Part shown: positions 1-52,344 of the stretch, in pieces | How positions within the stretch are numbered: position 1 is the first letter of the stretch | Layout: every line of letters starts with the position of its first letter | From: Alphaproteobacteria bacterium | GTDB lineage: Bacteria; Pseudomonadota; Alphaproteobacteria; RF32; CAG-239 | Length of the DNA stretch: 52,344 nt | Direction: 5' to 3' | NCBI GenBank assembly: GCA_017475525.1 | Contig: JAFVFH010000036.1 | Location: forward strand, 1 to 52,344 | The notes under the pieces: model-generated | What the model was told of the DNA's origin: nothing | The model's input: only the letters and a program-made list of their open reading frames with translations | The model's database searches: none | Position numbers and translations under genes: made by a program

Positions 1-124
1 CAGGCGACAGCCGAACGCAGCAAATCTTACAAGCCAAGTGACCGAAGAGAGCGTAAGCTCTCAAGAAGAGGTTAGGAGAGGGTGACAACAATAATATCAA
101 TATGAATTTTAAGGAGTTTAACTT

Positions 125-997
125 ATGAAAAAAACAGTTTTGATTTTGAGCTTAATGGTGAGTTTTAATGCCAACGCGTGGGAGCCTTGCGGCACAGATG
201 CCGAGGGCAATACGGCAAACTGCGAATATCAAATTATTGACGGCACATTAACGATTCGCGGTGTCGGTAATAATGGCAATATCGGAAGCTGGTCTAATGA
301 TACAGGAATATTGGCGCCGTGGCGTGGAAAAAATGTCGAGAATGTTGTTATTGAAAACTCAATTAAGGATTTAGGACAAATGGGGTTTGTCTATATAAAA
401 AGCCAAAATCCGATTACTATTCCCAACAGCATAACAACAATTGGCAGTAACGCTTTTTTCGCTGCAGATACTTCGGAAATCATTATTCCTGATAGTGTTA
501 CGGATATTAGTAGTACAGCTTTTAATTGGTCTTCAATCAAAAAAATCGATATTCCGGATTCAGTTAAAATATTAGGTGGGCTTCGAGGGACAAATCTTGT
601 TGATGTTGTTGTTCCGGATTCTGTCGAAAGAATCCGTGATATCGCTTTTTCGTACTGCATAAATCTTCAAAGTTTAACAATAGGTGAAAATACTCAAATA
701 AACCAAATTTTTGATTTTTATGATGAAGAAAGGTCTGAAAATCTTGAAAATCTCAAAATCTATTGCACGGGAGATACAAAAAAATGTGATGCGAATTTAG
801 AAGCGGCAGGTTATGGCGAGCTCAAATCAATCAAGGCGACAACAAAGCAAGTCAACGGGGTGACTTATGTTTATGACAACAAGGGAAAACTTGTGACGAC
901 ATCCGGCAAGCGCAAAGAAAAGCGCATCTACTCAATAGAAGAAGCCTCTCTTGTTTCCAAAAAAACAGGCAATACTTTTAAGTTGAGATACAAATAA
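125..997 (+). CDS. Secreted BspA-type leucine-rich-repeat (LRR_5-like) protein with conserved C-terminal tail
   Basis: AAGGAG RBS precedes the ATG. N-terminal signal peptide (MKKTVLILSLMVSFNANA). CxxxC..DGTLTIRG..APW opening followed by IP(D/N)SVT.I...AF repeats. Ends in KRIYSIEEASLVSKKTGNTFKLRYK, a tail shared with 3 other ORFs here. Confidence 0.8.
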   Translation: MKKTVLILSLMVSFNANAWEPCGTDAEGNTANCEYQIIDGTLTIRGVGNNGNIGSWSNDTGILAPWRGKNVENVVIENSIKDLGQMGFVYIKSQNPITIPNSITTIGSNAFFAADTSEIIIPDSVTDISSTAFNWSSIKKIDIPDSVKILGGLRGTNLVDVVVPDSVERIRDIAFSYCINLQSLTIGENTQINQIFDFYDEERSENLENLKIYCTGDTKKCDANLEAAGYGELKSIKATTKQVNGVTYVYDNKGKLVTTSGKRKEKRIYSIEEASLVSKKTGNTFKLRYK

Positions 998-1110
998 GCT
1001 CTTGTCATCGTTTGAATGATGACTAAAACACAAAGATAGTCTGCATAAAAATGCAAAATATCTTGTGATGACGCTTGATTGATGCTACAAGAAAAAAAAG
1101 AGAAAAATCA

Positions 1111-2184
1111 ATGCGCACATATATTATCAAAAGGCTTTTTTTAATTCCCTTAACACTGCTCGGCATTTTGGCCGTCAATTTTGCCATTATCCAGCTTGCT
1201 CCCGGTGGGCCGGTGGAATATGTGTTGGCAAAATATCAGGGCATGAACACGGACTCAAAAGCGCAGTTCACCTCAACGCCCCAAGCACAAAGCAATTCAA
1301 CAGCTTCAAAATATCAGGGGGCGCAAGGTGTGCCTGAAGATTTGGTGGAAGAATTAAACAAGCAATTCGGGTTTGATAAACCATGGTATGAACGGTTTTG
1401 CAAAATGGTGAAAGATTATGCCACCTTTGATTTTGGCAGAAGCTATTATCAAGATAAAACCGTTTTAGAGCTGATTGCCGAGCGTATGCCTGTTTCTGTT
1501 TCGCTCGGGCTTTGGTCAACGCTCATTATCTACTTGATTGCGATTCCTTTGGGTATTAAAAAAGCGCTTTATGACGGCACGAAGTTTGATGTTTCAACAA
1601 CTGTTGCCGTGATTATCGGCTCAGCCATCCCTGTTTTTCTGTTTGCCGTGTTTTTGATTGTGTTTTTGGCAGGTGGCACATATTTGCAATGGTTTCCGCT
1701 TCGGGGGTTGACCTTTGATAATTTTGAAACGCTTTCATTGATGGGCAAAATCAAAGACTATTTTTGGCATATCGCGTTGCCTGTCGTTTCAATTGTCATT
1801 GGCGGGTTTGCTTCGCTTACCATGCTCACCAAAAACTCATTTTTAGACGAGCTTGGAAAGCAATATATTTTAACGGCGCGCGCCAAAGGCTTGTCTGAAA
1901 AAGACATTTTGTATAAACATGTTTTCAGAAATGCCATGCTGATTATTATCGCAGGTTTTCCGTCACTTTTAATCAAAATGTTGTTCACGGGTTCTGTTTT
2001 GATTGAAGTCGTGTTTTCATTAAACGGGCTCGGCCTCTTGGGTTATGAGGCAATTATGACGCGCGATTATCCCGTTATTTTCGGCACACTTTATATTTTT
2101 GCACTTTTGGGACTTGTTTTAAAGCTGATAAGCGACCTGACTTATTCGCTTGTCGACCCACGAATCAATTTTGATAAGATATAA
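1111..2184 (+). CDS. yejB: Oligopeptide/microcin C ABC transporter permease YejB
   Basis: Collinear, high similarity (recalled from memory) to E. coli YejB: IQLAPGGPVE, FGFDKPWYERF, WHI(A/T)LPV, LTMLTKNSFLDE, TARAKG(L/V)SEK, VDPRI(N/D)F. Start moved to ATG 1111 (MRTYIIKRLF); the 1075 start in the ORF track is TTG. Confidence 0.85.
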   Translation: MRTYIIKRLFLIPLTLLGILAVNFAIIQLAPGGPVEYVLAKYQGMNTDSKAQFTSTPQAQSNSTASKYQGAQGVPEDLVEELNKQFGFDKPWYERFCKMVKDYATFDFGRSYYQDKTVLELIAERMPVSVSLGLWSTLIIYLIAIPLGIKKALYDGTKFDVSTTVAVIIGSAIPVFLFAVFLIVFLAGGTYLQWFPLRGLTFDNFETLSLMGKIKDYFWHIALPVVSIVIGGFASLTMLTKNSFLDELGKQYILTARAKGLSEKDILYKHVFRNAMLIIIAGFPSLLIKMLFTGSVLIEVVFSLNGLGLLGYEAIMTRDYPVIFGTLYIFALLGLVLKLISDLTYSLVDPRINFDKI

Positions 2185-2514
2185 AAATTCTTCTTTACTT
2201 TTCTTGAAATATCTGCCATAATAAAAGCAGATATGAGTTGTGCTCATATTGAGCGTCTTGATAGGCGCGGGGCTGTCGAAAGCTCTTGACCATGTGCGGC
2301 GTAAGGATAACACCGCAAAATGTGCTATTCTTTTTTCTTTTTAAAAAGGTGGTGCATTATCCCCGATGAAACGGTCGGGGAGCTGGTGGCGGATGTTCAA
2401 GATATTTTATCTAAAGGCCATCAGAGTCATTTCACATGGTATGATTTTCGAACTTCCCGTCCGCTCTATTAAGAGCGGCTTCTTGTTATTTAATGATTTT
2501 TAGGAGAGAAAATT

Positions 2515-4197
2515 ATGCAAAAAAAATTTTTTATACTGCCTTTGTTTGCTGCTTTTTTACTATCATCTAATGCAAAAGCGCTTGATTGTCCTTCAGGAAC
2601 AGTGGAAGGCACGAGTTGTTGGGCTGTATATGGAAGCGCACAGGCTGCGTATTTGATTAATGGTGTTTTGACCATACCTACGAATAGTTCTTATGCTAGC
2701 GCATCAAGCACACCATGGTATGGTTCTCGAAGTAAAATTACAAGCGTTGTCGTGACAGGCGGTGGTGGCATCGGAGCTTATGCTCTTGGCGGTTTATCAA
2801 AGGTAACAAGCGTGACATTTACCGGAAATACGTCCGGTTACATTTCTAAAAATGCTTTGAATGGTGCAACGTCATTAAAGACGTTGGTAATTCCAAAGGG
2901 AATGATGATTGAAAACGGAACTTTTACAGGATCCGGTGTGACAACGGTTGTTGCAGATAGGGATGCGGGGTTTGCATCAAAATCTTTTACAGGTCTTTCT
3001 TCAAGCGCCGTTTTGTATTGCGAAAGCGGTACAACCTGTTCAAGTGATGCTAAAAAAACAGGTTTTACCGGAACCGTCCGAAGTTATAATATCGACGCTA
3101 ATGGGGTGTATAGCTATAATGGTAAATATTTTGCTTCGGCGGATAATATGGGAAAAAATAATACATCGGGTTGTAGCACTTTGAGTGCCTGCACAACAAC
3201 AGTTAAAAACAACGAAATTGCCAAAATGGTATCCGAAGGAAAATATTGCAACTCAACAAGCACATGTTCGGCTTTATGGGATATGAAATCAAACGGTTAT
3301 TGTAGCGATTATACGGCGTGCAAAAAACTTTCGGATATGAAAAATGACGGCTATTGCACGGATTACAGCGATTGCAAAACGTTAGTCGATATGGCAAATG
3401 CAAAAACGTATTGCAAAACTATAGATACCTGTAAGGCATTGGTTGATATGAAAGCAAACGGTGATTGTGCAGACTATGCCAAATGTGTGAGTTTGCAACA
3501 AATGCAAACAGCCGGATGTGAGGCCGGAACGTATGATGCTTGCCTGAGCTTGTCACAAATGGAAGGTTGTGAGGGCTATACCGAATGTGCAAGCTTGCAA
3601 CAAATGCAAACAGCCGGATGCGAAGCCGGAACATATGAGGCTTGCTTGAGCTTGTCACAAATGGAAGGTTGTGAGGGCTATACCGAATGTGCAAGCTTGC
3701 AACAAATGCAAACAGCCGGATGCGAAGCCGGAACATATGAGGCTTGCTTGAACTTGTCACAAATGGAAGGTTGCTCGGGCTATGCCGAATGTGCCAGCTT
3801 GCAACAAATGCAAACAGCCGGATGTGAGGCCGGAACGTATGAGGTTTGTTTGAAGTTGTCACAAATGCAGACAAATGGCTATTGCGAAGATTACATTTCT
3901 TGTCAAGCTTTGCAGAATATGGCAGATACGAGCGATTTGTGTTCAACGCCGGAAAGTTGTAAAGAACTGATTGATATGTCAAGCGGAACTTTGTGCAACA
4001 CGCTTGAGAGTTGTCATGAGCTTGTGACAATGGCTAATGCTGGCGAAGTATGTTCAACAGCAGAGGAATGTAAAGCGTATCTTCACCAAAAAGCTGAAGA
4101 AGAACGTGCGTCAAAAATCAAGCGTATCTATACTATTGAAGAGGCAACGCGTCTTTCTAAAGAAACCGGCAACAAATTTAAATTAAGATATAAATAA
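2515..4197 (+). CDS. Secreted protein: N-terminal BspA-like LRR region, ~16-unit Cys-rich repeat array, and conserved C-terminal tail
   Basis: AGGAG RBS and signal peptide (LLSSNAKA). About 16 units of C-x5-6-C-x2-L-x2-M-x3-5. Ends in KRIYTIEEATRLSKETGNKFKLRYK. Confidence 0.8.
   Translation: MQKKFFILPLFAAFLLSSNAKALDCPSGTVEGTSCWAVYGSAQAAYLINGVLTIPTNSSYASASSTPWYGSRSKITSVVVTGGGGIGAYALGGLSKVTSVTFTGNTSGYISKNALNGATSLKTLVIPKGMMIENGTFTGSGVTTVVADRDAGFASKSFTGLSSSAVLYCESGTTCSSDAKKTGFTGTVRSYNIDANGVYSYNGKYFASADNMGKNNTSGCSTLSACTTTVKNNEIAKMVSEGKYCNSTSTCSALWDMKSNGYCSDYTACKKLSDMKNDGYCTDYSDCKTLVDMANAKTYCKTIDTCKALVDMKANGDCADYAKCVSLQQMQTAGCEAGTYDACLSLSQMEGCEGYTECASLQQMQTAGCEAGTYEACLSLSQMEGCEGYTECASLQQMQTAGCEAGTYEACLNLSQMEGCSGYAECASLQQMQTAGCEAGTYEVCLKLSQMQTNGYCEDYISCQALQNMADTSDLCSTPESCKELIDMSSGTLCNTLESCHELVTMANAGEVCSTAEECKAYLHQKAEEERASKIKRIYTIEEATRLSKETGNKFKLRYK
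3484..3865 (+). repeat. In-frame tandem repeat, 102-bp period, ~3.7 copies, inside CDS 2515..4197
   Basis: Copies start at 3484, 3586, 3688 and 3790. Each encodes the 34-aa unit CASLQQMQTAGCEAGTYEACLSLSQMEGCEGYTE. Copies 2 and 3 differ at about 5 of 102 nt by eye. Confidence 0.9.
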
Positions 4198-4206
4198 AAA
4201 TACGCT

Positions 4207-4239
4207 AAAAAAACCGTCGGTTCAATCCGACGGTTTTTT
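4207..4239. terminator. Bidirectional rho-independent terminator between convergent genes
   Basis: A7-CCGTCGG-ttcaat-CCGACGG-T6. Confidence 0.8.
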
Positions 4240-4252
4240 AATGAGAAGTATC

Positions 4253-5221
4253 TTAAAGCCGTTCGATTTCGCGGGCGGCGTCAATCGCGGCGTTTAAGGA
4301 GCTGTTCGGTTTGAAGTTGATATAGCGCATATCAAGCGGAGCGGCATAGCGGTTTTCATAAAGCGCATGAATAAAACGATAATGTTTCTTTGTGAGCCAG
4401 CTTTTGCCTTCAAACACAAAAACGGGTTTGCTTGTGCCGCAAGCCTCGGAGGTCATCGAAACGGAATCGCCCGTCACAATAATGTTATCGGCACAGGCAA
4501 GATACCCCAAATATGGATTTTCGTTTTTATCGCCCCACAAAAATGTGTGTGCGGGAATATCCTTTAAGGCTTCCATAATGAGCTTTTGTGCATTTTCGCC
4601 GGTGCGGCGTGAAGTTGTAATCAGGATTGAACCACCGATTTTTTTCTTGAAATCTAAAATTTTATCTGCAAGCCCCTTGGCGTTTTCAAGTGTAAACGGG
4701 CGGTCTTTAATCGCACCGCCGACAATAACCGCCGTTAAAGGCTTGGGTAAATCTTTGAAAGTTTCAGCCCATTTGGCTTCAGCCTCGTCTAAAACCTTCG
4801 GTGTCACACGGTGCGGTGCCCCGATTAAATAGCGAAAACTCTTGCGAAATGGTTTGTCTTTATCATGCTCGGGCAACAAAACAAGCGAAAACTCATCCAG
4901 CCCCGTTTCACCGGGGTGCATAATTTGAATAAGTTGCGTTTGAGGATTTTCCTTTTTGATATAGCGTGCAACGGGAACAGTCCGCCGACTGATGGATAAA
5001 ACCATATTCGGCCATGGTGCCTTAAAGAGTTTTTTCGAATCTTGCGTCAGACCCATGAGCGTTCTGCCTCTGACAAAATTCGGGAGACCTGAAAGTTTTG
5101 TATATTCGATTTTTTTCTCAATGATATCGAAATGGTTGTCATTAAGCTGCTGAATAATACCGCGTGCCTGCCCGACGCTTCCCATACGATTATCAATCAA
5201 TACCCATAAAACTTTTTTCAT
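4253..5221 (-). CDS. ELM1/DUF1022-family protein (GT-B-like fold, function unknown)
   Basis: Family-typical motifs recalled from memory: VLWVLIDNRMGSVGQARG, VIVGGAIK, ITTSRRT, NPYLGYLACADNIIVTGDSVSMTSEA, KPVFVF. Confidence 0.55.
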   Translation of the reverse strand: MKKVLWVLIDNRMGSVGQARGIIQQLNDNHFDIIEKKIEYTKLSGLPNFVRGRTLMGLTQDSKKLFKAPWPNMVLSISRRTVPVARYIKKENPQTQLIQIMHPGETGLDEFSLVLLPEHDKDKPFRKSFRYLIGAPHRVTPKVLDEAEAKWAETFKDLPKPLTAVIVGGAIKDRPFTLENAKGLADKILDFKKKIGGSILITTSRRTGENAQKLIMEALKDIPAHTFLWGDKNENPYLGYLACADNIIVTGDSVSMTSEACGTSKPVFVFEGKSWLTKKHYRFIHALYENRYAAPLDMRYINFKPNSSLNAAIDAAREIERL

Positions 5222-5304
5222 ATAAAATCTCCTGTTACAAAATATATTGTAGTCTATGACAAAGTTTTGAAATATGCAAGATTTTTTTTCAAATCAAAAG
5301 GCGT

Positions 5305-6561
5305 TTAATACAGGGCGGCAACTTCAGGATCGTTGAAATATTTATCAATGGCGTTGGCGGCAGATGTCGCAAGCTTTTTGCGGTAGCTTGATTGTTTGAG
5401 CAAGCTTTCTTCCTGTTTGTTTGACAGATACCCCATTTCCAAAAGGGCAGACGGAATATCCGGTGCTTTTAACACGGCAAAACCTGCAAAACGATGAGTG
5501 TTATCAACGATTTTGACGGATTTTTTCATTTCACCCACAACATATCCGGCAAATTTTGAAGATTTATTGCGACAGTCCGTTTGTGAAAGTGAAATCAAAA
5601 TATCATTGATTTCTTTGGAGTTTTCGGAAAAATCGACACCGCCGATGATATCCACTTTGTTTTCGCGTTCAGCCAAAGCGGCGGCCTCTTTATCGGAAGC
5701 TTTTTCCGAAAGCGTATAAACGGACAAACCTTTGGCGTTGCGATTTGTCGCACTGTCGGCGTGGAGCGACATAAACAAATCTGCCTTATATTTTTGCGCA
5801 ATTTTAACACGCTGGCGAAGCGGAATAAAAATGTCGGTCGAACGTGTTAAATAAACCTTATAACCTTTTTTCTCCAAAAGAGTTTTCAATTCTTTGCCCA
5901 TGGCCAGAGTGATGTTTTTTTCATAGGTCTTACCGTAAGCGCCGATGGCTCCCGGATCTTTTCCGCCATGCCCCGGATCCAAAACAACGATTTTTTGCTT
6001 GGCTTTCGGCTTAGCCGTTTTGTCAGATGAAAACCAACCGCTTGAGCTTTTTGCTTTTGACGCAACTTTTGATGACGTGTTTTGCGCACCGCTTGAAAGG
6101 GCATATTTTGTGCCGACCTTAGCCTTAAAATCGCGCTCGGAAGCGGCCACCAAATCAACCACAAATCGCCAACCGTTGTTTTTGGTTGGTTCAAGCATAA
6201 ACGCTTGCTTGATTAAAACAGGTTTTTGCAAATCAAACACAATGCGCTTATCTGTTTTGTTCAGTTCGCCGACTCGCGTTGAAGAAATCAGGCTGTTTTT
6301 GTCATTCTGTAAAGTTTTTTTGATGTCCGTATCTAAAGTGTCAACAACGAGTCTTTTGGGTGTGTTTAGCAAAAACACCTGCCAATCAAACCTTTCATCT
6401 GCGTCAAAAACAATGCGCACACTGCTGACTTGTTGACCGATTCGCATATTTTTGATTGTTGCGGCAGAAACATTTGAGCAAACAAACAAAAATGCAAATA
6501 CGAGCCACAATGCACCTATATTTTTTGCAAAATTTTGATATATTTTTTTCATGCCATACAT
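5305..6561 (-). CDS. N-acetylmuramoyl-L-alanine amidase, AmiC-like (AMIN domain + Amidase_3)
   Basis: Signal peptide. AMIN-like N-terminus (IKNMRIGQQVSSVRIVFD...LLNTPKRLVVD). Amidase_3 motifs VVLDPGHGGKDPGA and DLFMSLHADS. Met4 at 6552 is an alternative start. Confidence 0.8.
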   Translation of the reverse strand: MYGMKKIYQNFAKNIGALWLVFAFLFVCSNVSAATIKNMRIGQQVSSVRIVFDADERFDWQVFLLNTPKRLVVDTLDTDIKKTLQNDKNSLISSTRVGELNKTDKRIVFDLQKPVLIKQAFMLEPTKNNGWRFVVDLVAASERDFKAKVGTKYALSSGAQNTSSKVASKAKSSSGWFSSDKTAKPKAKQKIVVLDPGHGGKDPGAIGAYGKTYEKNITLAMGKELKTLLEKKGYKVYLTRSTDIFIPLRQRVKIAQKYKADLFMSLHADSATNRNAKGLSVYTLSEKASDKEAAALAERENKVDIIGGVDFSENSKEINDILISLSQTDCRNKSSKFAGYVVGEMKKSVKIVDNTHRFAGFAVLKAPDIPSALLEMGYLSNKQEESLLKQSSYRKKLATSAANAIDKYFNDPEVAALY

Positions 6562-6659
6562 TTTAGAGAAAGAGTTATTACCAATTGTTTAAAAAAAATA
6601 TGAAACAAATAAAATTTTCTTGTTGTAATTTTAAAACAAAGTCTATATTGTATCAAAAG

Positions 6660-6707
6660 TTGACCGTATATACGCACGGAAGATTTTGCATAAGATGCGT
6701 GGGTCAA
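6660..6707 (+). promoter_or_regulatory. Extended hairpin in the long rne 5' leader
   Basis: TTGACC..ACGCA..(loop)..TGCGT.GGTCAA lies inside the 353-nt intergenic region upstream of rne. A possible promoter, TTGTTG-18-TATATT, lies just upstream. Confidence 0.35.
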
Positions 6708-6914
6708 TGGTAGAATGCAGAGTTTTGTTTTTTTTTAAAATCGCCAAAGCAATGAAGAAAGATAAAGTGCGGTTTTTTGAAAAAAAATAATAGAGAGCGC
6801 AAAGCACGCTTGAAACAAAAAAAAAGGCAAAAAGCCTTTTGTGTAGTTTGAAATATCTTTGTTTACAAATCTCTGTATTCGTGGTGTAAACTGATTTTGA
6901 TACAGGATAATGTG

Positions 6915-9305
6915 ATGACAAAGAAAATGCTGATTGATGCCACCCAAAAAGAAGAAACACGTGTGGTCATCGTTGATGGAAACAAAGTTGAAGATGTTGA
7001 GTTTGAATCAACTTCCCGCAAACAAATTAAAGGCAATATATATACGGCACGAGTTATTCGTGTTGAGCCCTCATTGCAGGCCGCGTTTATCGACTACGGG
7101 GGAAATAAACACGGTTTTTTGGCTTTTAGCGAAATTCATCCGGACTACTATCATGTTTCTAATGAAGTTTTAGAAGCTTTAGATAAAGAAGTTGATGAAA
7201 TCATTGAAAATAAAAAACAATATATCCGCGAGCGTCAGGAAACGCGTGCGCGTATCAGAGCCGAGAAAAAGGCTTTGTATGAAGCGCGTAAGGCAGAAGA
7301 AGAACGCTTAAAAGCTGAAAAGGAAGAACAAAAAGAGCAGGAAACGCCGCAAGAGCAAGAAGCCTTTGAGGAACAAGGGGCAGATAATGCAACTGAGCAA
7401 GCCGCAAATACGGTCATCTTGGGCGATGAGGCTCTCGAGTCTTCAACAATAAAAGAAAATACCGATTCGGCAAATGCTGAAGAAGTGACAACGGAGCCTG
7501 CTGAAAACACTCAAGAAGAAAAACCGACTCGTGGCAAAAGAAAATACAGCCGTCGCACACAAAAAAAGAGAGCAGCAAAAGAAAGTGAAACATCGGAGGT
7601 TTCTGAGCTCAAAGTGTCGTCGGCAGATACCATAGATGAAGATGACCGTATCGATGAAGACATTGACTCCTCATCTGATTTGGATGTTGATAATGATGAT
7701 GAAGTTGATGTGCCTGATAATGTGGCAGAAGATGAATTTGAATATAGTTTTGAAGTTCAGCGCAAACTCATTCGTGCACGCAAACTGTATCATAATTCAG
7801 CTATTCAAGATGTGATTAAAGAAGGGCAGATTTTGCTTGTGCAGGTTGTCAAAGAAGAACGTGGCAACAAAGGTGCTTCGTTCACAACGTATCTTTCACT
7901 TGCAGGGCGCTATGGTGTGTTAATGCCGAACCGCATCAAATCCGGCGGTGTTTCGCGCAAAATTACCAATGCGGCAGACAGAAAGCGTTTGAAAGACATC
8001 ATCAGAGATTTGCCGCTTTCAATGGATATGTCGCTGATTATCCGCACGGCGGGTGAAGACAAAACAGAAGATGAAATTGTGCGCGATTATAACTATTTGA
8101 TCAGAACATGGAATTTGATTCGCACAAGTGCGTTGCAAAACAAGGCGCCTGCGCTGATTTATGAAGAAGGAGATTTGATCAAGCGTGCGCTTCGTGATAT
8201 GTGTTCAAATGATATTTCTGAAATTATTGTCGATGGTGATACGGCATATAAAGCCGCACGTGAGTTTGTCAAGATTTTATCACCGCAAGAGGTTAGAAAA
8301 ATCAGATGTCGCAAACCGTATGAACCGCCTGTTTTTCAGCGCTATCAGGTTGAAGCACAGCTTGATAAATTGCATAGCCCGACTGTTCAGCTCGAATCCG
8401 GCGGCTATTTGGTGATTAACCCGACAGAAGCTTTGGTCGCGATTGATGTGAACTCCGGTCGCGCCACAAAAGAGCTTGATATTGAAGAAACCGCCTTAAA
8501 AACAAACTTGGAAGCTGCTGATGAAATTGCTCGTCAGCTCAAAATGCGTGATTTGGCAGGGCTTATTGTTGTTGACTTTATTGATATGGAAGAAAACAAA
8601 AACAATATTGCGGTTGAAAAACGCATGAAAGAAGCTTTGAAAACAGATCGTGCACGTGTTCAAATTGCAAGAATGAGTTGCTTCGGTTTGCTCGAAATTT
8701 CGCGTCAGCGTATGCATTCCTCGTTTGTCGAAAGTAACTATGAAACATGTCCGTATTGCCACGGGCACGGTGTTATGCGCACAATAGAATCAGGTGCGGC
8801 ATTGATTTTGCGTGCGATAGAAGAAGAAGGTGTGAAAAACAGATTTTCAAGTCTGACCGTTTTTGTGCCGACAGATACAGCGATATATCTCTTAAATCAA
8901 AAACGCAAGAGTTTGGCAGAACTTGAAGAACGTTATCATATGTCTGTGATTATTTCGGCCGATGGCGACATTAAAAATGTGTCGGATTATAAAATCGAGC
9001 GTCAACGTCTGTCAAAAAACCAAGAAAATCAGGTTGAAACTGCACCTGCCACAACTTATGCAGATGCTGTGGCGGAAGATGAGCTTCAAATAGAGGAATA
9101 TGCACAAGAAACAGAGAATGAGGACAACTCGAATTATCGCAACAACAGGCGTTATAATCGTCGTAAAGGGCGCTTTAATAAGCGCTATAACAATAAACAA
9201 AATGAGAAAAAGGAAGCACCGAAAATTTTGTACAGCTCCGATAACATCAACTTAAACCAAGACGATAAAAAGAAAACGACATGGTGGCGCAGATTAATCG
9301 GCTAA
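6915..9305 (+). CDS. rne: Ribonuclease E
   Basis: N-terminus MTKKMLIDATQKEETRVVIVDG with S1 domain. Catalytic core motifs (LVAIDVNSG, DFIDM) and a CPxCxGxG Zn-link. Acidic/basic low-complexity insert and tail. Start moved from TTG 6897 to ATG 6915. Confidence 0.9.
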   Translation: MTKKMLIDATQKEETRVVIVDGNKVEDVEFESTSRKQIKGNIYTARVIRVEPSLQAAFIDYGGNKHGFLAFSEIHPDYYHVSNEVLEALDKEVDEIIENKKQYIRERQETRARIRAEKKALYEARKAEEERLKAEKEEQKEQETPQEQEAFEEQGADNATEQAANTVILGDEALESSTIKENTDSANAEEVTTEPAENTQEEKPTRGKRKYSRRTQKKRAAKESETSEVSELKVSSADTIDEDDRIDEDIDSSSDLDVDNDDEVDVPDNVAEDEFEYSFEVQRKLIRARKLYHNSAIQDVIKEGQILLVQVVKEERGNKGASFTTYLSLAGRYGVLMPNRIKSGGVSRKITNAADRKRLKDIIRDLPLSMDMSLIIRTAGEDKTEDEIVRDYNYLIRTWNLIRTSALQNKAPALIYEEGDLIKRALRDMCSNDISEIIVDGDTAYKAAREFVKILSPQEVRKIRCRKPYEPPVFQRYQVEAQLDKLHSPTVQLESGGYLVINPTEALVAIDVNSGRATKELDIEETALKTNLEAADEIARQLKMRDLAGLIVVDFIDMEENKNNIAVEKRMKEALKTDRARVQIARMSCFGLLEISRQRMHSSFVESNYETCPYCHGHGVMRTIESGAALILRAIEEEGVKNRFSSLTVFVPTDTAIYLLNQKRKSLAELEERYHMSVIISADGDIKNVSDYKIERQRLSKNQENQVETAPATTYADAVAEDELQIEEYAQETENEDNSNYRNNRRYNRRKGRFNKRYNNKQNEKKEAPKILYSSDNINLNQDDKKKTTWWRRLIG

Positions 9306-10624
9306 AAATCAAACTTATTTCAAGGTTGCTGTTCGGGTTTATCCTTTCGGCGGTTTTTGCTTTTAGTGCAAACGCCGCACCGTCTTTGTTGACGGATGAT
9401 GAAACCGAAACGCTGATCAAAGAGATTGTCAAACCGATTTTTAAGGTGGCGAACGTTTCATTTGATGAAAACCGCATACACCTTTTAAATGATATGAGCT
9501 TAAATGCGTTTGTGAGCGACGGCAACCACTTGTTTGTGCATACGGGCACTATCTTAAAAGCCGAAAACGTGAATGAGATTTCGGGCATTTTAGCGCACGA
9601 AACGGGGCACATAGCCGGTGGGCACATTATGCGTCAAAAGCTTAAGATTCAAGATTTGCAAACCTTGTCAGCCATTTCGCTGATTGCGGCCGGAGGTGCG
9701 GCTGTGGCGTCGGGTAGGGGAGATGCGGCCATGGCCATTGCGCTCGGCTCTCACGGCTCACTCTTAAATTCACTGATGGCCTACCAGATGACGGAAGAAC
9801 GTAGCGCCGATGAGAGTGCGGTCAAATACTTGAAAGCGCTTCATCAGTCGCCGGCAGGGTTGAAAAATTTTATGAAAACGATTCAAAAAACAAACCGCTT
9901 GTCAGGTTATGAAGAAACGCCGTATTTTAGAACACACCCGATGAGCACTGAACGTATGGCGTTTTTTGAAAAAGCCTTAAAACAAAACGGCGGCAAAACG
10001 ACCTCTCCGCTTGATAAAGATTTTGAGTTTGTAAAAGCAAAACTTTTTGCTTTTTTGATGCCTCAAGAGCAAACATTGAAAAAATACCCTTTATCAGACA
10101 AAACAGATACGGCGGTGTATGCACATGCGGTTGTCAAATTCAAACAAAAAAAGTTTGCGGAAGCTGTTTTGCTGATGAATAATTTGATTGAAAGATATCC
10201 TTCAAACCCATATTTTTATCAGCTCAAAGGTCAGTTTTTGTTTGAAAGCGGCAAGCCGGGCGAAGCCTTAAAAGCCTACCAAAAAGCTTTAGAGTTCAAA
10301 CCGAACTCAAATGAAACGATGCTTTTATATGCCGAAAGCGCGATAGAAACAAATTTAAGCAAAACAGAGCTTCAAAATGTGATAGACATTTTGAACAAAC
10401 TTCAAATAAGGCAAGAAACACCGCGTGGCTGGGAGCTTTTAGCCAAAGCCTATTATCAAAAAGGGGTTGAGGCACAAAGCCTGTATGCTTCAGCAAAATA
10501 CAGCTTTTTAATCGGCAATGTGGAAATCGCTAAAAAGCAAATTAAAAAAGCCTTGAGCCTGAATCCCTCCGAGTCGCTTAAGCTCAAACTCAAAGATTTA
10601 GAAGAAGAGCTCAAAGAAGAATAG
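9281..10624 (+). CDS. Periplasmic M48-family zinc metalloprotease with C-terminal TPR repeats (BepA/YfgC-like)
   Basis: Signal peptide (AFSANA), HETGHIAGGH (HExxH), and a TPR-like C-terminal half. The start overlaps the rne 3' end by 25 nt. Confidence 0.75.
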   Translation: MVAQINRLKIKLISRLLFGFILSAVFAFSANAAPSLLTDDETETLIKEIVKPIFKVANVSFDENRIHLLNDMSLNAFVSDGNHLFVHTGTILKAENVNEISGILAHETGHIAGGHIMRQKLKIQDLQTLSAISLIAAGGAAVASGRGDAAMAIALGSHGSLLNSLMAYQMTEERSADESAVKYLKALHQSPAGLKNFMKTIQKTNRLSGYEETPYFRTHPMSTERMAFFEKALKQNGGKTTSPLDKDFEFVKAKLFAFLMPQEQTLKKYPLSDKTDTAVYAHAVVKFKQKKFAEAVLLMNNLIERYPSNPYFYQLKGQFLFESGKPGEALKAYQKALEFKPNSNETMLLYAESAIETNLSKTELQNVIDILNKLQIRQETPRGWELLAKAYYQKGVEAQSLYASAKYSFLIGNVEIAKKQIKKALSLNPSESLKLKLKDLEEELKEE

Positions 10625-10646
10625 TTTGTTGTTACGGCAAATAAGT

Positions 10647-11360
10647 TTATTTATACCGCAATCTAAATGTATTTCCCGCCGGTTTGGAAACTTTGGTCGC
10701 TTCTTCAAGGGTATAAATACGCTTCGGAATATAGTTTCCGTTTTGCATATCCTTAAAATTGGCATATTTTTTGCCGCTAACAGAGTATCTTCCGTCAGCA
10801 TCTATAGTATATACATGAACGCCGGACGGCTTGCCTAAAGCTTTAAGACACTGCGCCGCAAGATTTTCGGGACAATAAAGCGATGCGTCAGTGTAAAAGG
10901 CATGATCGTCAATATATGTTGTCCCTTGAGGAACGGCAATATTTTCTACAGCAGAATTCATAAAAGCCGCACTGCCGATACGTGTCACCGTTTCAGGAAT
11001 GATGATACTTGTTTCCGCCAATTGGTAAAAAGCTGCTGCCCCGATTGATTCAATACCCTCTGATATCTCAATTCTTGTGATATCAAGCGCATAAGTGCCC
11101 CACGGTGCCGATGTTATATGTTGGCTTGTCCAGTTATTGTAAGGTAATACATATGAGTCAACTTGTTGAGAATAATAATCATACATATCTCCCGTGCCGG
11201 AAATCTCGAGTTTCCCATCACTGTATAGTTTCCAAGTGCAATTATCGCCGCATTTTGTCGTCGCATCATTCGGGTCTGTTTGAGCAATAATTGTTATTTC
11301 ATCGTTTGCCAGTACATTAAAACTTAAAATTAGACCCAAAATTAAAACAGTTTTCTTCAT
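10647..11360 (-). CDS. Secreted BspA-type LRR protein with conserved C-terminal tail
   Basis: Signal peptide. CGDNCTWKLYSDGKLEISGTG..APWG opening followed by LRR_5-like repeats. Ends in KRIYTLEEATKVSKPAGNTFRLRYK. Confidence 0.8.
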   Translation of the reverse strand: MKKTVLILGLILSFNVLANDEITIIAQTDPNDATTKCGDNCTWKLYSDGKLEISGTGDMYDYYSQQVDSYVLPYNNWTSQHITSAPWGTYALDITRIEISEGIESIGAAAFYQLAETSIIIPETVTRIGSAAFMNSAVENIAVPQGTTYIDDHAFYTDASLYCPENLAAQCLKALGKPSGVHVYTIDADGRYSVSGKKYANFKDMQNGNYIPKRIYTLEEATKVSKPAGNTFRLRYK

Positions 11361-11383
11361 AGTTTTTCTCCTGCATGATAAAT

Positions 11384-11543
11384 AAAAAAAACCACCTTGA
11401 AAAATCCAAAGTGGGAGCCCTAAAAACTGTCGCAGACAGACTCTCTTATTCGCCGCAAAATTGCGCTTATCTCGAGAACTCCCATTAAAAGGAGCTGTTC
11501 TGCGAAGATGTTTTTAGGAACACCATAGCCAACTCGGCTACAT
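11384..11543 (-). promoter_or_regulatory. Structured leader RNA, copy A (unclassified motif ending in an intrinsic terminator)
   Basis: Promoter TTGACT(11572-11577)-17-CAAAAT(11549-11554). Shares with copies B, C and D: two 5' hairpins, CUCC/GGAG hairpin, GAnAUAAG-hairpin-CGAAUAA, CUGU/ACAG hairpin, GCUCCC, then CCACTTTG/CAAGGTGG followed by T8. Confidence 0.7.
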
Positions 11544-11710
11544 TTTTTATTTTGCCATATTTGATTTTAAAAGTCAAAGAAAAAATATTAAAAAAAGACT
11601 TGATTTTTGCTTAAAATCGTGTATAAGCTCTTTTCTGTTAACCGGCGGAGCGGGCGAAATGGCATGCCTGACCGCTTGAATATCAATCCATTTTTATGAA
11701 GGAAGATAAA

Positions 11711-11908
11711 ATGCCAAAATTAAAAACAAAAAGTTCCGCGAAAAAACGCTTCAGCGTGACAAGTACCGGAAAATTAAAAAAGAATGCCGCGTTCAAAAGA
11801 CACCTCCTCTTTAACAAAGGCACAAAAATGAAAAGACAAGCAAGAGGCACATCTCTTGTCAGTGAGTCTGATGTTCAAATTGTTAAAAAGTTTTTACCGT
11901 ATTTATAA
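11711..11908 (+). CDS. rpmI: 50S ribosomal protein L35
   Basis: [14 protein letters not shown]... with an AAGGAAG RBS. Start moved from 11696 to 11711. Possible promoter TTGATT-16-TATAAG about 90 nt upstream. Confidence 0.9.
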
Positions 11909-11920
11909 GGAGGATTTGTT

Positions 11921-12277
11921 ATGTCACGTATGAAAAGAGGTATGACCGCACACGCTCGTCACAAGAAAATTTTATCTATGGCGAAAGGTTACAGAGGTCG
12001 CAATAAAAACGTATTCAGAGTTGCAGTTGAAAAGGTTGAGAAAGGTTTGCAATATGCATATCGTGATCGCCGTGCAAAAAAGAGAAGCTTCCGCGCACTG
12101 TGGATTCAACGCATCAATGCAGCCACACGTTTGCATGATATGACTTATTCTCGATTTATCAGCGGGCTTATCAAAGCCGGTATTGAACTTGATCGTAAAG
12201 TTCTCGCTGATATCGCTTTGAAAGAGCCCAAAGCTTTTGCTAAGCTTGTCGATTCTGCCAAAGCAGCTCTTAAATAA
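11921..12277 (+). CDS. rplT: 50S ribosomal protein L20
   Basis: [34 protein letters not shown]. Sits immediately after rpmI. Confidence 0.95.
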
Positions 12278-12303
12278 GAAGTAAAAAGTCATTTTAAGAA
12301 AAA

Positions 12304-12338
12304 AGAGTTATCTTGGCAGATCAAGATAGCTCTTTTTT
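12304..12338 (+). terminator. Strong hairpin plus T-run between rplT and pheS
   Basis: 12-bp stem AGAGTTATCTTG / CAAGATAGCTCT followed by T6. The pheS ATG is only 20 nt downstream. Confidence 0.6.
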
Positions 12339-12358
12339 ATGTTTTTAAGGTTAAAATC

Positions 12359-13468
12359 ATGGAAGATATAAAAGATATAGAACAGCGTATTTTAGAAGAA
12401 GTCAGCAAGGCATCTGACTTGAAAGCTCTTGATGAAATCCGCGTTTCGGCAATGGGCAAAAAAGGTGAAATTACCGAAATGATGAAAACATTGGGGCAAA
12501 TGAGTGCAGATGAACGCATTGAAACAGCTAAAAAATTAAATTTGCTTAAATCTGCCGTTGAGGAGGCTTTATCAAAGCGCAAAGATATTTTGGAAAACGA
12601 GGCATTAAACGCTAAATTGGCTTGTGAAAAAATAGATGTCACATTGCCGTGCCGTCCTGAAACACAAGGGCGCATTCACCCCGTTTCAAAAATTTATGAA
12701 GAAGTGGCGGCGATATTTGGCGAGCTCGGTTTTGAAGTTGCCGAAGGTCCTTCAATTGAAGACCAGTTCCATAACTTTAATGCTTTGAATATGCCCCTAA
12801 ATCACCCTGCGCGCCAAATGCAGGATACCTTTTATATTGCCCATGATAAAGATAAGCCTTTTGAAATGGATGATGCTTATGTTGTGCGCACTCACACATC
12901 AGGTATGCAAATCCGCACGATGGAAAACAAAAAACCGCCGATCAGAATCATTGCCCCCGGCAGAACATATCGCTCGGATTTTGACGCCACGCACACGCCG
13001 ATGTTTCACCAGGTTGAAGGGTTGGTGATTGATAAAACAACAACGCTTGCTCACCTCAAGGGTTGTTTGTATGATTTTGTGAAAGCCTTCTTTGAACTTG
13101 ATGATATTCCGGTGCGTTACCGTCCGTCATATTTTCCGTTTACCGAGCCGTCGGCTGAAATGGATATCGGTTGCTTAAAAACAAAAACAGAGCTCAAAAT
13201 CGGTGCCGGCAATGATTGGTTGGAGATTTTGGGTTGCGGTATGGTTCATCCGAATGTCTTAAAAGCAGGCGGTATTGACCCTGATGAGTATCAAGGTTTT
13301 GCTTTCGGCGTCGGTTTAGACAGACTTGCAATGCTTAAATACGGCATTCCTGATTTACGCACATTTTTTGAATCAGATGTCAGATGGATGAAAAATTATG
13401 GTTTTGCGCCGCTTGATTTTTCATCTTTGACAGGTGGCTTGAGCAACAACGGAGGGCAACTCAGATGA
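12359..13468 (+). CDS. pheS: Phenylalanine--tRNA ligase alpha subunit
   Basis: Class II core motifs (HPARQMQDTFY, RTHTS, FRPSYFPFTEPS, GFAFGVGLDRLAML). Overlaps pheT by 4 nt. Confidence 0.95.
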   Translation: MEDIKDIEQRILEEVSKASDLKALDEIRVSAMGKKGEITEMMKTLGQMSADERIETAKKLNLLKSAVEEALSKRKDILENEALNAKLACEKIDVTLPCRPETQGRIHPVSKIYEEVAAIFGELGFEVAEGPSIEDQFHNFNALNMPLNHPARQMQDTFYIAHDKDKPFEMDDAYVVRTHTSGMQIRTMENKKPPIRIIAPGRTYRSDFDATHTPMFHQVEGLVIDKTTTLAHLKGCLYDFVKAFFELDDIPVRYRPSYFPFTEPSAEMDIGCLKTKTELKIGAGNDWLEILGCGMVHPNVLKAGGIDPDEYQGFAFGVGLDRLAMLKYGIPDLRTFFESDVRWMKNYGFAPLDFSSLTGGLSNNGGQLR

Positions 13469-15858
13469 AATTAACATTATCATGGCTTAAAGAACATTTA
13501 GATACAACGGCTGATTTAAATACGATTGTTAAAACATTAACGCGTATTGGCTTGGAAGTTGAAGAAGTTTATAATCCGGCAGAAAATTTAAAAGGTTTTA
13601 TCACAGCTCGTGCCGAAAATGTGACCATGCACCCCGATTCTGATCACTTGCATGTTTTAACCGTCAATACAGGCAAAGAAAAGTTGCAGGTTGTTTGCGG
13701 TGCGCCGAATGTCAAAGAAGGTCTTATCGGTATTTTTGCGCCTGTCGGCACAAATATTCCGTGCTATAATGAGGTTTTAAAAGTGGGCAAAATCCGCGGC
13801 GTTGAAAGCTTTGGAATGATGTGTTCGGAAAAAGAGCTTTGCGTTGGTGAAGACCACACAGGTATTATTGAATTGCCGCAAGATACAAAAATCGGTCTTC
13901 CGGCCTCAGAGGTTTTAAATATTGACCCCGTCATTGAAATAGCCATCACCCCGAACAGGGCAGAATGTTTAGGTGTCAGAGGTGTGGCGCGTGATTTGGC
14001 GGCAGCAGGACTGGGCACATTAAAATCGTTGGAAATCGAAAAAATCAAAGGCACATTTGAAAGCCCGATTAAAGTCAAAGTTTTATGTCAGGACGAATGC
14101 CCGACTTATGTCGGAAGATACATTAAAAATGTTGATAACACACGACAAACACCAAAATGGATGAAAGACCGCTTAACAGCCATCGGCTTGCGTTCTATCT
14201 CGCCGCTTGTTGATGTAACAAACTATATCAACTATGATTTGGCGCGTCCTTTGCATGTTTTTGATGCCGATAAAATCAAAGGCGACATAACTGTTCGTAT
14301 GTGCAAAGAAAATGAGCATTTCGTGGCTTTAGATGAAAAAGAATATGATTTAGACACGCTTTCGCTCGGTATTTGTGATGACGAAGGCATTGAGTGTTTG
14401 GGCGGCATTATGGGCGGTTTAAGCAAAGGTTGCTCAGCGGATACAAAAAATGTTTTCTTGGAATGTGCTTTGTTCAAGCCTCAATGCATTGCAAGGACAG
14501 GACGCAAATTTGCCATTGAATCAGACTCGCGCTATCGCTCTGAACGCTGGGTTGACCCGAAATCAAATGTTTTAGGCTCTGATTATGCCACACAGCTCAT
14601 CACCGAGATTTGCGGCGGTGAAGTTTCGGAAGTGATGATTGAAGGTGATGAAAATGCCGCGCCTCAAGTGGCATATATCCGCCCATCACGCATGAAAACA
14701 TTTGTCGGTATGGAAGTGGCTCAAGAAAAAATCATTGAGATTTTGAGCCGTTTAGGTTTCAAAACCTCTGTTGAGGGGGATAAAATCAAAGCTGTTTCAC
14801 CTTCTTGGCGCGGAGATATTGAGTGCGAACAAGATCTGATTGAAGAGGTGGTGCGTATGATTGGCTTAGATGAGATTGAACCTCAATCTATGCCTCATGA
14901 TCAGTTCCCGAAACAAGTTTTGACGCCGGCTCAACAGCGAGTTGTTACAGTCAAACACGAGCTCGCCTTGAGAGGTATGTATGAAACGGTCACATGGAGC
15001 TTTACATCATCAAAATTGGCCGATGTTTTTCATAAAAGCAATCAAACAGATGTTGTGCTCATTGCAAACCCGATTTCGGCTGATTTGGATGAGATGAGAC
15101 CGTCATTGTTGCCAAACCTTTTGATGGGTGCGAAAAATAACATTGCACACGGCTATGCCAATATGTCGATTTTTGAGGTGGGACCTGAGTTTTACGGGCG
15201 TCATCCGAAAGAAGAAACAAATGTGGCAACAGGAATCCGTGTCGGTTTAACAAGTGATAAGGATTGGAGCAAAACAAGTCGCCCGTTTGATGTGTTTGAT
15301 GCAAAAGCCGATGCTTTAGCTACGATTGCGGCGGCCAAAGGTCCGATAGATAATCCGCAGATAACTTTAGATGCGCCTGCCTACTATCACCCCGGTCGCA
15401 GCGGCACGATTCGTCTAGGAAAAAATGTGCTTGCATATTTTGGCGAATTACACCCGAGCGTGTTGAAAAAGTTTGGCTTAAAAACGCGCGTTGTGGCGTT
15501 TGAAGTCTATCTTGACAATATCCCGTTGCCGCGAGCCACGCATGATAAATCAAAGAAAAAACTTGAGCTTTCGGCTTTTCAACCGGTTGTTAAAGATTTG
15601 GCTTTTGTGGTAGATGAAAATGTCTCGGCAGCAGCTGTTTTGGCAGCGGCGAAAAATGCGGACAGAAACCTGATAACAGAAGTCAGATTGTTTGACCTTT
15701 ACGAGGGTGAAAACCTTCCTCAAGGCAAAAAATCGCTTGCGATATCTGTGGTATTCCAGCCGAATGAGCAAACATTTACCGATAAAGATATTGAAAATTT
15801 GATGAATAAGGTCATCGTGAATGTGAACAAAAACACGGGCGGTGAACTTCGAGCTTAA
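13465..15858 (+). CDS. pheT: Phenylalanine--tRNA ligase beta subunit
   Basis: 797 aa. N-terminus MKLTLSWLKEHL. tRNA-binding, B3/4, B5 and FDX-ACB regions in canonical order. Confidence 0.95.
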   Translation: MKLTLSWLKEHLDTTADLNTIVKTLTRIGLEVEEVYNPAENLKGFITARAENVTMHPDSDHLHVLTVNTGKEKLQVVCGAPNVKEGLIGIFAPVGTNIPCYNEVLKVGKIRGVESFGMMCSEKELCVGEDHTGIIELPQDTKIGLPASEVLNIDPVIEIAITPNRAECLGVRGVARDLAAAGLGTLKSLEIEKIKGTFESPIKVKVLCQDECPTYVGRYIKNVDNTRQTPKWMKDRLTAIGLRSISPLVDVTNYINYDLARPLHVFDADKIKGDITVRMCKENEHFVALDEKEYDLDTLSLGICDDEGIECLGGIMGGLSKGCSADTKNVFLECALFKPQCIARTGRKFAIESDSRYRSERWVDPKSNVLGSDYATQLITEICGGEVSEVMIEGDENAAPQVAYIRPSRMKTFVGMEVAQEKIIEILSRLGFKTSVEGDKIKAVSPSWRGDIECEQDLIEEVVRMIGLDEIEPQSMPHDQFPKQVLTPAQQRVVTVKHELALRGMYETVTWSFTSSKLADVFHKSNQTDVVLIANPISADLDEMRPSLLPNLLMGAKNNIAHGYANMSIFEVGPEFYGRHPKEETNVATGIRVGLTSDKDWSKTSRPFDVFDAKADALATIAAAKGPIDNPQITLDAPAYYHPGRSGTIRLGKNVLAYFGELHPSVLKKFGLKTRVVAFEVYLDNIPLPRATHDKSKKKLELSAFQPVVKDLAFVVDENVSAAAVLAAAKNADRNLITEVRLFDLYEGENLPQGKKSLAISVVFQPNEQTFTDKDIENLMNKVIVNVNKNTGGELRA

Positions 15859-15873
15859 TAAAAGGAAAAGATT

Positions 15874-17382
15874 ATGACACTTAAAACAAAAAGAGCAGAA
15901 AATTATCCTGCATGGTATCAATGCGTTGTTTCAGAAGCCGATATGGCCGAAAACTCCGTTTCGCCGGGGTGTATGGTTATCAAACCTTGGGGATACGGCA
16001 TTTGGGAGCGCATTCGCGATTTGATGGACGAAGAATTTCGTCAAACCGACCATGAAAACGCATATTTTCCGCTTTTTATTCCGATTTCTTTTTTCAGAAA
16101 AGAAGCCGAGCACGTTGAGGGTTTTGCTAAAGAAATGGCTGTTGTGACACACTCAAGGCTAGAGCAAGTTGATGGCACATTGCAGCCGGCAGGCGAGCTT
16201 GACGAGCCTTTGATTGTGCGCCCGACCTCCGAGACGATTATTGCCGATTCTTTTTCAAAATGGGTGAAATCATATCGTGATTTGCCGGTTTTGATCAACC
16301 AATGGGCAAATGTTGTGCGTTGGGAGTTAAGACCGCGTTTGTTCTTGCGTACGCGTGAGTTTTTGTGGCAAGAGGGACACACGGCACATGCCTCTGCCGA
16401 AGATGCCGAAACAGAAACAAAACGTATGCTTGAGGTTTATCGCAAAACCTGTGAAGAGTTTTTGGCGATGCCTGTCATTGAAGGGGTTAAGCCTGAATAT
16501 GACAAATTCCCCGGTGCGGTTGATACTTATTGCGTTGAAGCCATGATGCAGGACGGCAAAGCCTTGCAGGCCGGCACATCGCACTTTTTGGGACAAAACT
16601 TTGCAAAATCGGCAAACATCAGCTTTATCAACAAAGAAAACAAGCCCGAATTTGCATATACAACCTCATGGGGTGTTTCAACAAGACTTATCGGCGGTGT
16701 GATTATGACGCACGCCGATGATGAAGGCATGGTTGTGCCACCTCGTATTGCGCCTTATCAGGTCATTTTCGTGCCGGTGATTAAAAAAGCCGAAGATGAA
16801 GAAAAGGTGATGGCTTATATCAACGAAGTGGCGCTTGAACTCAAAAAACAAACACCTTTCGGTGAAAAAATCCGCATCAAGATTGACAAGCGTAACAAAC
16901 AAGCCGTTGACAAGTTTTGGGAGTGGACGAGAAAAGGTGCGCCCGTGATTTGCGAAATCGGTTTAAGAGATATTGAAAACAATGCTATGATGGTCCGTGA
17001 GCGTTTGAACATCGGCGCCAAAGAGATTGTTTCAAAAGCTGATTTTGTGGCAACGATTCCAAGCCGCTTAGAAAAAATTCAAAAAGAGCTGTTTGACCGC
17101 GCCAAAGCGCGTATGGATCAAAATATCCGCACAGATATCTCAAGTCCTGAAGAATTTAAGGCCTATTTTTCAAATTCAAACGAGTGGATTGAAGACGGAA
17201 AGGTTGGCAAAGTTGCCTTTGTGAAAGGCAAATGGAGCGGCGATGAAAAAACGGAAGAACTCTTAAAAGAGCTCAAGATTGCCATTCGCTGCCTGCCTTT
17301 AGAGCAATCAGGCACAAAGGGCAAATGCTTGCTGACAGGCAAAGATGCCACGATAGATGTGATTTACGCAAGGAGTTATTAA
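15874..17382 (+). CDS. proS: Proline--tRNA ligase (archaeal/eukaryote-like type lacking the INS domain)
   Basis: YPAWYQCVVSEADMAE, IRPTSET, FLRTREFLWQEGHT, TSWGVSTR, and a C-terminal ...ARSY. Confidence 0.9.
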   Translation: MTLKTKRAENYPAWYQCVVSEADMAENSVSPGCMVIKPWGYGIWERIRDLMDEEFRQTDHENAYFPLFIPISFFRKEAEHVEGFAKEMAVVTHSRLEQVDGTLQPAGELDEPLIVRPTSETIIADSFSKWVKSYRDLPVLINQWANVVRWELRPRLFLRTREFLWQEGHTAHASAEDAETETKRMLEVYRKTCEEFLAMPVIEGVKPEYDKFPGAVDTYCVEAMMQDGKALQAGTSHFLGQNFAKSANISFINKENKPEFAYTTSWGVSTRLIGGVIMTHADDEGMVVPPRIAPYQVIFVPVIKKAEDEEKVMAYINEVALELKKQTPFGEKIRIKIDKRNKQAVDKFWEWTRKGAPVICEIGLRDIENNAMMVRERLNIGAKEIVSKADFVATIPSRLEKIQKELFDRAKARMDQNIRTDISSPEEFKAYFSNSNEWIEDGKVGKVAFVKGKWSGDEKTEELLKELKIAIRCLPLEQSGTKGKCLLTGKDATIDVIYARSY

Positions 17383-17387
17383 ATTGA

Positions 17388-17414
17388 CAAAAAGAGACCT
17401 TCGGGTCTTTTTTT
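17388..17414 (+). terminator. Rho-independent terminator after proS
   Basis: GAGACC-ttcg-GGTCT(T) followed by a T-run. Confidence 0.8.
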
Positions 17415-17477
17415 GTTGAATAATAATAAAAAATTTTGTATAATAAGATAAGTATATGCCCCTTGAGGAGAAATCAG

Positions 17478-19064
17478 ATGACAGATGAGAAAGAAAACAG
17501 AGTAGCCAAACGAGCGCCCGACGGTTATCGCACGATTACTTATCAAGTCGATACGCTTTCCTCAAAAGCCAATGCGGCGGCATACTACCAATCAAGGAGC
17601 AATGCGATTACATCAAATTATGTTATCGGGCAGGATAACACATACAATCAAAGCGATGAAGTCTTGATTCATGAACAAAAGCATCGTAGCAATCAAGAAA
17701 AGGGGTTGTATGCCTATGCCGTCAATTCTGAACAGGCCTATAAATTGCAAATGCATGATGAAATTTCGGCAACAATGGCTTCGATTATTGCCTCGCGGCA
17801 AAAATATCTTGAAACGGGCGATATTTCTGTTTTTGATAACAACTATAATGCTAAATTTTACGCTGACGCTATTAAAAACGGAGAAGTTAATCCTTTCAGC
17901 GATAAAAAAGAAGATTTTGATAAAGAGATGCATTTAATCATGAACGGCACACAAAAATTTTGGTGTGAGAAAAAAGGTTTATCCGATACATACATGAGAG
18001 TATGTGCCACAAACGGATGTATCAGAGCCGAACTTGACGGTAAACACGCGGCTTTTTATGATGAAAATTATGAGCGTGGTAAAAAGATTTGTTATAACAT
18101 CGGCGGTGTTGACTTTACGCAATATATGGATCATGATGTTGAAATACCGGCAGAAGGGCAAAATATGCTCAATGCGAAAATCAATGATAAAATCCAGAAA
18201 ACAGGATATGAACACCTTTCGCATGAAGATTTGGCCATGTTTTACGATGTGCCGGTATATGACGGGAAAATGAGCTTGCAACAATATCAAGATTTGGTGC
18301 AACAAACACTTGCGATGAACAAGGCCTTTAACATCAATAATTCGTCTGTGTTAAGTACGGGAGAAACCGTTGCTACATATGAAAAAACAATGCTGGCTCA
18401 TGCAACGCTGAACAACGAAGGTCTTCAATATGCGCAAAGCGAATATAAAAATGCCATGGAAAGTGCCTTGCCCGTTGCTCAAAATATCACAACAGCGTTG
18501 GCCGAAGAATATAGAGATAAAGGGATAAAAGTCGGTTCAGGCGATAATGAGGCTTATCAGCAGGCTTTGCAAAAGCTGTATACATATTCATATGACAGTT
18601 CAAATATGATAAATTGTGTGCAATATACGGGAGATGTCAATGTTTCCGAAGCGTTAAATCCACAGCAAACACAATATTCATCTGCGATATCGCAGACAGC
18701 TCAGGATGTTCAAAATCTCAGCAAATGGGCGGTTAAGAAGAATCGCGTGTCTCATGTTTTGTATATGAATTTAGGCCCCGAGGTCAAAAACGAACCGGTG
18801 CGAAAAGCAAACAGAGGCTTGCCGCAATATAGAACATGGCAAGATCAAGACGGTTCACGCGTTTCCGAGGTGCAATACAGAGATGTTTTGGATATGAACC
18901 AACCGATTATTAAACAGCCCTCTGCTCAAAGTGCTGAAAACAATAAAACATTGGCAGAGCTTTTGTTGGAAAAGACCGGACGGAAAGATAATCGTTCAGA
19001 TGCGCCCGTTTCTCGTATCACAGATGCGCCTGTATACGTGGTTAAGAAAATAAACACGCGGTAA
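17478..19064 (+). CDS. Hypothetical Q/N/Y-rich protein with an HExxH motif and no signal peptide
   Basis: Own promoter (TTGAAT-17-TATAAT) and GAGGAG RBS before ATG 17478; the 17436 start in the ORF track is TTG. Contains LIHEQKHR. No family recognised. Confidence 0.6.
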   Translation: MTDEKENRVAKRAPDGYRTITYQVDTLSSKANAAAYYQSRSNAITSNYVIGQDNTYNQSDEVLIHEQKHRSNQEKGLYAYAVNSEQAYKLQMHDEISATMASIIASRQKYLETGDISVFDNNYNAKFYADAIKNGEVNPFSDKKEDFDKEMHLIMNGTQKFWCEKKGLSDTYMRVCATNGCIRAELDGKHAAFYDENYERGKKICYNIGGVDFTQYMDHDVEIPAEGQNMLNAKINDKIQKTGYEHLSHEDLAMFYDVPVYDGKMSLQQYQDLVQQTLAMNKAFNINNSSVLSTGETVATYEKTMLAHATLNNEGLQYAQSEYKNAMESALPVAQNITTALAEEYRDKGIKVGSGDNEAYQQALQKLYTYSYDSSNMINCVQYTGDVNVSEALNPQQTQYSSAISQTAQDVQNLSKWAVKKNRVSHVLYMNLGPEVKNEPVRKANRGLPQYRTWQDQDGSRVSEVQYRDVLDMNQPIIKQPSAQSAENNKTLAELLLEKTGRKDNRSDAPVSRITDAPVYVVKKINTR

Positions 19065-19092
19065 TATTTTTATTCAAATAAAAAAAAGAAAC

Positions 19093-19122
19093 AAAAAAAG
19101 AGGTCGTCAAGACCTCTTTTTT
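19093..19122. terminator. Bidirectional terminator; identical copy at 21085..21113
   Basis: A-run, AGAGGTC-gtcaa-GACCTCT, T-run. Confidence 0.8.
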
Positions 19123-19141
19123 GATTGCTTATATTGAAATA

Positions 19142-20170
19142 TTATTTATAGCGCAGTTTGAAGGTGTTGCCGGTTGGTTTGGAAACCTTCGTAGCCTCTT
19201 CAATGGTGTAGATGCGCTTGTTTTTATATCCGATGACATTACCGTCTTTATCAACGATAGTATAACTGCCGTCATTTTCATTGTAAATTTCTTTGTTTGA
19301 GCTTCTCATCGGTGCTTGTATCATGTTATATGTTCCTTTTTGATAACCTGCGGTGAGCATGTTCGCCTCACAAACGGAGATTTTTCCGGTGCAATGAATC
19401 GTAATCCCTTCCAATGGAAGATCCCTATCAAAACCATCGGCAAAGAAAATTCGACCATCGCTGTATGATATAACGTAATCGTTTGCATCAGGATATTGGG
19501 TAAAATATGCCATTGCTGCATCAACATCTTTTTGTGTGAAATAACCTGTTTCTATCCTTTCTTGTAATTGAAATTTGCCAAAATCATCGTCATAAATCAT
19601 ATATCTTGGAATTAAAATATCTTTTTCTGATGTTCTGATGGGTGTATGTTCCCCAATAGTGACATCTGTAAGTGGGACATTATAAAAGGCGTATGCTCCT
19701 ATGATCTCGACCGAATCGGGAATATCTATGCTCTGAAGCGATGAGTTTTGAAATGCATGCTCCCCAATTTTAGTTACACTATCTGGAATATTAATAGAAC
19801 TTAAAGTGTGAGATTCAAAGGCAAATTCTCCAATTTCTTTTAGTCCTTCAGGAAGATTCACACTTTGCATATGATTGTAAAATTCAATTCTATATGCAAA
19901 TGCCCCATTAGGTATTCTTTCTATACCTTTTTCAAGAGTTAAAGAAAAATTATCTTCATTAAGTTTGTTGCGAACTTCGTTATTCCAGACTTGTACAAAA
20001 TTTGCCGGTATTGTGTAAGTTATGGATGAATCATTTGGGCCGAGAATAAGTTGCCTCGTTTCGGAATTAAAAGTCCATTTGCAATTAGTGCCACAATCAT
20101 CACCCGTAAGAATTTCGGCATTTGCATGAAAAGTTGCAGCCAACCCCAAAATCAAAATCAATTTTCTCAT
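19142..20170 (-). CDS. Secreted BspA-type LRR protein with conserved C-terminal tail
   Basis: Signal peptide. CGTNCKWTFNSETRQLILG opening followed by IPDSV..IG..AF repeats. Ends in KRIYTIEEATKVSKPTGNTFKLRYK. Confidence 0.8.
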   Translation of the reverse strand: MRKLILILGLAATFHANAEILTGDDCGTNCKWTFNSETRQLILGPNDSSITYTIPANFVQVWNNEVRNKLNEDNFSLTLEKGIERIPNGAFAYRIEFYNHMQSVNLPEGLKEIGEFAFESHTLSSINIPDSVTKIGEHAFQNSSLQSIDIPDSVEIIGAYAFYNVPLTDVTIGEHTPIRTSEKDILIPRYMIYDDDFGKFQLQERIETGYFTQKDVDAAMAYFTQYPDANDYVISYSDGRIFFADGFDRDLPLEGITIHCTGKISVCEANMLTAGYQKGTYNMIQAPMRSSNKEIYNENDGSYTIVDKDGNVIGYKNKRIYTIEEATKVSKPTGNTFKLRYK

Positions 20171-20191
20171 ATTTTTTTTCCTTTACAAAAT

Positions 20192-20352
20192 AAAAACCGT
20201 TTAAGATAAACCAAAAACGGAGGAGCTAGAAAACTGCCATTGCACAGCTTGCTTTATTCGTGCGTCTGAATACGCCTTATTTCAACAACTCCTCTGCAAA
20301 GGAGCTATACAATGGATGTGTTTTCTAAACACCGCAACCATTTTGGTTACAT
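20192..20352 (-). promoter_or_regulatory. Structured leader RNA, copy B
   Basis: Promoter TTTACT(20381-20386)-17-CATAAT(20358-20363). The 5' 27 nt are identical to copy C. Same helices as the other copies, with terminator CCGTTT/AAACGG plus T5. Confidence 0.7.
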
Positions 20353-20523
20353 TCTGTATTATGGCATATCTCAAATCAAAAGTAAATAAAAAATATTGCA
20401 TTTTTTTCAATTAAATATATCATAAAAATACTTGTTTTGATTTTTAGTCACTTATTAACAATATTTATTATGAAAATCGATTGTATTATTTTAGTGCCTC
20501 AAAAAACATATTGGGGCGGAAAA

Positions 20524-21063
20524 ATGAGATTCTTGGGAGAAATAGACAAGTTTCTTTTAAGAGAGCTTCCTATGCAGCGTCTTTTGGCTTTGAAAGATGT
20601 TCCGCCGGAAAATTTCGGTAAAGAATTATCAAATCTCGTTTCAAGTATCGGCATGGAGCTTGGAATGAGGCTTCTGAAAAGCGAACATTATGTTTTGCCT
20701 CTTATCGAATTGACGGAAACTGAATCCTTGACCGAGCTTGAGGTTGTTGAAGCTTGGCGTGACATTACCTTTCTCAGCGCCGTGCAAGAGCTTTGGAAAC
20801 AATCCAAAGAAGATACAGCTTTCACACTTTTGCTTGAACAGACCTTAGAAAAAGAGATTGCCCTCTGCTCTCGTTATGAAAAAGTGTGTGCAAAGTCATC
20901 TCTGTTTATGAAAAAGGCAAAACGACAACAGCTTCAAAGGATCTTAAATGAGCTCTCGGCACAGTCCTGTCAGGAAACGCTTTACCTCTACGGCATAATC
21001 GTTTATGCCAAAACGCTGTTTTTGATCAAGGGGCTTAACGCAGACAAATTTTCCTTCAAATAA
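20524..21063 (+). CDS. Hypothetical protein (predicted helical, no recognised domain)
   Basis: Long ORF. ATG 20524 is preferred (GGCGGA 4 nt upstream) over TTG 20437. No family recognised. Confidence 0.45.
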   Translation: MRFLGEIDKFLLRELPMQRLLALKDVPPENFGKELSNLVSSIGMELGMRLLKSEHYVLPLIELTETESLTELEVVEAWRDITFLSAVQELWKQSKEDTAFTLLLEQTLEKEIALCSRYEKVCAKSSLFMKKAKRQQLQRILNELSAQSCQETLYLYGIIVYAKTLFLIKGLNADKFSFK

Positions 21064-21084
21064 AAATGAGGAAGTCGTGTTTAT

Positions 21085-21113
21085 AAAAAAGAGGTCGTCA
21101 AGACCTCTTTTTT
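21085..21113. terminator. Bidirectional terminator; identical copy at 19093..19122
   Basis: AAAAAAGAGGTCgtcaaGACCTCTTTTTT. Confidence 0.8.
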
Positions 21114-21510
21114 ATTGCAATTTTTTGCGCATTTCATCAGGGATTCGTGTCGGTCTGTGACGATTGATGTTGATGTAAACAAGCGTTACTCTCACATCGG
21201 CCAAAAGCTCATCTCCTTTTTTAACCTCTTGATGAATCACAACCGAAGAGTTGCGCAGTTCTTCAATTTCGCACGAAACGGAAAGCAAATCATCTAAAAA
21301 AGCTGATTGCTTGTAGTCTATTTCGGCGTGTCTTGCGACAAAACCACACCTGTCGCCGTCTTTATTTGTTTCAACCGTCCAACCTTGTGCACGCATAAAT
21401 TCCGTTCTGGCGCGCTCGGCAAATTTCAAATAGTTTGCGTAATAAACAATTCTTTCGGCATCAGTGTCTTCATAATACACCCTGACAGGAATTTTAAAAA
21501 CATCAGTCAT
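21112..21510 (-). CDS. ybgC: Acyl-CoA thioesterase, YbgC family (4HBT hotdog fold)
   Basis: [35 protein letters not shown]. Position after ruvAB is typical. Start at ATG 21510 gives an 8-nt overlap with ruvB. Confidence 0.85.
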
Positions 21511-22576
21511 TATTTTCGCTTTCAATATTTTTTAACAAATCAAATTGCCCGTTGTCATATTTGATTTTGCCATAAGGCAAACCGAGATATTTATATCCTT
21601 GCTCGGAAATCACGCGTCCGCGCGGGGTGCGGGCAATAAATCCGAGCTTTAGCAAAAACGGCTCAACAACTTCTTCAATCGTATCGCGTTCTTCAGAAAG
21701 CGCGGCGGCTAACGTGTCTGCTCCGACAGGCCCACCGCCATAGTTTTTGGCGATGCAGTTCAAATAGCGCCTGTCAAACATATCAAGCCCGTAGTTGTCA
21801 ACATCCAAACGTTTTAAGGCTGTGTCGGCGAGAGCGTTGTCAATCTCCGCTCCTCCGCTCACAGCGCCAAAATCACGCACGCGCCTGAGCAATCTTCCTG
21901 CAACACGCGGTGTGCCGCGCGAGCGTTTGGCAATTTCCATCGCGCCTGTTTCCGAAATCGGCATACCAAGCAATTTTGCGCCGCGAAGCACAATTTTTTT
22001 CAGGTCTTCATGGGTGTAAAAATCAAGCCTTAAAGGGATTCCGAAACGTTCTCTCAAAGGTGTGGATAAAAGTCCCGAGCGCGTTGTGGCGCCAACGAGC
22101 GTAAACGGTTGCAGGTCTATTTTGACCGAGCGTGCGGACGGACCTTCCCCGATGATTAAATCAAGCTGAAAATCTTCCATGGCGGAATATAAAACTTCTT
22201 CAATGGCGGGGTTCAAACGGTGAATTTCATCAATAAACAAAACATCGTTCGGTTCCAAATTTGTGAGGATTGCCGCCAAATCGCCGGATTTTGAAATCAT
22301 CGGTGCGGAAGTTGCCTTAAAATTCACGCCGAGTTCTTTGGCGATAATGGAAGCAAGCGTTGTTTTGCCTAAGCCCGGAGGGCCGAAAAGCAACACATGA
22401 TCCATTGCTTCACCGCGAGATTTTGCCGCTTCGATAAAAACTTTAAGATTTTGCTTCGCGCCCTCTTGTCCGATAAAATCCGAGAGCTTTTCCGGTCTGG
22501 TGTTGACGGGAATATTGATATCTTTTCGCTCGTCTTCGGGCAAAGGCTGCAAGCTCACAATGCGTTCATTTTCCAT
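21503..22576 (-). CDS. ruvB: Holliday junction branch migration helicase RuvB
   Basis: Walker [16 protein letters not shown], and [16 protein letters not shown]. Confidence 0.95.
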
Positions 22577-22579
22577 TTT

Positions 22580-23221
22580 TTATATATCCTTTTTTGCAAA
22601 TTCTTTCAAAGCAAGCCTGATGAGCTCTTGAAGAGGTTGGTCGCTGTTTGTGCCGTAAACTTTAGTGGCGGCCTTGTAAGCTTCTAACCGCTGATATCCC
22701 AAATTGACAAGAGCGGAAATCACATCCTCTAAAATATCACTTTGTTCATCTTTGAGGGCGAGAGAACTTGTACTTAAATCCGTATCTGCCAAATCTTCAA
22801 GCTTGACATCACCCAGTGGTGCGGTAACGACCTTGTCTTTGAGCTCAGTCACAAGCCTTGCTGCCAATTTCGGTCCGACACCCGAAGCACGCGAAAACGA
22901 GGCTTTATCTTGCGCGGCAACGGCTTGGGCAAGTTGCGACGGGGTGAGGGCAGATAAAATGCTCAAACAAACTTTTGCGCCCACACCTTGAACTTTTGTG
23001 AGCGTTAAGAACCACTCTTTTTCCCAAGCGTCATAAAAGCCGTAGAGTGAAATGGAATCTTCACGCACCACCGTTTCAATGAGCAAAGTTGCTTCCATAC
23101 CCCTCACGAGTTTTGAAAGCGTGCGCGATGAACAGGCCACCAAATACCCCACACCGTTCACATCAACAATACAGCTGTCTTCATAAACGCTGTCTATGAT
23201 GCCTCTTAATTTTGCAATCAT
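22580..23221 (-). CDS. ruvA: Holliday junction DNA-binding protein RuvA
   Basis: MIAKLRGIIDSV...VDVNGVGY...LYGF, HhH region (VQGVGAKVCLSIL, ASGVGPKLAARL). Sits upstream of ruvB. Confidence 0.95.
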   Translation of the reverse strand: MIAKLRGIIDSVYEDSCIVDVNGVGYLVACSSRTLSKLVRGMEATLLIETVVREDSISLYGFYDAWEKEWFLTLTKVQGVGAKVCLSILSALTPSQLAQAVAAQDKASFSRASGVGPKLAARLVTELKDKVVTAPLGDVKLEDLADTDLSTSSLALKDEQSDILEDVISALVNLGYQRLEAYKAATKVYGTNSDQPLQELIRLALKEFAKKDI

Positions 23222-23304
23222 CTTTTTTCCTTCAAAAATATGCTCAAATTTTATAAAACATATCAGACAAACGCAAGTCTTTTATGCCCGTTCATCACAG
23301 CTTA

Positions 23305-23458
23305 AAAAATCCTCATTTTTTATCAAAAAATTCTTGACAAAAATCGAAGGGAGGGTAAAATGGAAGTACAAACAAATTAGTATGGATAAAGTTATGTCAA
23401 CTATTAGCCGTGTGCTATCAGATGATAAGATTTTTTATGCTTTTATATTTTGTTTATA
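23305..23458 (+). repeat. Cassette 5' block, copy 1 (promoter plus conserved leader/uORF)
   Basis: About 85-90% identical by eye to 25332..25484. Contains TTGACA-16-TAAAAT and the uORF MSTISRVLSDDKIFYAFIFCL (23394..23459). Confidence 0.85.
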
Positions 23459-23485
23459 ATATTTAACTTATAAATTATTTTAGTT

Positions 23486-23860
23486 ATGAAAAAAATTGTC
23501 GTTTTCTTCGCTCTCCTCCTTACCCTTACCATGGTGCCTTGTTTCTCTCAGGAGAAAAAGGATACTACGACCACCAAAGCCGCAACGACGATCTCAGTCA
23601 CACCCGGATATCGTCTTGTCAAAAGGGTTACCATTATGCCAGAAGACAATCTTGGCGGTCCTTATGTTGTATTGTTGTTGGATCATGGCCAAATGGTCGA
23701 AATCCGACACCAAATCGGAGAAACATATTACCACAGACCAATTTATGGCACGGAAAAAAAAGCCTTTACGCTTCATCCGGGCGACGAAGTAATGATACGT
23801 CCGGATAGAAGAGGGAACTACATTCTAGTTAACGTTAAGTACTACATGCATACTTTATAG
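23486..23860 (+). CDS. Small secreted hypothetical protein (cassette 1 cargo)
   Basis: Signal peptide MKKIVVFFALLLTLTMVPCFSQ. No family recognised. Confidence 0.55.
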   Translation: MKKIVVFFALLLTLTMVPCFSQEKKDTTTTKAATTISVTPGYRLVKRVTIMPEDNLGGPYVVLLLDHGQMVEIRHQIGETYYHRPIYGTEKKAFTLHPGDEVMIRPDRRGNYILVNVKYYMHTL

Positions 23861-23876
23861 TTAATGTTAAGTTCAA

Positions 23877-23960
23877 GTAGTAACGTATAGCACACGAACC
23901 CCTCGGATTTTTGAAGTTTATCATGAAAATGATCTGCTTTGAAATACGAGGGATTTTTTA
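23877..23960 (+). repeat. Cassette 3' block, copy 1 (conserved sequence plus terminator)
   Basis: GTAGTAACGTATAGCACACGAACCCCTCGGATTTTTGAAGTTT matches 25703... CCCTCG pairs with CGAGGG (23947-23952), followed by T6. Confidence 0.8.
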
Positions 23961-23962
23961 TT

Positions 23963-25204
23963 TTAAAGCTCATCTTGGAGCAGAAAGTCTTTTAAGCCGA
24001 GTGTTAATATCCCATTATCATCAAAATAAGGCATAATGTCATTTTTTGTGACGATAATTTTCTTAAAACTGTCGTTTATTTTTAAAAGTGGGCGCTTTTC
24101 TTGAATTTGTTTTTCTTCAGTCGGCATTGAAAGTGCAGATTGAATATAATATTTTTTATTACCCTTGTTTGCAATAAAATCCACTTCAATCTTTTTGGGT
24201 TTATAACTCTCATTTGTTTTTTCATAAATATCAAGCTCTCCGATATCTACTTCAAAACCTCTGATTTTTAGCTCATTATAAATCACATTTTCCATAAGAT
24301 GAGATTCTTCAAGTTGCCTGAAATGTAAGCGGGCATTTCTTAACCCGACATCCGTAAAGTAGTATTTTGACGGCGTATTGATATATTTTTTGCCTTTGAT
24401 GTCATAGCGCAAAACTTTATCTAAGATAAATGAATCTTCCAGATAATTAAGATATGTTTTAATCGTTGGAGCTGAAATATCGGAATGTTTGAGAGTTTGA
24501 AATGTGTCTGAGAGCTTTTGCGGATTAATCAGACACCCGACGCATGAAGCAATGATATCTGTCAATTCGCTTAATTCTTGATTGTTTTTAATATTGTTTC
24601 GTTCTTCAATGTCCTTAAAATATGTTTCTAAAAACAAATCTTTCAGATATTTCACTTTTTCATCATCTGTGTTTTGGAGCACGGCAAGAGGCATTCCTCC
24701 GAAAGTATAATACTGACGCCACGCGTCTTCAAAATGATCGCCGAAAGCATCAAAAAATTCTTTAAAACTTAAAGGGAAAACTCTAATTTCGTCACCGCGT
24801 CCGCGAAATTCTGTGACAACATCGGTTGATAAAAATTTTGAATTAGAACCTGTCACATACACGTCTAAATTTTTAATGTGTAAAAAGCCATTTAAAACAT
24901 CTTCAAAATTGCCCATCATTTGCACTTCATCAAGCAAAAGATAGTGCATTTTTTCATCTTTAATGGAAGCTTTAACATATTGATAACAATTATCCGGATT
25001 GCGATATTCACGCTTTGCATAATCATCTAAGGCAAGGTGTATAATATGGTCTTTTTTAACACCGCTGCCCAAAAGGTGTTTTTGGAACAATTCGCTCAGA
25101 AGATATGATTTTCCTGACCGCCGAATACCGCTGATGATTTTAATAAGCCCGTTGTGTTTGTGCGAAATAATTTGATTCAAATATCTGTCTCTTGCAATTT
25201 TCAT
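23963..25204 (-). CDS. AAA-family ATPase with DUF4143-type C-terminal domain
   Basis: Walker A GIRRSGKS. Walker B-like LLLDEVQ. 413 aa overall, matching the AAA_14/DUF4143 architecture as recalled. Confidence 0.7.
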   Translation of the reverse strand: MKIARDRYLNQIISHKHNGLIKIISGIRRSGKSYLLSELFQKHLLGSGVKKDHIIHLALDDYAKREYRNPDNCYQYVKASIKDEKMHYLLLDEVQMMGNFEDVLNGFLHIKNLDVYVTGSNSKFLSTDVVTEFRGRGDEIRVFPLSFKEFFDAFGDHFEDAWRQYYTFGGMPLAVLQNTDDEKVKYLKDLFLETYFKDIEERNNIKNNQELSELTDIIASCVGCLINPQKLSDTFQTLKHSDISAPTIKTYLNYLEDSFILDKVLRYDIKGKKYINTPSKYYFTDVGLRNARLHFRQLEESHLMENVIYNELKIRGFEVDIGELDIYEKTNESYKPKKIEVDFIANKGNKKYYIQSALSMPTEEKQIQEKRPLLKINDSFKKIIVTKNDIMPYFDDNGILTLGLKDFLLQDEL

Positions 25205-25212
25205 CTTGTCCT

Positions 25213-25254
25213 CATTTTAGAAAATATATAATATCTCACTTTTTCTAAAATAGA
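25213..25254. repeat. 42-bp repeat R1 containing a 10-bp inverted repeat (TTTTAGAAAA..TTTTCTAAAA)
   Basis: About 35 of 41 positions match R2 (25286..25327). Abuts the RBS of the ATPase gene. Confidence 0.75.
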
Positions 25255-25285
25255 AATAACATAAAAGATGTATATTGTCAAGGCA

Positions 25286-25327
25286 TATTTTAGAAAACAT
25301 CTGATATCTTACTTTTTCTAAAACAGA
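25286..25327. repeat. 42-bp repeat R2 (paralog of R1)
   Basis: Same palindromic arms as R1. A minus-strand TTGACA (25276-25281) lies between R1 and R2. Confidence 0.75.
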
Positions 25328-25331
25328 TGGC

Positions 25332-25484
25332 AAAAATCCTCATTTTTTATCAAAAAACTCTTGACAAAAATCGGGGGGGGGTAAAATGGAAGTAATAAAC
25401 AAATTAGTGTGGATGATTTATGTCAACTATTAGCCGTGTGCGATCGGATGATAAGATTTTTTCATACTTTATATTTTGTTTATT
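25332..25484 (+). repeat. Cassette 5' block, copy 2
   Basis: Paralog of 23305..23458. Contains the uORF MSTISRVRSDDKIFSYFIFCLLKPNV (25420..25500). Confidence 0.85.
25361..25387 (+). promoter_or_regulatory. Sigma70-like promoter with a G9 homopolymer in the spacer
   Basis: TTGACA(25361-25366), a 15-nt spacer containing G9 (25373-25381), then TAAAAT(25382-25387). Copy 1 has a 16-nt spacer with the interrupted sequence GAAGGGAGGG. Confidence 0.6.
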
Positions 25485-25517
25485 AAAACCGAATGTTTAA
25501 CAATTAAAATAGAAGTT

Positions 25518-25706
25518 ATGAAAGTTATCTTTGTAATTCTCAGTGTAGTATTTGTTCTCTTTTCCATTATGATGAGTATTCTTCTCATTAACTGGAAAAA
25601 GACATCTCATTCCATAAAAGAATGGGATTTCAGAGATTGGCTTTCCGTTTCACTTTGTGTGACGGAAATGCTGGTCTCGCTCATACTGTGCTACTTGCTG
25701 ATGTAG
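25518..25706 (+). CDS. Small two-TM membrane protein (cassette 2 cargo)
   Basis: 62 aa with two hydrophobic helices (VIFVILSVVFVLFSIMMSILLI; LSVSLCVTEMLVSLILCYLL). ATG 25518 aligns with the ATG of cassette 1. Confidence 0.5.
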   Translation: MKVIFVILSVVFVLFSIMMSILLINWKKTSHSIKEWDFRDWLSVSLCVTEMLVSLILCYLLM

Positions 25707-25785
25707 TACACGTAGCACACGAACCCCTCGGATTTTTGAAGTTTTTTACGCAAGTGATTGACTAAAAAATCCGAGGCTTTTTTTA
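25703..25785 (+). repeat. Cassette 3' block, copy 2 (conserved sequence plus terminator)
   Basis: GTAGTACACGTAGCACACGAACCCCTCGGATTTTTGAAGTTT. CCTCGGATTTTT pairs with AAAAAATCCGAGG, followed by T7. Confidence 0.8.
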
Positions 25786-25861
25786 TTTTAATTTCCCTCT
25801 TTATTTTTATTCAAAATAGATTATATTTGAAAAATCTGATAAAATAAGTTGGAGAAAGTTC

Positions 25862-26998
25862 ATGAAAAAAAGGTTACTTTTAAGCTGTTGCGCAATATTG
25901 TTTGCCTCAAATGCCAATGCGCGCAGTTTGTCAACGGACTACTCAATGTTCAAATATTGGCTCAACAAAAACTACGGTTTGGATTACGGCGTGGATATTT
26001 CGGTTATGCCGCAACGCGGTGCTCCATCTGGCAAATACAACGCTGTTCAAGCTTATATTTATCCGTATCTGACATGGACGAACTTCAAAAACGAGTATGG
26101 TACCGGAAGCCTTAATATGGCTTATTCCATCATCCGTTACGGAAATCATGATGCCTCGGATATCGGAAATCGTATGGGGGTTATCAGCGCCATCAATGAT
26201 TATGACGACAAAACAAACGAGTTCAACGAACTGTATTACAGTTATCAGCTCGGCGGTTCTTGGAACTGGCTCACGTTAGGTTTAGGTCAATTTCCGATTT
26301 ATAATTGGGACGGCTCGGATTATAACTCAAATCAGCAGGTCAATTTTATTAACTATGCTTTGTCGCAAAACCCATCTTCAACTTATTCAACTGCTGGCGT
26401 CGGCGGTTTTGCAACTGTTACGCCAAGTAATGAATGGAGCTTTACACTCGGTGCACAAGATGCCACAAATGTGGACGGCATCAGCGTTCAGCTCAATAAT
26501 TTTGGTGACGGCCATTTCACAACATTTGGGCAGGCCGAATGGACACCGACGAATAAATTGGGCGAAGCTCAAGTTTCCGTGTTGCTCTATAATCAACCGG
26601 GGGTGAAAGAACAACCGCAAACAACAAACGGTTGGTCTTTGAACTGGTCGCAAAACATCGGTGAAAAATGGAATATTTTTGCGCGTGTCAATGGTGTTTC
26701 GGGGCATATGGATACCGTTGAGCAGTCTTGGTCAGGAGGGGTGGTCTATTTAAATCCTTTGGGCAGAAACTCGCTTGATCAAATCGGTTTTGGTTATGCC
26801 TTAAATAAAATCAATGAAGAAGCTGTCGGAGAGCCTTTGGCACACGATACGGAGCATGTTTTTGAAGCATACTGGGCATGGGGTTTTTCAAAATGGATGA
26901 CCATAACACCGGATTTCCAATTTTATATCCACCCTGCGCTTAATCAAAAGTCAGACTATGGCACAGCTGTATCTTTAAGATTGACGTTGTTTTTATAG
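25862..26998 (+). CDS. Putative outer-membrane beta-barrel porin
   Basis: Signal peptide (ILFASNANA). Alternating aromatic/polar strand patterns. C-terminus ..SLRLTLFL. Family not resolved. Confidence 0.45.
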   Translation: MKKRLLLSCCAILFASNANARSLSTDYSMFKYWLNKNYGLDYGVDISVMPQRGAPSGKYNAVQAYIYPYLTWTNFKNEYGTGSLNMAYSIIRYGNHDASDIGNRMGVISAINDYDDKTNEFNELYYSYQLGGSWNWLTLGLGQFPIYNWDGSDYNSNQQVNFINYALSQNPSSTYSTAGVGGFATVTPSNEWSFTLGAQDATNVDGISVQLNNFGDGHFTTFGQAEWTPTNKLGEAQVSVLLYNQPGVKEQPQTTNGWSLNWSQNIGEKWNIFARVNGVSGHMDTVEQSWSGGVVYLNPLGRNSLDQIGFGYALNKINEEAVGEPLAHDTEHVFEAYWAWGFSKWMTITPDFQFYIHPALNQKSDYGTAVSLRLTLFL

Positions 26999-27976
26999 GC
27001 GTTGTAAACCGCCTTGTTGAAAAACTTCGGCAACGGCATAAGATTGGAAGTTTTCTTTTGGCGGAATGGCATGCAATAGAAAAGCTTGAGCTCTTAATTC
27101 TTCATCTTGAGCAATCATTTCTTCCAAAAGTTGAGGTTTTTCTTCGAGTTGGGTAATCAATTCGTCTTTATATTGGCTTGGAATTTTTGCAACAGCAATA
27201 ATTTTAGATAATTTGACGGAATAATCTTTTTCACAGTTCAAGCTCTTGACACAAATGTCTCCTTGTTCATCATACTTTTCAAAAGTGACGCAATGCATAC
27301 CGCTTGATGTGTTTTGAGAAGACTTCAACATTAAAATATCGCCTGGCTCTAATTGATTTTTAAAAACAGCTTGATAATCTTTGGTGCTTTGGTCAATATA
27401 ATTGCTGCCGAGTTTGGCTTTGTAATATGCGCAAAATGCCGGACAAGAAACATTAGGATGGCTGTCTAATTGAAGCTTTTTCGGTGTTGCCTCGGTGCTG
27501 ACCAAAATGTTTTTTAAAACCATATTCATAAGAGAATCGGTCACGCTTTCGTAATAAGCTGAAGTTGCGCCTGCAACACAATAATTTTCTTTGCCTGAAA
27601 GACCGCCTTTTTTATAAACTTGCGAAAACAATTTTCTGATGCGCGAAGCTTTTTTATTTTTAGGTGTTGCAAGAATAGCGTTTTGCAAATGATCGATGTT
27701 TTCTATCACTTGTCGGCTGAGTTCCGACGTTTTCTTTTCTGCAATTTTTTGAATGAGCCTTTGTTTTGCAATATCGTTTTTAGAAGCATTGGGAGCGGCA
27801 CTAAGCTCTACTAAATTGTGCTTATCACGCTCGGTTTCAAACCTTTGATTCGCTTGTGCGTTGGAAGAAATCAAAGCAAGCAAAACAGCACATTTGATCC
27901 AAAGTGTTTTTGAAAAAGTTTTTGGATTTTGTTTAGGTGAAGCATTTGCCGAGTTATGTAAATTTTTATTTTCCAT
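26993..27976 (-). CDS. Secreted hypothetical protein (possible papain-fold Cys/His pair)
   Basis: Signal peptide ending SSNAQA. Contains ENYCVAGATSAY and PGDILML..SSGMHCVTF. No family recognised. Confidence 0.5.
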   Translation of the reverse strand: MENKNLHNSANASPKQNPKTFSKTLWIKCAVLLALISSNAQANQRFETERDKHNLVELSAAPNASKNDIAKQRLIQKIAEKKTSELSRQVIENIDHLQNAILATPKNKKASRIRKLFSQVYKKGGLSGKENYCVAGATSAYYESVTDSLMNMVLKNILVSTEATPKKLQLDSHPNVSCPAFCAYYKAKLGSNYIDQSTKDYQAVFKNQLEPGDILMLKSSQNTSSGMHCVTFEKYDEQGDICVKSLNCEKDYSVKLSKIIAVAKIPSQYKDELITQLEEKPQLLEEMIAQDEELRAQAFLLHAIPPKENFQSYAVAEVFQQGGLQRL

Positions 27977-28118
27977 AAAATTATAATAACATACTTTTTA
28001 TACAAAAGCAAGTTTTTATCAAATAAATATTTGTTGTTTATTTTTTTGTTTTTTCTTTCGCAATATGCAAAAAAAATAGATAAAATCTCACAAAGATTAA
28101 TATGAATGGAACTTTCTG

Positions 28119-28655
28119 ATGAACTTAAAAAAGATATTGACTCTGATTGTTTTGTTTTTAAGCGCTTGCCATAGTGCGCCTAAAGAAGAAATTGTGCCGG
28201 CCATTGTGCCGTCGTCGCAAAAAGCCCCTCAAATCAAATATATTCGCCCCTCAAACATCATCGGCGAAATTGAGCCGATTTATATGCTCCCGATGAAATC
28301 GGCGTTTTTAGCACGCGTTGACACGGGCGCAACAACATCTTCAATTGATGTTCAAAATCTCAAACGCTTTGAGCGTGATGGAAAGCGCTGGGTGTCGTTT
28401 TTTGTGGTTAATGCCGCTTCGGGCGAAAAACATTTTTTTGAAAAACCGGTGATTAAAAGAGTGAAAATCAAACGCATTGAAGAAGAAGAACATCGTGTCA
28501 AGGTGATGATGGATGTCAAATTCGGTGGGCAGAAAATGAAAACGGAATTCACCCTTGCCGAGCGTGAGAGCTTCAGCTATCAAGGTCTTATCGGGCGCAA
28601 TATTTTGACCGGTCGATATATTGTCGACACATCTCTTACAAATACGCTGAAATAG
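28119..28655 (+). CDS. Retropepsin-like peptidase lipoprotein (PF05618 'ATP-dependent zinc protease' family, RimB-like)
   Basis: Lipobox LFLSAC. ARVDTGATTSS (DTGA). GLIGRNIL near the C-terminus. Confidence 0.7.
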   Translation: MNLKKILTLIVLFLSACHSAPKEEIVPAIVPSSQKAPQIKYIRPSNIIGEIEPIYMLPMKSAFLARVDTGATTSSIDVQNLKRFERDGKRWVSFFVVNAASGEKHFFEKPVIKRVKIKRIEEEEHRVKVMMDVKFGGQKMKTEFTLAERESFSYQGLIGRNILTGRYIVDTSLTNTLK

Positions 28656-28666
28656 GAAATATTAAT

Positions 28667-30199
28667 ATGAAAAAGCTTTTTACCGTCCGCAAAATTTTGT
28701 CGTTTTTTTTGGCTGTTTCGCTCATATTTACAGCCTATAGTGCATATTACAAAATTAAATTTTGGGGCTTTGATATAAAACCGAACAAAATAACGGAAGT
28801 TTGGACAATTGATGCCCATATTTCATTTAAGGCTTTGGGTAAAGATGTCAATGTATCGCTTGCAACGCCGAGTGTTTCTAAAGAGTTTAAGGTCTTAAAT
28901 GAAGATATTATAGCAAAAAATTATACTTTTTCAAAAGACGAAAAAACAGGACGCATTAAATTCCAAAGCTCTAAGCGCAAAGGAAGGCAAAATATATATT
29001 ATCGCCTGACGGTTTACGACAATGAAGACACAAGAGGGAAGGTTCGAGGAAAAGAGCCTGAAATGCCGGAGCCTCCTTTGTTCGATGAACAACAATTGCA
29101 AATGGCTGAAGAAATCTTACAATCAGCTTCCGTTTTTGAAGGAAGTTTACCTCAAAAGTTGATTTTGCTGTTTAATCAATCTCCGTTAGATGAAACGGTT
29201 GAGGCTTTTTTGCCTGTGAAAGCAAGCTTGCATGAACGTGCAAACATCATTATTGACTTGCTTTCTTTGCAAAAAATACCGGCAAGACTTGTGCGAGGGG
29301 TCAAATTAGTCGAAGGCAAAAAGGCATCGAATGCCGATTTGATGCTCGAAGCGTATGAGGGAAACCGTTGGCGTTTGTATGACCTGCAAACAGCAAAAGA
29401 TGGTTTGCCGAAAAACTTTATTTTGTTTCAACGTGGCGGTGTCTCACTTTTGGATGTAGAAGGAGGAGAAAGATCAACAATCAAGTTCTCGGTCTTAAAA
29501 TCAGTCACTTCTTCGTTTGAAATGGCGGAACATCGTGCAGAGATGAGCTCAACGGCAAAATTATATAACTTCTCTATTTATAGGCTTCCTTTGTTAGAAC
29601 AAAATATTTTAAAATGGCTGATGGTTTTTCCGCTTGGAATTTTAGTTGTTGTTTTCATGCGCAATGTGGTCGGCGTTCCCACCATGGGCACATTTACGCC
29701 GATGCTTATTGCCATGTCGTTTGTTCAAACGGGGTTAAGTGCGGGTTTGGTTTGTTTTTCAATCATTTTATTTATCGGCATTGCTTTGAGAAGCTTGCTT
29801 TCAAAACTTAACTTGCTTTTGGTTCCGCGTATTTCATCGGTCGTGATTTTTGTGATTTTGATTATTCAAACGATGACGGTAATCGGCTATCATTTTGAGC
29901 TTGAAATCAGCTCAGCTGCAGTCTTTTTCCCGATTATCATTACGGCATGGATTATTGAACGCCTTTCAATCATATGGGAAGAAGAAGGCGCTAAAAATGC
30001 CGTGAAAGAAATGTTTTGGACAACCGTTACCGCCTTGGCAACATATTTTGTGATTGCAAGTGAAACAATCCGCCATTTCATGTTTGCGTTTAACGAGGTA
30101 AATTTGGTCATTTTATTTGTCGTTATGTTGCTTGGCACATATACGGGATATCGCCTGACCGAGCTTAAGCGCTTTTATCCTTTAGTGAAAGAAAAATAG
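28667..30199 (+). CDS. Inactive-transglutaminase-like domain fused to a 7TM module
   Basis: N-terminal TM, a ~300-aa extracytoplasmic region, then a C-terminal cluster of ~7 TM helices. 11 nt after the previous gene and abuts the next gene (TAG ATG). Confidence 0.65.
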   Translation: MKKLFTVRKILSFFLAVSLIFTAYSAYYKIKFWGFDIKPNKITEVWTIDAHISFKALGKDVNVSLATPSVSKEFKVLNEDIIAKNYTFSKDEKTGRIKFQSSKRKGRQNIYYRLTVYDNEDTRGKVRGKEPEMPEPPLFDEQQLQMAEEILQSASVFEGSLPQKLILLFNQSPLDETVEAFLPVKASLHERANIIIDLLSLQKIPARLVRGVKLVEGKKASNADLMLEAYEGNRWRLYDLQTAKDGLPKNFILFQRGGVSLLDVEGGERSTIKFSVLKSVTSSFEMAEHRAEMSSTAKLYNFSIYRLPLLEQNILKWLMVFPLGILVVVFMRNVVGVPTMGTFTPMLIAMSFVQTGLSAGLVCFSIILFIGIALRSLLSKLNLLLVPRISSVVIFVILIIQTMTVIGYHFELEISSAAVFFPIIITAWIIERLSIIWEEEGAKNAVKEMFWTTVTALATYFVIASETIRHFMFAFNEVNLVILFVVMLLGTYTGYRLTELKRFYPLVKEK

Positions 30200-31144
30200 A
30201 TGTTTCATCCTCTTAAAATAGCAAAAAAATTGAAAGCATGCGGCATTTTGGGGATGAATGCGCGAAATTACAGTGTGATTTCGGCCTTAAATAAAAGGAG
30301 CCTCTATCCGCTTTTCGATGATAAGGTGCAAACCAAGGAACTGGCCGTAAAAGCCGGCATTAATACCACAAAAAAAATCGGTTTAATAGAATATCAGCAC
30401 CAAGTCAAAAATTTTCGAAATATGGTTCAAGGTTTCTCGGAATTTGTTATTAAACCGGCTCATGGCAGCGGGGGCAAAGGTGTTTTAGTTATCAAAAAGT
30501 GGGATGATAATTGCTTTACGACTGCTTCCGAAAAGCATTTAACGTATACGGAAGTTTATCAACACATTTCAAATATTTTAAGCGGCTTATACAGTTTGGG
30601 CGGGCAGTATGATGTGGCGCTTATTGAAGAAATGGTCCACTTTAGCAATGCATTTGAGCGTTTCAGCTATCAGGGCGTGCCGGATGTCAGACTGATTGTC
30701 TATAAAGGCTATCCGGCAATGGCGATGATGCGTTTGGCAACCTCAGAATCAGGCGGGCGCGCCAATTTGCACCAAGGAGCAGTCGGTGTCGGGCTTGATG
30801 TTAAAACAGGTTCAACACTATGCGCAGTCCAACACAACAAGCCGATAGAATTTCACCCAGATACGAAGGCAGATTTAAAAACACTCAAAGTACCCTTTTG
30901 GAAAGAACATTTATTGATCGCCTCAAAAGCCTATGAAATGACAGGGCTCGGCTATTTGGGAGCAGATATTGTTTTAGATAAAGATAAGGGGCCGATGATG
31001 TTGGAGCTCAATGCACGACCGGGGCTTGCAATTCAGATAGCCAACGCGTCCGGTTTGAAAAAAGCCATTAAAAATATTGATAAGAACTATCCAAAAAATT
31101 TATCGGCTGAGGAAAGGGTTGATTTTATTTTAAGCAAAACTTAA
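30200..31144 (+). CDS. Alpha-L-glutamate ligase-like ATP-grasp protein (RimK-related)
   Basis: GILGMNARN, FVIKPAHGSGGKGV, and MRLATSESGGRANLHQGAVGVG..LGADIVLD..GPMMLELNARPGL. Confidence 0.75.
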   Translation: MFHPLKIAKKLKACGILGMNARNYSVISALNKRSLYPLFDDKVQTKELAVKAGINTTKKIGLIEYQHQVKNFRNMVQGFSEFVIKPAHGSGGKGVLVIKKWDDNCFTTASEKHLTYTEVYQHISNILSGLYSLGGQYDVALIEEMVHFSNAFERFSYQGVPDVRLIVYKGYPAMAMMRLATSESGGRANLHQGAVGVGLDVKTGSTLCAVQHNKPIEFHPDTKADLKTLKVPFWKEHLLIASKAYEMTGLGYLGADIVLDKDKGPMMLELNARPGLAIQIANASGLKKAIKNIDKNYPKNLSAEERVDFILSKT

Positions 31145-31183
31145 ATAAAAAACAAAGGAAATCATTAAAAAAGGAAAAAAACA

Positions 31184-31789
31184 ATGTCGGAACTCTTAAA
31201 AAAGTCAGAAACAAAAAATTTGGGCAAAAGTGAAACAAAAAACATCGCTTCAAATGAGGCTAAAAAGCTTTCAATGAGCGATACTCGAGCCAAAAAAATC
31301 AAGCATTCTTATCATGTCAAGGATCCGGAAAATTCCCTTGTCTTGAAATTAAAAGACGGAGACGTCGTTATTGAGATGTTTGAAGATGTTGCACCCTCAC
31401 ATGTCAAACGCATTAAGGAACTCGTTCGCCAAGGTTTTTATAACGGCCTCAAATTTCATCGTGTGATTGAGGGTTTTATGGCACAAACGGGCTGTCCTTT
31501 AGGCACCGGCACGGGCGGATCGGGCAAAAAACTCAAGGCAGAGTTTAATCAAAAAGAACATAAGCGCGGTACGGTTTCTATGGCAAGAGCAATGAATCCT
31601 GATTCGGCAGACAGCCAATTTTTTATTTGTTTTGCTGATGCGCCATGGCTTAACGGACAATATACCGTTTGGGGTGAAGTAACCGATGGCATGGAATATG
31701 TTGACAACATCAAAAAGGGTGAGGGCTATAACGGAATGGTCGATGATCCTGATATCATTGTCAGCATGAATGTGATAGCGGATTTGTAA
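31184..31789 (+). CDS. Peptidyl-prolyl cis-trans isomerase (cyclophilin type) with ~45-aa Lys-rich N-terminal extension
   Basis: FHRVIEGFMAQTGCPLGTGTGGSG and SQFFICF. The N-terminus contains the duplicated KSETKN. Confidence 0.85.
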   Translation: MSELLKKSETKNLGKSETKNIASNEAKKLSMSDTRAKKIKHSYHVKDPENSLVLKLKDGDVVIEMFEDVAPSHVKRIKELVRQGFYNGLKFHRVIEGFMAQTGCPLGTGTGGSGKKLKAEFNQKEHKRGTVSMARAMNPDSADSQFFICFADAPWLNGQYTVWGEVTDGMEYVDNIKKGEGYNGMVDDPDIIVSMNVIADL

Positions 31790-31807
31790 AAAAAAAGATT
31801 GCTGAGC

Positions 31808-31841
31808 AAAAAAAGAGGTTCTTAAAAAGAACCTCTTTTTT
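31808..31841. terminator. Bidirectional terminator between convergent genes
   Basis: A-run, AGAGGTTCTT-aaa-AAGAACCTCT, T-run. Confidence 0.8.
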
Positions 31842-31856
31842 ATTCATCAACGAAGA

Positions 31857-33701
31857 TTATTGACATTTGATACACGTCTCACCGCAACCATTCTTTTTTG
31901 TTGCAATGACGACTTGTCCTTGAGGGCATGTATCGCCGACAAAGAATTTCTCATCATAAGTATCGCAAGTCTTAGCACAGCAAGCCGTTTTATCAGCATT
32001 CATCACATAATGTATGCCTTGCTTCATGCCGGTATCTAACCTGTTATCATCATAACAGTTGAGCAGTTTCGAGTTTGTTACCCCGGCACTGGTGCATGTG
32101 CTGCAATTTCCCCAATCCGGACATTGATCTCCGGGGATATTATAATCCGAACAATTCTTCGGCAGACACTGATTGGTATCATCAGATAGTTCATATCCTT
32201 CTTCACATTTTGTAATTTCATAAAACAACTTGCCGCAAATTTTGCGCTCATTTGAAGAAGCAACATGTTCCGGCAATTGCTCAAGATATTGCGTTGCAAC
32301 AATCTTGCATTCTTTATACTTACCGTTGCAACCCAAGCCGATAAATTCAGAATCACTTTGGTTGTCTGTTTCCGAAGTAGACCATTTATACACGGCATCG
32401 TTTTCATCATATGGACATTGACACAAGCCGCACCACTGTCCGCCACTCTTGAAACCTTCCGGCTCAGGATCAAAATTCCAACCTGTGCCGGCATTGATTT
32501 TTTCTTCACAGTCATCTTTGGATTGATACGCCAGACTGTAATACTTGCCGTCATGTGCGGCAGGGCAGGCAATGGGGTTACAAGCTGTTCCGGCAGCATT
32601 TTTCTGATACCCTTCAAGGGCATTACATTCCCACCCCCACTTGAATTGGCAGGTCACCTCTTGATTATCTTGGCAGCCCTTTCCGCTTCCCATCAAAGCC
32701 ACGGCGCCTTCAGGAACACGAACATCAGTCGGGCAGGCGGATAAACAAGTTTTGTAGTGCTTGCCGTCGCAGGCAACTGTTTCAAACTTGCGATATTCGC
32801 CATTTTCACGCGGCAGAGGATTTTTGTTTCCGTCATACTCATAGTTATCAGGCATCAAATGTTTATATTCTTCCGGTACATTGCATTGACATTCATAGCA
32901 TTGCTTGCCTCCGGTGTTTGTTTTAGCCACTTTTGACCAGCCTTTGGCGGCATCTGTCGAGCATTCCAAGGCATCATCTGATTCATACTGTCCTTCAGGA
33001 CACCCGAGTTCAACGCAACTGGTTCCTTCTTCCTTGAAACCGTTCTTGCATTCCCAGTTGACAATCACTTTCTTTGTTCCGCCACAACTGCAAGTCACAT
33101 TTTCTGTAATAGGGGTTGCATTTTCCGGCACCTCATATTTGGCAATACAGCTTGTTTCTTTGCAACCGGTCACATCTAAACAGCGAACTTTGTTCGGGTT
33201 TGACGGGCACGGGAGATATGTATTGCATTCGGTAATGGAGTTTGTGTATCCGAGCTCGGCGCAAATACTCTTATCATTTTTTAAGGTGTCAACAACACCA
33301 CCGCAACCTTCAGGATTGATAAACCCCGGACCGCATTGGCATTTAAAGCAGACGATATCAGCGTTCGAAACTTTTTCACATTCCATATCAGCCGGCTTCG
33401 TTTCAAACAATCCGAAATCTTTACAAGACCATAGCGTGCAACTTAATTTTGTTTTGTCGAACGGACACGCAATACCGCCGTAGGGGCAAGAAGTTGCGGT
33501 ATATCCTAGAGTCGCACATTGTAAGTTGTTCTGAACACAGAGCTCAGATTTATAAGATGTAATCTGTTGTGAATTGGGCGACAAATATGAAAGGGCAGAA
33601 GGCGCATAGCGTGCCAAAATACCCGACACACCGGAACCATCATTTGTTGTTTGTGCTTGTGCCGAAAAAGCAAAGAGCATTAAAAATAAAACCAGTTTCA
33701 T
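31857..33701 (-). CDS. Large secreted cysteine-rich protein (~70 Cys in 614 aa), no recognised family
   Basis: GGGGGA RBS before ATG 33701. Signal peptide MKLVLFLMLFAFSAQA. Recurring C-x2-C-Q-C punctuation (FKCQC, YECQC, GLCQC, IKCQ) and C.(T/E)LGYT motifs. Confidence 0.7.
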   Translation of the reverse strand: MKLVLFLMLFAFSAQAQTTNDGSGVSGILARYAPSALSYLSPNSQQITSYKSELCVQNNLQCATLGYTATSCPYGGIACPFDKTKLSCTLWSCKDFGLFETKPADMECEKVSNADIVCFKCQCGPGFINPEGCGGVVDTLKNDKSICAELGYTNSITECNTYLPCPSNPNKVRCLDVTGCKETSCIAKYEVPENATPITENVTCSCGGTKKVIVNWECKNGFKEEGTSCVELGCPEGQYESDDALECSTDAAKGWSKVAKTNTGGKQCYECQCNVPEEYKHLMPDNYEYDGNKNPLPRENGEYRKFETVACDGKHYKTCLSACPTDVRVPEGAVALMGSGKGCQDNQEVTCQFKWGWECNALEGYQKNAAGTACNPIACPAAHDGKYYSLAYQSKDDCEEKINAGTGWNFDPEPEGFKSGGQWCGLCQCPYDENDAVYKWSTSETDNQSDSEFIGLGCNGKYKECKIVATQYLEQLPEHVASSNERKICGKLFYEITKCEEGYELSDDTNQCLPKNCSDYNIPGDQCPDWGNCSTCTSAGVTNSKLLNCYDDNRLDTGMKQGIHYVMNADKTACCAKTCDTYDEKFFVGDTCPQGQVVIATKKNGCGETCIKCQ

Positions 33702-33801
33702 GAGGCGTCCCCCTTCTTCAAAGATATCTGAAACAATAGTAACATAGTTTAACTTTTTTTTCAACTCAAAATAATATTTTTTCGAAAAACGTCACAAAAA
33801 A

Positions 33802-34539
33802 TTAATAAAAGCTTGGCTTAGTCTCCGGCTTCTTTCCATCGGAAACACGACGAACGGCGGTCACTTTCTGAAACATTTGAGCTCCGTAAGATTTTTTATA
33901 CCAAGAAAAATGATTGCTTTTGCGTGCGTAGTTTTTAATCGGATTTTTCCATAATTTTTCAACAAAAGGAAAAAATAAGCGATTAAAAGGCTTTAAGATA
34001 AACCGCAACACATTAAAATCAGAGGGCTGATGATAATCGATAAATATTGCCCGACCGCCGTTTTTAACGGCCGCTAATGCGTTGTTAATGACTTTTTCCC
34101 GTGAAGTTTCAGGCAATTCATGCAAGAGCATAAAACAAATCACGGTGTCATATTTTCCATTAAAAGGTTTGCGCGCATCATGGCGTTCAAAATCGATTTT
34201 CTTGTCAATCAGTTGCCCGCGTGCACGTTCCAGTTGTTCGTTTGAAACATCGACAATAACGTATGAACCATATCTGCCGATTTTATCGGCTGTTTTTTGC
34301 ATTTGCGATCCGAATGTGCATCCGATTTGTAAAACAGAGCTGTTCGTCCCGACATCTTCAAGCATATCGTCAATAAGCTTGCCCTTAAATCCGAAACTGA
34401 GTAGAGCTTGAATGCGGTCATCATCCATGAATTTTTCGAGTTTCGGATTGTGATACAAAAAACCATATAATTCTTTCAAATAAAGCGGTTCTTTGACAAT
34501 TTTTGAATTTTTAACAACATTTGATTTTGCGACAGACAT
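33802..34539 (-). CDS. rquA: RquA-like methyltransferase-fold protein (probable rhodoquinone biosynthesis)
   Basis: Degenerate SAM motif I, VLQIGCTFG (Gln in place of the acidic residue). ICFMLLHELP. The N-terminal LYGFLY and C-terminal FQKVTAVR resemble R. rubrum RquA as recalled from memory. Confidence 0.55.
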   Translation of the reverse strand: MSVAKSNVVKNSKIVKEPLYLKELYGFLYHNPKLEKFMDDDRIQALLSFGFKGKLIDDMLEDVGTNSSVLQIGCTFGSQMQKTADKIGRYGSYVIVDVSNEQLERARGQLIDKKIDFERHDARKPFNGKYDTVICFMLLHELPETSREKVINNALAAVKNGGRAIFIDYHQPSDFNVLRFILKPFNRLFFPFVEKLWKNPIKNYARKSNHFSWYKKSYGAQMFQKVTAVRRVSDGKKPETKPSFY

Positions 34540-34549
34540 ATTTTTTCTC

Positions 34550-35236
34550 CTATAATCCGGCTTCTTGCTTGCTGATATACCCTTTCTTGACGGCTTCCAT
34601 CACGGCAGCGGTTCGATTTGAAACACCGAGCGTTTTCAAAATAACGGTAATGTGTACTTTAACGGTTCCTTCCGTCAGTCCGAGCTCGTAAGCAATAAGC
34701 TTATTGGGTAAACCTCTGGCAATGCCCCTGATCACATCAATTTGACGTGGTGTCAATTTTTTACCTTTATCTTGAGACGATTGAGGGGTCGAAATTTCTT
34801 TTAAGCTTTGAAATTCAGACAACATTTCTGGCGAAATGCTTGCTTCATCAAGGAGCTCTTTCGGAATATAAATACCACCGGCCATAACCAAATGGATGGC
34901 AGACAACATCAAATCATTTGATGAAGATTTCGGAATATATCCGGCTACCCCGATTTCAATTGTTTTTTGCACGATTTCTTTATCAAACACAGCCGAGACA
35001 ACAATAATCGGTGTGTCTTTTAAGAGCGTATGCATCTGGCTTAAAGCATCCATTGAATTTGCGCCCGGCATGGCAAGATCGGTCATAATGAGGTCAAAAT
35101 GATTGTTTTTCAGTGCCTCAAATAATTCAGGATAATTTTTTACCGCTGTGATGACCGCATCTTCAAAATGCGATTTCAAAACAAGCTTCAAGCCTTCCAA
35201 AAAAAGTTCATGATCATCAGCAATCAATATATTCAT
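34550..35236 (-). CDS. NarL/LuxR-family response regulator (REC + HTH_LuxR)
   Basis: MNILIADDH...DLIMTDLAMPG receiver domain. C-terminal LTPRQIDVIRGIARGLPNKLIAYELGLTEGTVKVH. No histidine kinase gene adjacent. Confidence 0.85.
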   Translation of the reverse strand: MNILIADDHELFLEGLKLVLKSHFEDAVITAVKNYPELFEALKNNHFDLIMTDLAMPGANSMDALSQMHTLLKDTPIIVVSAVFDKEIVQKTIEIGVAGYIPKSSSNDLMLSAIHLVMAGGIYIPKELLDEASISPEMLSEFQSLKEISTPQSSQDKGKKLTPRQIDVIRGIARGLPNKLIAYELGLTEGTVKVHITVILKTLGVSNRTAAVMEAVKKGYISKQEAGL

Positions 35237-35250
35237 TTGTCTTTTCTCCT

Positions 35251-35982
35251 TTATTTCCAGTCACCAACCATGGCCTGCCAACAAGAAAGTGCTGAAATTG
35301 AGGCCGTTTCGGCGCGCAAAATTCGTTTTCCCAAGCTCACGCTTAAAGTATAAGATAAACTTTTTAGCAATTCAAATTCTCTTAAAGAAAATCCACCCTC
35401 TGGACCAATCAAAAAAGCAACAGGTGCTTTCATTTTGCTTGAGGCTTTTGCAAAAGTTTCACCGCTTCCCGTTTCATCCAAATAGACAAGCGTCCGATTT
35501 TTATCCCAATTTGAAAGTATTTGTTGAAGATTTTGCAAATTTTGAACTTCGGGGACATCTTGTCGTCTGCATTGCTCGGCAGCCTCAATAACCTGTGCTT
35601 TGACCCGCTCGGGTTTCAGATGAGCATTGAAAGTGTATTCTGTCTGAACGGGAAAAATTTTTGAAACGCCAAGTTCAACGGCTTTTTGAATGACAATATC
35701 GGTGTTTTCCTTTTTCAAGCTTGCAAACAAAAGCCAGACATCGGGCGATTTTTCAAAGTCAAAGATTTTTTTGTTAACTTTTAAGCTTAAAGTTTTCTTT
35801 CCGATTTCAAGAATTTGAGATTCAAATTCACCGTTTATACCATCAAATAAAAAAACTTCATCACCCAAGCCCAAACGCATCACATTTTTAAGATAATGTG
35901 TTTGGTTCTCGTTTGCCGTATATATTTCACCGATTTTAAGAGGTGTATCGGTAAATAGTCTGATTCTGTTTTTTTTGCTCAT
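35251..35982 (-). CDS. rsmE: 16S rRNA (uracil1498-N3)-methyltransferase
   Basis: HYLKNVMRLGLGDEV..FDG. C-terminal SPOUT motifs (IGPEGGFS..E, SLGKRILRAETA). Confidence 0.8.
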   Translation of the reverse strand: MSKKNRIRLFTDTPLKIGEIYTANENQTHYLKNVMRLGLGDEVFLFDGINGEFESQILEIGKKTLSLKVNKKIFDFEKSPDVWLLFASLKKENTDIVIQKAVELGVSKIFPVQTEYTFNAHLKPERVKAQVIEAAEQCRRQDVPEVQNLQNLQQILSNWDKNRTLVYLDETGSGETFAKASSKMKAPVAFLIGPEGGFSLREFELLKSLSYTLSVSLGKRILRAETASISALSCWQAMVGDWK

Positions 35983-36078
35983 GGCGCAATTTGTTCTGTA
36001 TAAGTTTAAAACTTAACTGCATTATATCAAAAGATATGTTAATGAAAAAATAACAACAAATGAAAAATTAAAGGAAAA

Positions 36079-36747
36079 ATGATGATTATCACAATTGACG
36101 GGCCGGCTGCCGCCGGAAAAGGAACTGTTTCAAAAGTATTGTCTGAGAAATATAAGCTTGCATATTTTGATACGGGGATGATTTATCGTGCTGTCGGTTT
36201 GGAGGTTGTTTTAAGAGGCTTAAACCCCGAAAATGAGGAGCATGCCTTAAATGTTGCCAAATCAATGACTTTTGAAAAGATGATGGAGCTCTCTCAAAAT
36301 CCGGATTTCAGAACAGATGTCGGAGGTTTGGCGGCTTCCAAAGTCTCAGCGATTAATTCGGTGCGTCAGATTCTTTTGAAAATGCAGCAAGATTTTGCGC
36401 TTTCTCCTGTTTTTGCAGATGGCTCAAAAGCCAACGGAGTGATTTATGACGGACGCGACACCGGAACGGTTGTTTGTCCGAATGCGGATATTAAATTTTT
36501 TGTGACAGCTTCAACCGAAGTTCGCGCCATGCGCCGCTTTAAGGAGTTTGAAAGCAAAGGCATCAAAACGACTTATGAAAAAGTTTTGGAAGATATGATA
36601 GCGCGCGACAAACGCGATTCCGAGCGAAAATCCGCGCCGATGAAACCCGCCGTTGACGCCATTATCATGGACACGTCAAATATGGATGCAAACGCTGAAA
36701 TTGAGGCTGTCTTAAAAATCGTTGAAGAGAAAATAGAGGTCGCTTAA
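36079..36747 (+). CDS. cmk: Cytidylate kinase
   Basis: ITIDGPAAAGKGTVSK, DTGMIYRA, GRDTGTVV, and RD..D..R..AP. Confidence 0.9.
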   Translation: MMIITIDGPAAAGKGTVSKVLSEKYKLAYFDTGMIYRAVGLEVVLRGLNPENEEHALNVAKSMTFEKMMELSQNPDFRTDVGGLAASKVSAINSVRQILLKMQQDFALSPVFADGSKANGVIYDGRDTGTVVCPNADIKFFVTASTEVRAMRRFKEFESKGIKTTYEKVLEDMIARDKRDSERKSAPMKPAVDAIIMDTSNMDANAEIEAVLKIVEEKIEVA

Positions 36748-36796
36748 ATAATAAAATAATGCTTGATTTTTTTCAAAGCTACACTTATGATGATAA

Positions 36797-36955
36797 GTGC
36801 AGCGGGTTGTTGCAGTGTCTAATCAACACTTAAAATCCGAGGAAACTCCTCATGAAGGGGAGTTCTTGAGATAAGCATATTTTATGGCGAATAAAAGAGT
36901 CTGTTCTCGGACAGTTGATTAGCTCCCCGTTTTGATTTTTCAAAGCGGTTTTTTT
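36797..36955 (+). promoter_or_regulatory. Structured leader RNA, copy D (upstream of the pilin-like gene)
   Basis: Promoter TTGATT(36763-36768)-17-TATGAT(36786-36791). Same helices and conserved single-stranded blocks as the other copies. Terminator CCGTTTTGA/TCAAAGCGG plus T7. Confidence 0.7.
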
Positions 36956-36976
36956 AGTAACTTTTAACGGAGAATA

Positions 36977-37627
36977 ATGATGAATAAAGAAAATGGTCGT
37001 TCTATGGTCGAAATGCTGGGTGTTTTGGCGATTGTCGGGGTATTGAGCGCAGGTGCTTTGGCAGGCTATTTGAAAGCAATGACGCAACATAAACTCAATA
37101 AACATACACAAGAAATCAGTTATCTTTTGGCAACGGCAATTTATAATCAAGACAAAATCATTGATACAAATTCACAAGAAGAGTACATATCAGCTTTAGA
37201 TGCTCTTGGAGCTTTTACATGGACGACAAATTTGCAAAATCAAGGAGAATCAACATATAAAATCATGACAGACAGCCTTCAAAATACCATATCTTTTGAG
37301 CACAGTGCAGGTAGCGGTACGGCCTTTGTTGTCATTTTAAATAAGTCTGATTTCAGGATGAAGGTGTGTTACAATTATATCAACATTTTCAAAAACCTTT
37401 CAAATGAACTCGACGTAATTTATGTAACAAGAAGTAAAACAGGACAAGCAAAAGAGAGAAATACATATATTGGCAAAACATGCACATCAGAAAAATGTTT
37501 GGAAACTATAACAAATACTGATATTTCAGAACTTTGCGGACAAGTGTGTGATGACGCGGACAGGTGTGTTTTATATGCCCTTTGGGGTTATCCTGCATCA
37601 ACAGTGGCAGGTTTGCTCGGGCAATAA
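36977..37627 (+). CDS. Type IV pilin/pseudopilin-like protein with non-canonical prepilin signal
   Basis: MMNKENG|RSMVEMLGVLAIVGVLSAGALAGY: Gly, then Glu at +5, then a hydrophobic helix. Arg at +1 is unusual. Cys-rich C-terminus. Confidence 0.6.
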   Translation: MMNKENGRSMVEMLGVLAIVGVLSAGALAGYLKAMTQHKLNKHTQEISYLLATAIYNQDKIIDTNSQEEYISALDALGAFTWTTNLQNQGESTYKIMTDSLQNTISFEHSAGSGTAFVVILNKSDFRMKVCYNYINIFKNLSNELDVIYVTRSKTGQAKERNTYIGKTCTSEKCLETITNTDISELCGQVCDDADRCVLYALWGYPASTVAGLLGQ

Positions 37628-38320
37628 GTGTTCAAAACAAACCGCTTTCAAAACACTCAAAAATTCATCTTGCGGAATATGGATTTCGTCAGGATAGGGG
37701 TTTTCAATCAAATTCAAAACCGTATCGGTCGGCACATATTGCCCCATAAAATGGCGGATAAATGCCCACTTGGCGGCATTTAGGTCAGAAACGTCGTAAC
37801 CGATTAGGCTTAAAAGCTCTTTTTCATCGGAGATTTCAACTTTTTTTGCATTTTTCAAATCATACCAAACGCCGAAGCCGTGCCTTGCAAAATATCTCCA
37901 AGGAAATGCTTTTCCGGGGTCTGCTTTTCGTATGGGCGCAATGTCCGAATGTCCTAAAATGCGTGTTTTTTTGATGTGATATTTGCGTTTCAGACGTTTG
38001 CATAGTCTGATAAGTGCTGAAATTTGCCGGCAAGGGTAGGGTTCTTGCCCAAGGCTTGAAGAACAAAGCTCAATACCGATGGAATTGTGGTTGAGATTTT
38101 CTTTTTTTTGCCAATAACTTTTGCCAGCATGCCAAGCTCGTTTTTCATCATCGACAAATTGGTAAATCTTGCCCTTTTCATCAATCATATAGTGACTGCT
38201 GACCTCATGGCGCCGAAAGCTTTCAAGTGCACCTTTCAAATCGTGTGCGATTGAATGAATCACAATCATATCGATTTTTGCATTTCGCTCATCAAAATAA
38301 GGCACATCAATTTTTTTCAT
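37598..38320 (-). CDS. N-acetylmuramoyl-L-alanine amidase, AmpD/AmiD type (Amidase_2) with C-terminal extension
   Basis: IVIHS, SSHYMIDEKGKIYQFV, RAWHAG, NSIGIEL, GHSDIAP.RKADPG. Convergent 30-nt overlap with the pilin-like ORF. Confidence 0.8.
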   Translation of the reverse strand: MKKIDVPYFDERNAKIDMIVIHSIAHDLKGALESFRRHEVSSHYMIDEKGKIYQFVDDEKRAWHAGKSYWQKKENLNHNSIGIELCSSSLGQEPYPCRQISALIRLCKRLKRKYHIKKTRILGHSDIAPIRKADPGKAFPWRYFARHGFGVWYDLKNAKKVEISDEKELLSLIGYDVSDLNAAKWAFIRHFMGQYVPTDTVLNLIENPYPDEIHIPQDEFLSVLKAVCFEHLLPEQTCHC

Positions 38321-38322
38321 TT

Positions 38323-40002
38323 TTATCTTTCAAGCTTTTTATATTTCAAACGGTGCGGCTGACAAGCCTCATCACCCAAACGGCGCTTTTTATCTTTTTC
38401 ATATTCTTCAAAGTTGCCTTCAAACCATTCTACATGTCCTTCGTCTTCATAAGCCAAAATATGCGTTGCCAAGCGGTCTAAAAACCACCTGTCGTGCGAG
38501 GTGACCAAAACACACCCCGGATAAGCCATAATGCCCTCTTCAAGAGAACGCAGAGTATCAACATCCAAATCATTCGTCGGCTCGTCAAGCAAAATAACGT
38601 TGGCGCCCTTTTTAAGCATTTTTGCCAAGTGCACGCGGTTACGTTCACCGCCCGAAAGTTGACCGACTTTCTTTTGTTGATCCGTTCCCTTAAAGTTAAA
38701 CTGACCGACATAAGCGCGTGACGGCATTTGCTTTTTGCCAAGCATCATCATATCGAGCCCATCCGAAATTTCTTCCCATACGGTTTTGTTCGGGTTCAGC
38801 TCATCGCGCGTTTGGTCGACATAACCTAAATCGACTGTATCGCCGATTCTGATCTCACCCGAATCGGATTTAACCTGCCCCGTAATCATCTTAAATAAGG
38901 TTGTTTTGCCGGCGCCGTTGGGCCCGATAATGCCGACAATCGCGCCCTTTGGAATCTTAAACGAGAGGTTGTCAATCAAAACCCTGTCGCCATATGCCTT
39001 GCTGATATTTTTGGCTTCAATGACCAAATCGCCCAAACGTTCCGTCATCGGAATATTGATATAGGCATGCGTAATTTTGTCTTTAACCGCTTGTTGCAAA
39101 AGCTCGTCATAAGCATTGATACGCGCTTGTGATTTTGCCTGACGCGCTTTAGGGTTCTTTTGAATCCATTCCAACTCGCTTGCAAGCGTGCGCTGACGAG
39201 CCGATTCTTCTTTAGCCTCTTGCTCTAAGCGCTTTTGTTTTTGCTCTAACCATGAAGAATAATTGCCCTCATAAGGGATACCTTGCCCGCGGTCAAGTTC
39301 CAAAATCCAACCTGTCACATTGTCTAAGAAATATCTGTCGTGTGTGACCATCACAACTGTGCCTTTATAGTCTTTAAGGTGTTGCTCGAGCCATGCCACC
39401 GATTCGGCGTCCAAATGGTTTGTCGGCTCGTCAAGAAGAAGCAAATCAGGTTTAGAGAGCAAAAGCCTGCATAATGCAACACGTCTTTTTTCACCGCCGG
39501 AAAGCTTTGTCACATCAGCATCTTTTGGCGGACAGCGTAATGCGTCCATCGCAATTTCGACATTGCGCTCCAAATCCCAACCGCCGACGGCCTCAATTTT
39601 TTCGGAAAGCTCGGCTTGCTTTTCAATCAAAGCGTTCATCTCATCATCTGACATCGGCTCTGCAAATTTTAGGGAGATTTCTTCAAATTCTTTTAACAAG
39701 TCACGAACTTCAGAAACGCCGTCCATCACGTTTTCCATAACGTTTTTGTTTGGGTCTAACTTTGGTTCTTGCTCTAAATAGCCGACTTTGACGCCGTCGG
39801 CTGCCCATGCTTCACCGCCAAATTCTTTATCAACGCCTGCCATAATTTTTAATAGTGTTGATTTACCGGCACCGTTCACGCCTAAAACGCCGATTTTTGC
39901 CCCCGGCAAAAATGAAAGCGTGATGCCCTTAAAAAGTTCTTTTCCGCCCGGAAAAACCTTGCTTAAATTTTGCATAACAAAAATATATTGGTAAGAAGCC
40001 AT
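38323..40002 (-). CDS. ettA: Energy-dependent translational throttle ABC-F protein EttA
   Basis: [22 protein letters not shown]. Two ABC cassettes ([18 protein letters not shown]; two LSGGE signatures). About 555 aa. Confidence 0.9.
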
Positions 40003-40033
40003 TTGCCTTATTCCTTATCAAACAAAAAAGAGA

Positions 40034-40696
40034 TTAAAATTGGTCTTGCGCCTGTTTTGCACGCAAAGCTTTTTGATAGTTCGGATCCTTTGTGATTTGT
40101 TCGCGCGTTTTTTGATAAAGCTCCATCATTTTTTTGCGTGCGTCCGGATCTTTTTGATAAACGAGCGTTGCATCATAAATTTGGCGCGGCTTAACAATTT
40201 TTCCGTCAGGCATTTTGAGCGTTCCGTCGCCGTAAATCACGGTTTTGAAAATCTTCTGATTGTCAAAAGAGGCGGCAATTTGTGAGCATCCTATCATATT
40301 ATCTTTTATTTTTGAAATAAATGATTCGGCTTTCGCCTCATTAAATACTTGCATTCCTTGAGCCTGCTCACTGTCTGATTTTGCCTTTGAAATCAAAAAG
40401 GCACGCGCAATCAGTTCAAAAGTGTCATATTTTGAAGCGTTGCAAGCAAGACCTTGGCCCGCAAGATATCCCAAAGCCCGAACTTCTTCAACATAAGTAG
40501 GCACGGCAGCCTTTGCCTCAAATGAAAGTAAAGATACGATAAAAGCAAAAATGAAGAACCATCCGGCTAACGCCGGAGGTATCTCCGTTCCCTCCAAGCT
40601 GCGCTTGCCAATCCGACTGAAAGTCGGCTTGGAATTCGCTTTCCACCGGCTGACGCCAGTGGTTTGCGCATTTGATGTTATCAAAACTTTTTTCAT
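40034..40696 (-). CDS. Hypothetical membrane-anchored/secreted protein
   Basis: Hydrophobic segment GWFFIFAFIVSLLSFEAKA. Start uncertain: ATG 40696 is chosen, and the longer 40819 start would run into the rpmJ promoter region. Confidence 0.4.
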   Translation of the reverse strand: MKKVLITSNAQTTGVSRWKANSKPTFSRIGKRSLEGTEIPPALAGWFFIFAFIVSLLSFEAKAAVPTYVEEVRALGYLAGQGLACNASKYDTFELIARAFLISKAKSDSEQAQGMQVFNEAKAESFISKIKDNMIGCSQIAASFDNQKIFKTVIYGDGTLKMPDGKIVKPRQIYDATLVYQKDPDARKKMMELYQKTREQITKDPNYQKALRAKQAQDQF

Positions 40697-40856
40697 AAAT
40701 ATAAATCCGTTAATGTTAACACATGTAAGCATCATATATAAAATAAGTAAAAAAGCAATTAAAATAAAAAAATTTACAAAATGTAAAAATTTTAGTTGAC
40801 ATTTCATATCTTTTATCATAAGTTGCCACCAAATTGTTACGAAAAGGAAAATTAAA

Positions 40857-40982
40857 ATGAAGTGCTACAGTTCTTTGAAATCTAAGAAAACGCGCGATAA
40901 AGACTGCAAGGTTGTCCGTCGTAAAGGTCGCGTTTATGTGATCAATAAAAAGAATCCGAAGCTCAAAGCTCGTCAGGGATAA
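40857..40982 (+). CDS. rpmJ: 50S ribosomal protein L36
   Basis: Not in the ORF track (41 aa). [41 protein letters not shown] has the canonical L36 pattern. AAGGAAA RBS. Confidence 0.85.
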
Positions 40983-41007
40983 TCTTTTGTATTGTGTTTA
41001 TAGGTTT

Positions 41008-41036
41008 AAAACCCGCTGTTTTCAAGCGGGTTTTTA
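41008..41036 (+). terminator. Rho-independent terminator after rpmJ
   Basis: ACCCGCT-gttttca-AGCGGGT followed by T5. Confidence 0.8.
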
Positions 41037-41134
41037 ATTTTTGTCATGGATTATATAAAAAAATACTTTAAAAATCTTCCGAAAAAAAGTAAAATAAAAA
41101 GAGTTTTGAAACAAAGCAGGCTGTGTGTAAGAAA

Positions 41135-41998
41135 ATGCTTCTTGTATTACTGATAAATATTTTAATTGTCGGAGCCGGATACGGGCTGATTGCAATAGCC
41201 TTTGCCGTGATGAGCTCTGTTTCTCCTTTTTTTAACTTAACCCTTGGCTCTATTATCGCGTTTGGCGCCTATGGCACATACGGTTTAACCGAATACGCGC
41301 ATTTGCCGATGGCTGTTGCTATTGTGATCAGCATTGCTTTTTGTGCTTGTGCGGCGGCTTTGCTTGAGAGATTTGTTTATACACCTTTGAGAACAAGGGG
41401 GGCTTCTTCAATGGTGCTTTTGGTTGCCTCGTTAGGCCTTTATACGATTTTTGAAGCCTCTATTCATCTTGCTTTCGGTCCGCAATATCAAATTTTAGGC
41501 GGTGCTTTGGGGCAAAACATGAATCTCGGCATTTTTTCAATGCCGAAAGTGCAGTTTATCACGATTGTCGCAGATTTTATTGTTTTCGGGCTCGTTAATC
41601 TTTTGTTGTTCCATACGTTTTTCGGCAAAATGGTGCGAGCCCTCAATGACAGTGCCAAACTGGCGAATATAACGGGGTTGAACAATAACAAAATCATTTT
41701 GATTGTCTCAATGCTTTCCGGCTTGATTTTGGGGCTTTCGGGTGTTTTAACCGGCTTTGATACGGGCCTTGAGCCGACAATGGGCTTTAATTTGTTGTTT
41801 AAGGGAATGATTGGTGCCATCATCGGCGGCTCCGGCTCGTTGTATGGGCCGTTTTTAGGCGCGTTCTTTTTGGCGGCAGCCGAAAATGTCGGGGTGATGC
41901 TTTGGGCTTCCGAGTGGCGTGACTTGGTTGCGTTTGTGATTTTCATCATCTTTTTGATATTCCGCCCGCAAGGCATTTTTCAAAGGAAGGAAAAGTAA
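41135..41998 (+). CDS. livH: Branched-chain amino acid ABC transporter permease (LivH-type)
   Basis: About 8 TM helices. Family-typical GYGLIA, MVRALNDS..LA...G, and IIGG.GS..G. ATG 41135 preferred over GTG 41123. Confidence 0.8.
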   Translation: MLLVLLINILIVGAGYGLIAIAFAVMSSVSPFFNLTLGSIIAFGAYGTYGLTEYAHLPMAVAIVISIAFCACAAALLERFVYTPLRTRGASSMVLLVASLGLYTIFEASIHLAFGPQYQILGGALGQNMNLGIFSMPKVQFITIVADFIVFGLVNLLLFHTFFGKMVRALNDSAKLANITGLNNNKIILIVSMLSGLILGLSGVLTGFDTGLEPTMGFNLLFKGMIGAIIGGSGSLYGPFLGAFFLAAAENVGVMLWASEWRDLVAFVIFIIFLIFRPQGIFQRKEK

Positions 41999-43102
41999 AT
42001 GCTTAAAAAATTGATTTTGAGTTTATGTTTTATTTTAGCGCTTAGCGCTTGCAAGGAAGAGAACAAAACCCAAGCGCAAGCAAAACCCGTCATCAAAATC
42101 GGTGCTAATTTACATTTAACAGGTCAGCTTGCTCATACGGGAGCGGGTGCAAAAAATGCATTGCAAATGGCTTTTGAAAAGTGGCAAAAAAAAGACACGA
42201 AATATCGCTATGAATTGATTTTTGAAGATGATATGATGAAAACGCAACAGGCTGCCGTTAATACACAAAAATTGATTAATATTGACGGCGTTCGTGCCGT
42301 TTTGTCTTTGTTTGGTATTGTTGATCGAGTGATTGATGATATTGCAAATCAAAACAAGGTTATTTCCGTGTCATGCTCTTACGGCAAAAGCGAGGTGCCT
42401 GAATATGGGGTGAACACCGGTGCTCAGAATGAAGAAATTTATGGCGCCGTTGTCCGTCAACTCAAAAAAGAAAATGTCAAAACCGTTGTGTTAGAAGGTT
42501 CTCAATCAGCTGTCAGCTTTGCTATTTTGGATTATTTTGCGGCGCATTTACCGCAAGATGGTATCAAGGTTCTTGCAAATGAAAAACATAATTTAGATGT
42601 CAGAGATTTTCGCACTTCCATACAAAAAACAGAAGTCCTAAAACCTGATTATTACCTGATTTTCGGGGTTGAGCCGATGAACAGTATTTTTACAAAACAA
42701 TACCGTGAAATAACAGGCAAAAATAATTTAGCTTCGCTCGGAAATTTTCCTGAAATAGCCGATTCTCTGTGGCCTAATTTGGAGGGGCTTTGGTCTGCTT
42801 CACTCATTGGCGGAACATCTGAATTTTCTCAGCAGTATGAAACACGCTTTCACGATAGAGTGCATGGTTGCTCGGCAAATTTATATGATGCTCTCAATAT
42901 GTTGATGATGGCTTTTGAAAATGCGCCTGTAAAAGAAGGAAAAGACATTCCGGAAAATATAGATGTCGTTCAATATATGCGCCATATCGGCACGTATAAT
43001 GGCGCTTTCGGAATGATTGAAATGGGTATAAACGGTATAGGTCATCCGAGTGTTGATATTGTCAAACTTCAAAACGGAAAATGGGTAAAAATTGGGGAGT
43101 AA
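41999..43102 (+). CDS. Type-1 periplasmic-binding-fold (LivK-like) substrate-binding lipoprotein, paralog 1
   Basis: Lipobox LALSAC followed by KEENK. IKIGANLHLTGQ.A..G. Closest paralog is 48010..49104. Confidence 0.75.
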   Translation: MLKKLILSLCFILALSACKEENKTQAQAKPVIKIGANLHLTGQLAHTGAGAKNALQMAFEKWQKKDTKYRYELIFEDDMMKTQQAAVNTQKLINIDGVRAVLSLFGIVDRVIDDIANQNKVISVSCSYGKSEVPEYGVNTGAQNEEIYGAVVRQLKKENVKTVVLEGSQSAVSFAILDYFAAHLPQDGIKVLANEKHNLDVRDFRTSIQKTEVLKPDYYLIFGVEPMNSIFTKQYREITGKNNLASLGNFPEIADSLWPNLEGLWSASLIGGTSEFSQQYETRFHDRVHGCSANLYDALNMLMMAFENAPVKEGKDIPENIDVVQYMRHIGTYNGAFGMIEMGINGIGHPSVDIVKLQNGKWVKIGE

Positions 43103-43106
43103 TAAC

Positions 43107-44192
43107 ATGAAAAAACTGATATTAATTTTAGGTTGTGTTTTAGCCCTTTCGGCGTGTAAGGAAGAAAACAAGCAACAAGGGAAAGAAAAACCCGTTGTTA
43201 AAATCGGGGCGATTTTGCCTTTAACGGGAGGCGCAGCGGCTTTAGGTGCTTCGCTTAAAGCCGGCACAATGGCCGCCCTTGAAGACAAAGAAAAAGAGGG
43301 CTTAAAATATCACTATAAGGTTGTTTTTGAAGACAATCAGCACATGCCGGCAAAAACGGCACCGGCGGCAAACAAGTTGATTGCATCGGATAAAGTCAAT
43401 ATGCTTTTAACTTTCACAACAGGCCCCGGACGCGTCGCTGCGCCTATTGCTGAGAGCGCAGGCCTGCTTCAAATGTGTGCCACGCTTGAAAATGAATTTG
43501 CCGAACCGATGGGAAAGACCACATTTTTCCAAGGTCCGACGGTTCAAAGCTATCAGCGGATTTTGCTCAGTGCACTTGAAAAACGCGGTATTAAAAAAAT
43601 CGCGATGCTTGCGGCAAATGTCGGCGTTGCTTGTTCGGGAACAGAGGCTCTCTCAAAAATGCTCTCTCAAAAAGATATTGAAAATGAGGTTGAGTGCTTC
43701 AATCCGTCGGATAGAGATTTCAGATTGCCCATTCAAAAATATGTCAAAGAAGGGTATGAATATTTTTATTTGCAGTTTTTCCCACCGCAAACAGATATTT
43801 TGGTGCGCGAATTAAAAGCGCAAAATATTGCGCCCGAGCATATTTTCGGCTCAGGTATTGATACGGGTTCTGACGTTTCGCTTTTTGAAAATATCAATCA
43901 CGTCGGCGGAAGCTCAGGTACACAGGCGTTTATTGATCGCTTAATGGCGGAATACAAAATTGACAATGTTTATATGGCGGCTTCTTCTTATGACCTGATT
44001 GGTCTTGCCATAGATGCTTTTGAAAATGCGCGCGACATCAAAAATATTGATGAAATTGTGGCTTATATCAAAGCACACGCAACGCGCAAATGCGAATCCG
44101 GCGATTGCAGGCTTTTGGAAAACGGCTTTATTGCAAACGAAGCCGAATGGCGCACATATATTGGCGGTAAACCGGTTGCTTTGGAGGAGTGA
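43107..44192 (+). CDS. LivK-like substrate-binding lipoprotein, paralog 2
   Basis: MKKLILILGCVLALSACKEENK. VKIGAILPLTGGAAALG. Confidence 0.75.
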   Translation: MKKLILILGCVLALSACKEENKQQGKEKPVVKIGAILPLTGGAAALGASLKAGTMAALEDKEKEGLKYHYKVVFEDNQHMPAKTAPAANKLIASDKVNMLLTFTTGPGRVAAPIAESAGLLQMCATLENEFAEPMGKTTFFQGPTVQSYQRILLSALEKRGIKKIAMLAANVGVACSGTEALSKMLSQKDIENEVECFNPSDRDFRLPIQKYVKEGYEYFYLQFFPPQTDILVRELKAQNIAPEHIFGSGIDTGSDVSLFENINHVGGSSGTQAFIDRLMAEYKIDNVYMAASSYDLIGLAIDAFENARDIKNIDEIVAYIKAHATRKCESGDCRLLENGFIANEAEWRTYIGGKPVALEE

Positions 44193-44197
44193 TAACG

Positions 44198-45064
44198 GTG
44201 GAATATTTAATCAATCTCGGTATTTTGTTTTGTATTTATGCCATGCTCGCTTTGTCACTTAATATGGTGGTCGGGCTCTCGGGGCTTGTGTCGCTTGCCC
44301 ATGCCGCATTTTATGGCATAGGCGCTTATGCCGTGGCGATTTTGATGACGATGCACGGCTTTGGTTTTTGGTCCTCGATGCTTGCGGGCGTCGTCTTAAA
44401 CGGCATAACGGCATTTGCCGTTGGCAAAATTCTTTCAAAATTCAAGGGTGATTATTATGCGATTGTGTCGGCAGGGTTGTCGGTGATTGTGTTTTCGGTT
44501 CTGCTTAACTTTAAGTCTTTAACAAAAGGCCCGCTTGGCATATACGGCATCGGCAAACCTTCTGTTGCAGGTTTTCATTTTTCTTCTTCCTTATCATTTT
44601 TGGCGCTTGCGTTTGTTTTTGTGGTGCTTTTTTATGCGCTTTTCGTGTTGATAGATAAATCCTCATTCGGCAGAGCCTTAAAAGGCTTGCGAGAAGATGA
44701 AGTTTTGACGGTGTCATTGGGCTATAAAACAACAAAATATAAAAGCCTCATCTTCACATTATCTGCCATGATGGCGGGTGTTGCAGGCAGTTTTTTTGCA
44801 AGCTATATTGCTTTTATTGACCCGACATCGTTTCAGCTTGCAGAAGGCATTTTCTTCTTTACGATGATAACTGTCGGCGGTCTTTCGTCAGCTTTCGGGA
44901 GCGTTGTTGGTGCGGCGCTTTTGCTAATACTTCCGGAGGCCTTGCGCTTTTTGGGACTTCCGTATGAAACGGCGGCACAACTTCAACAGCTCATATACGG
45001 TGCGCTTCTTGTGATGATGATGGCTTTTCGCCCGCAAGGGTTGTTTGGAAAATTTAAGGTATAA
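44198..45064 (+). CDS. livM: Branched-chain amino acid ABC transporter permease (LivM-type)
   Basis: GLSGLVSLAHAAFYGIGAY. GGAGGAG RBS 8 nt before GTG 44198; GTG 44189 is an alternative start. Confidence 0.8.
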   Translation: MEYLINLGILFCIYAMLALSLNMVVGLSGLVSLAHAAFYGIGAYAVAILMTMHGFGFWSSMLAGVVLNGITAFAVGKILSKFKGDYYAIVSAGLSVIVFSVLLNFKSLTKGPLGIYGIGKPSVAGFHFSSSLSFLALAFVFVVLFYALFVLIDKSSFGRALKGLREDEVLTVSLGYKTTKYKSLIFTLSAMMAGVAGSFFASYIAFIDPTSFQLAEGIFFFTMITVGGLSSAFGSVVGAALLLILPEALRFLGLPYETAAQLQQLIYGALLVMMMAFRPQGLFGKFKV

Positions 45065-45067
45065 AAA

Positions 45068-45889
45068 ATGGCAATAAACGAAATCTTAAAAAAATATAAG
45101 TCGATAGATAAAGGGCTTGCGAGTGAGCGAATGGACGTTTTTCAAGAAGGTCTGGATGCCGTTTCAACGCTTCATTTGAGCAAATCGTTTATGGGTATTA
45201 AAGCTGTGAATGATTTGAGTATTTCTTTTCCTTTAGGGTTGGTCACAGGGCTCATCGGCCCGAACGGCTCAGGTAAATCAACGCTGATTAATTTGCTGAC
45301 AGGACTGCTCACTCCCGATGCCGGCTCAATTGTTATTTCAGGTCGTGCATTTCCTTATATCAAACCGTATAAGCTCCGCAAATTTAAGATGGCGCGCACT
45401 TTTCAAGATGCCAGACTTGTGGAACAACTCAGTGTTGAAGACAACCTGCTTTTGAGCGTGGCGCAAAATAAAATAGAAAAGAGCCTGTTTGAATTGAGCA
45501 CAAAAGCATATCGCAAAAAACTTGAGGGAATATTGATTAAAACAGGCTTGAAAGATCATCGCTTCAAAAAAGCGGAAGAGCTTTCTTACGGGCAAAGAAA
45601 GCTCTTGGAAATCGGCAGAGCTTGGATGCAGGAAGCTGATATTTATATTTTTGATGAGCCGTTTACGGGGCTTTCGCCGCAAATGGTTGAAGAGGTTTTA
45701 TCCATTATTGAAATTTTGCGTGTTGAAGGCAAAACGGTGATTTTGATTGAACATAATATGGGCCTGATTGAAAAGCTTTCGGACTATGTGATTGTCTTAG
45801 ACCATGGAACGCTTCTTGCCTCAGGCGCACCGAAAGATGTTTTGAAAAACAAACTTGTCCAAGAAGCATATTTGGGAGTACAAAAATAA
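45068..45889 (+). CDS. livG: Branched-chain amino acid ABC transporter ATP-binding protein (LivG-type)
   Basis: GPNGSGKST, LSYGQRKLLEI, IFDEPFTGL. Confidence 0.85.
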   Translation: MAINEILKKYKSIDKGLASERMDVFQEGLDAVSTLHLSKSFMGIKAVNDLSISFPLGLVTGLIGPNGSGKSTLINLLTGLLTPDAGSIVISGRAFPYIKPYKLRKFKMARTFQDARLVEQLSVEDNLLLSVAQNKIEKSLFELSTKAYRKKLEGILIKTGLKDHRFKKAEELSYGQRKLLEIGRAWMQEADIYIFDEPFTGLSPQMVEEVLSIIEILRVEGKTVILIEHNMGLIEKLSDYVIVLDHGTLLASGAPKDVLKNKLVQEAYLGVQK

Positions 45890-46905
45890 TGGCAAGCTTG
45901 ACAGATAAAAACACGCCGTTTTTTGCTGATGTTGCAGAATTGCTGCAAACTGCACGTTCTAAAGCATATCGGGCAGTTAATTCCATTATGGTAGAAACAT
46001 ATTGGAAAATCGGCGAGCGAATTGTCAAAGAAGAACAAAACGGTAAAAGTCGTGCTGAATATGGTGAAAAATTGATTGAAAATCTTTCGCGTTATTTAAC
46101 GGATACTTTTGGAAATGGCTTTTCTGAAGCTAATTTACAGAATTTTCGCCGCTTTTATCTGACCTTTCCCGAATTTCCTACACACTGTGTAGGGAATCTG
46201 TCTTGGTCTAATATTCGTTATATTATGCGGCTTGATAGCAAAGAAGAACGCGAATATTATATGCGTGAATCAGCTGAACAAAATTGGTCATTTCGCGTCT
46301 TAGAACGCAATATAAAGTCAGGTTATTACCATCGTTTGCTGTCAACACAGCAAAAAAATATCGCACCTATCGAAAATTTGCCGGCAGAAATTAAGGCTCA
46401 AGATTTCATCAAAGATCCATATGTTTTGGAATTTTTGGATGTGCCGGAAAATATTGAGGGCAAGGAAAGTCTTTTGGAAAAAGAGCTGATTGCGCACTTG
46501 CAAAAGTTTTTGCTCGAGCTCGGTAAGGGCTTTTCTTTTGTTGCACGCCAACAGCGTATCAGCACGGAAACAGAGCATTTCTACGCAGATTTGGTATTTT
46601 ATAACTACATTTTGAAGTGTTTTGTTGTCATAGACTTAAAAACCGACAAGTTAACGCACGCAGATATCGGGCAAATGGATATGTATGTCAGAATGTTTGA
46701 CGAATTAAAACGCGGTATTGATGACAATCCGACAATCGGTATTATTCTTTGCACGGATAAAAGCGAGACAATGGTTAAATATTCCGTTTTAAAAGAAAAT
46801 AAGCAGTTATTTGCCAGCAAATATAAAACCATTTTACCAACGGAAGAAGAGTTGGCTGATATGCTTGCCGCGGAAAATTCGCGACTTTTAGCAGATAAAT
46901 CATAA
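45889..46905 (+). CDS. DUF1016/YhcG-family PD-(D/E)XK nuclease-like protein embedded in the liv operon
   Basis: TARSKAYRAVNSIMVETYWKIGERIV. FYADLVFYNYILKCFVVIDLK (D...D-x-K core), similar to E. coli YhcG as recalled. The ATG overlaps the livG TAA (TAATG). Confidence 0.75.
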   Translation: MASLTDKNTPFFADVAELLQTARSKAYRAVNSIMVETYWKIGERIVKEEQNGKSRAEYGEKLIENLSRYLTDTFGNGFSEANLQNFRRFYLTFPEFPTHCVGNLSWSNIRYIMRLDSKEEREYYMRESAEQNWSFRVLERNIKSGYYHRLLSTQQKNIAPIENLPAEIKAQDFIKDPYVLEFLDVPENIEGKESLLEKELIAHLQKFLLELGKGFSFVARQQRISTETEHFYADLVFYNYILKCFVVIDLKTDKLTHADIGQMDMYVRMFDELKRGIDDNPTIGIILCTDKSETMVKYSVLKENKQLFASKYKTILPTEEELADMLAAENSRLLADKS

Positions 46906-46926
46906 AGATAATTGAAAGGAAATAAA

Positions 46927-48006
46927 ATGAAGAAACTGGTTTTAATTTTAAGTTGCATTTTAGCCCTTGGCGCTTGTAAGGAAGAAAAACAGGAGGTGCA
47001 GGCAAAGCCTGTCATCAAAATCGGTGCAAGCTTGCCATTATCTGGCAATATGGCCTCAATCGGCAATGCGGCGCATAAGGCCTTAATCGCTTCTTTTAAA
47101 GACATCAATCAAAATCCGAAAAATAAATATTATTACGAGTTGATAATGGAAAATGACCAAATGGATCCGAAACTGGTCAATAATATTGCCCATAAATTGA
47201 TATATAACGATAAAGTCAATGTGATTATTTCTTATTTTTCTGTTGCGAATAGAATTGTTGCTCCCATGGCTGTTAAAAACAAACTTATCAATTTTATGAT
47301 AGGTTTTGGTGACGATTCGCTTATCAGCCCTTATAATTTTCAAAACTTTTTGACAGTTGAAGCCGAAAATGAGGCTGTTGTTGAGTTTTTTAAAAAACAT
47401 AAGGTTAAAAATGTTGATTTGATTTATCAAAATATCGGTGCGGCTGACGAATTTTTAGCCCCGCTTTTGCCGAAGCTCGAAGCTGAAAATATTGGCTATA
47501 CGGTGCACCGTTTCAATAAAGGAGAGCGTGATTTTAAGATTTTGATCTCTAAAATTAAAGAATCTCCCTCCGAAGCCGTTTTCATATATGCGTTTGAGCC
47601 GGAGGCTGACATCTTGACGCAAGAAATTCGCACACAAAATCTCGAAAAATATATTGCTTATAATGATGGTTTGCCGATGACAAACAATTATTTGATTTAT
47701 GAAGGCTATTATAACATCGGCTCAATCATGACTTCTGAAAATTTGAAAAAAACATGGGGTCTTGAGGGACAAAATGCCGCTTATGCCATGTATCTTTATG
47801 ATACGGGGAAAATCATTGCTGAGGCTTATGAAAATGCACCCACGCAAAACAAAATTCCGAATGCGGATGAACTGTCAAAGTATTTGCATTCAAAACCAAA
47901 ATATTCCGGACTTGTCGGGGATTTTTGGCTTGATGAAAAAGGGCAGTTTCATTCTAAAGGACAAACCACAATTGTTAAAAACGGTCAAATGACGACAGAG
48001 GAGTAA
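46927..48006 (+). CDS. LivK-like substrate-binding lipoprotein, paralog 3
   Basis: MKKLVLILSCILALGACKEEK. IKIGASLPLSGN. Confidence 0.75.
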   Translation: MKKLVLILSCILALGACKEEKQEVQAKPVIKIGASLPLSGNMASIGNAAHKALIASFKDINQNPKNKYYYELIMENDQMDPKLVNNIAHKLIYNDKVNVIISYFSVANRIVAPMAVKNKLINFMIGFGDDSLISPYNFQNFLTVEAENEAVVEFFKKHKVKNVDLIYQNIGAADEFLAPLLPKLEAENIGYTVHRFNKGERDFKILISKIKESPSEAVFIYAFEPEADILTQEIRTQNLEKYIAYNDGLPMTNNYLIYEGYYNIGSIMTSENLKKTWGLEGQNAAYAMYLYDTGKIIAEAYENAPTQNKIPNADELSKYLHSKPKYSGLVGDFWLDEKGQFHSKGQTTIVKNGQMTTEE

Positions 48007-48009
48007 AAA

Positions 48010-49104
48010 ATGAAAAAACTGATTTTAATTTTAAGTTGTGTTTTGGCTCTTTCGGCGTTTAAGGAAGAAAAAGCTCAAACACAGGCAAAGCCTGTTATTC
48101 GGATAGGGGTAACATTGCCTTTAACAGGAGGCTTCGCGGAAACGGGGCTTTCGGCAAAAGAGGCTGTGATAATGGCTTTTGAAAAATGGCAGTCTGAAAA
48201 TACAAAATATGATTATGAATTATTTATTGAAGATGATGCATCTCAGCCTCAAAAAGCAGCCTTAAATGCACAAAATTTTATTAACACCAAAAATGTGAGC
48301 GCTATTATTTCTTTGTTTGGGATAGTTGATCGACCGATTGATGAAATTGCAAATCGCAACAAAGTGATCAGCCTTTCATGCTCTTATGGTAAAATGAATG
48401 TTCCCGAATATGGTGCAAATAATTGCATTCAAAATAAAACAGTGGCAGAAACGCTCATCCCCAAATTAAGAAAAGAAGCCATCAAAAAAATTGCACTTGT
48501 GATGGCAAACACAAATGCGAGTCTTACTGTCGGTGATTATTTTGCCGATCTTTTGCCTAAAGAGGGTTTCAAGGTTGTGGCATATGAAAAATATAATATG
48601 GATACACGCGATATGCGTATGTCAATTTTAAATATGGAGGCAAAAAATCCTGATTATTATTTGACTTTCGCAACTCGCCCTTTAACGGATATTTTTGTAA
48701 AGCAGCTTCGTGAAACAACAGGAAAAAATAATGTTGCGTCTTTTGGCAGTTTTACGGAAATGGATCCTTCTTTATTCTACTTGATTGAAGGTTTGTGGAC
48801 AATTGACACGACAGCCGGCACAGATGAATTTGAATCTGAATTTACAACAAAAACCAATCATAAACTGAAAGGATGCAGTGCCAATTCTTATGATAATCTG
48901 GATATGCTGATTTGGGCTTTTGAAAACACGCCGGTCGAAAATGGAAAGCCTATACCTGATAATATGGATGTGGTCAAAACCATTAAAAATATTAAAAATT
49001 GGAAAGGTGCAACAGGCTTGATAAGTTTTCATGATGGTGTGGCAAGTCCGAAAGCAAAATTAAAAATGTATCAAAACGGCAAATGGGAAACCATAGAGGA
49101 GTAA
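48010..49104 (+). CDS. LivK-like substrate-binding protein, paralog 4 (lipobox Cys replaced by Phe)
   Basis: MKKLILILSCVLALSAFKEEK: codon 17 is TTT where paralogs 1 and 2 have TGT. Otherwise closely similar to paralog 1. Confidence 0.75.
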   Translation: MKKLILILSCVLALSAFKEEKAQTQAKPVIRIGVTLPLTGGFAETGLSAKEAVIMAFEKWQSENTKYDYELFIEDDASQPQKAALNAQNFINTKNVSAIISLFGIVDRPIDEIANRNKVISLSCSYGKMNVPEYGANNCIQNKTVAETLIPKLRKEAIKKIALVMANTNASLTVGDYFADLLPKEGFKVVAYEKYNMDTRDMRMSILNMEAKNPDYYLTFATRPLTDIFVKQLRETTGKNNVASFGSFTEMDPSLFYLIEGLWTIDTTAGTDEFESEFTTKTNHKLKGCSANSYDNLDMLIWAFENTPVENGKPIPDNMDVVKTIKNIKNWKGATGLISFHDGVASPKAKLKMYQNGKWETIEE

Positions 49105-49109
49105 AGCTC

Positions 49110-49808
49110 ATGCTCACCTTAAAAAACATCAATGCCGGCTATGGCAAAAAGAAAGTTTTAAATGACGTGTCAGCTTCGTTCAAAGCTGATTCCATAACCG
49201 TTGTAATGGGACCGAACGGCGCCGGAAAATCAACACTCTTAAAGGTGGCTTTCGGGCTCTTAAAACCTTATAAAGGCAAAATTTTATTTGAAGACAAAGA
49301 AATTTCCCCATCGCCTCAAATGTTTGTGAAAAACGGCGTTTTTATGGTGCCTCAAGGACAGCGTGTTTTCAAAGATATGACGGTCAGAGAAAACATTGAG
49401 CTTGCCACTCATTTTTGGAAATCTCGGGCAGATTTTGAAACAGAGTTTGAGCGCGTTTTAACCTTATTTGAAGAATTAAAGCCGTTTTTGAAATTGCCTG
49501 CCGGCAATCTCTCGGGCGGTCAGCAACAAATGGTAGCTTTAGCGCGCGGTTTGATTAACAAACCCAAGATGGTTTTGTTAGACGAGCCGTCTATCGGTCT
49601 GTCGCCAAAGCTGATTAACGACACGTTTTATAAGTTAAAAGAAATCAAAGATCAAACGGGTACGTCGTTTGTGATTGTGGAACACAACCTCAAAACTCTA
49701 TTGCCGCTAACCGATTTCGCCTACATTTTAAAAGACGGCGCAGTTGTCTATGCCGGCAAATCCGAAGGTCGCGTTTTAGAACAAATGATGTCCGCCGTTT
49801 TCAAATAA
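49110..49808 (+). CDS. livF: Branched-chain amino acid ABC transporter ATP-binding protein (LivF-type)
   Basis: [47 protein letters not shown] before ATG 49110. Confidence 0.85.
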   Translation: MLTLKNINAGYGKKKVLNDVSASFKADSITVVMGPNGAGKSTLLKVAFGLLKPYKGKILFEDKEISPSPQMFVKNGVFMVPQGQRVFKDMTVRENIELATHFWKSRADFETEFERVLTLFEELKPFLKLPAGNLSGGQQQMVALARGLINKPKMVLLDEPSIGLSPKLINDTFYKLKEIKDQTGTSFVIVEHNLKTLLPLTDFAYILKDGAVVYAGKSEGRVLEQMMSAVFK

Positions 49809-49850
49809 AATTATAAAAAAAGACTTGAAATTCAAAAAAAATGGTGTATA

Positions 49851-49887
49851 AAAAGCGCAGCTTTGAAACAAAGGGCGCGCTTTTTTT
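49851..49887 (+). terminator. Hairpin plus T7 after livF / in the rpsA upstream region
   Basis: AAGCGC..CTTTG-aaa-CAAAG..GCGCGCTT followed by T7. A TTGAAA-16-TATAAA promoter-like pair lies just upstream, so its role (livF terminator or rpsA leader element) is ambiguous. Confidence 0.55.
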
Positions 49888-49953
49888 AAAGTTTGTTAAC
49901 CTCGCGCAAGTCCGCTTTTTTATAAGGTCTGGCATTTTTTGAAATATTTTTTT

Positions 49954-51636
49954 ATGACTACAGAATTTAAAATCCCTGAAACAACAGAAAACTTTGAAGA
50001 ACTTTTGAATGAACAGTTCGGCGATAAAGGTATTGTCGGCTCTGTTGTGAAAGGCACAATTATCCGTTTGACAGACGATTTTGCAACCGTTGATGTGGGC
50101 TTAAAATCAGAGGGTCGCATTCCGCTTCGCGAATTTGGCCAAAATCCTGAATTAAAGGTTGGCGATGTTGTTGAAGTGATGGTTGACAGATATGAAGACA
50201 GAGACGGCAACATTGTTTTGTCTCGTGAAAAAGCTCGTCGCCAAGAAGCTTGGGTTGAACTCGAAAAATCGATGAACGCCGGCGAGCGTGTGAACGGCAT
50301 CATCTTTGGCCGTGTTAAAGGCGGCTTTACGGTTGATTTGCAAGGTGCGATTGCTTTCTTGCCGGGCTCTCAAATTGACATTCGCCCGATTAAAGACATC
50401 ACGCCTTTGATGGGCATTTCTCAACCTTTCCAAATTTTGAAAATGGATAGAGAACGTGGTAACATCGTTGTTTCTCGCCGTGTTGTTTTGGAAGAAACAA
50501 GAGCAGAAGCAAGAGCCGAACTCATTGATGCTATCAAAGAGGGTGCTGTTTTGGACGGTATCGTTAAAAACATCACGGACTATGGTGCGTTCATTGACTT
50601 GGGCGGCGTTGACGGATTGCTCCACGTGACAGATATTTCATGGAAACGTATCAATCATCCGGCAGAAGTCTTGTCTGTTGGCCAAACAATCAAAGTTCAA
50701 GTTATCAAATTCAATGAAGATACACAACGTATCAGCCTTGGTATGAAACAACTCGAGAAAGATCCTTGGGAAGCTGTTCAAGGCAAATACCATGTCGGTG
50801 ATGTTAAGAAAGGTATTGTCACAAACATCACAGACTATGGTGCATTTGTTGAATTAGAAGACGGCATTGAAGGTTTGGTTCACGTTTCAGAAATGAGCTG
50901 GACACGCAAAAACGTTCATCCGGGCAAAATCGTTTCAACATCTGAAGAAGTTGAAGTTAAGGTTTTGGAAGTTGATCCTGAAAAGAGAAGAATCAGCCTC
51001 GGCATCAAACAATGCCAACCCAATCCGTGGGCGGCTTATGTTGCTGAGCATCCGGCCGGATCTGTTATTGAAGGCACAATCAAAAACATCACAGAATTTG
51101 GTTTGTTTGTCGGCTTAACAGATGAAATCGACGGCATGATTCACCTTTCAGACCTCGCATGGGGCGAAAGCGGCGAAGAAGCTGTTAAAAATTATGAAAA
51201 AGGCCAAACAATCAAAGCCAAAATCATCGACGTTGATGTTGAAAAAGAGCGTATCAGCTTAGGCGTCAAACAACTCGATGAAAACAATGCCGCTCTTGCT
51301 TTAGAAAACTTGAAGAAGGGCGATAACGTTAAAGCTATTGTCACCGGTATCGATGAAAAAGGCTTGAATGTTGAAGTTGAAGGCATTCCGGCTTTGATTA
51401 AGAAAGCTGATCTTTCAAAAGATAAAGAAGGCCAAAACCTTGAAAATTATCACGAAGGCGATGTTTTGGAAGCAAAACTCACTTCTGTTGATAAGAAAAA
51501 CGGTAAACTCGGCGTTTCAGTCAAAGCTTTTGAAATCGAAGAAGAAAAGAAGGCTTTGGAAGAATATTCAAATTCCAACACAGCCAACACTTCTTTGGGT
51601 GACGCTTTAGGCGAAGCTTTGAAAAAAGCCAACTAA
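49954..51636 (+). CDS. rpsA: 30S ribosomal protein S1
   Basis: Six S1 repeats (G..V.G.V..I...GAF(V/I)(D/E)L). Start at MTTEFKIPE (ATG 49954); the 49939 start in the ORF track is TTG. Confidence 0.95.
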   Translation: MTTEFKIPETTENFEELLNEQFGDKGIVGSVVKGTIIRLTDDFATVDVGLKSEGRIPLREFGQNPELKVGDVVEVMVDRYEDRDGNIVLSREKARRQEAWVELEKSMNAGERVNGIIFGRVKGGFTVDLQGAIAFLPGSQIDIRPIKDITPLMGISQPFQILKMDRERGNIVVSRRVVLEETRAEARAELIDAIKEGAVLDGIVKNITDYGAFIDLGGVDGLLHVTDISWKRINHPAEVLSVGQTIKVQVIKFNEDTQRISLGMKQLEKDPWEAVQGKYHVGDVKKGIVTNITDYGAFVELEDGIEGLVHVSEMSWTRKNVHPGKIVSTSEEVEVKVLEVDPEKRRISLGIKQCQPNPWAAYVAEHPAGSVIEGTIKNITEFGLFVGLTDEIDGMIHLSDLAWGESGEEAVKNYEKGQTIKAKIIDVDVEKERISLGVKQLDENNAALALENLKKGDNVKAIVTGIDEKGLNVEVEGIPALIKKADLSKDKEGQNLENYHEGDVLEAKLTSVDKKNGKLGVSVKAFEIEEEKKALEEYSNSNTANTSLGDALGEALKKAN

Positions 51637-51652
51637 TAAGCTTTAAGCAGAC

Positions 51653-51686
51653 AAAAAAAGACCGGGCATTTGCTCGGTCTTTTTTT
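51653..51686 (+). terminator. Rho-independent terminator after rpsA
   Basis: GACCGGGC-attt-GCTCGGTC followed by T7. Confidence 0.8.
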
Positions 51687-51721
51687 GCTTTACATTTTCA
51701 AAATTTTATGACATAATCAAA

Positions 51722-51879
51722 AATGTAACCAAAATGGTTGCGGTGTTTCATTAACATCTATTCTACCGAAACTCCTTTTTTGAGGAGTTGGTGATATAAG
51801 GTTTCACGAATAAGCCAAGCTGTCGGTAGAACAGTTAATGAGCTCCTCCATTTTGAGTTTTTCAAAATGGATTTTTTTT
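51722..51879 (+). promoter_or_regulatory. Structured leader RNA, copy C
   Basis: Promoter TTTACA(51689-51694)-17-CATAAT(51712-51717). Hairpins AACCA/TGGTT and TGTT/AACA. AACTCC/GGAGTT. GATATAAG..CGAATAAG. CTGT/ACAG. AGCTCCTCC. Terminator TCCATTTTGA/TCAAAATGGA plus T8. Confidence 0.7.
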
Positions 51880-51928
51880 GTAAACATCATACTGAACTCG
51901 TTTCAGCATCTAATTAAGGAGAAATAAT

Positions 51929-52344
51929 ATGAAAAAATTAGTTTTTATTTTTTGGGTGGTTGTTATGTTATTATCTTTTAATACAATGGCTAAAGTAACT
52001 GGTGGTAGTTGTTCCAATGATGGATGTCAATGGTCATATAACAGTGATACCAAAGAACTGACAATTACAGGAAACGGCGCGAGTGTTATGGATAACTATA
52101 CGCCATATTCTAAAGAAAATCCTGTTCCGTGGGCTGCTTATCATGAGGAAATTGAAAGCGTTTCTGTCAGCGGATTAAAATCAACCGGAGATAGAGCTTT
52201 TCTTTTTCATACGGCATTGACAGATGTTTCACTTTCTGAAGGATTGCAGACATTAAATTTTGGTGCTTTTTATGGCGCAAGCAGTTTGGAAAACGTCAAT
52301 CTTCCTGCCTCACTAACACAAATCGGTGATAGAGCTTTCCACCA
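51929..52344 (+). CDS. Secreted BspA-type LRR protein, 5' part only (runs off the window)
   Basis: AAGGAG RBS and signal peptide. CSNDGCQWSYNSDTKELTITGNG...PVPWAAY opening followed by LRR_5-like repeats. The C-terminus is not visible. Confidence 0.75.
   Translation, partial: MKKLVFIFWVVVMLLSFNTMAKVTGGSCSNDGCQWSYNSDTKELTITGNGASVMDNYTPYSKENPVPWAAYHEEIESVSVSGLKSTGDRAFLFHTALTDVSLSEGLQTLNFGAFYGASSLENVNLPASLTQIGDRAFH

Follow-up and report, generated by a model that had tools for sequence, protein, structure and literature searches.

The window analysed here is the whole of a 52,344-nucleotide stretch of DNA from an Alphaproteobacteria bacterium (GenBank assembly GCA_017475525.1, contig JAFVFH010000036.1). 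The ORF at positions 10647-11360, on the minus strand, encodes a protein with a signal peptide and BspA-type LRR repeats (LRR_5, E = 2e-13), and the region in focus, copy A, is the 5' leader of this ORF. Together with copies B, C and D it makes four leaders in the window, all sharing the same unit, in which a promoter is followed by about 150 nt of structured RNA and then by an intrinsic terminator, a Shine-Dalgarno (SD) sequence and a gene (Table 1). The ORF downstream of copy C extends past the end of the window. The pattern GGAGTT..ATAAG..GAATAA has exactly four matches in the window, at 11446-11482 (-), 20254-20292 (-), 36859-36894 (+) and 51784-51813 (+), and according to 100 shuffles none would be expected by chance. 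Moreover, copy A folds far more stably than shuffled sequence (z = -4.6). Promoters equivalent to that of copy A were found 5' of all copies; promoter, transcription start and termination of the leader are predictions.

Table 1. Positions of the leader elements in the window; helices, promoter and terminator are predicted.
Feature	Position	Strand	Sequence or remark
Sigma-70-type promoter, copy A	11549-11577	-	TTGACT 11572-11577, 17-nt spacer, TGgCAAAAT (extended -10), -10 hexamer 11549-11554
H1 hairpin, transcript 5' end	11525-11541	-	GUAGCC GAGUU GGCUAU
H2 hairpin	11507-11524	-	GGUGUU CCUAAA AACAUC
Alpha 5' strand, within H2	11510-11518	-	CCUAAAAAC
Linker, beta 5' strand	11495-11504	-	CGCAGAACAG; partner is the P3 loop and 5' arm, CUGUCUGCG
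Anti-P1 strand	11489-11494	-	CUCCUU; local hairpin with P1 5' strand
P1 5' strand (switching strand)	11479-11484	-	UGGGAG
P2a 5' strand	11474-11478	-	UUCUC
Conserved internal loop, first strand	11466-11473	-	GAGAUAAG; consensus GAnAUAAG
P2b variable hairpin	11454-11465	-	CGCA AUUU UGCG
Conserved internal loop, second strand	11446-11453	-	GCGAAUAA; consensus nCGAAUAA
P2a 3' strand	11441-11445	-	GAGAG
P3 hairpin	11427-11439	-	CUGU CUGCG ACAG
J3/1, alpha 3' strand	11419-11427	-	GUUUUUAGG; partner is the H2 loop
P1 3' strand	11412-11417	-	CUCCCA; final 3 nt also open the terminator stem
Intrinsic terminator	11384-11414	-	10-bp stem-loop 11392-11414 (CCACUUUGG AUUUU UCAAGGUGG), then U8 11384-11391
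SD and start codon	11358-11372	-	AGGAG 11368-11372, ATG 11358-11360; start of ORF 10647-11360
Copy B leader, H1 to U tract	20187-20350	-	covariance-model core 20219-20295; upstream of ORF 19142-20170 (LRR protein)
Copy D leader	36799-36955	+	core 36856-36929; upstream of ORF 36977-37627 (prepilin-like N terminus)
Copy C leader	51725-51879	+	core 51781-51849; upstream of ORF from 51929 (signal peptide, LRR-like)

A pattern scan combined with a covariance model recovered 113 leader copies in 92 sources, a count that overstates the number of independent events because the copies are mutually related. Nearly all of the hosts are MAGs of uncultured gut or rumen Alphaproteobacteria, one of which carries at least 17 copies. 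The covariance model was built from group I only, since aligning both groups of copies together with MAFFT put H2 and the 3' strand of P1 one column out of register; the remaining copies were aligned by the model, which also found 14 copies missed by the pattern. Two IMG/VR contigs matched the pattern and neither matched the covariance model, so these matches are attributed to chance, and a phage origin was discarded. No match was obtained anywhere in the window with Rfam 15 (4227 covariance models) at the gathering threshold, and the same models applied to 18 related loci with at least 30 copies returned two tRNAs and nothing else. Relaxing the search to E < 10 over positions 11300-11700 yielded chance-level matches only (mir-737, STnc480, snoRNAs and others), at 14-21 bits against gathering thresholds of 40-115. 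A full-text search of the literature found no description of the leader element.

Covariation supports a core arranged as a three-way junction of P1, P2 (formed by P2a, the conserved internal loop and P2b) and P3. Over the 113 copies, pairing in the whole core reaches 98.3%, against 78.2% in shuffles, with 16 of the 19 core pairs varying on both sides; when the partner columns are offset by 1-3 positions, pairing falls to 37-50%. G-U wobbles are common (UG occurs 22, 15, 14 and 28 times at four pairs), and as the opposite strand would read C-A at these positions, they fix the sense strand.

P1 has the form GRGGAG/CUCCYC, with 5-8 bp of the GGAG/CUCC type. The core strings and 3' partners quoted in the initial annotation of this DNA are all present (UGGGAG..CUCCCA in A, GAGGAG..CUCCUC in B and C, GGGGAG..CUCCCC in D), and the A-to-G change matched by U-to-C that it reported holds across the 113 copies, in which the outer two P1 pairs are GC in 73 and AU in 35, and GC in 79 and AU in 19. 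The helix it had drawn between GGGAGUU and GGCUCCC was right in its GGAG/CUCC part and had to be redrawn at the UU, which lies outside P1 and pairs in P2a, not with the AG or GG preceding CUCC. Compensated P1 variants include GAGGAG/CUCCUC, GGGGAG/CUCCCC, GAGGGAG/CUCCCUC (an insertion on both sides), GGAAGGAG/CUCCUUCC, GGAUG/CAUCC and GGGAA/UUCCC. Variation is nearly lacking in the four inner pairs of P1 and in the P3 stem, so that support for their pairing comes from a few divergent copies, among them L078 (CCGU/ACGG) and L001 (CUAU/GUAG) for P3, whose loop is variable.

P2a is a 5-bp helix whose 5' strand starts with the UU (or CU) after GGAG and whose 3' strand is made of the five nucleotides following CGAAUAA; it occurs in 41 different arm combinations and is fully paired in 94 of 96 copies. 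The hairpin between AUAAG and CGAAUAA, P2b, keeps its pairing as had been claimed (CGCA/UGCG in A, GCGU/ACGC in B, CAUA/UAUG in D, minimal in C), and all four of its pairs change on both sides. It is missing from three copies of locus L096, where a GUAAUAUGUUGAAUAA loop replaces it, and P2b would be dispensable within P2. The internal-loop columns GAnAUAAG and nCGAAUAA are invariant in the alignments, an invariance imposed in part by the search pattern, though most of the 14 copies found by the model alone retain it too.

These observations agree with the earlier view that the conservation reflects RNA structure, as do the G-U wobbles and the order of promoter, leader, terminator, SD and gene on the sense strand. 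It is highly improbable that the conserved blocks are instead DNA-level protein-binding sites (operators). The genes downstream of the group II leaders encode HTH proteins and their promoters carry a palindrome over the -35 box, which would suit such a reading; the palindrome, however, is outside the leader, and operators would account neither for compensatory changes over helices with strands up to about 110 nt apart and the many G-U pairs nor for the strand-specific position between promoter and gene.

Covariation extends to the 5' domain. In H1 the pairing changes noted earlier are found (UAGCC/GGCUA in A, UAACC/GGUUG in B and C, CAGC/GUUG in D), in the group I alignment five of its six pairs vary on both sides, and the stem sequences of group II differ widely. 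Among distinct copies, the third pair of the H2 stem is U-A 41 times and A-U 35 times. Two further helices, copy-specific and long-range, join this domain to the core: alpha pairs the H2 loop with J3/1, and beta pairs the linker with the P3 loop. Cognate strands form more stable duplexes than non-cognate ones, at -8.7 against -3.9 kcal/mol for alpha and -8.25 against -2.8 kcal/mol for beta, and control segments show no such effect. In an alignment made by MAFFT only, both sides change in six of seven alpha pairs and six of six beta pairs. At alpha positions 3-8, 414 of 552 cells are paired, compared with 250 +/- 9 after shuffling. The initial annotation contained neither alpha nor beta, and it mentioned neither the P1-terminator overlap nor how widely the leader is distributed.

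Alpha and beta may coexist with P1 as pseudoknots. For alpha this is plausible because the group II geometry is that of a canonical H-type pseudoknot, in which the stem has 5 bp, loop 1 has 1 nt and the H2 loop forms 5-6 bp with J3/1. A global refolding between two states is possible and appears to us less probable: alpha and beta would form only in an OFF conformer, in which extended alpha and beta, anti-P1 and P2 make up the MFE structure, and the ON conformer would hold H2, P3 and P1. Indeed, the MFE structure of all four leaders of the window is the nested OFF fold, RNAalifold independently selects alpha and beta and leaves out P1 and P3, the linker complements the 5' arm of P3 in several copies (in copy A, CGCAGA-ACAG with CUGUCUGCG), and the GGAGU of the group II H2 complements the ACUCC of the P1 3' strand. 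However, the beta extension is absent in copies C and D and in L002 and L031, group I has no clean alpha extension, and the H2 stem covaries by itself; these points, and the pseudoknot geometry of group II, argue for coexistence.

The GGAG strand of P1 is complementary to two elements, the CUCC downstream, which gives P1, and a CUCC upstream, which gives the anti-P1 hairpin. The initial annotation had proposed that the long-range helix competes with the 5' hairpin; competition is supported, since 102 of 112 copies have a predicted upstream hairpin, of -6.4 kcal/mol on average, and the competitor is this CUCC..GGAG hairpin, not H1. In L096 both partners are compensated, CUCCUUCC downstream and UCCUUC upstream each being able to pair with GGAAGGAG, and compensating anti-P1 variants are found as well in L033 and L061. 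The cognate anti-P1 duplex has -8.7 kcal/mol against -7.5 for non-cognate strands, a thin covariation since U pairs with A and G alike. In a model limited to nested structures the MFE, which holds anti-P1, alpha and beta, is 5.5-14.5 kcal/mol below the P1 state, and as pseudoknots lie outside such a model this comparison cannot choose between the states; the P1 state would be competitive only given the energy of pseudoknotted alpha and beta or of an effector. A long-range antiterminator formed by H1 with the 5' arm of the terminator was also considered and rejected, as the complementarity seen in B and C is inconsistent in group II on inspection.

A U tract follows the terminator in 105 of 112 copies. 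The commonest start of the terminator stem, in 53 copies, is 3 nt inside a 7-nt P1 3' strand, so that P1 and the base of the terminator overlap by 2-3 nt, at the pairs adjoining the U tract; with P1 forced, the predicted terminator becomes 2-3 bp shorter. From the U tract to the start codon there are 20-45 nt, including the SD, in most copies, a space that excludes a second promoter downstream. The leader has the constitution of an attenuator: it lies between promoter and ORF on the sense strand, it contains a structured domain with covariation, a GC-rich hairpin with a U tract precedes the SD, and mutually exclusive helices, by complementarity alone, join the domain to the terminator. A leader peptide was discarded: 5' AUG-UAA or AUG-UAG frames are present in copies A-C and absent in D and group II, and there is no conserved ORF.

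Control mainly at translation, by a CUCC element freed by the switch and pairing with the GGAG Shine-Dalgarno of the gene, seems quite unlikely. CUCC is an anti-SD sequence, the SDs are GGAG (GGAGUU in group II), and CUCC and GGAG elements are equal in number in each leader. Nevertheless, a full intrinsic terminator separates the switch from the SD in nearly all copies and the nearest CUCC is 40-70 nt from the SD; covariation is uninformative here, as CUCC and SD are both invariant.

The genes downstream of the leaders fall into three classes, BspA-type LRR proteins, pilin-like proteins and small XRE regulators, and nearly all copies lie in the same orientation 20-45 nt 5' of the SD and start codon of one of them. 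NCBIfam gave weak LRR-adhesin and prepilin matches among the downstream proteins and no match to the downstream HTH proteins. As the set of controlled genes includes neither enzymes nor transporters, it offers no hint of a metabolite. The constancy of this arrangement bears on the possibility, which we regard as unlikely, that the terminated RNA of about 160 nt is itself the product, a multi-copy trans-acting small RNA or decoy for which the upstream position would be secondary. At L096 there are three tandem units of promoter, leader and terminator without genes, tandem copies occur at several other loci, and a strong terminator closes every unit, all of which would fit such a role. The position before three gene classes speaks against it, as do the variable segments, which complement others within their own molecule and share no common target; a role in trans would in any case be compatible with control in cis.

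According to these data it is likely that the region is an mRNA 5' leader belonging to a family of cis-acting, riboswitch-like transcription attenuators that had not been catalogued before. Transcription would begin about 7 nt past the extended -10 promoter, and the first 150 nt or so would fold compactly into H1, H2 with alpha, the linker with beta, and the P1/P2/P3 junction. GRGGAG would then have two mutually exclusive partners, CUCCUY upstream and CUCCYC after J3/1; the anti-P1 hairpin would arise first during transcription, and P1 would subsequently close the junction. Because the P1 3' strand ends in 2-3 nt that also start the terminator stem, the four segments could act as a classical attenuator. 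With anti-P1 paired to the P1 5' strand, the full terminator would form and the gene would be off; with the two P1 strands paired, the terminator base would be lost, leading to read-through and an active gene. This polarity, with P1 as the ON state, is what the overlap suggests to us, and it must be taken into account that P1 and a terminator sharing 2-3 nt could coexist by fraying or stacking, and that the reverse polarity could apply.

Some effector presumably sets the balance between the two pairings. We give most weight, at somewhat less than an even chance, to a small ligand that would bind at the junction or the internal loop, both invariant; an RNA-binding protein or another cue would each have a lower probability, similar for the two. 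In the protein case the architecture would be the same, with a dedicated antiterminator or attenuation protein reading the GGAG/CUCC elements together with the invariant junction or internal loop, and no small molecule would be involved. The regulated genes, none of them metabolic, the many copies per genome, as in protein-controlled regulons, and the sequence invariance of P1 and P3, which suits sequence-specific contacts, would all be in keeping with a protein, as would the outcome of tblastn searches with generic, approximate consensus queries for GGDEF, EAL, PilZ and HD-GYP, a weak test that gave no match in about 770 kb of genome fragments of the clade. Nonetheless, no candidate protein is linked to the leader loci, and inspection revealed neither ANTAR-type paired hexaloops nor a RAT-like element. 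Large folds with a conserved junction, here probably doubly pseudoknotted, are commoner in ligand aptamers than in the targets of protein-dependent antiterminators, which also counts against a protein.

We propose, tentatively, that the leader may be a new riboswitch class, in which a probably doubly pseudoknotted three-way-junction aptamer would bind a small signal, for instance a second messenger or a cue from the host or gut. Acting through a four-segment attenuator, it would turn on a genome-wide regulon that in uncultured gut Alphaproteobacteria comprises BspA-type adhesins, pilins and a family of small XRE regulators. If the proposed architecture is right, the leaders would form a regulatory RNA family so far missing from the catalogues, with unusually rich structural evidence in the form of eight helices, of which two are long-range and copy-specific. 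Its hosts, which carry it many times per genome, are a gut and rumen clade of Alphaproteobacteria known from metagenomes alone. The controlled genes are the likeliest mediators of contact with the host or with other cells, and the identity of the effector would therefore tell by which signal these uncultured bacteria remodel their surface. For RNA biology, the leader would be an orphan riboswitch candidate with a clear switch, anti-P1 versus P1 versus terminator, and its more than 100 compensated variants would provide a natural library for structure-function work.

The leader can be compared with several known RNA systems. The hammerhead and other self-cleaving ribozymes gave no Rfam match to it; GAnAUAAG..CGAA partly resembles the hammerhead core CUGAUGA..GAAA, a likeness that was set aside as the blocks lie in the P2 internal loop, not in a junction, and an equivalent of G8 is absent. 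The same blocks recall the UAA/GAN internal-loop motif, reportedly described by Lee, Gutell and Russell in 2006. GAnAUAAG contains GAN and UAA and CGAAUAA contains GAA and UAA, so that each strand has UAA opposite GAN or GAA and the loop would carry two back-to-back signatures, a resemblance in sequence alone; in three dimensions, UAA/GAN forms a cross-strand AAA stack with characteristic non-canonical pairs.

With ANTAR, RAT (BglG/LicT) and T-box leaders, the family shares the opposition between an antiterminator and the terminator base and the occurrence of multiple targets per genome. ANTAR targets consist of two adjacent short hexaloop hairpins whose loops have A at position 1 and G at position 4, and the second of these hairpins overlaps the terminator. 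By inspection, the H1 and H2 loops have 5-9 nt, are variable, and neither overlaps the terminator, which together with the lack of a RAT element sets the leader apart. The T-box model RF00230 was absent among the Rfam matches in the window and the 18 loci, and no specifier or bulge for pairing with the tRNA acceptor end is evident.

The c-di-GMP-I (GEMM-I, RF01051) and c-di-GMP-II (RF01786) riboswitch classes occur in many copies per genome, also in tandem, and act on comparable kinds of genes. Those of the c-di-GMP-II class regulate the type IV pilin operon in C. difficile, along with surface adhesins (PMC11477304). The leader differs in its conserved nucleotides and was matched by neither covariance model even at E < 10, and the tblastn result given above weakens the guess of c-di-GMP signalling without discarding it.

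Attenuators of the trp type work through four segments that pair as 1:2, 2:3 and 3:4, and the succession of exclusive pairings proposed here, anti-P1 with the P1 5' strand, the P1 5' strand with the P1 3' strand, and the latter with the terminator, follows the same logic. The leader differs in lacking a leader peptide and in that its 2:3 pair is no simple hairpin and has a structured domain of about 65 nt within it. In this respect it resembles the adenine-responsive pbuE/ydhL purine riboswitch, a transcriptional ON switch with a three-way-junction aptamer. Both are promoter-proximal leaders in which a junction-closing P1 has its 3' strand in common with an intrinsic terminator, and both combine conserved junction-proximal nucleotides with variable distal hairpins. 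Unlike that riboswitch, the leader matches no purine or other Rfam family; it controls non-metabolic genes, shares only 2-3 nt with its terminator, has a dedicated upstream anti-P1 strand, and possesses two extra long-range helices that join the H2 and linker of its 5' domain to J3/1 and the P3 loop.

The four leader RNAs of the window (copies A to D, each 5' of a gene) share one layout, and the pattern GGAGTT..ATAAG..GAATAA occurs four times there as against none in 100 shuffles. Since the ORF following copy A lies on the minus strand, this copy was read as its reverse complement. One genome per species was scanned with a pattern restricted to junction and loop blocks (ATAAG..CGAATAA..A..CTGT..CAGTT), giving at least 102 loci, with about 91 true copies among the matches listed, nearly all of these from uncultured gut or rumen Alphaproteobacteria or proteobacterium MAGs. 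The label 'uncultured Azospirillum sp.' is attached to several source MAGs, and the MAGs carrying the leader probably belong to the GTDB order RF32. Two pattern matches in viral contigs were chance matches. With 43 group I sequences as input, a core covariance model was made, and it found at least 113 copies in 92 sources, 14 of these copies outside the scan pattern; the retrieved loci of one MAG, RUG13121, contain at least 17. The leaders fall into group I (GAGGAGUU), which the window copies resemble, and group II (GGGGAGCU), with intermediates. No Rfam 15 family matched in the window or in 18 related loci, nor in the leader at E < 10, and a full-text literature search found no description of the element.

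Features of the leaders, of related loci (L numbers) and of the window
Feature	Position	Description
Copy A leader	11384-11577 (11.4 kb, minus)	upstream of ORF 10647-11360, minus strand
Predicted sigma-70-type promoter	copy A, first part	TTGACT, 17 nt, TGgCAAAAT
H1	copy A, after promoter	hairpin at predicted 5' end
H2, linker, CUCCUU, short loop	copy A, 3' of H1	in that order
Core, 5' part	copy A	UGGGAG-UUCUC-GAGAUAAG-[CGCA AUUU UGCG]-GCGAAUAA-GAGAG-U
Core, 3' part	copy A, after that U	[CUGU CUGCG ACAG]-UUUUUAGGG-CUCCCA
Terminator	copy A, 3' of CUCCCA	10-bp hairpin + U8
Start region	copy A	terminator, 11-nt spacer, AGGAG, 7-nt spacer, ATG
Copies B, D, C	20.2 kb (minus), 36.9 kb (plus), 51.8 kb (plus)	same layout as copy A
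AUG and immediate stop (AUGUAG/AUGUAA)	A 11538-11543; B 20347-20352; C 51722-51727	at predicted 5' end
Alpha, copy A	H2 loop; J3/1	CCUAAAAAC; GUUUUUAGG
Alpha, copy B	H2 loop; J3/1	UUAGAAAAC; GUUUUCUAG
Alpha, copy C	H2 loop; J3/1	UCAUUAAC; GUUAAUGA
Alpha, copy D	H2 loop; J3/1	CUAAUCAAC; GUUGAUUAG
Divergent copies	L078 1530-1603 (+); L001 6291-6357 (-)	low-scoring, 33 and 31 bits
Insertion	L026 ~1082-1245	~165 nt, between CAGUU (J3/1 start) and P1 3' strand + terminator; also L006, L024
Tandem units	L096 2330-3330	three gene-less promoter + leader + terminator units, spaced 243-247 nt
C-terminal ends of LRR proteins	10647-10724; 19142-19219	after copies A and B; conserved, 77% DNA identity over 78 nt
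Duplicated ~0.66-kb region	23305-23966; 25332-25791	82-89% identity; promoter-like TTGACA..TAAAAT and terminator-like hairpin (CCCCUCGG..CGAGGG + U run); flanks 124-aa ORF in first copy
Tandem repeats	3363-3867	four of 102 nt inside ORF 2515-4197; 87-93% identity among best three; 34-residue protein repeat
Paralogous genes	41985-49104	four of ~365 codons, two pairs around apparent transporter cluster; lipoprotein-like N termini alike (MKKLILILGCVLAL..C)

All strings quoted in the initial annotation are present in the window copies, which confirms the observation, and its reading as a folded RNA containing a long-range helix is supported, with corrections to the register and to the competing hairpin. 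In the 113-copy alignment, pairing in a three-way junction was 98.3%, versus 78.2% in shuffles, and fell to 37-50% with partners slid by 1-3 columns; both sides had changed at 16 of 19 core pairs. As this alignment was fitted to the model, anchor-based parsing and MAFFT-only alignments served as extra checks. The RNA strand is fixed by the many G-U pairs. Helix P1 (GRGGAG/CUCCYC) has four almost invariant inner pairs, and the reported A-U to G-C exchange between core and 3' partner recurs at its outer pairs (G-C:A-U of 73:35 and 79:19 in the 113 copies; 14:31 in group I alone). Rarer forms of P1 are compensated on both strands (GAGGGAG/CUCCCUC, GGAAGGAG/CUCCUUCC, CGGAUG/CAUCCG, CUGGGAA/UUCCCAG). 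From the helix GGGAGUU/GGCUCCC first proposed, GGAG/CUCC stands, but the UU (or CU, AU) next to it is part of P2a. In this 5-bp helix the five nucleotides that follow GGAG pair with the five that follow CGAAUAA; it has 41 arm combinations, and pairing is complete in 94 of 96 copies. The hairpin between AUAAG and CGAAUAA (P2b) covaries, as claimed, at all four pairs; it is minimal in copy C and absent in three L096 copies. The P3 stem, CUGU/ACAG, is nearly invariant and is compensated in two divergent copies (CCGU/ACGG, CUAU/GUAG).

The low-scoring copies of L078 and L001 keep the fold by compensatory changes in otherwise invariant P1/P3 pairs, but their loop blocks have changed (CCAAAUAA, GCAAAUAA) and an anti-P1 strand is not apparent; they may be a diverged subclass. 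In L026, P2a is mismatched and an insert of a kind present in at least two MAGs splits the core; either this copy is decaying, or the insertion is an extra domain or mobile insert.

Two long-range helices had been missed. When folded with RNAfold, the four window leaders showed neither P1 nor P3. The loop region of H2 was paired with J3/1, the strand between P3 and P1 (helix alpha), and the P3 loop and 5' arm with the linker (helix beta). Each copy has its own sequence in these segments, with complementarity kept. Across 112 copies, cognate duplexes had energies of -8.7 versus -3.9 kcal/mol for non-cognate partners (at least 3 nt different) in alpha, and -8.25 versus -2.8 kcal/mol in the beta loop; control upstream segments showed no cognate advantage in this test. 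When 46 group I leaders were aligned with MAFFT only, both sides had changed at 6 of 7 alpha and 6 of 6 beta pairs, and RNAalifold picks both helices unaided. In the anchor-based table of both groups, alpha positions 3-8 were paired in 414 of 552 cells, versus 250 ± 9 when shuffled. The H2 stem covaries by itself (pair 3: U-A 41, A-U 35). Group II H2 consists of a 5-bp stem, one unpaired G and 5-6 loop nucleotides pairing to J3/1, as in canonical H-type pseudoknots. For this reason alpha, and by analogy beta, probably coexists with P1, P2, P3 and H2. Less probably, both belong only to an alternative global fold. In nested-only energies, which do not decide between these readings, the P1-forced state lies 5.5-14.5 kcal/mol above the MFE.

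The initial annotation had also set the long-range helix against the 5' hairpin. Such competition is supported, but with a different hairpin: CUCCUY directly upstream of the core (anti-P1) is complementary to the GRGGAG strand that P1 also uses, and is the one element incompatible with the rest of the structure. Of 112 copies, 102 have this predicted hairpin (mean -6.4 kcal/mol). Since U can pair with either A or G, anti-P1 shows limited covariation; variants are nevertheless compensated (UCCUUC/GAAGGA in L096, CUCCUG/CGGGAG in L033 and L061). The terminator stem most commonly starts 3 nt inside the 7-nt P1 3' strand (53 copies), and with P1 forced the predicted terminator loses 2-3 pairs at its U-tract end. 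Formation of anti-P1 would thus leave a complete terminator and the gene off, and closure of P1 would remove the terminator base and permit read-through. The switch would thus follow a four-segment logic, whose inferred polarity (anti-P1 off, P1 on) seems to us somewhat more likely than not; the P1-terminator overlap is short, and the two might instead stack.

The AUG-stop of copies A-C overlaps the start of H1 and is absent in copy D and group II. In group II, an A-rich stretch (AAAACAAAA or AAGAAA) after the terminator adjoins the SD GGAGUU on its 5' side (e.g. L005, L031, L057, L083); its complementarity to the terminator U tract (UUUUGUUUU or UUUCUUUUU) predicts a further hairpin in read-through transcripts. 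The fourth unit of the L096 array leads into an HTH gene, and tandem copies also occur in L014, L047, L038, L091, L078, L022 and L003; the leader may additionally be produced as an RNA on its own, or it may work as a gate with several stages.

The first ORF 3' of each of 77 distinct copies was scanned against Pfam, giving 23 BspA-type LRR proteins (LRR_5), about 20 XRE-type HTH proteins (HTH_31, HTH_25, HTH_3, HTH_19) and 5 N-terminal-methylation pilin-like proteins; NCBIfam added nothing more specific for these ORFs. Group I lies mostly upstream of LRR and pilin genes, and group II upstream of HTH genes, which have about 75-130 codons and are monocistronic between housekeeping genes in the two loci examined. 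The LRR proteins after copies A and B are 237 and 342 aa long. In group II promoters the -35 box is covered by a near-palindrome (TTAATTGCAAATTAA or TTAATTGCATTTTAA), which precedes the ATAAG block by about 100-115 nt (L002, L005, L018, L032, L056, L062 and others). This candidate operator may be bound by the XRE HTH protein of the gene that follows, and would in that case add a DNA-level autoregulatory layer atop the RNA leader.

The effector may be a small ligand, by a narrow margin the likeliest of three possibilities, or else a protein or something else, these two being about equally likely. In C. difficile, pilin operons and adhesins are under c-di-GMP riboswitches (PMC11477304). The leader family has a similar gene set, but its RNA does not match the c-di-GMP riboswitch families. 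A tblastn search (E < 1e-4) of the window and 102 loci (about 770 kb) for GGDEF, EAL, PilZ and HD-GYP, with approximate generic queries and no positive control, found none, hinting that the clade may be without c-di-GMP signalling. The element is much richer than first described and, judged from its sequences, appears to be a new family of riboswitch-like transcription attenuators, regulators of a known kind.

Follow-up and report, generated by a model that had tools for sequence, protein, structure and literature searches.

Secreted proteins encoded in a 52,344-nucleotide stretch of alphaproteobacterial DNA (the window, taken at its full length) end in a common C-terminal tail, which is real, strongly selected and undescribed, and which bears the signature of a sorting or anchoring signal in an unfamiliar architecture. 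The tail is water-soluble, sits strictly at the end of its carriers, where the consensus KRIYT[IV][ED]EA...N...[RK]Y[KR] runs up to the stop codon over 24-26 residues, and exists in genome-specific versions, or dialects. Based on these sequence features, we propose that it may act as a portable tag for docking or sorting that a single shared partner in the cell envelope would recognise, a reading to which we give about an even chance. We infer this function for a tail whose range is narrow and whose hosts are uncultured. In a sequence-only reading of the window the tail had been put forward as a candidate new sorting or anchoring tag; its novelty, its selection and its spread are upheld below, and the sorting or anchoring function is retained as putative.

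Tail-bearing genes of the window

The window is ordinary chromosome with a G+C content of 40%, and encodes RNase E, PheST, ProS, RuvAB, the ribosomal proteins L20 and S1 and AmiC-type amidases, together with an OprB/AaxA-like porin, a BepA-like M48/TPR protease and Liv-type ABC transporters. Its sequence, including the gene call at 19142-20170, recurs on two ENA metagenome contigs. Four complete open reading frames had been reported to share the tail, and all of them exist and end as described, according to their translations and to a six-frame scan that found no tail motif elsewhere in the window. Their coordinates are likewise correct, and to these we add the strand, which had been left out: 10647-11360 and 19142-20170 lie on the minus strand, and the plus-strand translation of both is stop-ridden.

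The gene at 19142-20170 encodes a secreted BspA-type leucine-rich repeat (LRR) protein of 342 amino acids, as judged from the open reading frame, its translation and Pfam, in which LRR_5 matches residues 76-175 (E=1.6e-22). It begins with a Sec-type signal peptide, MRKLILILGLAATFHANA (20117-20170, minus strand), which has no lipobox and is probably cleaved after ANA, as judged by eye, and it finishes with the 25-residue tail KRIYTIEEATKVSKPTGNTFKLRYK (residues 318-342; 19145-19219, minus strand), the stop codon occupying 19142-19144. A YD-like beta-hairpin, DGSYTIVDKDGNVIGYK (residues 292-315; 19226-19297, minus strand), precedes the tail, with strands at 292-296, 301-305 and 311-315 that are predicted by AlphaFold2 with a pLDDT of 83-87. 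Three alternative contexts occur ahead of the tail, of which this hairpin is one, and it stands outside the minimal tag, its position being taken by different or low-complexity sequence in other carriers. A bidirectional terminator-like hairpin at 19094-19122, recognised only by its match to the consensus (12-bp stem, T runs on both strands), separates the gene from the convergent one at 17436-19064 on the plus strand.

Two of the other complete tail-bearing paralogs are also BspA-type LRR proteins, one of 290 amino acids (125-997, plus strand; tail at 920-994, ending in KRIYSIEEASLVSKKTGNTFKLRYK) and one of 237 (10647-11360, minus strand; tail at 10650-10724, ending in KRIYTLEEATKVSKPAGNTFRLRYK). 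The remaining one, of 560 amino acids (2515-4197, plus strand; tail at 4120-4194, ending in KRIYTIEEATRLSKETGNKFKLRYK), contains a Cys-repeat array encoded by 3.9 copies of a 102-bp tandem repeat at 3474-3867. The passengers, that is, the regions upstream of the tail, had been described as LRRs with or without such an array; the array is confirmed, but the LRRs of this last protein are not, since it has no significant Pfam LRR_5 match and its N-terminal part shows only weak BLAST similarity to the LRR paralogs, of about 50 bits. A fifth member of the family, truncated where the window ends (51929-52344, plus strand; 138 amino acids seen), had been assigned correctly: it is a BspA-type LRR protein with an LRR_5 match, and over these 138 residues it shares 93% identity with the N-terminus of a tail-bearing protein of 409 amino acids (P0186) that ends in KRIYTIDEANAVAKPTGNTVRIRYK. 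Against a cutoff of 27.7, the LRR_5 bit scores are 80.2 for 19142-20170, 76.5 for 125-997, 50.7 for 10647-11360 and 38.9 for the truncated frame.

Within the window, tail pairs share 72-88% amino-acid identity, versus about 30% between passengers. In any pair, synonymous differences affect 8-14 of the 25 codons and non-synonymous ones 3-7, so the divergence at synonymous positions that had been pointed out is genuine, and these counts bear out the conclusion drawn from it, namely that the tail is maintained by selection on the peptide rather than by recent duplication.

Distribution, hosts and carriers of the tail

The tail extends beyond the four paralogs of the window, and is confined to a narrow clade of uncultured, small-genome bacteria of the ruminant gut. 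An exhaustive search with an HMM of 18 tails against 1.84 billion cluster representatives retrieved 708 clusters at E<=1e-3 and 217 at E<=1e-10, and the match reaches the last residue in 149 of the 150 hits listed; because the one listed exception (P0138) is a low-complexity false positive, 708 is to be taken as an upper bound. The wider set rests on this search of representatives, a word-indexed tail search having returned short fragments only. Among 185,579 species genomes, all 77 loci kept fall within nine metagenome-assembled genomes (MAGs), each counted as one species, and RUG13121 has at least 41 distinct carriers within 312 kb of fetched sequence. Several metagenomes also contain the tail: a scan of JGI metagenomes confirmed 132 matches in a handful of data sets, and 80 of these loci were retained. 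No tail relatives were found on viral contigs. When the full protein was used as the query, mostly LRR_5 homologues from many taxa were obtained, and among those listed only 5 of 120 carry the tail, so that the tail as such does not belong to the LRR_5 family.

All related loci are from MAGs of uncultured Alphaproteobacteria, the animal hosts being cattle, yak, reindeer and similar. Since the housekeeping proteins of the tail-bearing MAGs are 79-95% identical to those of the window, these genomes make up a genus- or family-level group. In RUG13121 the score of the LptB equivalog exceeds the curated cutoff, and the tail hosts are therefore diderms that make LPS; the porin and the BepA-like protease found are consistent with a diderm host. 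Small-genome Proteobacteria of the rumen, UBA3773 included, were noted by Stewart et al. (PMC6785717), and the order Rs-D84 holds similar reduced-genome gut Alphaproteobacteria that have been proposed to be partner-dependent (PMC12306168).

A signal-peptide-like N-terminus is present in 112 of 126 carriers examined, a lipobox-like motif in four of them and a further transmembrane-like segment in none. About 75% of the carriers (95/126) match Pfam LRR_5, and in other bacteria LRR proteins of the BspA and LrrA types are surface adhesins (PMC2843621). The one RefSeq-type member (P0036) bears the NCBI name 'leucine-rich repeat domain-containing protein'. A distinct set of carriers has YD/RHS-repeat arrays without LRRs (P0140, P0223, P0224 and P0251, for example), and the remaining passengers are Cys-repeat arrays or unknown regions. 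In some carriers (P0245, L027 and P0266) a low-complexity linker precedes the tail. This variety of passengers, together with such linkers, indicates that the 24-26 residues of the tail are an autonomous unit, and the tail is in fact portable across unrelated passenger types. Nevertheless, with about 75% of the carriers sharing an LRR_5 passenger, family descent accounts for part of the distribution.

The predominance of LRR_5 would also suit a purely structural tail, one that caps the C-terminus in a single expanding family of paralogs, packing on the preceding repeats without any intermolecular role, and the same can be said of the folded YD-like hairpin ahead of the tail in many carriers and of a stretch of ribosomal protein L1, KIYTIDEA, whose similar strand-helix start (E about 1) shows that such local structure is common. 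In order to model the tail in its context, AlphaFold2 was run on the full protein of 19142-20170 (mean pLDDT 77) and on its last 58 residues (mean pLDDT 69). A short helix at residues 322-328 (IEEATKV) appears in both models, the last 13 residues being coil; over this coil the pLDDT drops to about 50 in the model of the full protein and stays near 70 in the shorter one. Lack of a confident fold there is what would be expected of a peptide that folds upon binding, although as evidence this is weak. In neither model are these residues confidently packed, and the tail is found behind folds that are unrelated to one another and, in several proteins, behind long linkers of low complexity. Furthermore, it is absent from LRR_5 homologues outside the clade, and its switching of dialect across a whole genome, over unrelated passengers, would not be expected of a private intramolecular contact. 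A purely structural cap thus seems to us quite improbable.

Anatomy, dialects and putative role of the tail

Conservation was assessed over 233 unique tails. The tail starts with K (99%), R (96%), I (98%), Y (98%) and T (98%), continues with [VI], [ED], E (99%) and A (98%), and then with xx[VL][SA]. A turn of 4-6 residues follows, with Asn invariant at position -8 (100%), and the end consists of [FVI] at -6, any residue, [LI] at -4, [RK] at -3, Y at -2 (99%) and [KR] at -1 (100%). Tails of 25 residues account for 74%, those of 24 for 24% and those of 26 for 2%; the 24-26-residue spacing is kept in 232 of the 233, and in all 82 metagenome occurrences the core motif is followed by a stop codon after exactly that length. 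To judge from this pattern, the tail opens with a short strand and passes through an amphipathic helix capped by Thr, and then a turn, to a basic and amphipathic strand, one face of which is hydrophobic (F/L/Y). Three parts can accordingly be distinguished in it: the strand K-R-I-Y, the helix T-[IV]-[ED]-E-A-x-x-[VL]-[SA] with the turn bearing Asn -8, and the end strand phi-x-phi-[RK]-Y-[KR]-COOH.

The mean net charge of the tail is +4, which, in a host that makes LPS, raises the question of a non-specific electrostatic anchor, the cationic tail binding LPS, capsule or peptidoglycan after general export, for example through a type II secretion system (T2SS), with no dedicated partner. The genomic setting offers this explanation some support. 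Tail genes are single insertions flanked by housekeeping genes, and clustering of the 662 open reading frames around them, from 78 sources, recovered ABC ATPases, a pilin-like family and syntenic housekeeping genes (pheST/proS, oppB, rpsA, lon, dnaK, PBP1a and serS), and no partner candidate, processing or sortase-like enzyme or conserved neighbour. A dedicated partner gene is thus missing among the neighbours clustered, and the pilin- or pseudopilin-like genes that recur in these genomes would be compatible with a T2SS-type route, although no T2SS core gene is present in the sequence examined. However, the most conserved positions, I, Y, T, A, N and Y (98-100%), are uncharged, while the basic ones swap K, R and S, and therefore a stereospecific interface fits better than charge alone. 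The dialects, moreover, vary the length of the loop, giving tails of 24, 25 and 26 residues. For these reasons we regard a purely electrostatic anchor as unlikely.

The last residue of the tail is Lys in 129 cases (55%) and Arg in 104 (45%). The C-terminus of Lpp, the Braun lipoprotein of E. coli, ends in ...YRK and is linked to peptidoglycan through its terminal Lys, and Alphaproteobacteria depend heavily on L,D-transpeptidases. The tail resembles this C-terminus in being short and basic, with a Tyr beside the terminal basic residues, and the four tails of the window end in RYK; a peptidoglycan link made by an L,D-transpeptidase through a C-terminal Lys was therefore weighed, in view also of that alphaproteobacterial reliance on the enzyme. 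Such a link cannot be general, given that 104 of the 233 unique tails end in Arg, and as a general mechanism it was discarded on these dialects: in RUG13121 almost all tails (35 of 41) end in RYR, and most of those of RUG11221 in KYR. Lpp also needs an N-terminal lipid anchor, whereas the carriers are not lipoproteins, a lipobox-like motif being as rare among them as stated above, and attachment to peptidoglycan would keep the adhesin-like passengers in the periplasm. We find this explanation barely credible.

The version of the tail follows the genome and not the type of passenger. The typical ending is ..SKPTGNTFKLRYK in the window, bin.135 and the Reindeer MAG, ..AKPTGNTVRIKYR in RUG11221, ..AGKTNTFSIRYR in RUG13121, where the tail has 24 residues, and ..GKNNKNTFSIRYR in UBA3773, where it has 26. 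For the last 16 residues, tails of the same genome have an identity of 0.64 and tails of different genomes one of 0.40. In a fragment of RUG11221 (L032), the last 65 passenger residues are 88% identical to those of 10647-11360, and the ending TFRLRYK is replaced by TVRIKYR. Recent gene conversion was considered as the source of the dialects and is ruled out by the counts at synonymous sites: within every genome about 50% of the codons for the same residue differ synonymously, and no tail pair within any genome exceeds 95% nucleotide identity. This synonymous divergence within genomes points to selection for compatibility with something that is shared in each genome, although, the clade being narrow, the dialects could partly mirror the shared ancestry of within-genome expansions.

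The shared element could be the tail itself. Very small C-terminal oligomerisation units exist, the foldon of T4 fibritin being one of 27 residues, and tails that bound each other, linking carriers, different paralogs included, into dimers, trimers or a surface lattice, would raise the avidity of the adhesins. Binding between tails would force their compatibility in each genome, and would in this way account for the dialects, and the amphipathic helix and the end strand could together make an interface. With a net charge of +4 and an end-strand face that is all basic, self-association is nevertheless disfavoured unless a counter-charged partner takes part, and the strict [KR] ending is not obviously needed for it. 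We therefore see co-assembly of this kind as having only a small likelihood.

In the docking or sorting role that we prefer, the carriers would be exported by Sec and relieved of their signal peptide by signal peptidase I, and they would then possess neither a lipid anchor nor a transmembrane segment. The tail, being too small for a stable domain, would fold on binding one genome-encoded component of the envelope, most likely an outer-membrane or periplasm-facing protein, with the end strand and the free C-terminus forming part of the recognised surface. This partner would either carry the passenger over the outer membrane or retain it at the cell surface, and the fast-evolving LRR, YD-repeat and Cys-repeat passengers would there mediate adhesion to host or partner cells. 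We infer, in this scheme, that there is a partner and what kind of protein it is, how the tail binds to it, and that the carriers are located at the surface. It counts against the scheme that the neighbours clustered above include no candidate for the partner. A bolder version, which we entertain only tentatively, sees in the tail an address label, used by an outer-membrane translocation or surface-anchoring system of diderms that was previously unknown, with a receptor co-evolving genome by genome. If this version is true, a large and fast-evolving adhesin repertoire would be displayed by reduced-genome, possibly partner-dependent, gut Alphaproteobacteria, and the label would be a hydrophilic peptide of 25 residues read via its free C-terminus.

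Shared C-terminal tags have repeatedly revealed sorting machines, among them sortases, exosortases, rhombosortase and the type IX secretion system (T9SS). The tail marks what is apparently the main surface repertoire of abundant, uncultured small-genome Alphaproteobacteria of the rumen and gut. It provides an easy marker with which to catalogue the adhesin-like proteins of the clade and a handle for finding the partner that would export or hold the carriers, and its genome dialects can serve as a natural experiment in co-variation through which to identify that partner.

Comparison with known families and sorting systems

The tail is undescribed and has no match to known families, which agrees with its having been placed outside the described C-terminal domains and sorting signals: Pfam 2025, NCBIfam 20.0, PDB sequences and PDB folds were all searched. 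Neither the full proteins nor the isolated tails gave a tail match in Pfam at E<=10 or in NCBIfam, from which the five proteins of the window returned, at E<=1, only LRR adhesin-type and unrelated weak matches. Against PDB sequences, the sole match of the tail profile was the L1 segment mentioned above, at E about 1; homology to L1 was rejected, the match being at chance level and taken as a local strand-helix resemblance. A Foldseek comparison of the C-terminal model of 58 residues, itself only moderately confident, with PDB folds yielded nothing at E<=0.001. By eye, T-x-E-E-A recalls the N-terminus of HTH_17/excisionase proteins, a likeness that was set aside because the profiles gave no match at E<=10 and the carriers are exported proteins. 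Likewise, no description of the tail was found in literature searches on UBA3773, on Enterousia and on BspA in combination with Alphaproteobacteria and the rumen.

The genomic signature of the tail is the same one that led to the tripartite sorting systems. In fact, the signals of the LPXTG/sortase, PEP-CTERM/exosortase and GlyGly-CTERM/rhombosortase systems are likewise strictly C-terminal, clade-restricted and present in multiple copies on unrelated secreted proteins. These signals, however, need a signature motif, a hydrophobic transmembrane helix, a basic cluster and a dedicated processing enzyme, whereas the tail has no hydrophobic segment and no match to an NCBIfam sorting signal. That it has no hydrophobic helix had been stated for the window, and holds for all 126 members, in which the highest Kyte-Doolittle value of any 15-residue window in the last 40 residues is 0.51. 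A resemblance is also seen to the beta-signal of outer-membrane proteins, in that the last strand is amphipathic and hydrophobic residues alternate along it. The GxxOmega-x-Phi pattern fits the 25-residue class (G-N-T-F-K-L, with G at -9, F/V at -6 and L/I at -4), and in the 24-residue class the Gly is at -11. The beta-signal, in contrast, closes with an aromatic residue and is part of a barrel; in the tail K or R comes last (233/233), Tyr occupies -2 and the carriers are soluble repeat proteins. Autotransporters (T5SS) were rejected, as Pfam detects no barrel domain and the repeats, in proteins of 237-560 amino acids, run up to the tail. Substrates of type I secretion were rejected as well, since these lack a Sec signal and 112 of the 126 carriers have a signal-peptide-like N-terminus.

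The architecture of the tail, being short, hydrophilic and basic, with neither a membrane helix nor a domain fold, therefore fits no known tag system, and its closest functional analogues are the dockerins and the C-terminal domain (CTD) of T9SS substrates, although it is a member of neither. The CTD is the sorting signal borne by BspA of Tannerella, in the Bacteroidota. Like the tail, it is C-terminal on Sec-exported surface proteins, often of the BspA LRR type, in diderms with many carriers per genome. It is, however, a beta-sandwich of 70-100 residues, read by PorV and the sortase PorU and restricted to T9SS of the Bacteroidota type, whereas the tail is a quarter of that size, belongs to Alphaproteobacteria and matches no CTD model in NCBIfam or Pfam. 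Dockerins, the modules by which cellulosomal proteins bind to cohesins, are about 60-70 residues long, with two Ca-binding loop-helix repeats (PF00404), and occur in Firmicutes; the tail has 24-26 residues and no Ca-binding motif, its host is a diderm alphaproteobacterium, and PF00404 matches neither the tail-bearing proteins nor the isolated tails at E<=10. In other respects the dockerins resemble it, as C-terminal additions to many secreted proteins of one organism that are also found in rumen organisms, and with one common receptor and species-specific, co-evolving variants they offer the nearest parallel to the dialects of the tail.

Tail dialects and a secreted-type protein lacking the tail

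Across the 77 tail-bearing loci (L001-L077) the strictly C-terminal peptide occurs in genome-specific dialects, as seen in the ruminant-gut MAGs RUG13121, RUG11221 and UBA3773 and in the other MAGs, and these fall into loop-length classes of 24, 25 and 26 residues. Within the same set a lysine at position -3, counted from the C-terminal residue, pairs with an arginine at -1 (KYR in 38 tails vs KYK in 5). In the window, a Cys-rich protein of 635 aa (31857-33764, -) carries a signal peptide, finds no match in Pfam or NCBIfam, and ends in ...CIKCQ without the KRIYT tail; secreted repeat proteins of this genome thus do not all carry the tag. A 34-residue unit that contains Cys, CASLQQMQTAGCEAGTYEACLSLSQMEGCEGYTE, is encoded by a 102-bp tandem repeat (3474-3867; 3.9 copies, 92% matches) within 2515-4197, an array that looks like a recent repeat expansion within a surface-protein passenger.

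Genes neighboring the tail-bearing loci

Convergent with the tail-bearing LRR gene at 19142-20170 lies an orphan ORF of 542 aa (17436-19064, +), for which neither a family match nor a signal peptide was found and which contains an HEQKH (HExxH-type) motif. An operon at 28119-31789 (+) encodes a RimB-like Zn protease, a 7TM/inactive-transglutaminase fusion and a RimK/TTL-like ATPgrasp_ST ligase, followed by a cyclophilin, and the block recurs in RUG13121 (L010:2-2090), where a tail-bearing gene is located directly downstream. ATP-grasp ligases of the RimK/TTL-like kind modify the C-termini of proteins; nothing in the present data ties this ligase to the tail. An AAA_14/DUF4143 ATPase (23963-25204, -) and an ELM1-family (Mito_fiss_Elm1) glycosyltransferase-like gene (4253-5221, -), both amid housekeeping genes of the window, have no evident connection to the tail. 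Elsewhere, tail genes have among their neighbors genes for an [FeFe]-hydrogenase and for a disulfide reductase of the DsbD type (L063:1-1611; L011:19-1782), consistent with an anaerobic fermenter handling disulfide-rich exported proteins.

A pilin-like family

Pilin or pseudopilin-like proteins form a multi-copy family, found in the window (36977-37627, +) and at several tail-bearing loci (L010:3734-4306; L031:11295-11873; L062:810-1466; L074:6793-7425; two genes at L044:2482-3662). Their N-terminus is conserved (...GRSMVEMLGVLAI(I/V)GVLSAG, with Glu at +5), their C-terminal parts are variable and contain Cys, and the sole family match, a weak one, is to the NCBIfam 'prepilin peptidase-dependent protein'. 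The family may be a sign of a T2SS or T4P-type machine in these reduced genomes.

Follow-up and report, generated by a model that had tools for sequence, protein, structure and literature searches.

The interval between ruvA and an OprB-family porin gene is an insertion hotspot for a family of single-gene cassettes in which conserved promoter, leader and terminator modules surround unrelated open reading frames (ORFs). We consider it probable, with moderate confidence, that this hotspot gathers autonomous units with common expression modules and swapped orphan cargo. Under this proposal, single-gene transcription units would accumulate at the hotspot in a single clade of uncultured Alphaproteobacteria from animal guts, each with three modules: a very strong sigma-70-type promoter (UP-like T/A tracts, a consensus -35, TAAAAT and a GG discriminator) whose sole non-optimal feature would be a G-rich spacer of 15-16 nt; a structured non-coding 5' UTR of ~95 nt; and a 3' UTR in which a GCACAC box leads into a long Rho-independent terminator. 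Enclosed by the modules, each unit would carry a different orphan ORF encoding a small secreted or membrane protein. Conserved as expression signals, the modules could double as homology arms, with duplication or gene conversion keeping the flanks of both units alike while homologous recombination between flanks replaces the cargo. Transcription and termination at these sites are predictions from sequence.

Table 1. Coordinates of the features of the ruvA-porin interval
Feature	Position	Strand	Evidence or remarks
ruvA	22580..23221	-	Left border of hotspot, conserved; Pfam RuvA_N/HHH_5/RuvA_C
Cassette 1 promoter module	23305..23367	+	Promoter scan, 11/12 consensus positions
Cassette 1 5' leader	23368..23485	+	Conserved up to 23458; predicted long three-helix hairpin
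Cargo 1, 124-aa orphan	23486..23860	+	N-terminal signal-like or lipoprotein-like segment, single hydrophobic
Cassette 1 3' module	23877..23966	+	GCACACG box 23890-23896, hairpin 23900-23952, T tract
AAA_14 + DUF4143 ATPase	23963..25204	-	Pfam; between cassettes; PADLOC PDC-S01
Two 41-nt direct repeats	25214-25254 and 25287-25327		Repeat search; between ATPase start and cassette 2
Cassette 2 promoter module	25332..25393	+	-35 TTGACA 25361-25366, -10 TAAAAT 25382-25387, then GG
Cassette 2 5' leader	25394..25517	+	Conserved up to 25484; box CGTGTGC 25435-25441
Cargo 2, 62-aa orphan	25518..25706	+	Two hydrophobic segments
Cassette 2 3' module	25703..25791	+	GCACACG box 25715-25721, hairpin 25726-25776, T tract
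OprB-family porin gene	25862..26998	+	Right border of hotspot, conserved; Pfam OprB

The window, meaning the whole stretch of 52,344 nt that was analysed, comes from a metagenome contig of a gut alphaproteobacterium. RuvA shares 62-91% identity with RuvA in 80 related MAG loci, and the porin gene adjoins ruvA in relatives L006-L020. As the initial annotation had proposed, synteny of the interval was compared in relatives: only 150-185 nt separate the two genes in 14 more distant relatives, versus 719-2640 nt in the window, L003, L004, L005 and L063, with 2640 nt in the window itself. Each enlarged gap contains one or two promoter-ORF-terminator units in the same orientation, and their ORFs differ. 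Thus, the short ruvA-oprB spacing of distant relatives identifies the cassettes as insertions into an intergenic hotspot. The AT-rich character of the segment, reported earlier together with its oppositely oriented AAA ATPase gene, was borne out (33% GC from ruvA to the porin gene versus 40% for the window). Precomputed Pfam annotations of the whole contig contained no integrase, transposase or recombinase in 52 kb; phage genes were absent from the window, and the neighbourhood lacked toxin genes, secretion systems and bacteriocin loci. The setting of the cassettes is housekeeping and chromosomal.

Phage morons, as described by Hendrix and colleagues (criteria in PMC2920897), are single genes with their own promoter and factor-independent terminator situated between conserved genes. 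The cassettes likewise have their own promoter and terminator around a single ORF and are inserted between genes that are adjacent in relatives. Further points of likeness are the presence of different units in the same hotspot of related genomes, deviant base composition, and expression independent of neighbours, which is predicted here. Unlike morons, the cassettes reside in a housekeeping chromosomal interval with no prophage, and homologous promoter, leader and terminator modules common to the units form no part of the moron definition.

The duplication of both flanks described in the initial annotation was confirmed. Repeat search, MAFFT and within-window blastn each placed the 5' block at 23305-23458/60 and 25332-25484/86, with 90.3% identity over 155 nt (blastn, E 1e-38). 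The 3' blocks, which correspond to the 3' modules of Table 1, are ~81-83% identical (~81% over 91 nt) and have an exact core of 32 nt, TAGCACACGAACCCCTCGGATTTTTGAAGTTT. By blastn, the 52-kb window held no further flank copy. Promoter scan and alignments also agreed with the promoter and leader named earlier for the 5' block; what the initial annotation had missed is that they are two separable modules, a sigma-70-type promoter followed by a non-coding leader.

Whether the flanks belong to a known mobile element or REP family, an outcome raised at the outset, was checked against Rfam, phage and plasmid collections, with no match. Rfam 15 covariance models gave no hit in the window at gathering thresholds; hits within 23200-25900 were at chance level (E > 0.7), none occurred in L220 or L221, and no flank match was found among viral contigs and phage records. 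We give very little credence to integron-like site-specific recombination or a MITE/REP-type repeat family as explanations of the cassettes. Their appeal lies in the sharp unit boundaries, the short inverted boxes GTGTGC/GCACAC around the cargo, and a junction motif, ATTTTAA(A/T)TTCCCTCTTTATTTTTAT, that recurs after each terminator. This motif also occurs in the ancestral ruvA-porin spacer of relatives, and is therefore local sequence and not an element end. Like integron cassettes, the units form an array of short elements with one variable ORF between conserved boundaries; unlike them, they have neither IntI nor attC, and each carries its own promoter and a terminator with a GC stem and U tract. 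Inspection revealed no attC-like imperfect palindrome at cassette ends, no terminal inverted repeats and no target-site duplications, the 52 kb lacked a recombinase and held two copies of the repeat, where REP or MITE families have many dispersed ones, and every copy frames an ORF.

The cargo between the flanks is unrelated, as first proposed: local alignment of regions 23459-23876 and 25485-25702 scored 20 versus 19.6 +/- 2.9 for shuffles, and the two proteins showed no similarity to one another. Cargo 1 had no homologue among 5.8 billion proteins. Its N-terminus weakly matched a lipoprotein N-terminus, residues 57-95 were weakly ankyrin-like with weak, solely repeat-based matches to ankyrin proteins, and its AF2 model was unusable (pLDDT 52). 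Cargo 2, which was not called by the assembly's gene caller, also yielded no homologue. Five cassettes with common flanks were recognised (two in the window and one each in L003, L220 and L221), and their cargos are mutually unrelated; no homologue came up for any of those searched. Apart from the secreted-type cargo 1, the cargos that go with the 3' module, four in number, measure 62-122 aa and have at least two hydrophobic segments. In the sole strain comparison, L220 versus L222, the cargo differed by five non-synonymous and two synonymous codon changes, a pattern that does not establish purifying selection.

In predicted folds, each 3' block forms a long hairpin with a U tract after it (z = -3.1 for copy 1 and -4.0 for copy 2 versus shuffles). 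In line with the earlier description, the pairing is kept by a conserved 5' arm with a differing 3' partner, CCCTCG/CGAGGG in copy 1 and CCTCGGATTTTT/AAAAAATCCGAGG in copy 2. The 3' block has the form of a GCACAC box with a long intrinsic (Rho-independent) terminator behind it, at which transcription would end. Modules homologous to that of cassette 1 are present in L003_A, L220 and L221. The leader, and with it the complete set of flanks, was found in only four distinct cassettes, with no leader copy outside the cassettes themselves in 2.2 Mb of related loci. A small ORF in the cassette 1 leader (23394-23459) is not conserved among relatives; in L221 its start codon is missing and a stop comes early. 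In leader alignments A3/A6, 90% of cells pair, and covariation scored 0.192 versus 0.133 for shuffles, a value reached by 9 of 500 shuffles and drawn from five sequences with one compensatory pair. These results weakly suggest that the non-coding leader forms a structured 5' UTR.

Small hydrophobic cargos behind a long leader invite comparison with type I toxin-antitoxin modules that employ 5'-3' mRNA pairing, such as hok/sok and aapA/IsoA. Under such a model the hydrophobic cargos would be membrane toxins whose mRNAs are silenced by the leader and by pairing of CGUGUGC with GCACACG. The cassettes resemble these systems in their small hydrophobic ORFs (as in four of five cargos), long structured 5' UTR, predicted 5'-3' UTR pairing and tandem, intergenic copies. 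The leader box, CGTGTGC(TAT) at 23409-23418 in cassette 1, co-occurs with the 3' box, which directly follows the stop codon, and the L003_A terminator is accompanied by neither leader nor box. Moreover, the box-box helix was present in the minimum free energy (MFE) fold of the full-length transcript in three of four cassettes, with probability 0.83-1.0. Such pairing is statistically undistinctive, however: 5'-3' helices of at least 7 bp arose in MFE folds of 40% of random window segments, the copy 2 helix had a median probability of 0.14 with random cargos, and no covariation was detected within it. Type I toxins are hydrophobic, shorter than ~60 aa and conserved as families, whereas the cargos are 62-124 aa and unrelated, and cargo 1 is a secreted-type protein and no toxin-like peptide. 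Scanning and inspection found no convincing conserved antisense promoter or promoter-terminator pair, and the cargos matched nothing in PADLOC or Pfam. A toxin-antitoxin function is therefore very unlikely in our estimation.

A search of related metagenomes for further flank copies had been proposed, and such copies were found: the metagenome contigs L220/L222 and L221 carry the leader and 3' block around new small ORFs, different in each. The L220 promoter differs from those of the window, and the modules are therefore separable. In the sister species L003, yet another ORF next to ruvA sits between a promoter at the equivalent position and a homologous terminator, and the L221 cassette occupies a different locus, next to tRNA-Leu. 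The proposed cassette family with variable cargo was thereby supported; for the toxin or immunity function suggested alongside it no evidence emerged, and the searched cargos had no homologues.

These relatives bear directly on an ordinary tandem duplication without a family, after which one ORF was lost or written over, perhaps when the ATPase gene arrived. The window has only two copies, its own flanks are the most similar pair, and the ATPase gene sits exactly at the inter-cassette junction, all of which such a duplication would explain. It is already disfavoured by the leader and 3' module around different ORFs on the unlinked contigs L220 and L221, by the homologous terminator around another ORF in L003, by the recurrence of the promoter module at many loci of many species, and by the integrity of both cargo ORFs, whose starts lie as far from the leader as expected. 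We regard it as highly improbable.

The ATPase, which the initial annotation saw as bracketed by the duplicated flanks, is a separate, horizontally acquired, low-GC passenger (33.6% GC) inserted at the inter-cassette junction, and its bracketing is incidental. The gene is absent from all 80 other related ruvA loci, its nucleotide matches were only Firmicutes/Fusobacterium 'ATP-binding protein' genes, and its stop codon (23963-23965, minus strand) falls inside the last bases of the cassette 1 3' module. It matched the PDC-S01 profile PDLC04787 with E = 1e-114 (residues 3-411 on positions 11-409 of 412), making it a candidate phage-defence gene. The direct repeats beside it, each with the palindrome TTTTAGAAAA...TTTTCTAAAA, are probably ATPase gene control elements. 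A phage-type Bro-N gene is inserted at the same kind of junction in L221.

For the cassettes themselves, flank identities point to duplication or gene conversion, since the flanks of this genome resemble each other more closely than they resemble those at equivalent positions in sister species. The two window promoters are 94% identical; promoter 1 is 89% identical to L004_PB and 83% to L003_PB, versus 73% and 67% to its positional counterparts in L003 and L004, respectively. The two window terminators are 83% identical and terminator 1 is 76% identical to L003_TA. Cargo exchange by recombination may be read from this likeness, which independent insertion of ORFs into duplicated flanks would fit equally well. 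The upstream homology box (UHB) families of Borrelia burgdorferi (erp, ospE/F, elp) likewise consist of paralogous loci with highly conserved promoter and 5' regions ahead of unrelated mature coding sequences, and shuffling by recombination between conserved flanks has been proposed for them. UHB loci are carried by cp32 plasmids/prophages, and their common part includes signal-peptide coding sequence; that of the cassettes is wholly non-coding and includes a 3' terminator module.

The promoter module extends beyond the cassettes. In cassette 1, a T-tract/A-tract resembling an UP element precedes TTGACA (23334-23339) and TAAAAT (23356-23361), followed by GG; the 16-nt spacer has a G-rich but interrupted 3' end, GAAGGGAGGG. 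The spacer of cassette 2 is 15 nt long, because of which the scan missed this promoter, and contains an uninterrupted G9 run (25373-25381). This is the only G/C run of at least 7 in the window, where 0.05 runs of at least 9 are expected, and only five such runs of at least 7 were found in 1.17 Mb of the lineage, two of them inside these promoters. Stretches matching the initial ~65 nt of the 5' block lie ahead of unrelated ORFs elsewhere, both in different species and at second loci within the same MAGs (L093, L103, L158, L161, L168, L187, L194, L206 and L214). This promoter family, in which the spacer mostly contains a G7-G10 run, occupies many loci in gut alphaproteobacterial MAGs. A strict pattern with a run of G7 or more had 23 matches in 185,579 species genomes, all gut MAGs, versus a chance expectation of ~0.002 by our own estimate from pattern length and collection size. 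Pure G7-9 tracts give spacers of 14-16 nt and interrupted tracts 16-17 nt. With TTGACA/TAAAAT spacers of 14-15 nt, the true recognition elements may be other than those assumed.

Homopolymeric tracts in the -35/-10 spacer underlie the phase-variable promoters of Neisseria meningitidis porA and opc, Mycoplasma hyorhinis vlp and Bordetella fim. The promoters described here resemble these in several respects: uninterrupted G7-G10 runs, otherwise rare in the genome, lie between near-consensus hexamers, tract length varies among homologous promoters, and surface, secreted or membrane genes are downstream. Across species and paralogues, tracts were G7 in L003, G8 in L004, G9 in the window and L221_X1, and G6 versus G8 in UMGS863. 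An uninterrupted tract of at least 7 between -35 and -10 is present in cassette 2 and not in cassette 1. Phase variation of the cassette 2 promoter may thus be envisaged, in which slipped-strand mispairing would convert the present 15-nt spacer to 16-17 nt with G10-G11; cassette 1, with its interrupted tract and 16-nt spacer, would be fixed. Variation of homopolymeric tracts in general has been treated elsewhere (PMC5084427, PMC1891110, PMC6389960). Within-population length variation, a feature of phase-variable promoters, was not seen among the assemblies compared: both assemblies of this organism compared by sequence have G9, the Logan contig of run SRR12529321 being identical at the cassette 2 promoter, and a third assembly has the same proteins. 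A more far-reaching proposal is that RF32-like gut Alphaproteobacteria possess plug-and-play modules: a promoter of maximal strength tuned by a hypermutable poly-G spacer, a structured 5' UTR with an apical CGUGUGC box that pairs with the GCACACG box behind the stop codon, and a long terminator. Between such modules, new or foreign ORFs would be taken up and exchanged by homologous recombination, giving stochastic, strain-specific expression of orphan membrane or secreted proteins, possibly phage- or toxin-exclusion or host-interaction factors. We consider this proposal, taken as a whole, unlikely.

The promoter family also informs a reading that takes up the initial annotation's comparison with immunity arrays, namely that the cassettes hold arrayed orphan genes for immunity to, or exclusion of, bacteriocins, polymorphic toxins or phages, swapped between strains via their flanks. 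Small multi-TM orphans, as most cargos are, are what pore-former immunity and superinfection-exclusion proteins usually look like; the PDC-S01 ATPase and Bro-N genes are same-junction neighbours, and turnover between close species is high. Against this, the toxin genes, secretion systems and bacteriocin loci that such an array might accompany are absent nearby, and the cargos resemble no immunity family by sequence or profile. Furthermore, the same promoter family also precedes genes for large, soluble proteins whose repeats are of ankyrin, MORN or RHS-like type; these proteins look more like effectors or surface proteins than immunity proteins. We judge an immunity array quite unlikely.

Should the cargos not be expressed, the locus would be a duplicated intergenic region without consequence. 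If hotspot-borne autonomous units are indeed at work, chromosomal hotspots of uncultured gut bacteria would acquire and swap orphan genes as ready transcription units, in moron-like fashion, with the non-coding expression signals as the conserved, recombining part. To our knowledge, no contingency loci have been described in uncultured gut commensal Alphaproteobacteria, and the promoters would represent the first candidate contingency (phase-variable) class in these organisms, with a signature (TTGACA, G7-10, TAAAATGG) that is searchable in metagenomes. The cassettes would also define a set of small orphan membrane proteins, likely strongly expressed, as candidates for exclusion, immunity or host-interaction roles.

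The duplicated cassette arrangement between ruvA and the OprB porin gene is a real feature, and the initial annotation's description of duplicated flanks around unrelated cargo ORFs was accurate. The two 5' blocks share 90.3% identity over 155 nt (within-window E 1e-38) and the two 3' blocks about 81–83%, with an exact 32-nt core in common; neither block occurs a third time across the 52-kb window. The cargo regions are unrelated, with a local alignment score of 20 versus 19.6 +/- 2.9 for shuffles and no signal of similarity by BLASTP or tblastx. GC content is 33% in the ruvA-porin interval versus 40% for the window.

Positions of features in the window and in related loci and contigs
Feature	Contig or locus	Position	Strand
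LRR_5 repeat protein	window	125-997	+
LRR_5 repeat protein	window	10647-11360	-
LRR_5 repeat protein	window	19142-20170	-
ruvA	window	22580-23221	-
5' block, cassette 1	window	23305-23458	
Leader small ORF, cassette 1	window	23394-23459	
Leader box, cassette 1	window	23409-23418	
3' block, cassette 1	window	23877-23966	
3' box, cassette 1	window	23887-23896	
ATPase (AAA_14 + DUF4143)	window	23963-25204	-
41-nt direct repeats	window	25214-25254; 25287-25327	
5' block, cassette 2	window	25332-25484	
Leader small ORF, cassette 2	window	25420-25501	
Leader box, cassette 2	window	25435-25441	
3' block, cassette 2	window	25703-25791	
3' box, cassette 2	window	25715-25721	
OprB porin gene	window	25862-26998	+
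327-aa orphan	window	26993-27976	-
YhcG/DUF1016 gene	window	45889-46905	+
Conserved-end cargo	L003	8613-9458	-
Conserved-end cargo	L004	8398-9819	-
Conserved-end cargo	L004	7677-8210	-
Conserved-end cargo	L005	8336-10001 region	
Conserved-end cargo	L161		
Conserved-end cargo	L093		
21-nt direct repeat	L220	119-139; 780-800	
tRNA-Leu(taa)	L221	3580-3666	-

A metagenome scan with the leader's invariant 20-mer recovered two more cassettes carrying leader and 3' module, on contigs L220 (strain variants L222–L224) and L221, and a homologous 3' module is found in cassette A of the related locus L003 (L003_A). The proposed cassette family was borne out; that the window's two copies are a one-off duplication is less well supported. 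The five cassettes with a common 3' module carry five mutually unrelated ORFs, encoding 124 aa with a signal peptide-like start (window cassette 1), 62 aa with two hydrophobic segments (window cassette 2), 94 aa with multiple TM segments (L221_X1, the L221 cassette with leader and 3' module), 122 aa with four TM (L220) and 64 aa with two TM (L003_A). Among 5.8 billion proteins, the two window cargos and that of L220 have no homologues beyond near-identical copies. Cargo 1 retrieved itself and weak ankyrin-repeat matches, nothing else, with an exhaustive HMMER search placing the weak link at residues 57–95; its structure model was unusable (pLDDT 52). Cargo 2 had no match, and the sole match of the L220 cargo was a strain variant at 96% identity. 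One strain pair, L220 and L222, differs by two synonymous and five non-synonymous changes in the cargo, too few to show purifying selection. A type I TA reading of the cassettes is less well supported, as is that of an immunity array.

The 5' block comprises two separable modules, a promoter of about 63 nt and a leader of ~95 nt. By promoter scan and inspection, the former has T and A tracts at an UP-element-like position, TTGACA, a spacer, TAAAAT and GG. The cassette 1 spacer is 16 nt, ending in GAAGGGAGGG; that of cassette 2 is 15 nt with an unbroken G9, the sole G/C run of at least 7 in the window, where 0.05 runs of at least 9 are expected. Homologous promoters precede unrelated ORFs at other loci in other gut alphaproteobacterial MAGs, and the MAGs of L003, L020, L063, L082 and L168 each hold second loci with such promoters. 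A looser pattern lacking the G run was dominated by chance matches and was replaced by the strict pattern CTTGACAAAA-N1-8-G7-TAAAATGG, which occurs only 23 times in 185,579 species genomes, all in animal-gut MAGs that divide about evenly between Alphaproteobacteria and Clostridia; viral contigs gave no match. Related alphaproteobacterial loci totaling 1.17 Mb contain just five G/C runs of at least 7, two of them in these promoters. Spacers with pure G7–G9 tracts measure 14–16 nt and those with interrupted tracts 16–17 nt. Judged by its sequence, the cassette 2 promoter has the design expected of a phase-variable promoter; among contigs carrying the organism's proteins, the G tract is identical wherever comparable.

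The same TTGACA / G6–G10 / TAAAATGG architecture was seen in gut Clostridia MAG contigs (L205, L207, L210–L213, L216, L217, L150, L152, L199), with four copies in one MAG, Coassembly_mag_441, and a tract of G6 versus G8 between two related UMGS863-type loci. Flanks differ there, consisting of TAAAATGGGGTATC and a long palindrome, in some copies with TTATCCACA inside it; no known RNA was found downstream of the Clostridia promoters. In the window, the region upstream of the porin gene (25785-25861; TTCCCTCTTTATTTTTATTCA...TTGAAAAATCTGATAAAAT) resembles the cassette promoter (23305-23365; ATCCTCATTTTTTATCA...TTGACAAAAATCG-[G run]-TAAAAT), which may have arisen from ancestral porin upstream sequence by G-run expansion.

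A different promoter, without G run, precedes the L220 leader. A coding role for the small ORF within the leader (MSTISRV..FIFCL), whether for a leader peptide or another small protein, was considered and rejected: in L221 GGG replaces the ATG and a stop follows 8 codons in, and in L220 the C-terminus differs. The leader is therefore read as non-coding. Neither leader nor 3' block of the window, L220 or L221 matched an Rfam family, and a known RNA family or riboswitch in the leader was rejected on this search. A three-helix hairpin is predicted, in which 90% of cells pair; its covariation score of 0.192 versus 0.133 for shuffles (9/500 shuffles reach 0.192) and one compensatory UA-to-GU change between two strains lend this fold weak support.

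Downstream, at the cargo stop codon or immediately past it, comes a GCACAC(G) box, followed by a long hairpin and U tract predicted to act as an intrinsic terminator (fold z = -3.1 and -4.0). As first noted, the hairpin's 5' arm is conserved and has a different 3' pairing partner in each copy. The leader box CGTGTGC(TAT) and the 3' box (ATA)GCACACG are reverse complements. This complementarity is kept in all four leader-bearing cassettes, with weak statistical support, and L003_A, without a leader, is also without the box. MFE folds of three of the four full-length transcripts pair the boxes, yet helices of similar length join the 5' and 3' parts of 40% of random segments.

The window is essentially the entire ENA contig ERZ27256838:k141_69357. 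Beyond it, its proteins were found on a second ENA scaffold and three short Logan contigs (run SRR12529321) and nowhere else. The Logan contigs end precisely at the 32-nt repeat and otherwise equal the window, G9 run included. Exact 22–27-nt cores of both blocks had no match in the 185,579 species genomes, so the species is evidently not among GTDB representatives. By its RuvA relatives, the organism belongs to a group of uncultured animal-gut Alphaproteobacteria, here called RF32-like. In 14 more distant relatives (RuvA 70–75%), ruvA and the porin gene are divergent neighbors 150–185 nt apart. Only in the window's clade is the interval expanded: 2640 nt in the window, 1512 nt in L003 (RuvA 91%) and 2450 nt in L004 (RuvA 85%), with two units each, and 1665 nt in L005 and 719 nt in L063, with one. 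All units share one orientation, and each has a promoter, a terminator and a different ORF. Because it is short in distant relatives and expanded with differing units in this clade, the interval is an insertion hotspot. The contig otherwise has ordinary housekeeping chromosomal content, and integrase, transposase and phage genes are absent from its 52 kb; membership in an integron or MITE family is excluded, the defining features of these having been checked and found lacking.

The ATPase between the cassettes matches PADLOC candidate system PDC-S01 (E = 1e-114), has 33.6% GC, has nucleotide-level similarity to Firmicutes/Fusobacterium genes only and is absent from every other locus compared. 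It sits exactly on the terminator-promoter junction. Since a reverse-oriented Bro-N gene likewise lies between the two L221 cassettes, the ATPase is a passenger that occupies a permissive junction and does not belong to the cassettes. Just upstream of its start codon, the two 41-nt direct repeats (88% identical), each with the palindrome TTTTAGAAAA..TTTTCTAAAA, resemble operators or 5'-UTR hairpins belonging to this gene.

The window's 327-aa orphan, which has no Pfam or NCBIfam match, runs toward the porin gene and shares that gene's last 6 nt; L004 has a 342-aa ORF, likewise convergent, at the equivalent position. The YhcG/DUF1016 nuclease-family gene, within a branched-chain amino-acid ABC transporter operon, looks like a further solitary accessory or defense-like insertion. 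The L221 cassettes adjoin tRNA-Leu, directly after two ~100-nt tandem repeats located in the roughly 420 nt downstream in tRNA orientation; each carries a small terminator and ends in a tRNA 3'-end-like fragment (CCTTCCGGCCTAGCG), and they look like old integration scars. In L220, and also L222, copies of the 21-nt repeat TTTTTGTTTACGATTATTGCG lie ahead of the promoter and immediately behind the terminator, so that one junction sequence frames the cassette on both sides, as expected of a tandem array. In L222 an additional insertion of ~117 nt precedes the promoter.

Cargos of the promoter family elsewhere are larger orphans, some with ankyrin, MORN or RHS-like repeats and some with common C-terminal tails. 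Cargo proteins of relatives have short conserved ends and variable middles: one group shares the N-terminus MAT[RK]ED..GIAGAA and C-terminus QQKGNTYQ[VI]TQRDFD[AG]R, another the tail KRSGANLGKTGDTKTGE..HR. Such tails on otherwise unrelated cargos could be secretion or anchoring signals. Together with the ankyrin/MORN cargos, three LRR_5 proteins amid the window's housekeeping genes suggest a lineage rich in eukaryote-like repeat proteins.

The window's promoters are 94% identical to each other; promoter 1 matches the promoters at equivalent positions in L003 and L004 at only 73% and 67%, but their G-run promoters at 83–89%. The two terminators share 83% identity versus 76% to that of L003_A (L003_TA). 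Greater flank likeness within the genome than across species, with different cargos, is the pattern expected of flank duplication or gene conversion with cargo replacement, which we infer as the mechanism from these comparisons. Cargos may be exchanged by recombination and might serve in immunity, as the initial annotation suggested. Collectively, the cassettes are best read as chromosomal moron-like expression cassettes assembled from common non-coding modules, related in kind to morons, to promoters with homopolymeric tracts and to gene families that share a conserved upstream box.

Follow-up and report, generated by a model that had tools for sequence, protein, structure and literature searches.

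A poly-G tract in the promoter spacer of a multi-copy module: a candidate phase-variation switch in uncultured gut and rumen Alphaproteobacteria

Examination of a 52,344 nt metagenomic contig of an uncultured gut alphaproteobacterium (the window, meaning the whole stretch of DNA that was analysed) identified a promoter in which a run of nine G residues separates the -35 and -10 hexamers. The tract is genuine, its position is conserved and its length varies, as in the promoters of porA or fetA of Neisseria, and the site is most likely a candidate promoter-spacer homopolymer switch of an uncultured lineage, situated within a multi-copy module. With slightly better than even probability, we read it as a slippage-tuned sigma-70-type promoter with a poly-G spacer that is switched by tract length.

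The promoter belongs to the second of two small gene cassettes and its region reads cttgacaaaaatcgggggggggtaaaatgg (sequence read over 25100-25700), with the individual elements listed in Table 1. It was the top consensus match of its region, with a GGA discriminator accompanying a perfect -35 hexamer and a good -10 hexamer, and the homopolymer between these recognisable boxes, G9, exceeds the minimum of about 7-8 nt expected of a promoter-spacer switch. The sequence bears out the original prediction, which placed TTGACA and TAAAAT 15 nt apart with nine of these positions being G (25373-25381), and the arithmetic by which a gain of one or two G residues would restore a spacer of 16 nt (G10) or 17 nt (G11) is also right. 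The paralogous promoter of the first cassette does possess the 16-nt non-slippery spacer ascribed to it, although it lies one base to the left of the predicted 23335-23362, at 23334-23361. On both strands of the window, the G9 was the sole G or C run longer than 6 nt, with counts of shorter runs being 61 for G4, seven for G5, one for G6, 45 for C4 and four for C5, and from base composition we estimate that about 0.05 runs of at least 9 nt would be expected per 52 kb. A lone G9 is rare in the window, yet would not be remarkable at whole-genome scale. A chance origin is nevertheless disfavoured because homologous promoters in other metagenome-assembled genomes (MAGs) have G7-G11 at exactly the same position.

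Table 1. Cassette features of the window and alleles of the poly-G spacer at the orthologous island and at an unlinked ankyrin locus in relatives
Feature or allele	Position or source	Strand	Sequence	Remarks
Cassette-1 paralogous promoter	23305..23361	+	16-nt non-slippery spacer AAAATCGAAGGGAGGG	TTGACA 23334-23339; TAAAAT 23356-23361
Cassette-1 cargo, lipoprotein-like	23486..23860	+		124 aa
Cassette-1 3' block and terminator	23888..23966	+		fold z -2.5
A/T-rich upstream part of module, cassette 2	25332..25360	+	AAAAATCCTCATTTTTTATCAAAAAACTC	UP element-like; present too in copy 1, L008 and L099
-35 hexamer	25361..25366	+	TTGACA	6/6 consensus positions
15-nt spacer	25367..25381	+	AAAATC+G9	candidate slippage tract G9 at 25373-25381
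-10 hexamer	25382..25387	+	TAAAAT	TAAACT in several relatives
Discriminator and start region	25388..25394	+	GGAAGTA	conserved; putative transcription start at about 25394
Cassette-2 leader	25395..25517	+		in common with copy 1; small ORF at 25420-25500
Cassette-2 cargo, predicted membrane protein	25518..25706	+		62 aa; without Pfam match; not on record as a called gene
Cassette-2 3' block	25713..25791	+		intrinsic terminator with a long stem; hairpin spanning about 25726-25776, then a U run; fold z -3.7
Island allele	L093-L097 (five samples)		AAATTTC+G7	14 nt
Island allele	L099-L102 (four samples)		AAAATC+G8	14 nt
Island allele	L008		AAAATCC+G8	15 nt
Island allele	X4		AAATTTC+G8	15 nt
Island allele	window		AAAATC+G9	15 nt
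Island allele	X6/X7		AAAATCT+G10	17 nt
Island allele	L098		GGGGAGGGGG	interrupted; 16 nt
Island allele	X5		GGGGAGAGGG	interrupted; 16 nt
Ankyrin locus allele (unlinked)	L005, L088-L091, X33, X46		G9	
Ankyrin locus allele	L092		G11	17 nt
Ankyrin locus allele	X1 (abundant relative), X39		G8	
Ankyrin locus allele	X35, X37		G7	
Ankyrin locus allele	another X39 contig		GGGGAGGGGA	

Around the promoter, the minus-strand genes ruvB and ruvA, which end at 23221, are followed in turn by cassette 1, a minus-strand ATPase of the AAA_14/DUF4143 type, cassette 2 and an OprB-family porin (25862-26998). RuvA homologues assign the organism to uncultured Alphaproteobacteria from the guts of ruminants and other hosts. 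The ruvA-oprB intergenic region (23222-25861) is a variable cassette island in which the cargo differs between strains. Both cassettes are tripartite, consisting of a conserved 5' block (promoter and small-ORF leader), an unrelated small ORF and a conserved 3' terminator block, with the 5' block duplicated at 23305-23457 and 25332-25483; the spacer of the cassette-1 promoter ends in GAAGGGAGGG. No Rfam family was identified in the window at gathering thresholds, the lone match of a scan of 23200-25900 at permissive E-values was a chance miRNA (E 0.74), and the predicted RNA fold of the cassette-2 leader was not significant (z about -1.1). Exact-protein look-ups of the cassette proteins and porin of the window returned the source sample only, and a search of a plasmid collection with the cassette region gave distant ATPase matches only. 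A small ORF is conserved in both cassette leaders, reading MSTISRVRSDDKIFSYFIFCLLKPNV for cassette 2 and MSTISRVLSDDKIFYAFIFCL for the counterpart of cassette 1 (23394-23459). Its product could be a leader peptide or else a hydrophobic protein of small size, and the ORF is not present in the related cassettes of L008, L093 and L098.

The ATPase gene (23963-25204) lies between the cassettes in a stretch of low GC content (0.33 for 24001-26000), its nearest homologue is merely 76% identical, its family spans many phyla and phage records, and it is probably a horizontally acquired insertion. Homologues of this gene failed as anchors for orthologous loci, with the next-best match at the same low identity, and the island was recovered from many samples using RuvA relatives as anchors. 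The island was found to be empty in L103-L112 (75% RuvA identity; intergenic region of 165 nt), to hold a single cassette in L113-L116, where the promoter is G-less and has a 16-nt spacer, and to hold two cassettes in L093-L102 as in the window. Every cassette of the island comes with a separate promoter, a small ORF for a membrane protein or lipoprotein, and a terminator with a long stem, and in two-cassette islands the tract-bearing promoter is the porin-proximal one.

Several other arrangements were observed within the island and its relatives. Cassette proteins of L093 (1613-2461, minus strand, 282 aa) and L099 (1398-2819, minus strand, 473 aa) have in common only an N-terminus of approximately 50 aa containing a membrane helix and the last 18 residues, with unrelated middles, and look like a polymorphic protein with swapped cores. 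Two 41-nt direct repeats (25214-25254 and 25287-25327), each with the dyad TTTTAGAAAA...TTTTCTAAAA, lie between the start of the ATPase gene and the second promoter and look like putative operator sites. On a contig of sister sample X10, the ruvA-proximal context (23275-23304) is fused directly to a copy-2-type promoter (compare 25332-25381), identical through G9; this junction could have arisen through recombination of one 5' block with the other, or could represent an ancestral state with a single cassette.

Elsewhere in the window, approximately five tandem 102-nt units (3363-3867) were identified inside an ORF of 560 aa (2515-4197) without a Pfam match, and near-identical terminator-like hairpins (19081-19122 and 21085-21126) were found to flank a BspA-LRR gene and a 208-aa ORF. 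Four paralogous genes of approximately 365 aa with lipoprotein-like N-termini in common (41999-49104) are arranged as two adjacent pairs (41999-44192 and 46912-49104) with three other ORFs between them. A 42-nt inverted repeat with 90% complementarity has its arms at 20327-20368 and 51707-51748.

A point missed by the original prediction is that the G-rich spacer characterises a whole family of promoters, a multi-copy module, and is not peculiar to the second cassette copy. Among related MAGs from rumen and gut, the module consists of an A-rich upstream part, TTGACA, AAAATC, a G tract, TAAA(A/C)T and G(G/A)AAGTA. A genome collection was scanned with the pattern TTGACAAAAAT-N(8-14)-TAAAMTGRAAGTA, giving 11 matches. 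Nine of these were ordinary promoters of unrelated phyla with spacers of 17 nt (eight) or 14 nt (one) and no G run, and two were alphaproteobacterial MAGs with poly-G at the same position. The module reads AAAATC+G9 followed by TAAACT in Alphaproteobacteria bacterium UBA3307 (L005) and AAAATCC+G8 followed by TAAACT in RUG13121 (L008), the latter being syntenic with the window, with 75.5% identity over 2210 nt in the ruvAB region and 90% over 69 nt in the promoter module. A metagenome-wide pattern scan, serving as a control, gave 71 matches that were nearly all unrelated generic promoters, mostly with spacers of 16-17 nt and with G runs of at most 3 nt, and added one family member (L069, AAAATTACGGGAGAGG). 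Control promoters with the same flanks in other phyla had spacers that were almost all of 16-17 nt, with a few from 11 to 21 nt, and never a G run exceeding 3 nt, and the G-less promoters at the neighbouring cassette position of the same islands had spacers of 16-17 nt.

In the source run, contig depth was found to rise approximately five-fold over the promoter core and many distinct contigs placed the module before different genes, indicating that the module is present in multiple copies. The cargo behind it is variable and comprises membrane proteins of small size, lipoproteins and proteins with ankyrin repeats, as is typical of contingency loci. In UBA3307 and its relatives, a G-tract promoter would drive a pair of successive genes for ankyrin-repeat proteins, of 261 and 190 aa, identified with Pfam (L005, 4708-6078).

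Comparison of the orthologous site between strains showed that tract length varies while the flanks are conserved, with spacers of the island orthologues spanning 14-17 nt (Table 1). The A run of paralogues also varies, so that spacers of 16 nt (A5TC+G9) and 17 nt (A6TC+G9) occur. The optimum spacer of sigma-70 promoters is 16-18 nt. Most alleles have spacers of 13-15 nt, below this optimum, and alleles of an 'on' length are in the minority. Some short spacers are interrupted and non-slippery, such as the 13-nt AAAAATCGAGAGG, and interrupted variants include GAAGGGAGGG, GGGGAGAGGG, GGGGAGGGGG and GGGAGGGGG. This majority of 13-15 nt, set beside the 16-17 nt of G-less promoters in the same islands, could also reflect gradual tuning or decay over evolutionary time, or a promoter geometry that departs from the canonical one.

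The first of these is a possible, though not a probable, account of the site, namely that it is a mutational hotspot without switching, at which a G-rich spacer is inherited by the promoter family and pure G runs arise and decay through slippage and point mutation over evolutionary time and tune or degrade promoter strength between strains, with populations being effectively fixed and adaptive, reversible phase variation absent. Consensus tracts were found to be identical across independent samples (G7 in five samples, G8 in four samples and G9 in five assemblies), which would be compatible with slow change over evolutionary time and equally with rapid switching. The many interrupted variants and the occurrence of non-slippery 13-nt spacers are also in keeping with a hotspot, as is the result that contigs of the source run (approximately 12x depth) included none of alternative length at the G9 of the window. 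Against this, long pure tracts have been retained at the same position in lineages with RuvA 75-91% identical, and at unlinked loci, and optimal 17-nt alleles occur. Two lengths were also found together in run X32, where contigs of 53 and 52 nt (at low depths, 2.2 and 2.8) from a paralogous locus are identical save for G9 and G8; this pair has the shape of an assembly bubble. Furthermore, to our knowledge, tracts of G9-G11 are intrinsically unstable in all bacteria studied, which we count against the hotspot.

It is improbable, in our judgement, that TTGACA and TAAA(A/C)T are not a -35/-10 pair with a 17-nt optimum, and that the G tract and its flanks form instead the site of a regulator or of an alternative sigma factor tolerating 13-15 nt, in which case tract length would exert its effect otherwise than through mis-spaced boxes. 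Such geometry would suit the family spacers, which centre on 14-15 nt and not 17 nt, the conservation of the module, which including spacer flanks and GGAAGTA exceeds that of neighbouring housekeeping genes, and the presence of AAAAATC both approximately 30 nt upstream of the -35 box and within the spacer. However, each hexamer equals or closely approaches the sigma-70 consensus, the upstream context AAAAAGACTTGA... is also found at ordinary promoters with 16-17-nt spacers in these organisms, and the variation in tract length among orthologues speaks against a sequence-specific protein site. On inspection, no match to a known alternative-sigma consensus was recognised.

It is very improbable that the G9 is a homopolymer miscall of sequencing or assembly hiding a true spacer of 16-17 nt, as the short-read origin of the contig (MEGAHIT k141_69357, ENA ERZ27256838, from gut metagenome run SRR12529321) with its modest depth and the 16-nt spacer of the X5 orthologue might suggest, given that G9 was likewise obtained when this run was assembled independently by Logan, that sister sample X10 is identical through G9, and that G7-G11 recur at this position in more than 20 independent assemblies. 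The error that the original prediction had offered as an alternative is thus weakened by both a second assembler and conservation of the tract in other organisms.

Four other interpretations of sequence in this region were considered and not retained. A reading of GGGAGGG as a Shine-Dalgarno-like site, with an ATG coming after it at the '-10', was rejected because the ATG is not conserved, being CTG in L005 and L008. An alternative -10 box, AAAAAT, with initiation within the G run (reiterative transcription) was without a plausible -35 box, and a sigma-32-like architecture of CTTGAAA/CCCCAT was rejected as the run is of G and not C and the spacing is unfit. A possible inverted repeat between the promoter and a terminator arm was set aside due to weak resemblance.

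Returning to a promoter tuned by slippage, the site would be the core promoter of a self-contained cassette consisting of promoter, leader, small membrane-protein ORF and long-stem terminator, located in the variable ruvA-oprB island of an uncultured gut or rumen alphaproteobacterium, and would represent one copy of a conserved multi-copy sigma-70-type module with a spacer built on poly-G. Slipped-strand mispairing at replication may cause G residues to be gained or lost, and the number of these would alter the distance and rotational phasing of TTGACA relative to TAAA(A/C)T and with them promoter strength. By analogy with porA, G11 (17 nt) would be strongest and G10 intermediate, with the G9 of the window (15 nt) being low or off. 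The promoter is presumably active, tract length would be expected from this analogy to set expression, and changes in length may be frequent and reversible within a population, amounting to true phase variation. Rumen metatranscriptome contigs held internal fragments of the first ankyrin gene only, giving no 5' ends, and mismatch-repair genes were not identified within the window. For the phase-switch reading first put forward, the anatomy and the variation in length among orthologues were borne out, and the reading as a whole is partly supported.

A broader proposal, which we consider rather unlikely, is that the module acts as a portable, family-wide stochastic switch that has spread over unlinked loci and from species to species among the uncultured Alphaproteobacteria of rumen and gut, driving interchangeable cassettes of which a random subset would be expressed per cell. 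If true, it would constitute a contingency regulon in a commensal lineage, and we know of none described in the lineage concerned. An oddity under this proposal is that most copies rest below the canonical optimum spacer.

Phase variation by promoter-spacer homopolymers has been documented mainly in cultured host-adapted pathogens of Neisseria, Haemophilus, Bordetella and Mycoplasma. If the switch at the second cassette is genuine, the same strategy would exist in an abundant uncultured alphaproteobacterial lineage of the ruminant gut, in the form of a promoter module that is reused in front of variable genes for membrane proteins and ankyrin-repeat proteins, and the simple signature TTGACA-AAAATC-Gn-TAAAMT-GRAAGTA could serve to locate such loci in metagenomes. 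If it is not a switch, the site would still be a clear case of homopolymer-driven promoter divergence between strains.

The closest known system is porA of N. meningitidis, in which a poly-G tract between the -35 and -10 boxes gives high expression with 11 G residues, two-fold lower expression with 10 and 13-fold lower expression with nine (PMC3639595). The likeness extends to the base, to its location and, very nearly, to the tract lengths (9-11 G), with the promoter driving the gene of a surface or membrane protein. However, porA is a single locus of a cultured pathogen for which clonal switching has been demonstrated, whereas the promoter described here belongs to a multi-copy module of an uncultured alphaproteobacterium, has mostly alleles shorter than the optimum and is a candidate switch. 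In the fetA promoter of Neisseria, a poly-C spacer tract alters how far apart the -10 and -35 boxes lie and how they are phased, and its lengths vary between strains (PMC5320596). The fetA/frpB and opc promoters resemble that of the window in that a spacer homopolymer changes box spacing and phasing, but differ in having C tracts of 10-14 nt, in the genes concerned and in belonging to another phylum. Variable surface-protein families in which all members have highly similar promoter regions with a homopolymer tract are also found in Mycoplasma hyorhinis (vlp, with poly-A) and Bordetella (fim, with poly-C), the copies of which can switch independently. The multi-copy arrangement of a G-tract module before variable small membrane proteins and lipoproteins is comparable to these, although they have other bases, tract lengths and regulators (fim requires BvgA), and the cargo genes found here are mutually unrelated and do not form one protein family.

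Follow-up and report, generated by a model that had tools for sequence, protein, structure and literature searches.

Iyer et al., using comparative genomics in 2009, are said to have been the first to predict the association of the three gene families described here. The triad later received the name rloABC (retropepsin-like osmotic-stress-tolerance operon) in a genetic study of Pseudomonas aeruginosa (PA14_41700-41730 / PA1766-1768; Lormand et al., mBio 2025; PMC12239564). The Pseudomonas RloA retropepsins have signal peptides and, in vitro, cut runs of at least eight consecutive Glu residues, whereas RloA with the R114A or R137A substitution neither cleaves poly-Glu nor complements; 9G58 and 9G59 are crystal structures of retropepsins of the RloA type (PMC12239564). 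The triple rloA mutant (rloA1-3) dies in hypo-osmotic stress and is rescued by deletion of rloB or rloC, while the rlo phenotypes as a whole cover hypo-osmotic tolerance, biofilm formation, beta-lactam sensitivity, and cell shape (PMC12239564). Having found no genome-encoded periplasmic poly-Glu protein, the authors argue that the Rlo substrate is not encoded in the genome, and they raise a link of rlo to peptidoglycan (PMC12239564). In the searchable literature, we found no follow-up study that defines the Rlo substrate. The initial annotation of the locus presented below had treated such a triad as a system predicted from genomes, with neither substrate nor product determined. The latter part still stands, but the former is outdated by the naming and characterisation of rloABC in 2025; the published biochemical function concerns RloA in vitro, and neither RloB nor RloC nor the substrate and product in vivo.

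The RimABK system likewise combines an ATP-grasp ligase and a poly-Glu-cutting PF05618 retropepsin, and RimB not only trims poly-Glu but also stimulates its synthesis, offering a model for a make-and-cut pair (PMC11957791, PMC10092738). RimK and RimB are both cytoplasmic and contact each other, whereas the protease of our locus is predicted to be exported and would thus need a membrane partner, for which RloB is the candidate. RloB has no rim counterpart.

The window, that is, the whole stretch of 52,344 nucleotides that we analysed, is a contig from a ruminant-gut metagenome. On its forward strand lie rloA (28119-28655, 178 aa), rloB (28667-30199, 510 aa), and rloC (30200-31144, 314 aa). The first two genes are 11 nt apart (28656-28666), and the TAG of rloB directly abuts the ATG of rloC (0 nt), which confirms the coordinates and the tight packing that had been reported for these reading frames. 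The triad is very probably an rloABC-type operon of an uncultured gut/rumen alphaproteobacterium, because the family HMMs match, the alignment to the NCBIfam RloB model spans the whole model, RloA matches 9g58 and 9g59, and the translationally coupled A-B-C order is conserved. We give a probability of about 0.6 to our best overall explanation, which combines this identity with a mechanism of making, passing, and cutting a product. The locus is a further copy of the known rlo system; it adds comparative evidence and no new principle.

Performing HMM searches, we placed the three proteins in the families proposed by the initial annotation, namely PF05618 for the first, PF14400 and PF14402 for the second, and TIGR02291 for the third, which also matches PF14397; the TIGR02291 score lies above its curated cut-off. 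The topology it predicted, with a cytoplasmic ligase, a membrane module, and an exported peptidase, is upheld by HMMs, folds, and AF2 models. The same three families stand in the same order and on one strand in P. aeruginosa, where RloA is likewise an exported DTGA protein, RloB joins an inactive transglutaminase domain to a 7TM bundle, and RloC is a cytoplasmic protein of the TIGR02291 type. At the sequence level, the window thus has the RloA family and motif, the export signal, the basic residues, the RloB domains, RloC, and the adjacency and order that mark the rloABC type. The two loci differ in several respects. The host of the window is a gut alphaproteobacterium, whereas PMC12239564 stresses Gammaproteobacteria. 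The window RloA and RloB score under the Pseudomonas-level cut-offs of NCBIfam, which already includes RloA1-3 and RloB models, and a cyclophilin gene is attached on the 3' side in the window clade. The window proteins belong to the broader rlo operon type and are not strict RloA1-3/RloB equivalogs.

RloA matches PF05618 with an E value of 2.6e-27 and, in the PDB, entries 9g58, 9g59, and 2pma. Its best NCBIfam matches are RloA3, RloA2, RimB, and RloA1, and every score falls under its narrow cut-off (87 bits against 210 for RloA3, 64 against 250 for RloA2, and 59 against 280 for RloA1). A hydrophobic N-terminal stretch closes with the lipobox L14-S15-A16-C17, so the segment at 28119-28169 reads as a lipoprotein signal peptide with the Cys17 codon at 28167-28169. 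Cys17 is invariant in 79/79 relatives, and none of them carries Asp at the +2 position. By sequence, the window RloA is clearly predicted to be a lipoprotein, whereas PMC12239564 speaks only of a 'signal peptide'; the Aeromonas RloA likewise has a lipobox (LGGC). The second feature recorded beforehand, the DTGA motif, is equally present: D68-T-G-A (28320-28331), the catalytic motif of the retropepsin fold, falls on the D48 motif when aligned with 9g58, a Pseudomonas RloA structure, and is invariant in all 79 relatives. Adding 20 to the chain numbering of 9g58 recovers all nine residues named in PMC12239564. In this alignment, R66, D68, R126, and R149 of the window protein correspond to K46, D48, R114, and R137 of Pseudomonas, and the four are again invariant (79/79). 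By alignment, RloA retains the basic channel residues that Pseudomonas RloA requires for poly-glutamate cleavage. We argue that the invariance of these residues at such an evolutionary distance points to a conserved substrate class. RloA is predicted to be a lipid-anchored periplasmic aspartic endopeptidase of the retropepsin type.

For RloC, we obtained 422 bits against TIGR02291 (curated cut-off, 314) and an E value of 3.1e-90 against PF14397. Although only 22% identical to E. coli RimK, it retains the K, G-rich loop, RxNLHxG, D, and ExN motifs; D256, E269, and N271 align with D248, E260, and N262 of RimK and are invariant both in the clade and across classes. By sequence, RloC is a cytoplasmic RimK-related ATP-grasp ligase of the alpha-L-glutamate-ligase-like type that has its nucleotide- and Mg-binding motifs. 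A PDB sequence search with RloC gave nothing useful, and fold relatives of both RloC and RloB were obtained by structure prediction followed by fold search. With the AF2 model of RloC (pLDDT 85), RimK structures were the best matches, followed by LysX and ArgX, with D-Ala-D-Ala ligases lower; PsnB was also among the matches. In the LysX/ArgX-LysW systems, ATP-grasp ligases extend a small carrier protein by an amino acid at its C-terminal Glu, and by analogy RloC may extend the carboxyl end of a peptide. The resemblance has bounds: RloC scores far under the cut-off of the NCBIfam LysX model, and neither a gene for a LysW-like carrier nor genes for lysine or arginine biosynthesis lie near the triad.

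The homology of RloA and RloC to RimB and RimK could suggest that the locus is an S6 glutamylation system of the RimB/RimK type. However, RloC reaches 54 bits against the RimK family model TIGR00768 (cut-off, 143) and 20 against PRK10446 (cut-off, 331), and its alignment to RimK begins at RimK residue 88, which leaves it without the RimK N-terminal domain. The export signal of RloA and the presence of RloB speak against this assignment as well, and no rimA-like EAL gene is present. A secreted RiPP pathway could be imagined too, since RiPP pathways include ATP-grasp enzymes and PsnB appears among the fold matches of RloC, but scanning both strands in and around the operon for small reading frames of at least 20 aa, we found no plausible precursor or acceptor and no frame with a C-terminal Glu run. 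As to a phage-defence module, the models of PADLOC-DB (E 1e-3) matched none of the three proteins. We disfavour these three readings together as highly improbable.

The D-Ala-D-Ala ligases among the fold matches raise a further alternative in cell-wall chemistry. Here, RloC would add an amino acid to an envelope precursor of the peptidoglycan or lipid-linked kind, RloB would flip or hold it, and RloA would trim the modified stem or polymer in the periplasm. The cell-shape and beta-lactam phenotypes of Pseudomonas and the peptidoglycan link discussed by its authors (PMC12239564) would suit such a role, as would the published over-production of membrane vesicles by a Shewanella rloB mutant. Against this, RimK, LysX, and ArgX all outrank the D-Ala-D-Ala ligases and TIGR02291 is a RimK-related family; the run of at least eight consecutive Glu residues that RloA requires in vitro is offered by no known peptidoglycan stem; and the triad has no linked cell-wall genes, mur or other, in the window. 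We consider this alternative quite improbable.

RloB matches PF14400 (E 5.6e-26) and PF14402 (E 1.5e-81), both above the cut-offs. The NCBIfam RloB model aligns from end to end with an E value of 1.5e-89, but at 301 bits against a cut-off of 900 the strict equivalog level is not reached. From hydrophobicity and AF2 secondary structure (model pLDDT, 83), we predict an inner-membrane protein with 1+7 membrane helices, in which an N-terminal helix (residues 7-33) precedes a periplasmic part, composed of a beta domain and a transglutaminase-like domain, and a 7TM bundle follows; the orientation is likewise a prediction. A PDB sequence search with RloB gave nothing useful. A Foldseek search matched the periplasmic part to 3isr, a transglutaminase-like cysteine protease of Cytophaga hutchinsonii, with an E value of 4e-8 over about 280 columns. 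Unlike that protein, RloB lacks a conserved Cys and is fused to a 7TM bundle, and it is not an active member of the group. No invariant or near-invariant Cys occurs among 120 relatives, and the sole Cys of the window protein, Cys363, lies inside a membrane helix; the Cys-His-Asp triad of active transglutaminase-like cysteine peptidases is thus absent. Judged from these alignments, the periplasmic transglutaminase-like domain of RloB has no catalytic cysteine and is inactive. Searching the TM bundle against solved structures with Foldseek for a transporter or a receptor, we found no significant match, and RND pump and PCAT1 matches were dismissed at probabilities of 0.02-0.06.

Cross-class conservation in RloB is concentrated in the last helix, in the tail, and in two predicted cytoplasmic loops, 336-343 (5/8 residues conserved) and 379-388 (6/10), whereas only 15 of the 249 residues of the periplasmic region (34-282) are conserved to this extent. 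RloB is thus most conserved in the C-terminal tail and the predicted cytoplasmic loops of its 7TM bundle; this conserved, predicted cytoplasmic face is where RloC or its product is likely to engage. This pattern could equally reflect a regulatory contact with RloC, and it bears on a signalling alternative. In this alternative, RloB would be a 7TM receptor instead of a conduit, its periplasmic pseudo-transglutaminase domain would bind an envelope-derived peptide, RloC, under the control of this signal, would glutamylate a cytoplasmic target as RimK does ribosomal protein S6, and RloA would make or destroy the periplasmic ligand. A TM bundle unlike any solved transporter speaks for this alternative, a catalytically dead transglutaminase-like fold, matching 3isr and lacking the Cys, would suit a binding role, and the Pseudomonas epistasis is compatible with signalling provided that the harm comes from unrestrained RloC activity. 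However, a conserved poly-anion channel in RloA and a poly-Glu-type ligase in one operon are explained more simply by a protease that acts on what the ligase makes. The failure of the Pseudomonas authors to find a genome-encoded periplasmic poly-Glu protein (PMC12239564) and the missing RimK N-terminal domain of RloC also count against signalling, which we regard as unlikely.

We therefore prefer, tentatively and at somewhat less than even odds for the mechanism taken by itself, a reading in which the product is made, exported or presented, and cut. At the expense of ATP, RloC would synthesise a glutamate-rich peptide with alpha linkages or extend a carrier by a poly-Glu tail. RloB would dock RloC on the cytoplasmic face and pass or present the product at the periplasmic face, where RloA dimers would cut it. 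The envelope would be tuned by the balance between making and cutting. This would account for the phenotypes in osmotic tolerance, cell shape, and the cell wall; without RloA, the product of RloB and RloC would accumulate and become harmful. This mechanism is favoured by the fold of RloC, nearest to the poly-alpha-L-glutamate synthetase RimK, by the residues for poly-Glu cleavage kept in RloA, and by the rescue through rloB or rloC deletion in Pseudomonas. On the other side, the export step is an assumption, given that the TM bundle of RloB matches no transporter fold. The RloA cleavage data come from in vitro work with engineered substrates and with Pseudomonas proteins about 33% identical to the window RloA, the epistasis suits the signalling model equally well, and the operon contains no visible acceptor peptide or precursor gene. 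In Gram-positive bacteria, the membrane-associated PgsBCA/CapBCA synthetases export an anionic Glu polymer that CapD or PgdS cuts or anchors outside the cell, and the polymer protects from stress. The make, export, and cut logic is the same, but as an analogy only (also discussed in PMC12239564): the enzymes are unrelated, with a MurD-like amide ligase and a gamma linkage, and our searches gave no homology of the window proteins to PgsBCA/CapBCA, CapD, or PgdS.

In a bolder and doubtful version of the preferred mechanism, RloC and RloB would form a dedicated synthase-translocon, with RloC docked on the conserved cytoplasmic loops of RloB. It would make a non-ribosomal peptide of the poly-alpha-glutamate type and move it across the Gram-negative inner membrane, the lipid-anchored RloA would meter the product in the periplasm, and the clade would have the cyclophilin as a fourth component of its own. 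If true, this would amount to a novel type of machine for exporting peptide polymers, with a TM fold that has no solved relative.

We also checked the conservation of the neighbourhood, as the initial annotation had proposed, in 81 distinct related loci. RloA is encoded immediately 5' of RloB in 79 of the 79 loci with room to show it, and RloC immediately 3' of RloB in 76/76, with a median B-C spacing of 1 nt. The A-B-C arrangement is not due to chance. The same order occurs in Aeromonas caviae and on a plasmid of Legionella adelaidensis, to which the window proteins are 33% and 34% (RloA), 35% and 29% (RloB), and 54% and 49% (RloC) identical, respectively; pairwise identities were calculated for these two loci, and Pseudomonas was compared through the RloA structures alone. 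The rlo operon is thus a fixed trait of a large uncultured clade of gut/rumen Alphaproteobacteria, and its range exceeds the Gammaproteobacteria. No Rlo or Rim paralogue, including a second RloA, is present elsewhere in the 52-kb window. An upstream gene for a 327-aa secreted protein was rejected as a fourth component; it is missing in the closest relative and shows 27-47% identity where found. The comparative data, comprising the range of rlo, the invariant RloA residues, and the conserved face of RloB, can steer mutagenesis and structural work in the model organism. For annotation, the names rloA-like, rloB-like, and rloC-like are preferable to 'ATP-dependent zinc protease', 'UUP1 family membrane protein', and 'hypothetical protein'.

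A gene for a cyclophilin-type peptidyl-prolyl isomerase (ppi; 31184-31789, forward strand, 201 aa; PF00160, E 1.6e-43) starts 39 nt 3' of rloC. The protein has an N-terminal extension of about 50 aa rich in Lys, Ser, and Glu. Of 74 distinct related loci, 67 have a cyclophilin gene directly after rloC, and the Aeromonas and Legionella rlo loci lack it there; its linkage to rlo is clade-specific. We found no terminator-like site between rloC and ppi, and ppi is probably co-transcribed with rloABC. In one sheep-gut metatranscriptome, two 151-nt contigs were found, one of them spanning the rloA/rloB junction, which is too thin to prove an operon. Scanning the region for promoters and terminators, we found sites to be no more numerous than in shuffled sequence; TTCGCA-18-TAAAAT (28057-28086, forward strand), a weak sigma-70-like match (9/12 positions) 33 nt 5' of rloA, is accordingly a candidate promoter only. 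Downstream of ppi, a strong hairpin at 31809-31841 (a 15-bp stem between A and T runs) separates the convergent ppi and Cys-rich genes. The terminator scan missed it because the T-run forms part of the stem. Its folding energy is -20 kcal/mol (z -4.6), a value equalled by 0 of 200 shuffles, and it is likely a bidirectional terminator that closes the transcription unit.

The triad consists of rloA (28119-28655, 178 aa), rloB (28667-30199, 510 aa) and rloC (30200-31144, 314 aa), all on the plus strand. An 11-nt spacer (28656-28666) separates rloA from rloB, and the TAG of rloB abuts the ATG of rloC. These ORFs and gaps, as well as the lipobox and the DTGA motif described in the initial annotation, are all present in the sequence. 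Performing profile searches, we placed all three proteins in the families that had been suggested for them. RloA matched PF05618 (E 2.6e-27), RloB matched PF14400 over residues 28-180 (E 5.6e-26) and PF14402 over residues 260-506 (E 1.5e-81), and RloC matched PF14397 (E 3.1e-90) and the NCBIfam model TIGR02291, 'alpha-L-glutamate ligase-like protein' (422 bits against a cut-off of 314). RloB also aligned end to end with the NCBIfam RloB model (E 1.5e-89), and the best NCBIfam models for RloA were RloA3, RloA2, RimB and RloA1. The RloA and RloB scores fell under the curated Rlo cut-offs of these models, which are narrow ('exception' and equivalog type) and built for Pseudomonas proteins. We therefore rejected the two proteins as strict equivalogs of the Pseudomonas Rlo proteins. 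The RimBK system, which pairs the poly-Glu ligase RimK with the retropepsin RimB, was also rejected as the identity of the triad. Every defining feature of the rloABC kind that a sequence can reveal was found in the triad, and we put the probability that it is an rloABC-type operon at about 0.9.

The initial annotation had regarded the triad as a predicted but uncharacterized system. This is outdated, since rloABC was defined in P. aeruginosa in 2025 by Lormand et al. (mBio; PMC12239564). The annotation's narrower statement, that substrate and product are not determined, still stands; we found no paper after PMC12239564 that settles the Rlo substrate or product, or the activities of RloB and RloC. 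In P. aeruginosa, RloA and its two paralogues are retropepsin-like aspartic peptidases bearing signal peptides, and RloC is a cytoplasmic ATP-grasp protein with 24% identity to RimK (PMC12239564). RloA cuts reporters with 8 or 10 consecutive Glu in vitro and leaves those with 6 or fewer uncut, and the R114A and R137A substitutions abolish both cleavage and complementation (PMC12239564). The triple rloA mutant fails to grow in salt-free medium and is impaired in biofilm formation, beta-lactam tolerance and cell shape, while deletion of rloB or rloC restores it; the authors consider the physiological RloA substrate probably not genome-encoded (PMC12239564). An rloB-type mutant of Shewanella vesiculosa releases excess membrane vesicles. 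RimB trims poly-Glu and also boosts poly-Glu synthesis by RimK. What the present locus adds is modest: an alphaproteobacterial host lineage, a clear lipoprotein form of RloA, a clade-wide cyclophilin neighbour, and comparative evidence on which Rlo residues and surfaces stay conserved.

Gene order was counted over 81 distinct related loci, taking as denominators the loci with room to see the neighbour. A RloA homologue lies immediately upstream of RloB in 79/79 loci and a RloC homologue immediately downstream in 76/76. The median A-B gap is 21 nt and the median B-C gap is 1 nt (range -8 to 16). Outside the clade, this A-B-C order recurs in Aeromonas caviae (33%, 35% and 54% identity for RloA, RloB and RloC, respectively) and on a 54-kb Legionella adelaidensis plasmid, where the genes overlap by 4 nt. 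The Aeromonas record, NZ_AP026896.1, is filed as a plasmid despite its chromosome-like size of 4.94 Mb; its gene table holds only 18 features, and hence its rloABC locus appears unannotated. The Legionella genes are annotated as 'RimK/LysX family protein', 'inactive transglutaminase family protein' and 'alpha-L-glutamate ligase-like protein'. The annotated start of the first (4414-4872) removes a possible signal peptide, as the ORF continues 18 codons upstream (MRLVLFFIFSWTFLCGST...); both its name and its start are likely mis-annotated.

The nearest genomes are uncultured Alphaproteobacteria of rumen and gut, labelled among others 'Rhodospirillaceae bacterium RUG803', 'Azospirillum sp. 51_20', 'Acetobacter sp. 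CAG:977' and 'Candidatus Scatocola'. An identical RloB is encoded by a Logan assembly and by an ENA metagenome assembly, in the latter on a 52-kb contig, and read-level searches detected the window DNA in gut metagenomes from hosts such as goats, cattle and sheep. Using two conserved RloB peptide patterns, we confirmed 414 relatives in a one-genome-per-species collection, the best 80 of which all belong to this clade. A library of 1.84 billion proteins, clustered at 50% identity, yielded 1713 RloB relatives at E <=1e-3 and 427 at <=1e-30, nearly all of 500-530 aa. Judged by these sequences, the RloB family is well populated and uniform in architecture.

The N-terminus of RloA reads MNLKKILTLIVLFLSAC, with the lipobox L-S-A-C ending at Cys17 (28167-28169); the D68-T-G-A motif is encoded at 28320-28331. 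Among solved structures, RloA aligns with 9g58 and 9g59, both RloA-type, and with 2pma from Legionella. An offset of +20 converts the 9g58 chain to the published numbering and recovers all nine named residues (K46, D48, R92, K95, K97, R99, K109, R114 and R137), so the transfer of residues to the window protein is secure. Published K46, D48, R92, R114 and R137 correspond to R66, D68, K113, R126 and R149. C17, R66, D68-T-G-A, R126 and R149 are unchanged in 79/79 relatives, and 71 of these have Arg or Lys at position 113. Asp at +2 after the lipidated Cys occurs in none of the 79. At the sequence level, RloA is strongly supported as a retropepsin that is exported and lipid-anchored and whose basic channel is conserved. 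A lipobox (LGGC), with a long linker behind it, is also present in the Aeromonas homologue; the predicted lipid anchor thus extends beyond this clade. The residue conservation in RloA speaks for a substrate class shared with Pseudomonas, namely a poly-anionic and probably poly-Glu peptide.

RloC shares 22% identity with E. coli RimK (NC_000913.3) across RimK residues 88-267, but it has no counterpart of the RimK N-terminal domain. It keeps the ATP-grasp signatures, namely K85 in VIKP, the loop G89-S-G-G-K-G-V95 and R187-A-N-L-H-Q-G193; D256, E269 and N271 align with RimK D248, E260 and N262, which we take to be metal ligands in ATP-grasp enzymes. The signature residues are invariant in 85 clade members. 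Across classes, K85, P86, A87, G89, G92, G94, A188-G193, D256, E269 and N271 are kept, and R187, S90 and K93 lie below the conservation threshold. An AlphaFold2 model (pLDDT 85) found RimK structures as its top fold matches (7qys, 5zct and 4iwx, E about 1e-12; 5zct is titled 'poly-alpha-L-glutamate peptides synthetase'), followed by ArgX and LysX and then by cyanophycin synthetase and D-Ala-D-Ala ligases. At the sequence level, RloC is strongly supported as a catalytically competent-looking, RimK-related ligase of the cytoplasm. In place of the RimK N-terminal domain, its first ~50 residues (30200-30350) carry the motif GILGMNxRN...N.R.LYPLxDDKxxTK, common to the clade, Aeromonas and Legionella and modelled with low confidence (pLDDT 58-74). 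This motif is a candidate docking or interface element for RloB, or a substrate element. Residue 39 (30314-30316), within YPL(V)DDK, is Phe in the window, whereas the public contig that carries the identical RloB has Val, as do at least 90% of relatives; this strain difference affects one residue of a conserved motif.

For RloB, an AlphaFold2 model drawing on 120 relatives (mean pLDDT 83) comprises an N-terminal membrane helix (residues 7-33), a beta-rich domain (42-117), an alpha/beta domain (141-282) and a helical bundle (283-508). Searching the PDB with Foldseek, we obtained one significant family, 3isr (E 4e-8, ~280 columns), a Cytophaga 'putative cysteine protease' of the transglutaminase-like type. 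The RloB family has no conserved Cys, and the sole Cys of the window protein, Cys363, sits within a membrane helix. This excludes transglutaminase or protease activity of the periplasmic domain, and RloB was rejected as an active enzyme of either kind. Hydrophobic segments and the positive-inside rule predict an N-terminus inside, a periplasmic domain (34-315), seven more helices and a C-terminus inside. Residues kept from the clade to Aeromonas and Legionella make up 5/8 of the predicted cytoplasmic loop 336-343, 6/10 of the loop 379-388, 5/16 of the last helix, 5/15 of the C-terminal tail and 15/249 of the periplasmic positions 34-282. This distribution points to the predicted cytoplasmic face as the conserved working surface. 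At the sequence level, RloB is strongly supported as a conserved membrane bundle bearing a catalytically inactive periplasmic domain.

Putting the three proteins together, RloC would make a Glu-rich peptide or tail, RloB would carry the product across the membrane or present it, and RloA would cut it; build-up of uncut product would damage the envelope. As a whole, we hold this mechanism tentatively, at slightly short of an even chance. Its main rival is a signalling model, with RloB as a sensor and RloC working on a cytoplasmic target. The rlo epistasis fits both models equally well. The membrane bundle gave no significant Foldseek match in the PDB; with no transporter-like fold to be seen in RloB, signalling is slightly favoured on this point.

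A cyclophilin PPIase gene (31184-31789, plus strand; PF00160, E 1.6e-43) starts 39 nt past rloC, with no terminator-like site found between the two; a strong hairpin (31809-31841, -20 kcal/mol, z -4.6) lies between it and a convergent gene. The protein has a ~50-residue N-terminal extension rich in Lys, Ser and Glu, and no signal peptide. It is encoded immediately downstream of rloC in 67/74 related alphaproteobacterial loci; the rlo loci of Aeromonas and Legionella lack it. Clade synteny is generally high, with porin, methyltransferase and response-regulator genes kept too, so the linkage may reflect inherited gene order rather than function. One 151-nt contig (28633-28783) from a sheep-gut metatranscriptome spans the rloA/rloB junction, which agrees with co-transcription but is very thin evidence for it.

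An OprB-family porin gene (25862-26998, plus strand) lies shortly upstream of the rlo genes in the window and in many relatives (56-93% identity); among NCBIfam models it scores best with the chlamydial porin AaxA (E 3.8e-83), where its 280 bits stay short of the 600-bit cut-off. Its 3' end overlaps by 6 nt that of a minus-strand gene (26993-27976) for a 327-aa protein with a signal-like N-terminal segment, no Pfam family and only sub-threshold NlpC/P60 and Amidase_6 hints (E about 0.1). Missing in the closest relative and only 27-47% identical elsewhere, this protein was rejected as part of the rlo module. A secreted, very Cys-rich 635-aa protein (31857-33764, minus strand; no Pfam match) diverges much faster than its neighbours in relatives (38-53% identity, whereas flanking genes show 74-93%) and may be surface or host-facing. 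The window's lowest-GC stretch (24001-26000, GC 0.33) contains a minus-strand AAA_14/DUF4143 ATPase gene (23963-25204) matching the PADLOC candidate defence family PDC-S01 (E 1e-114).
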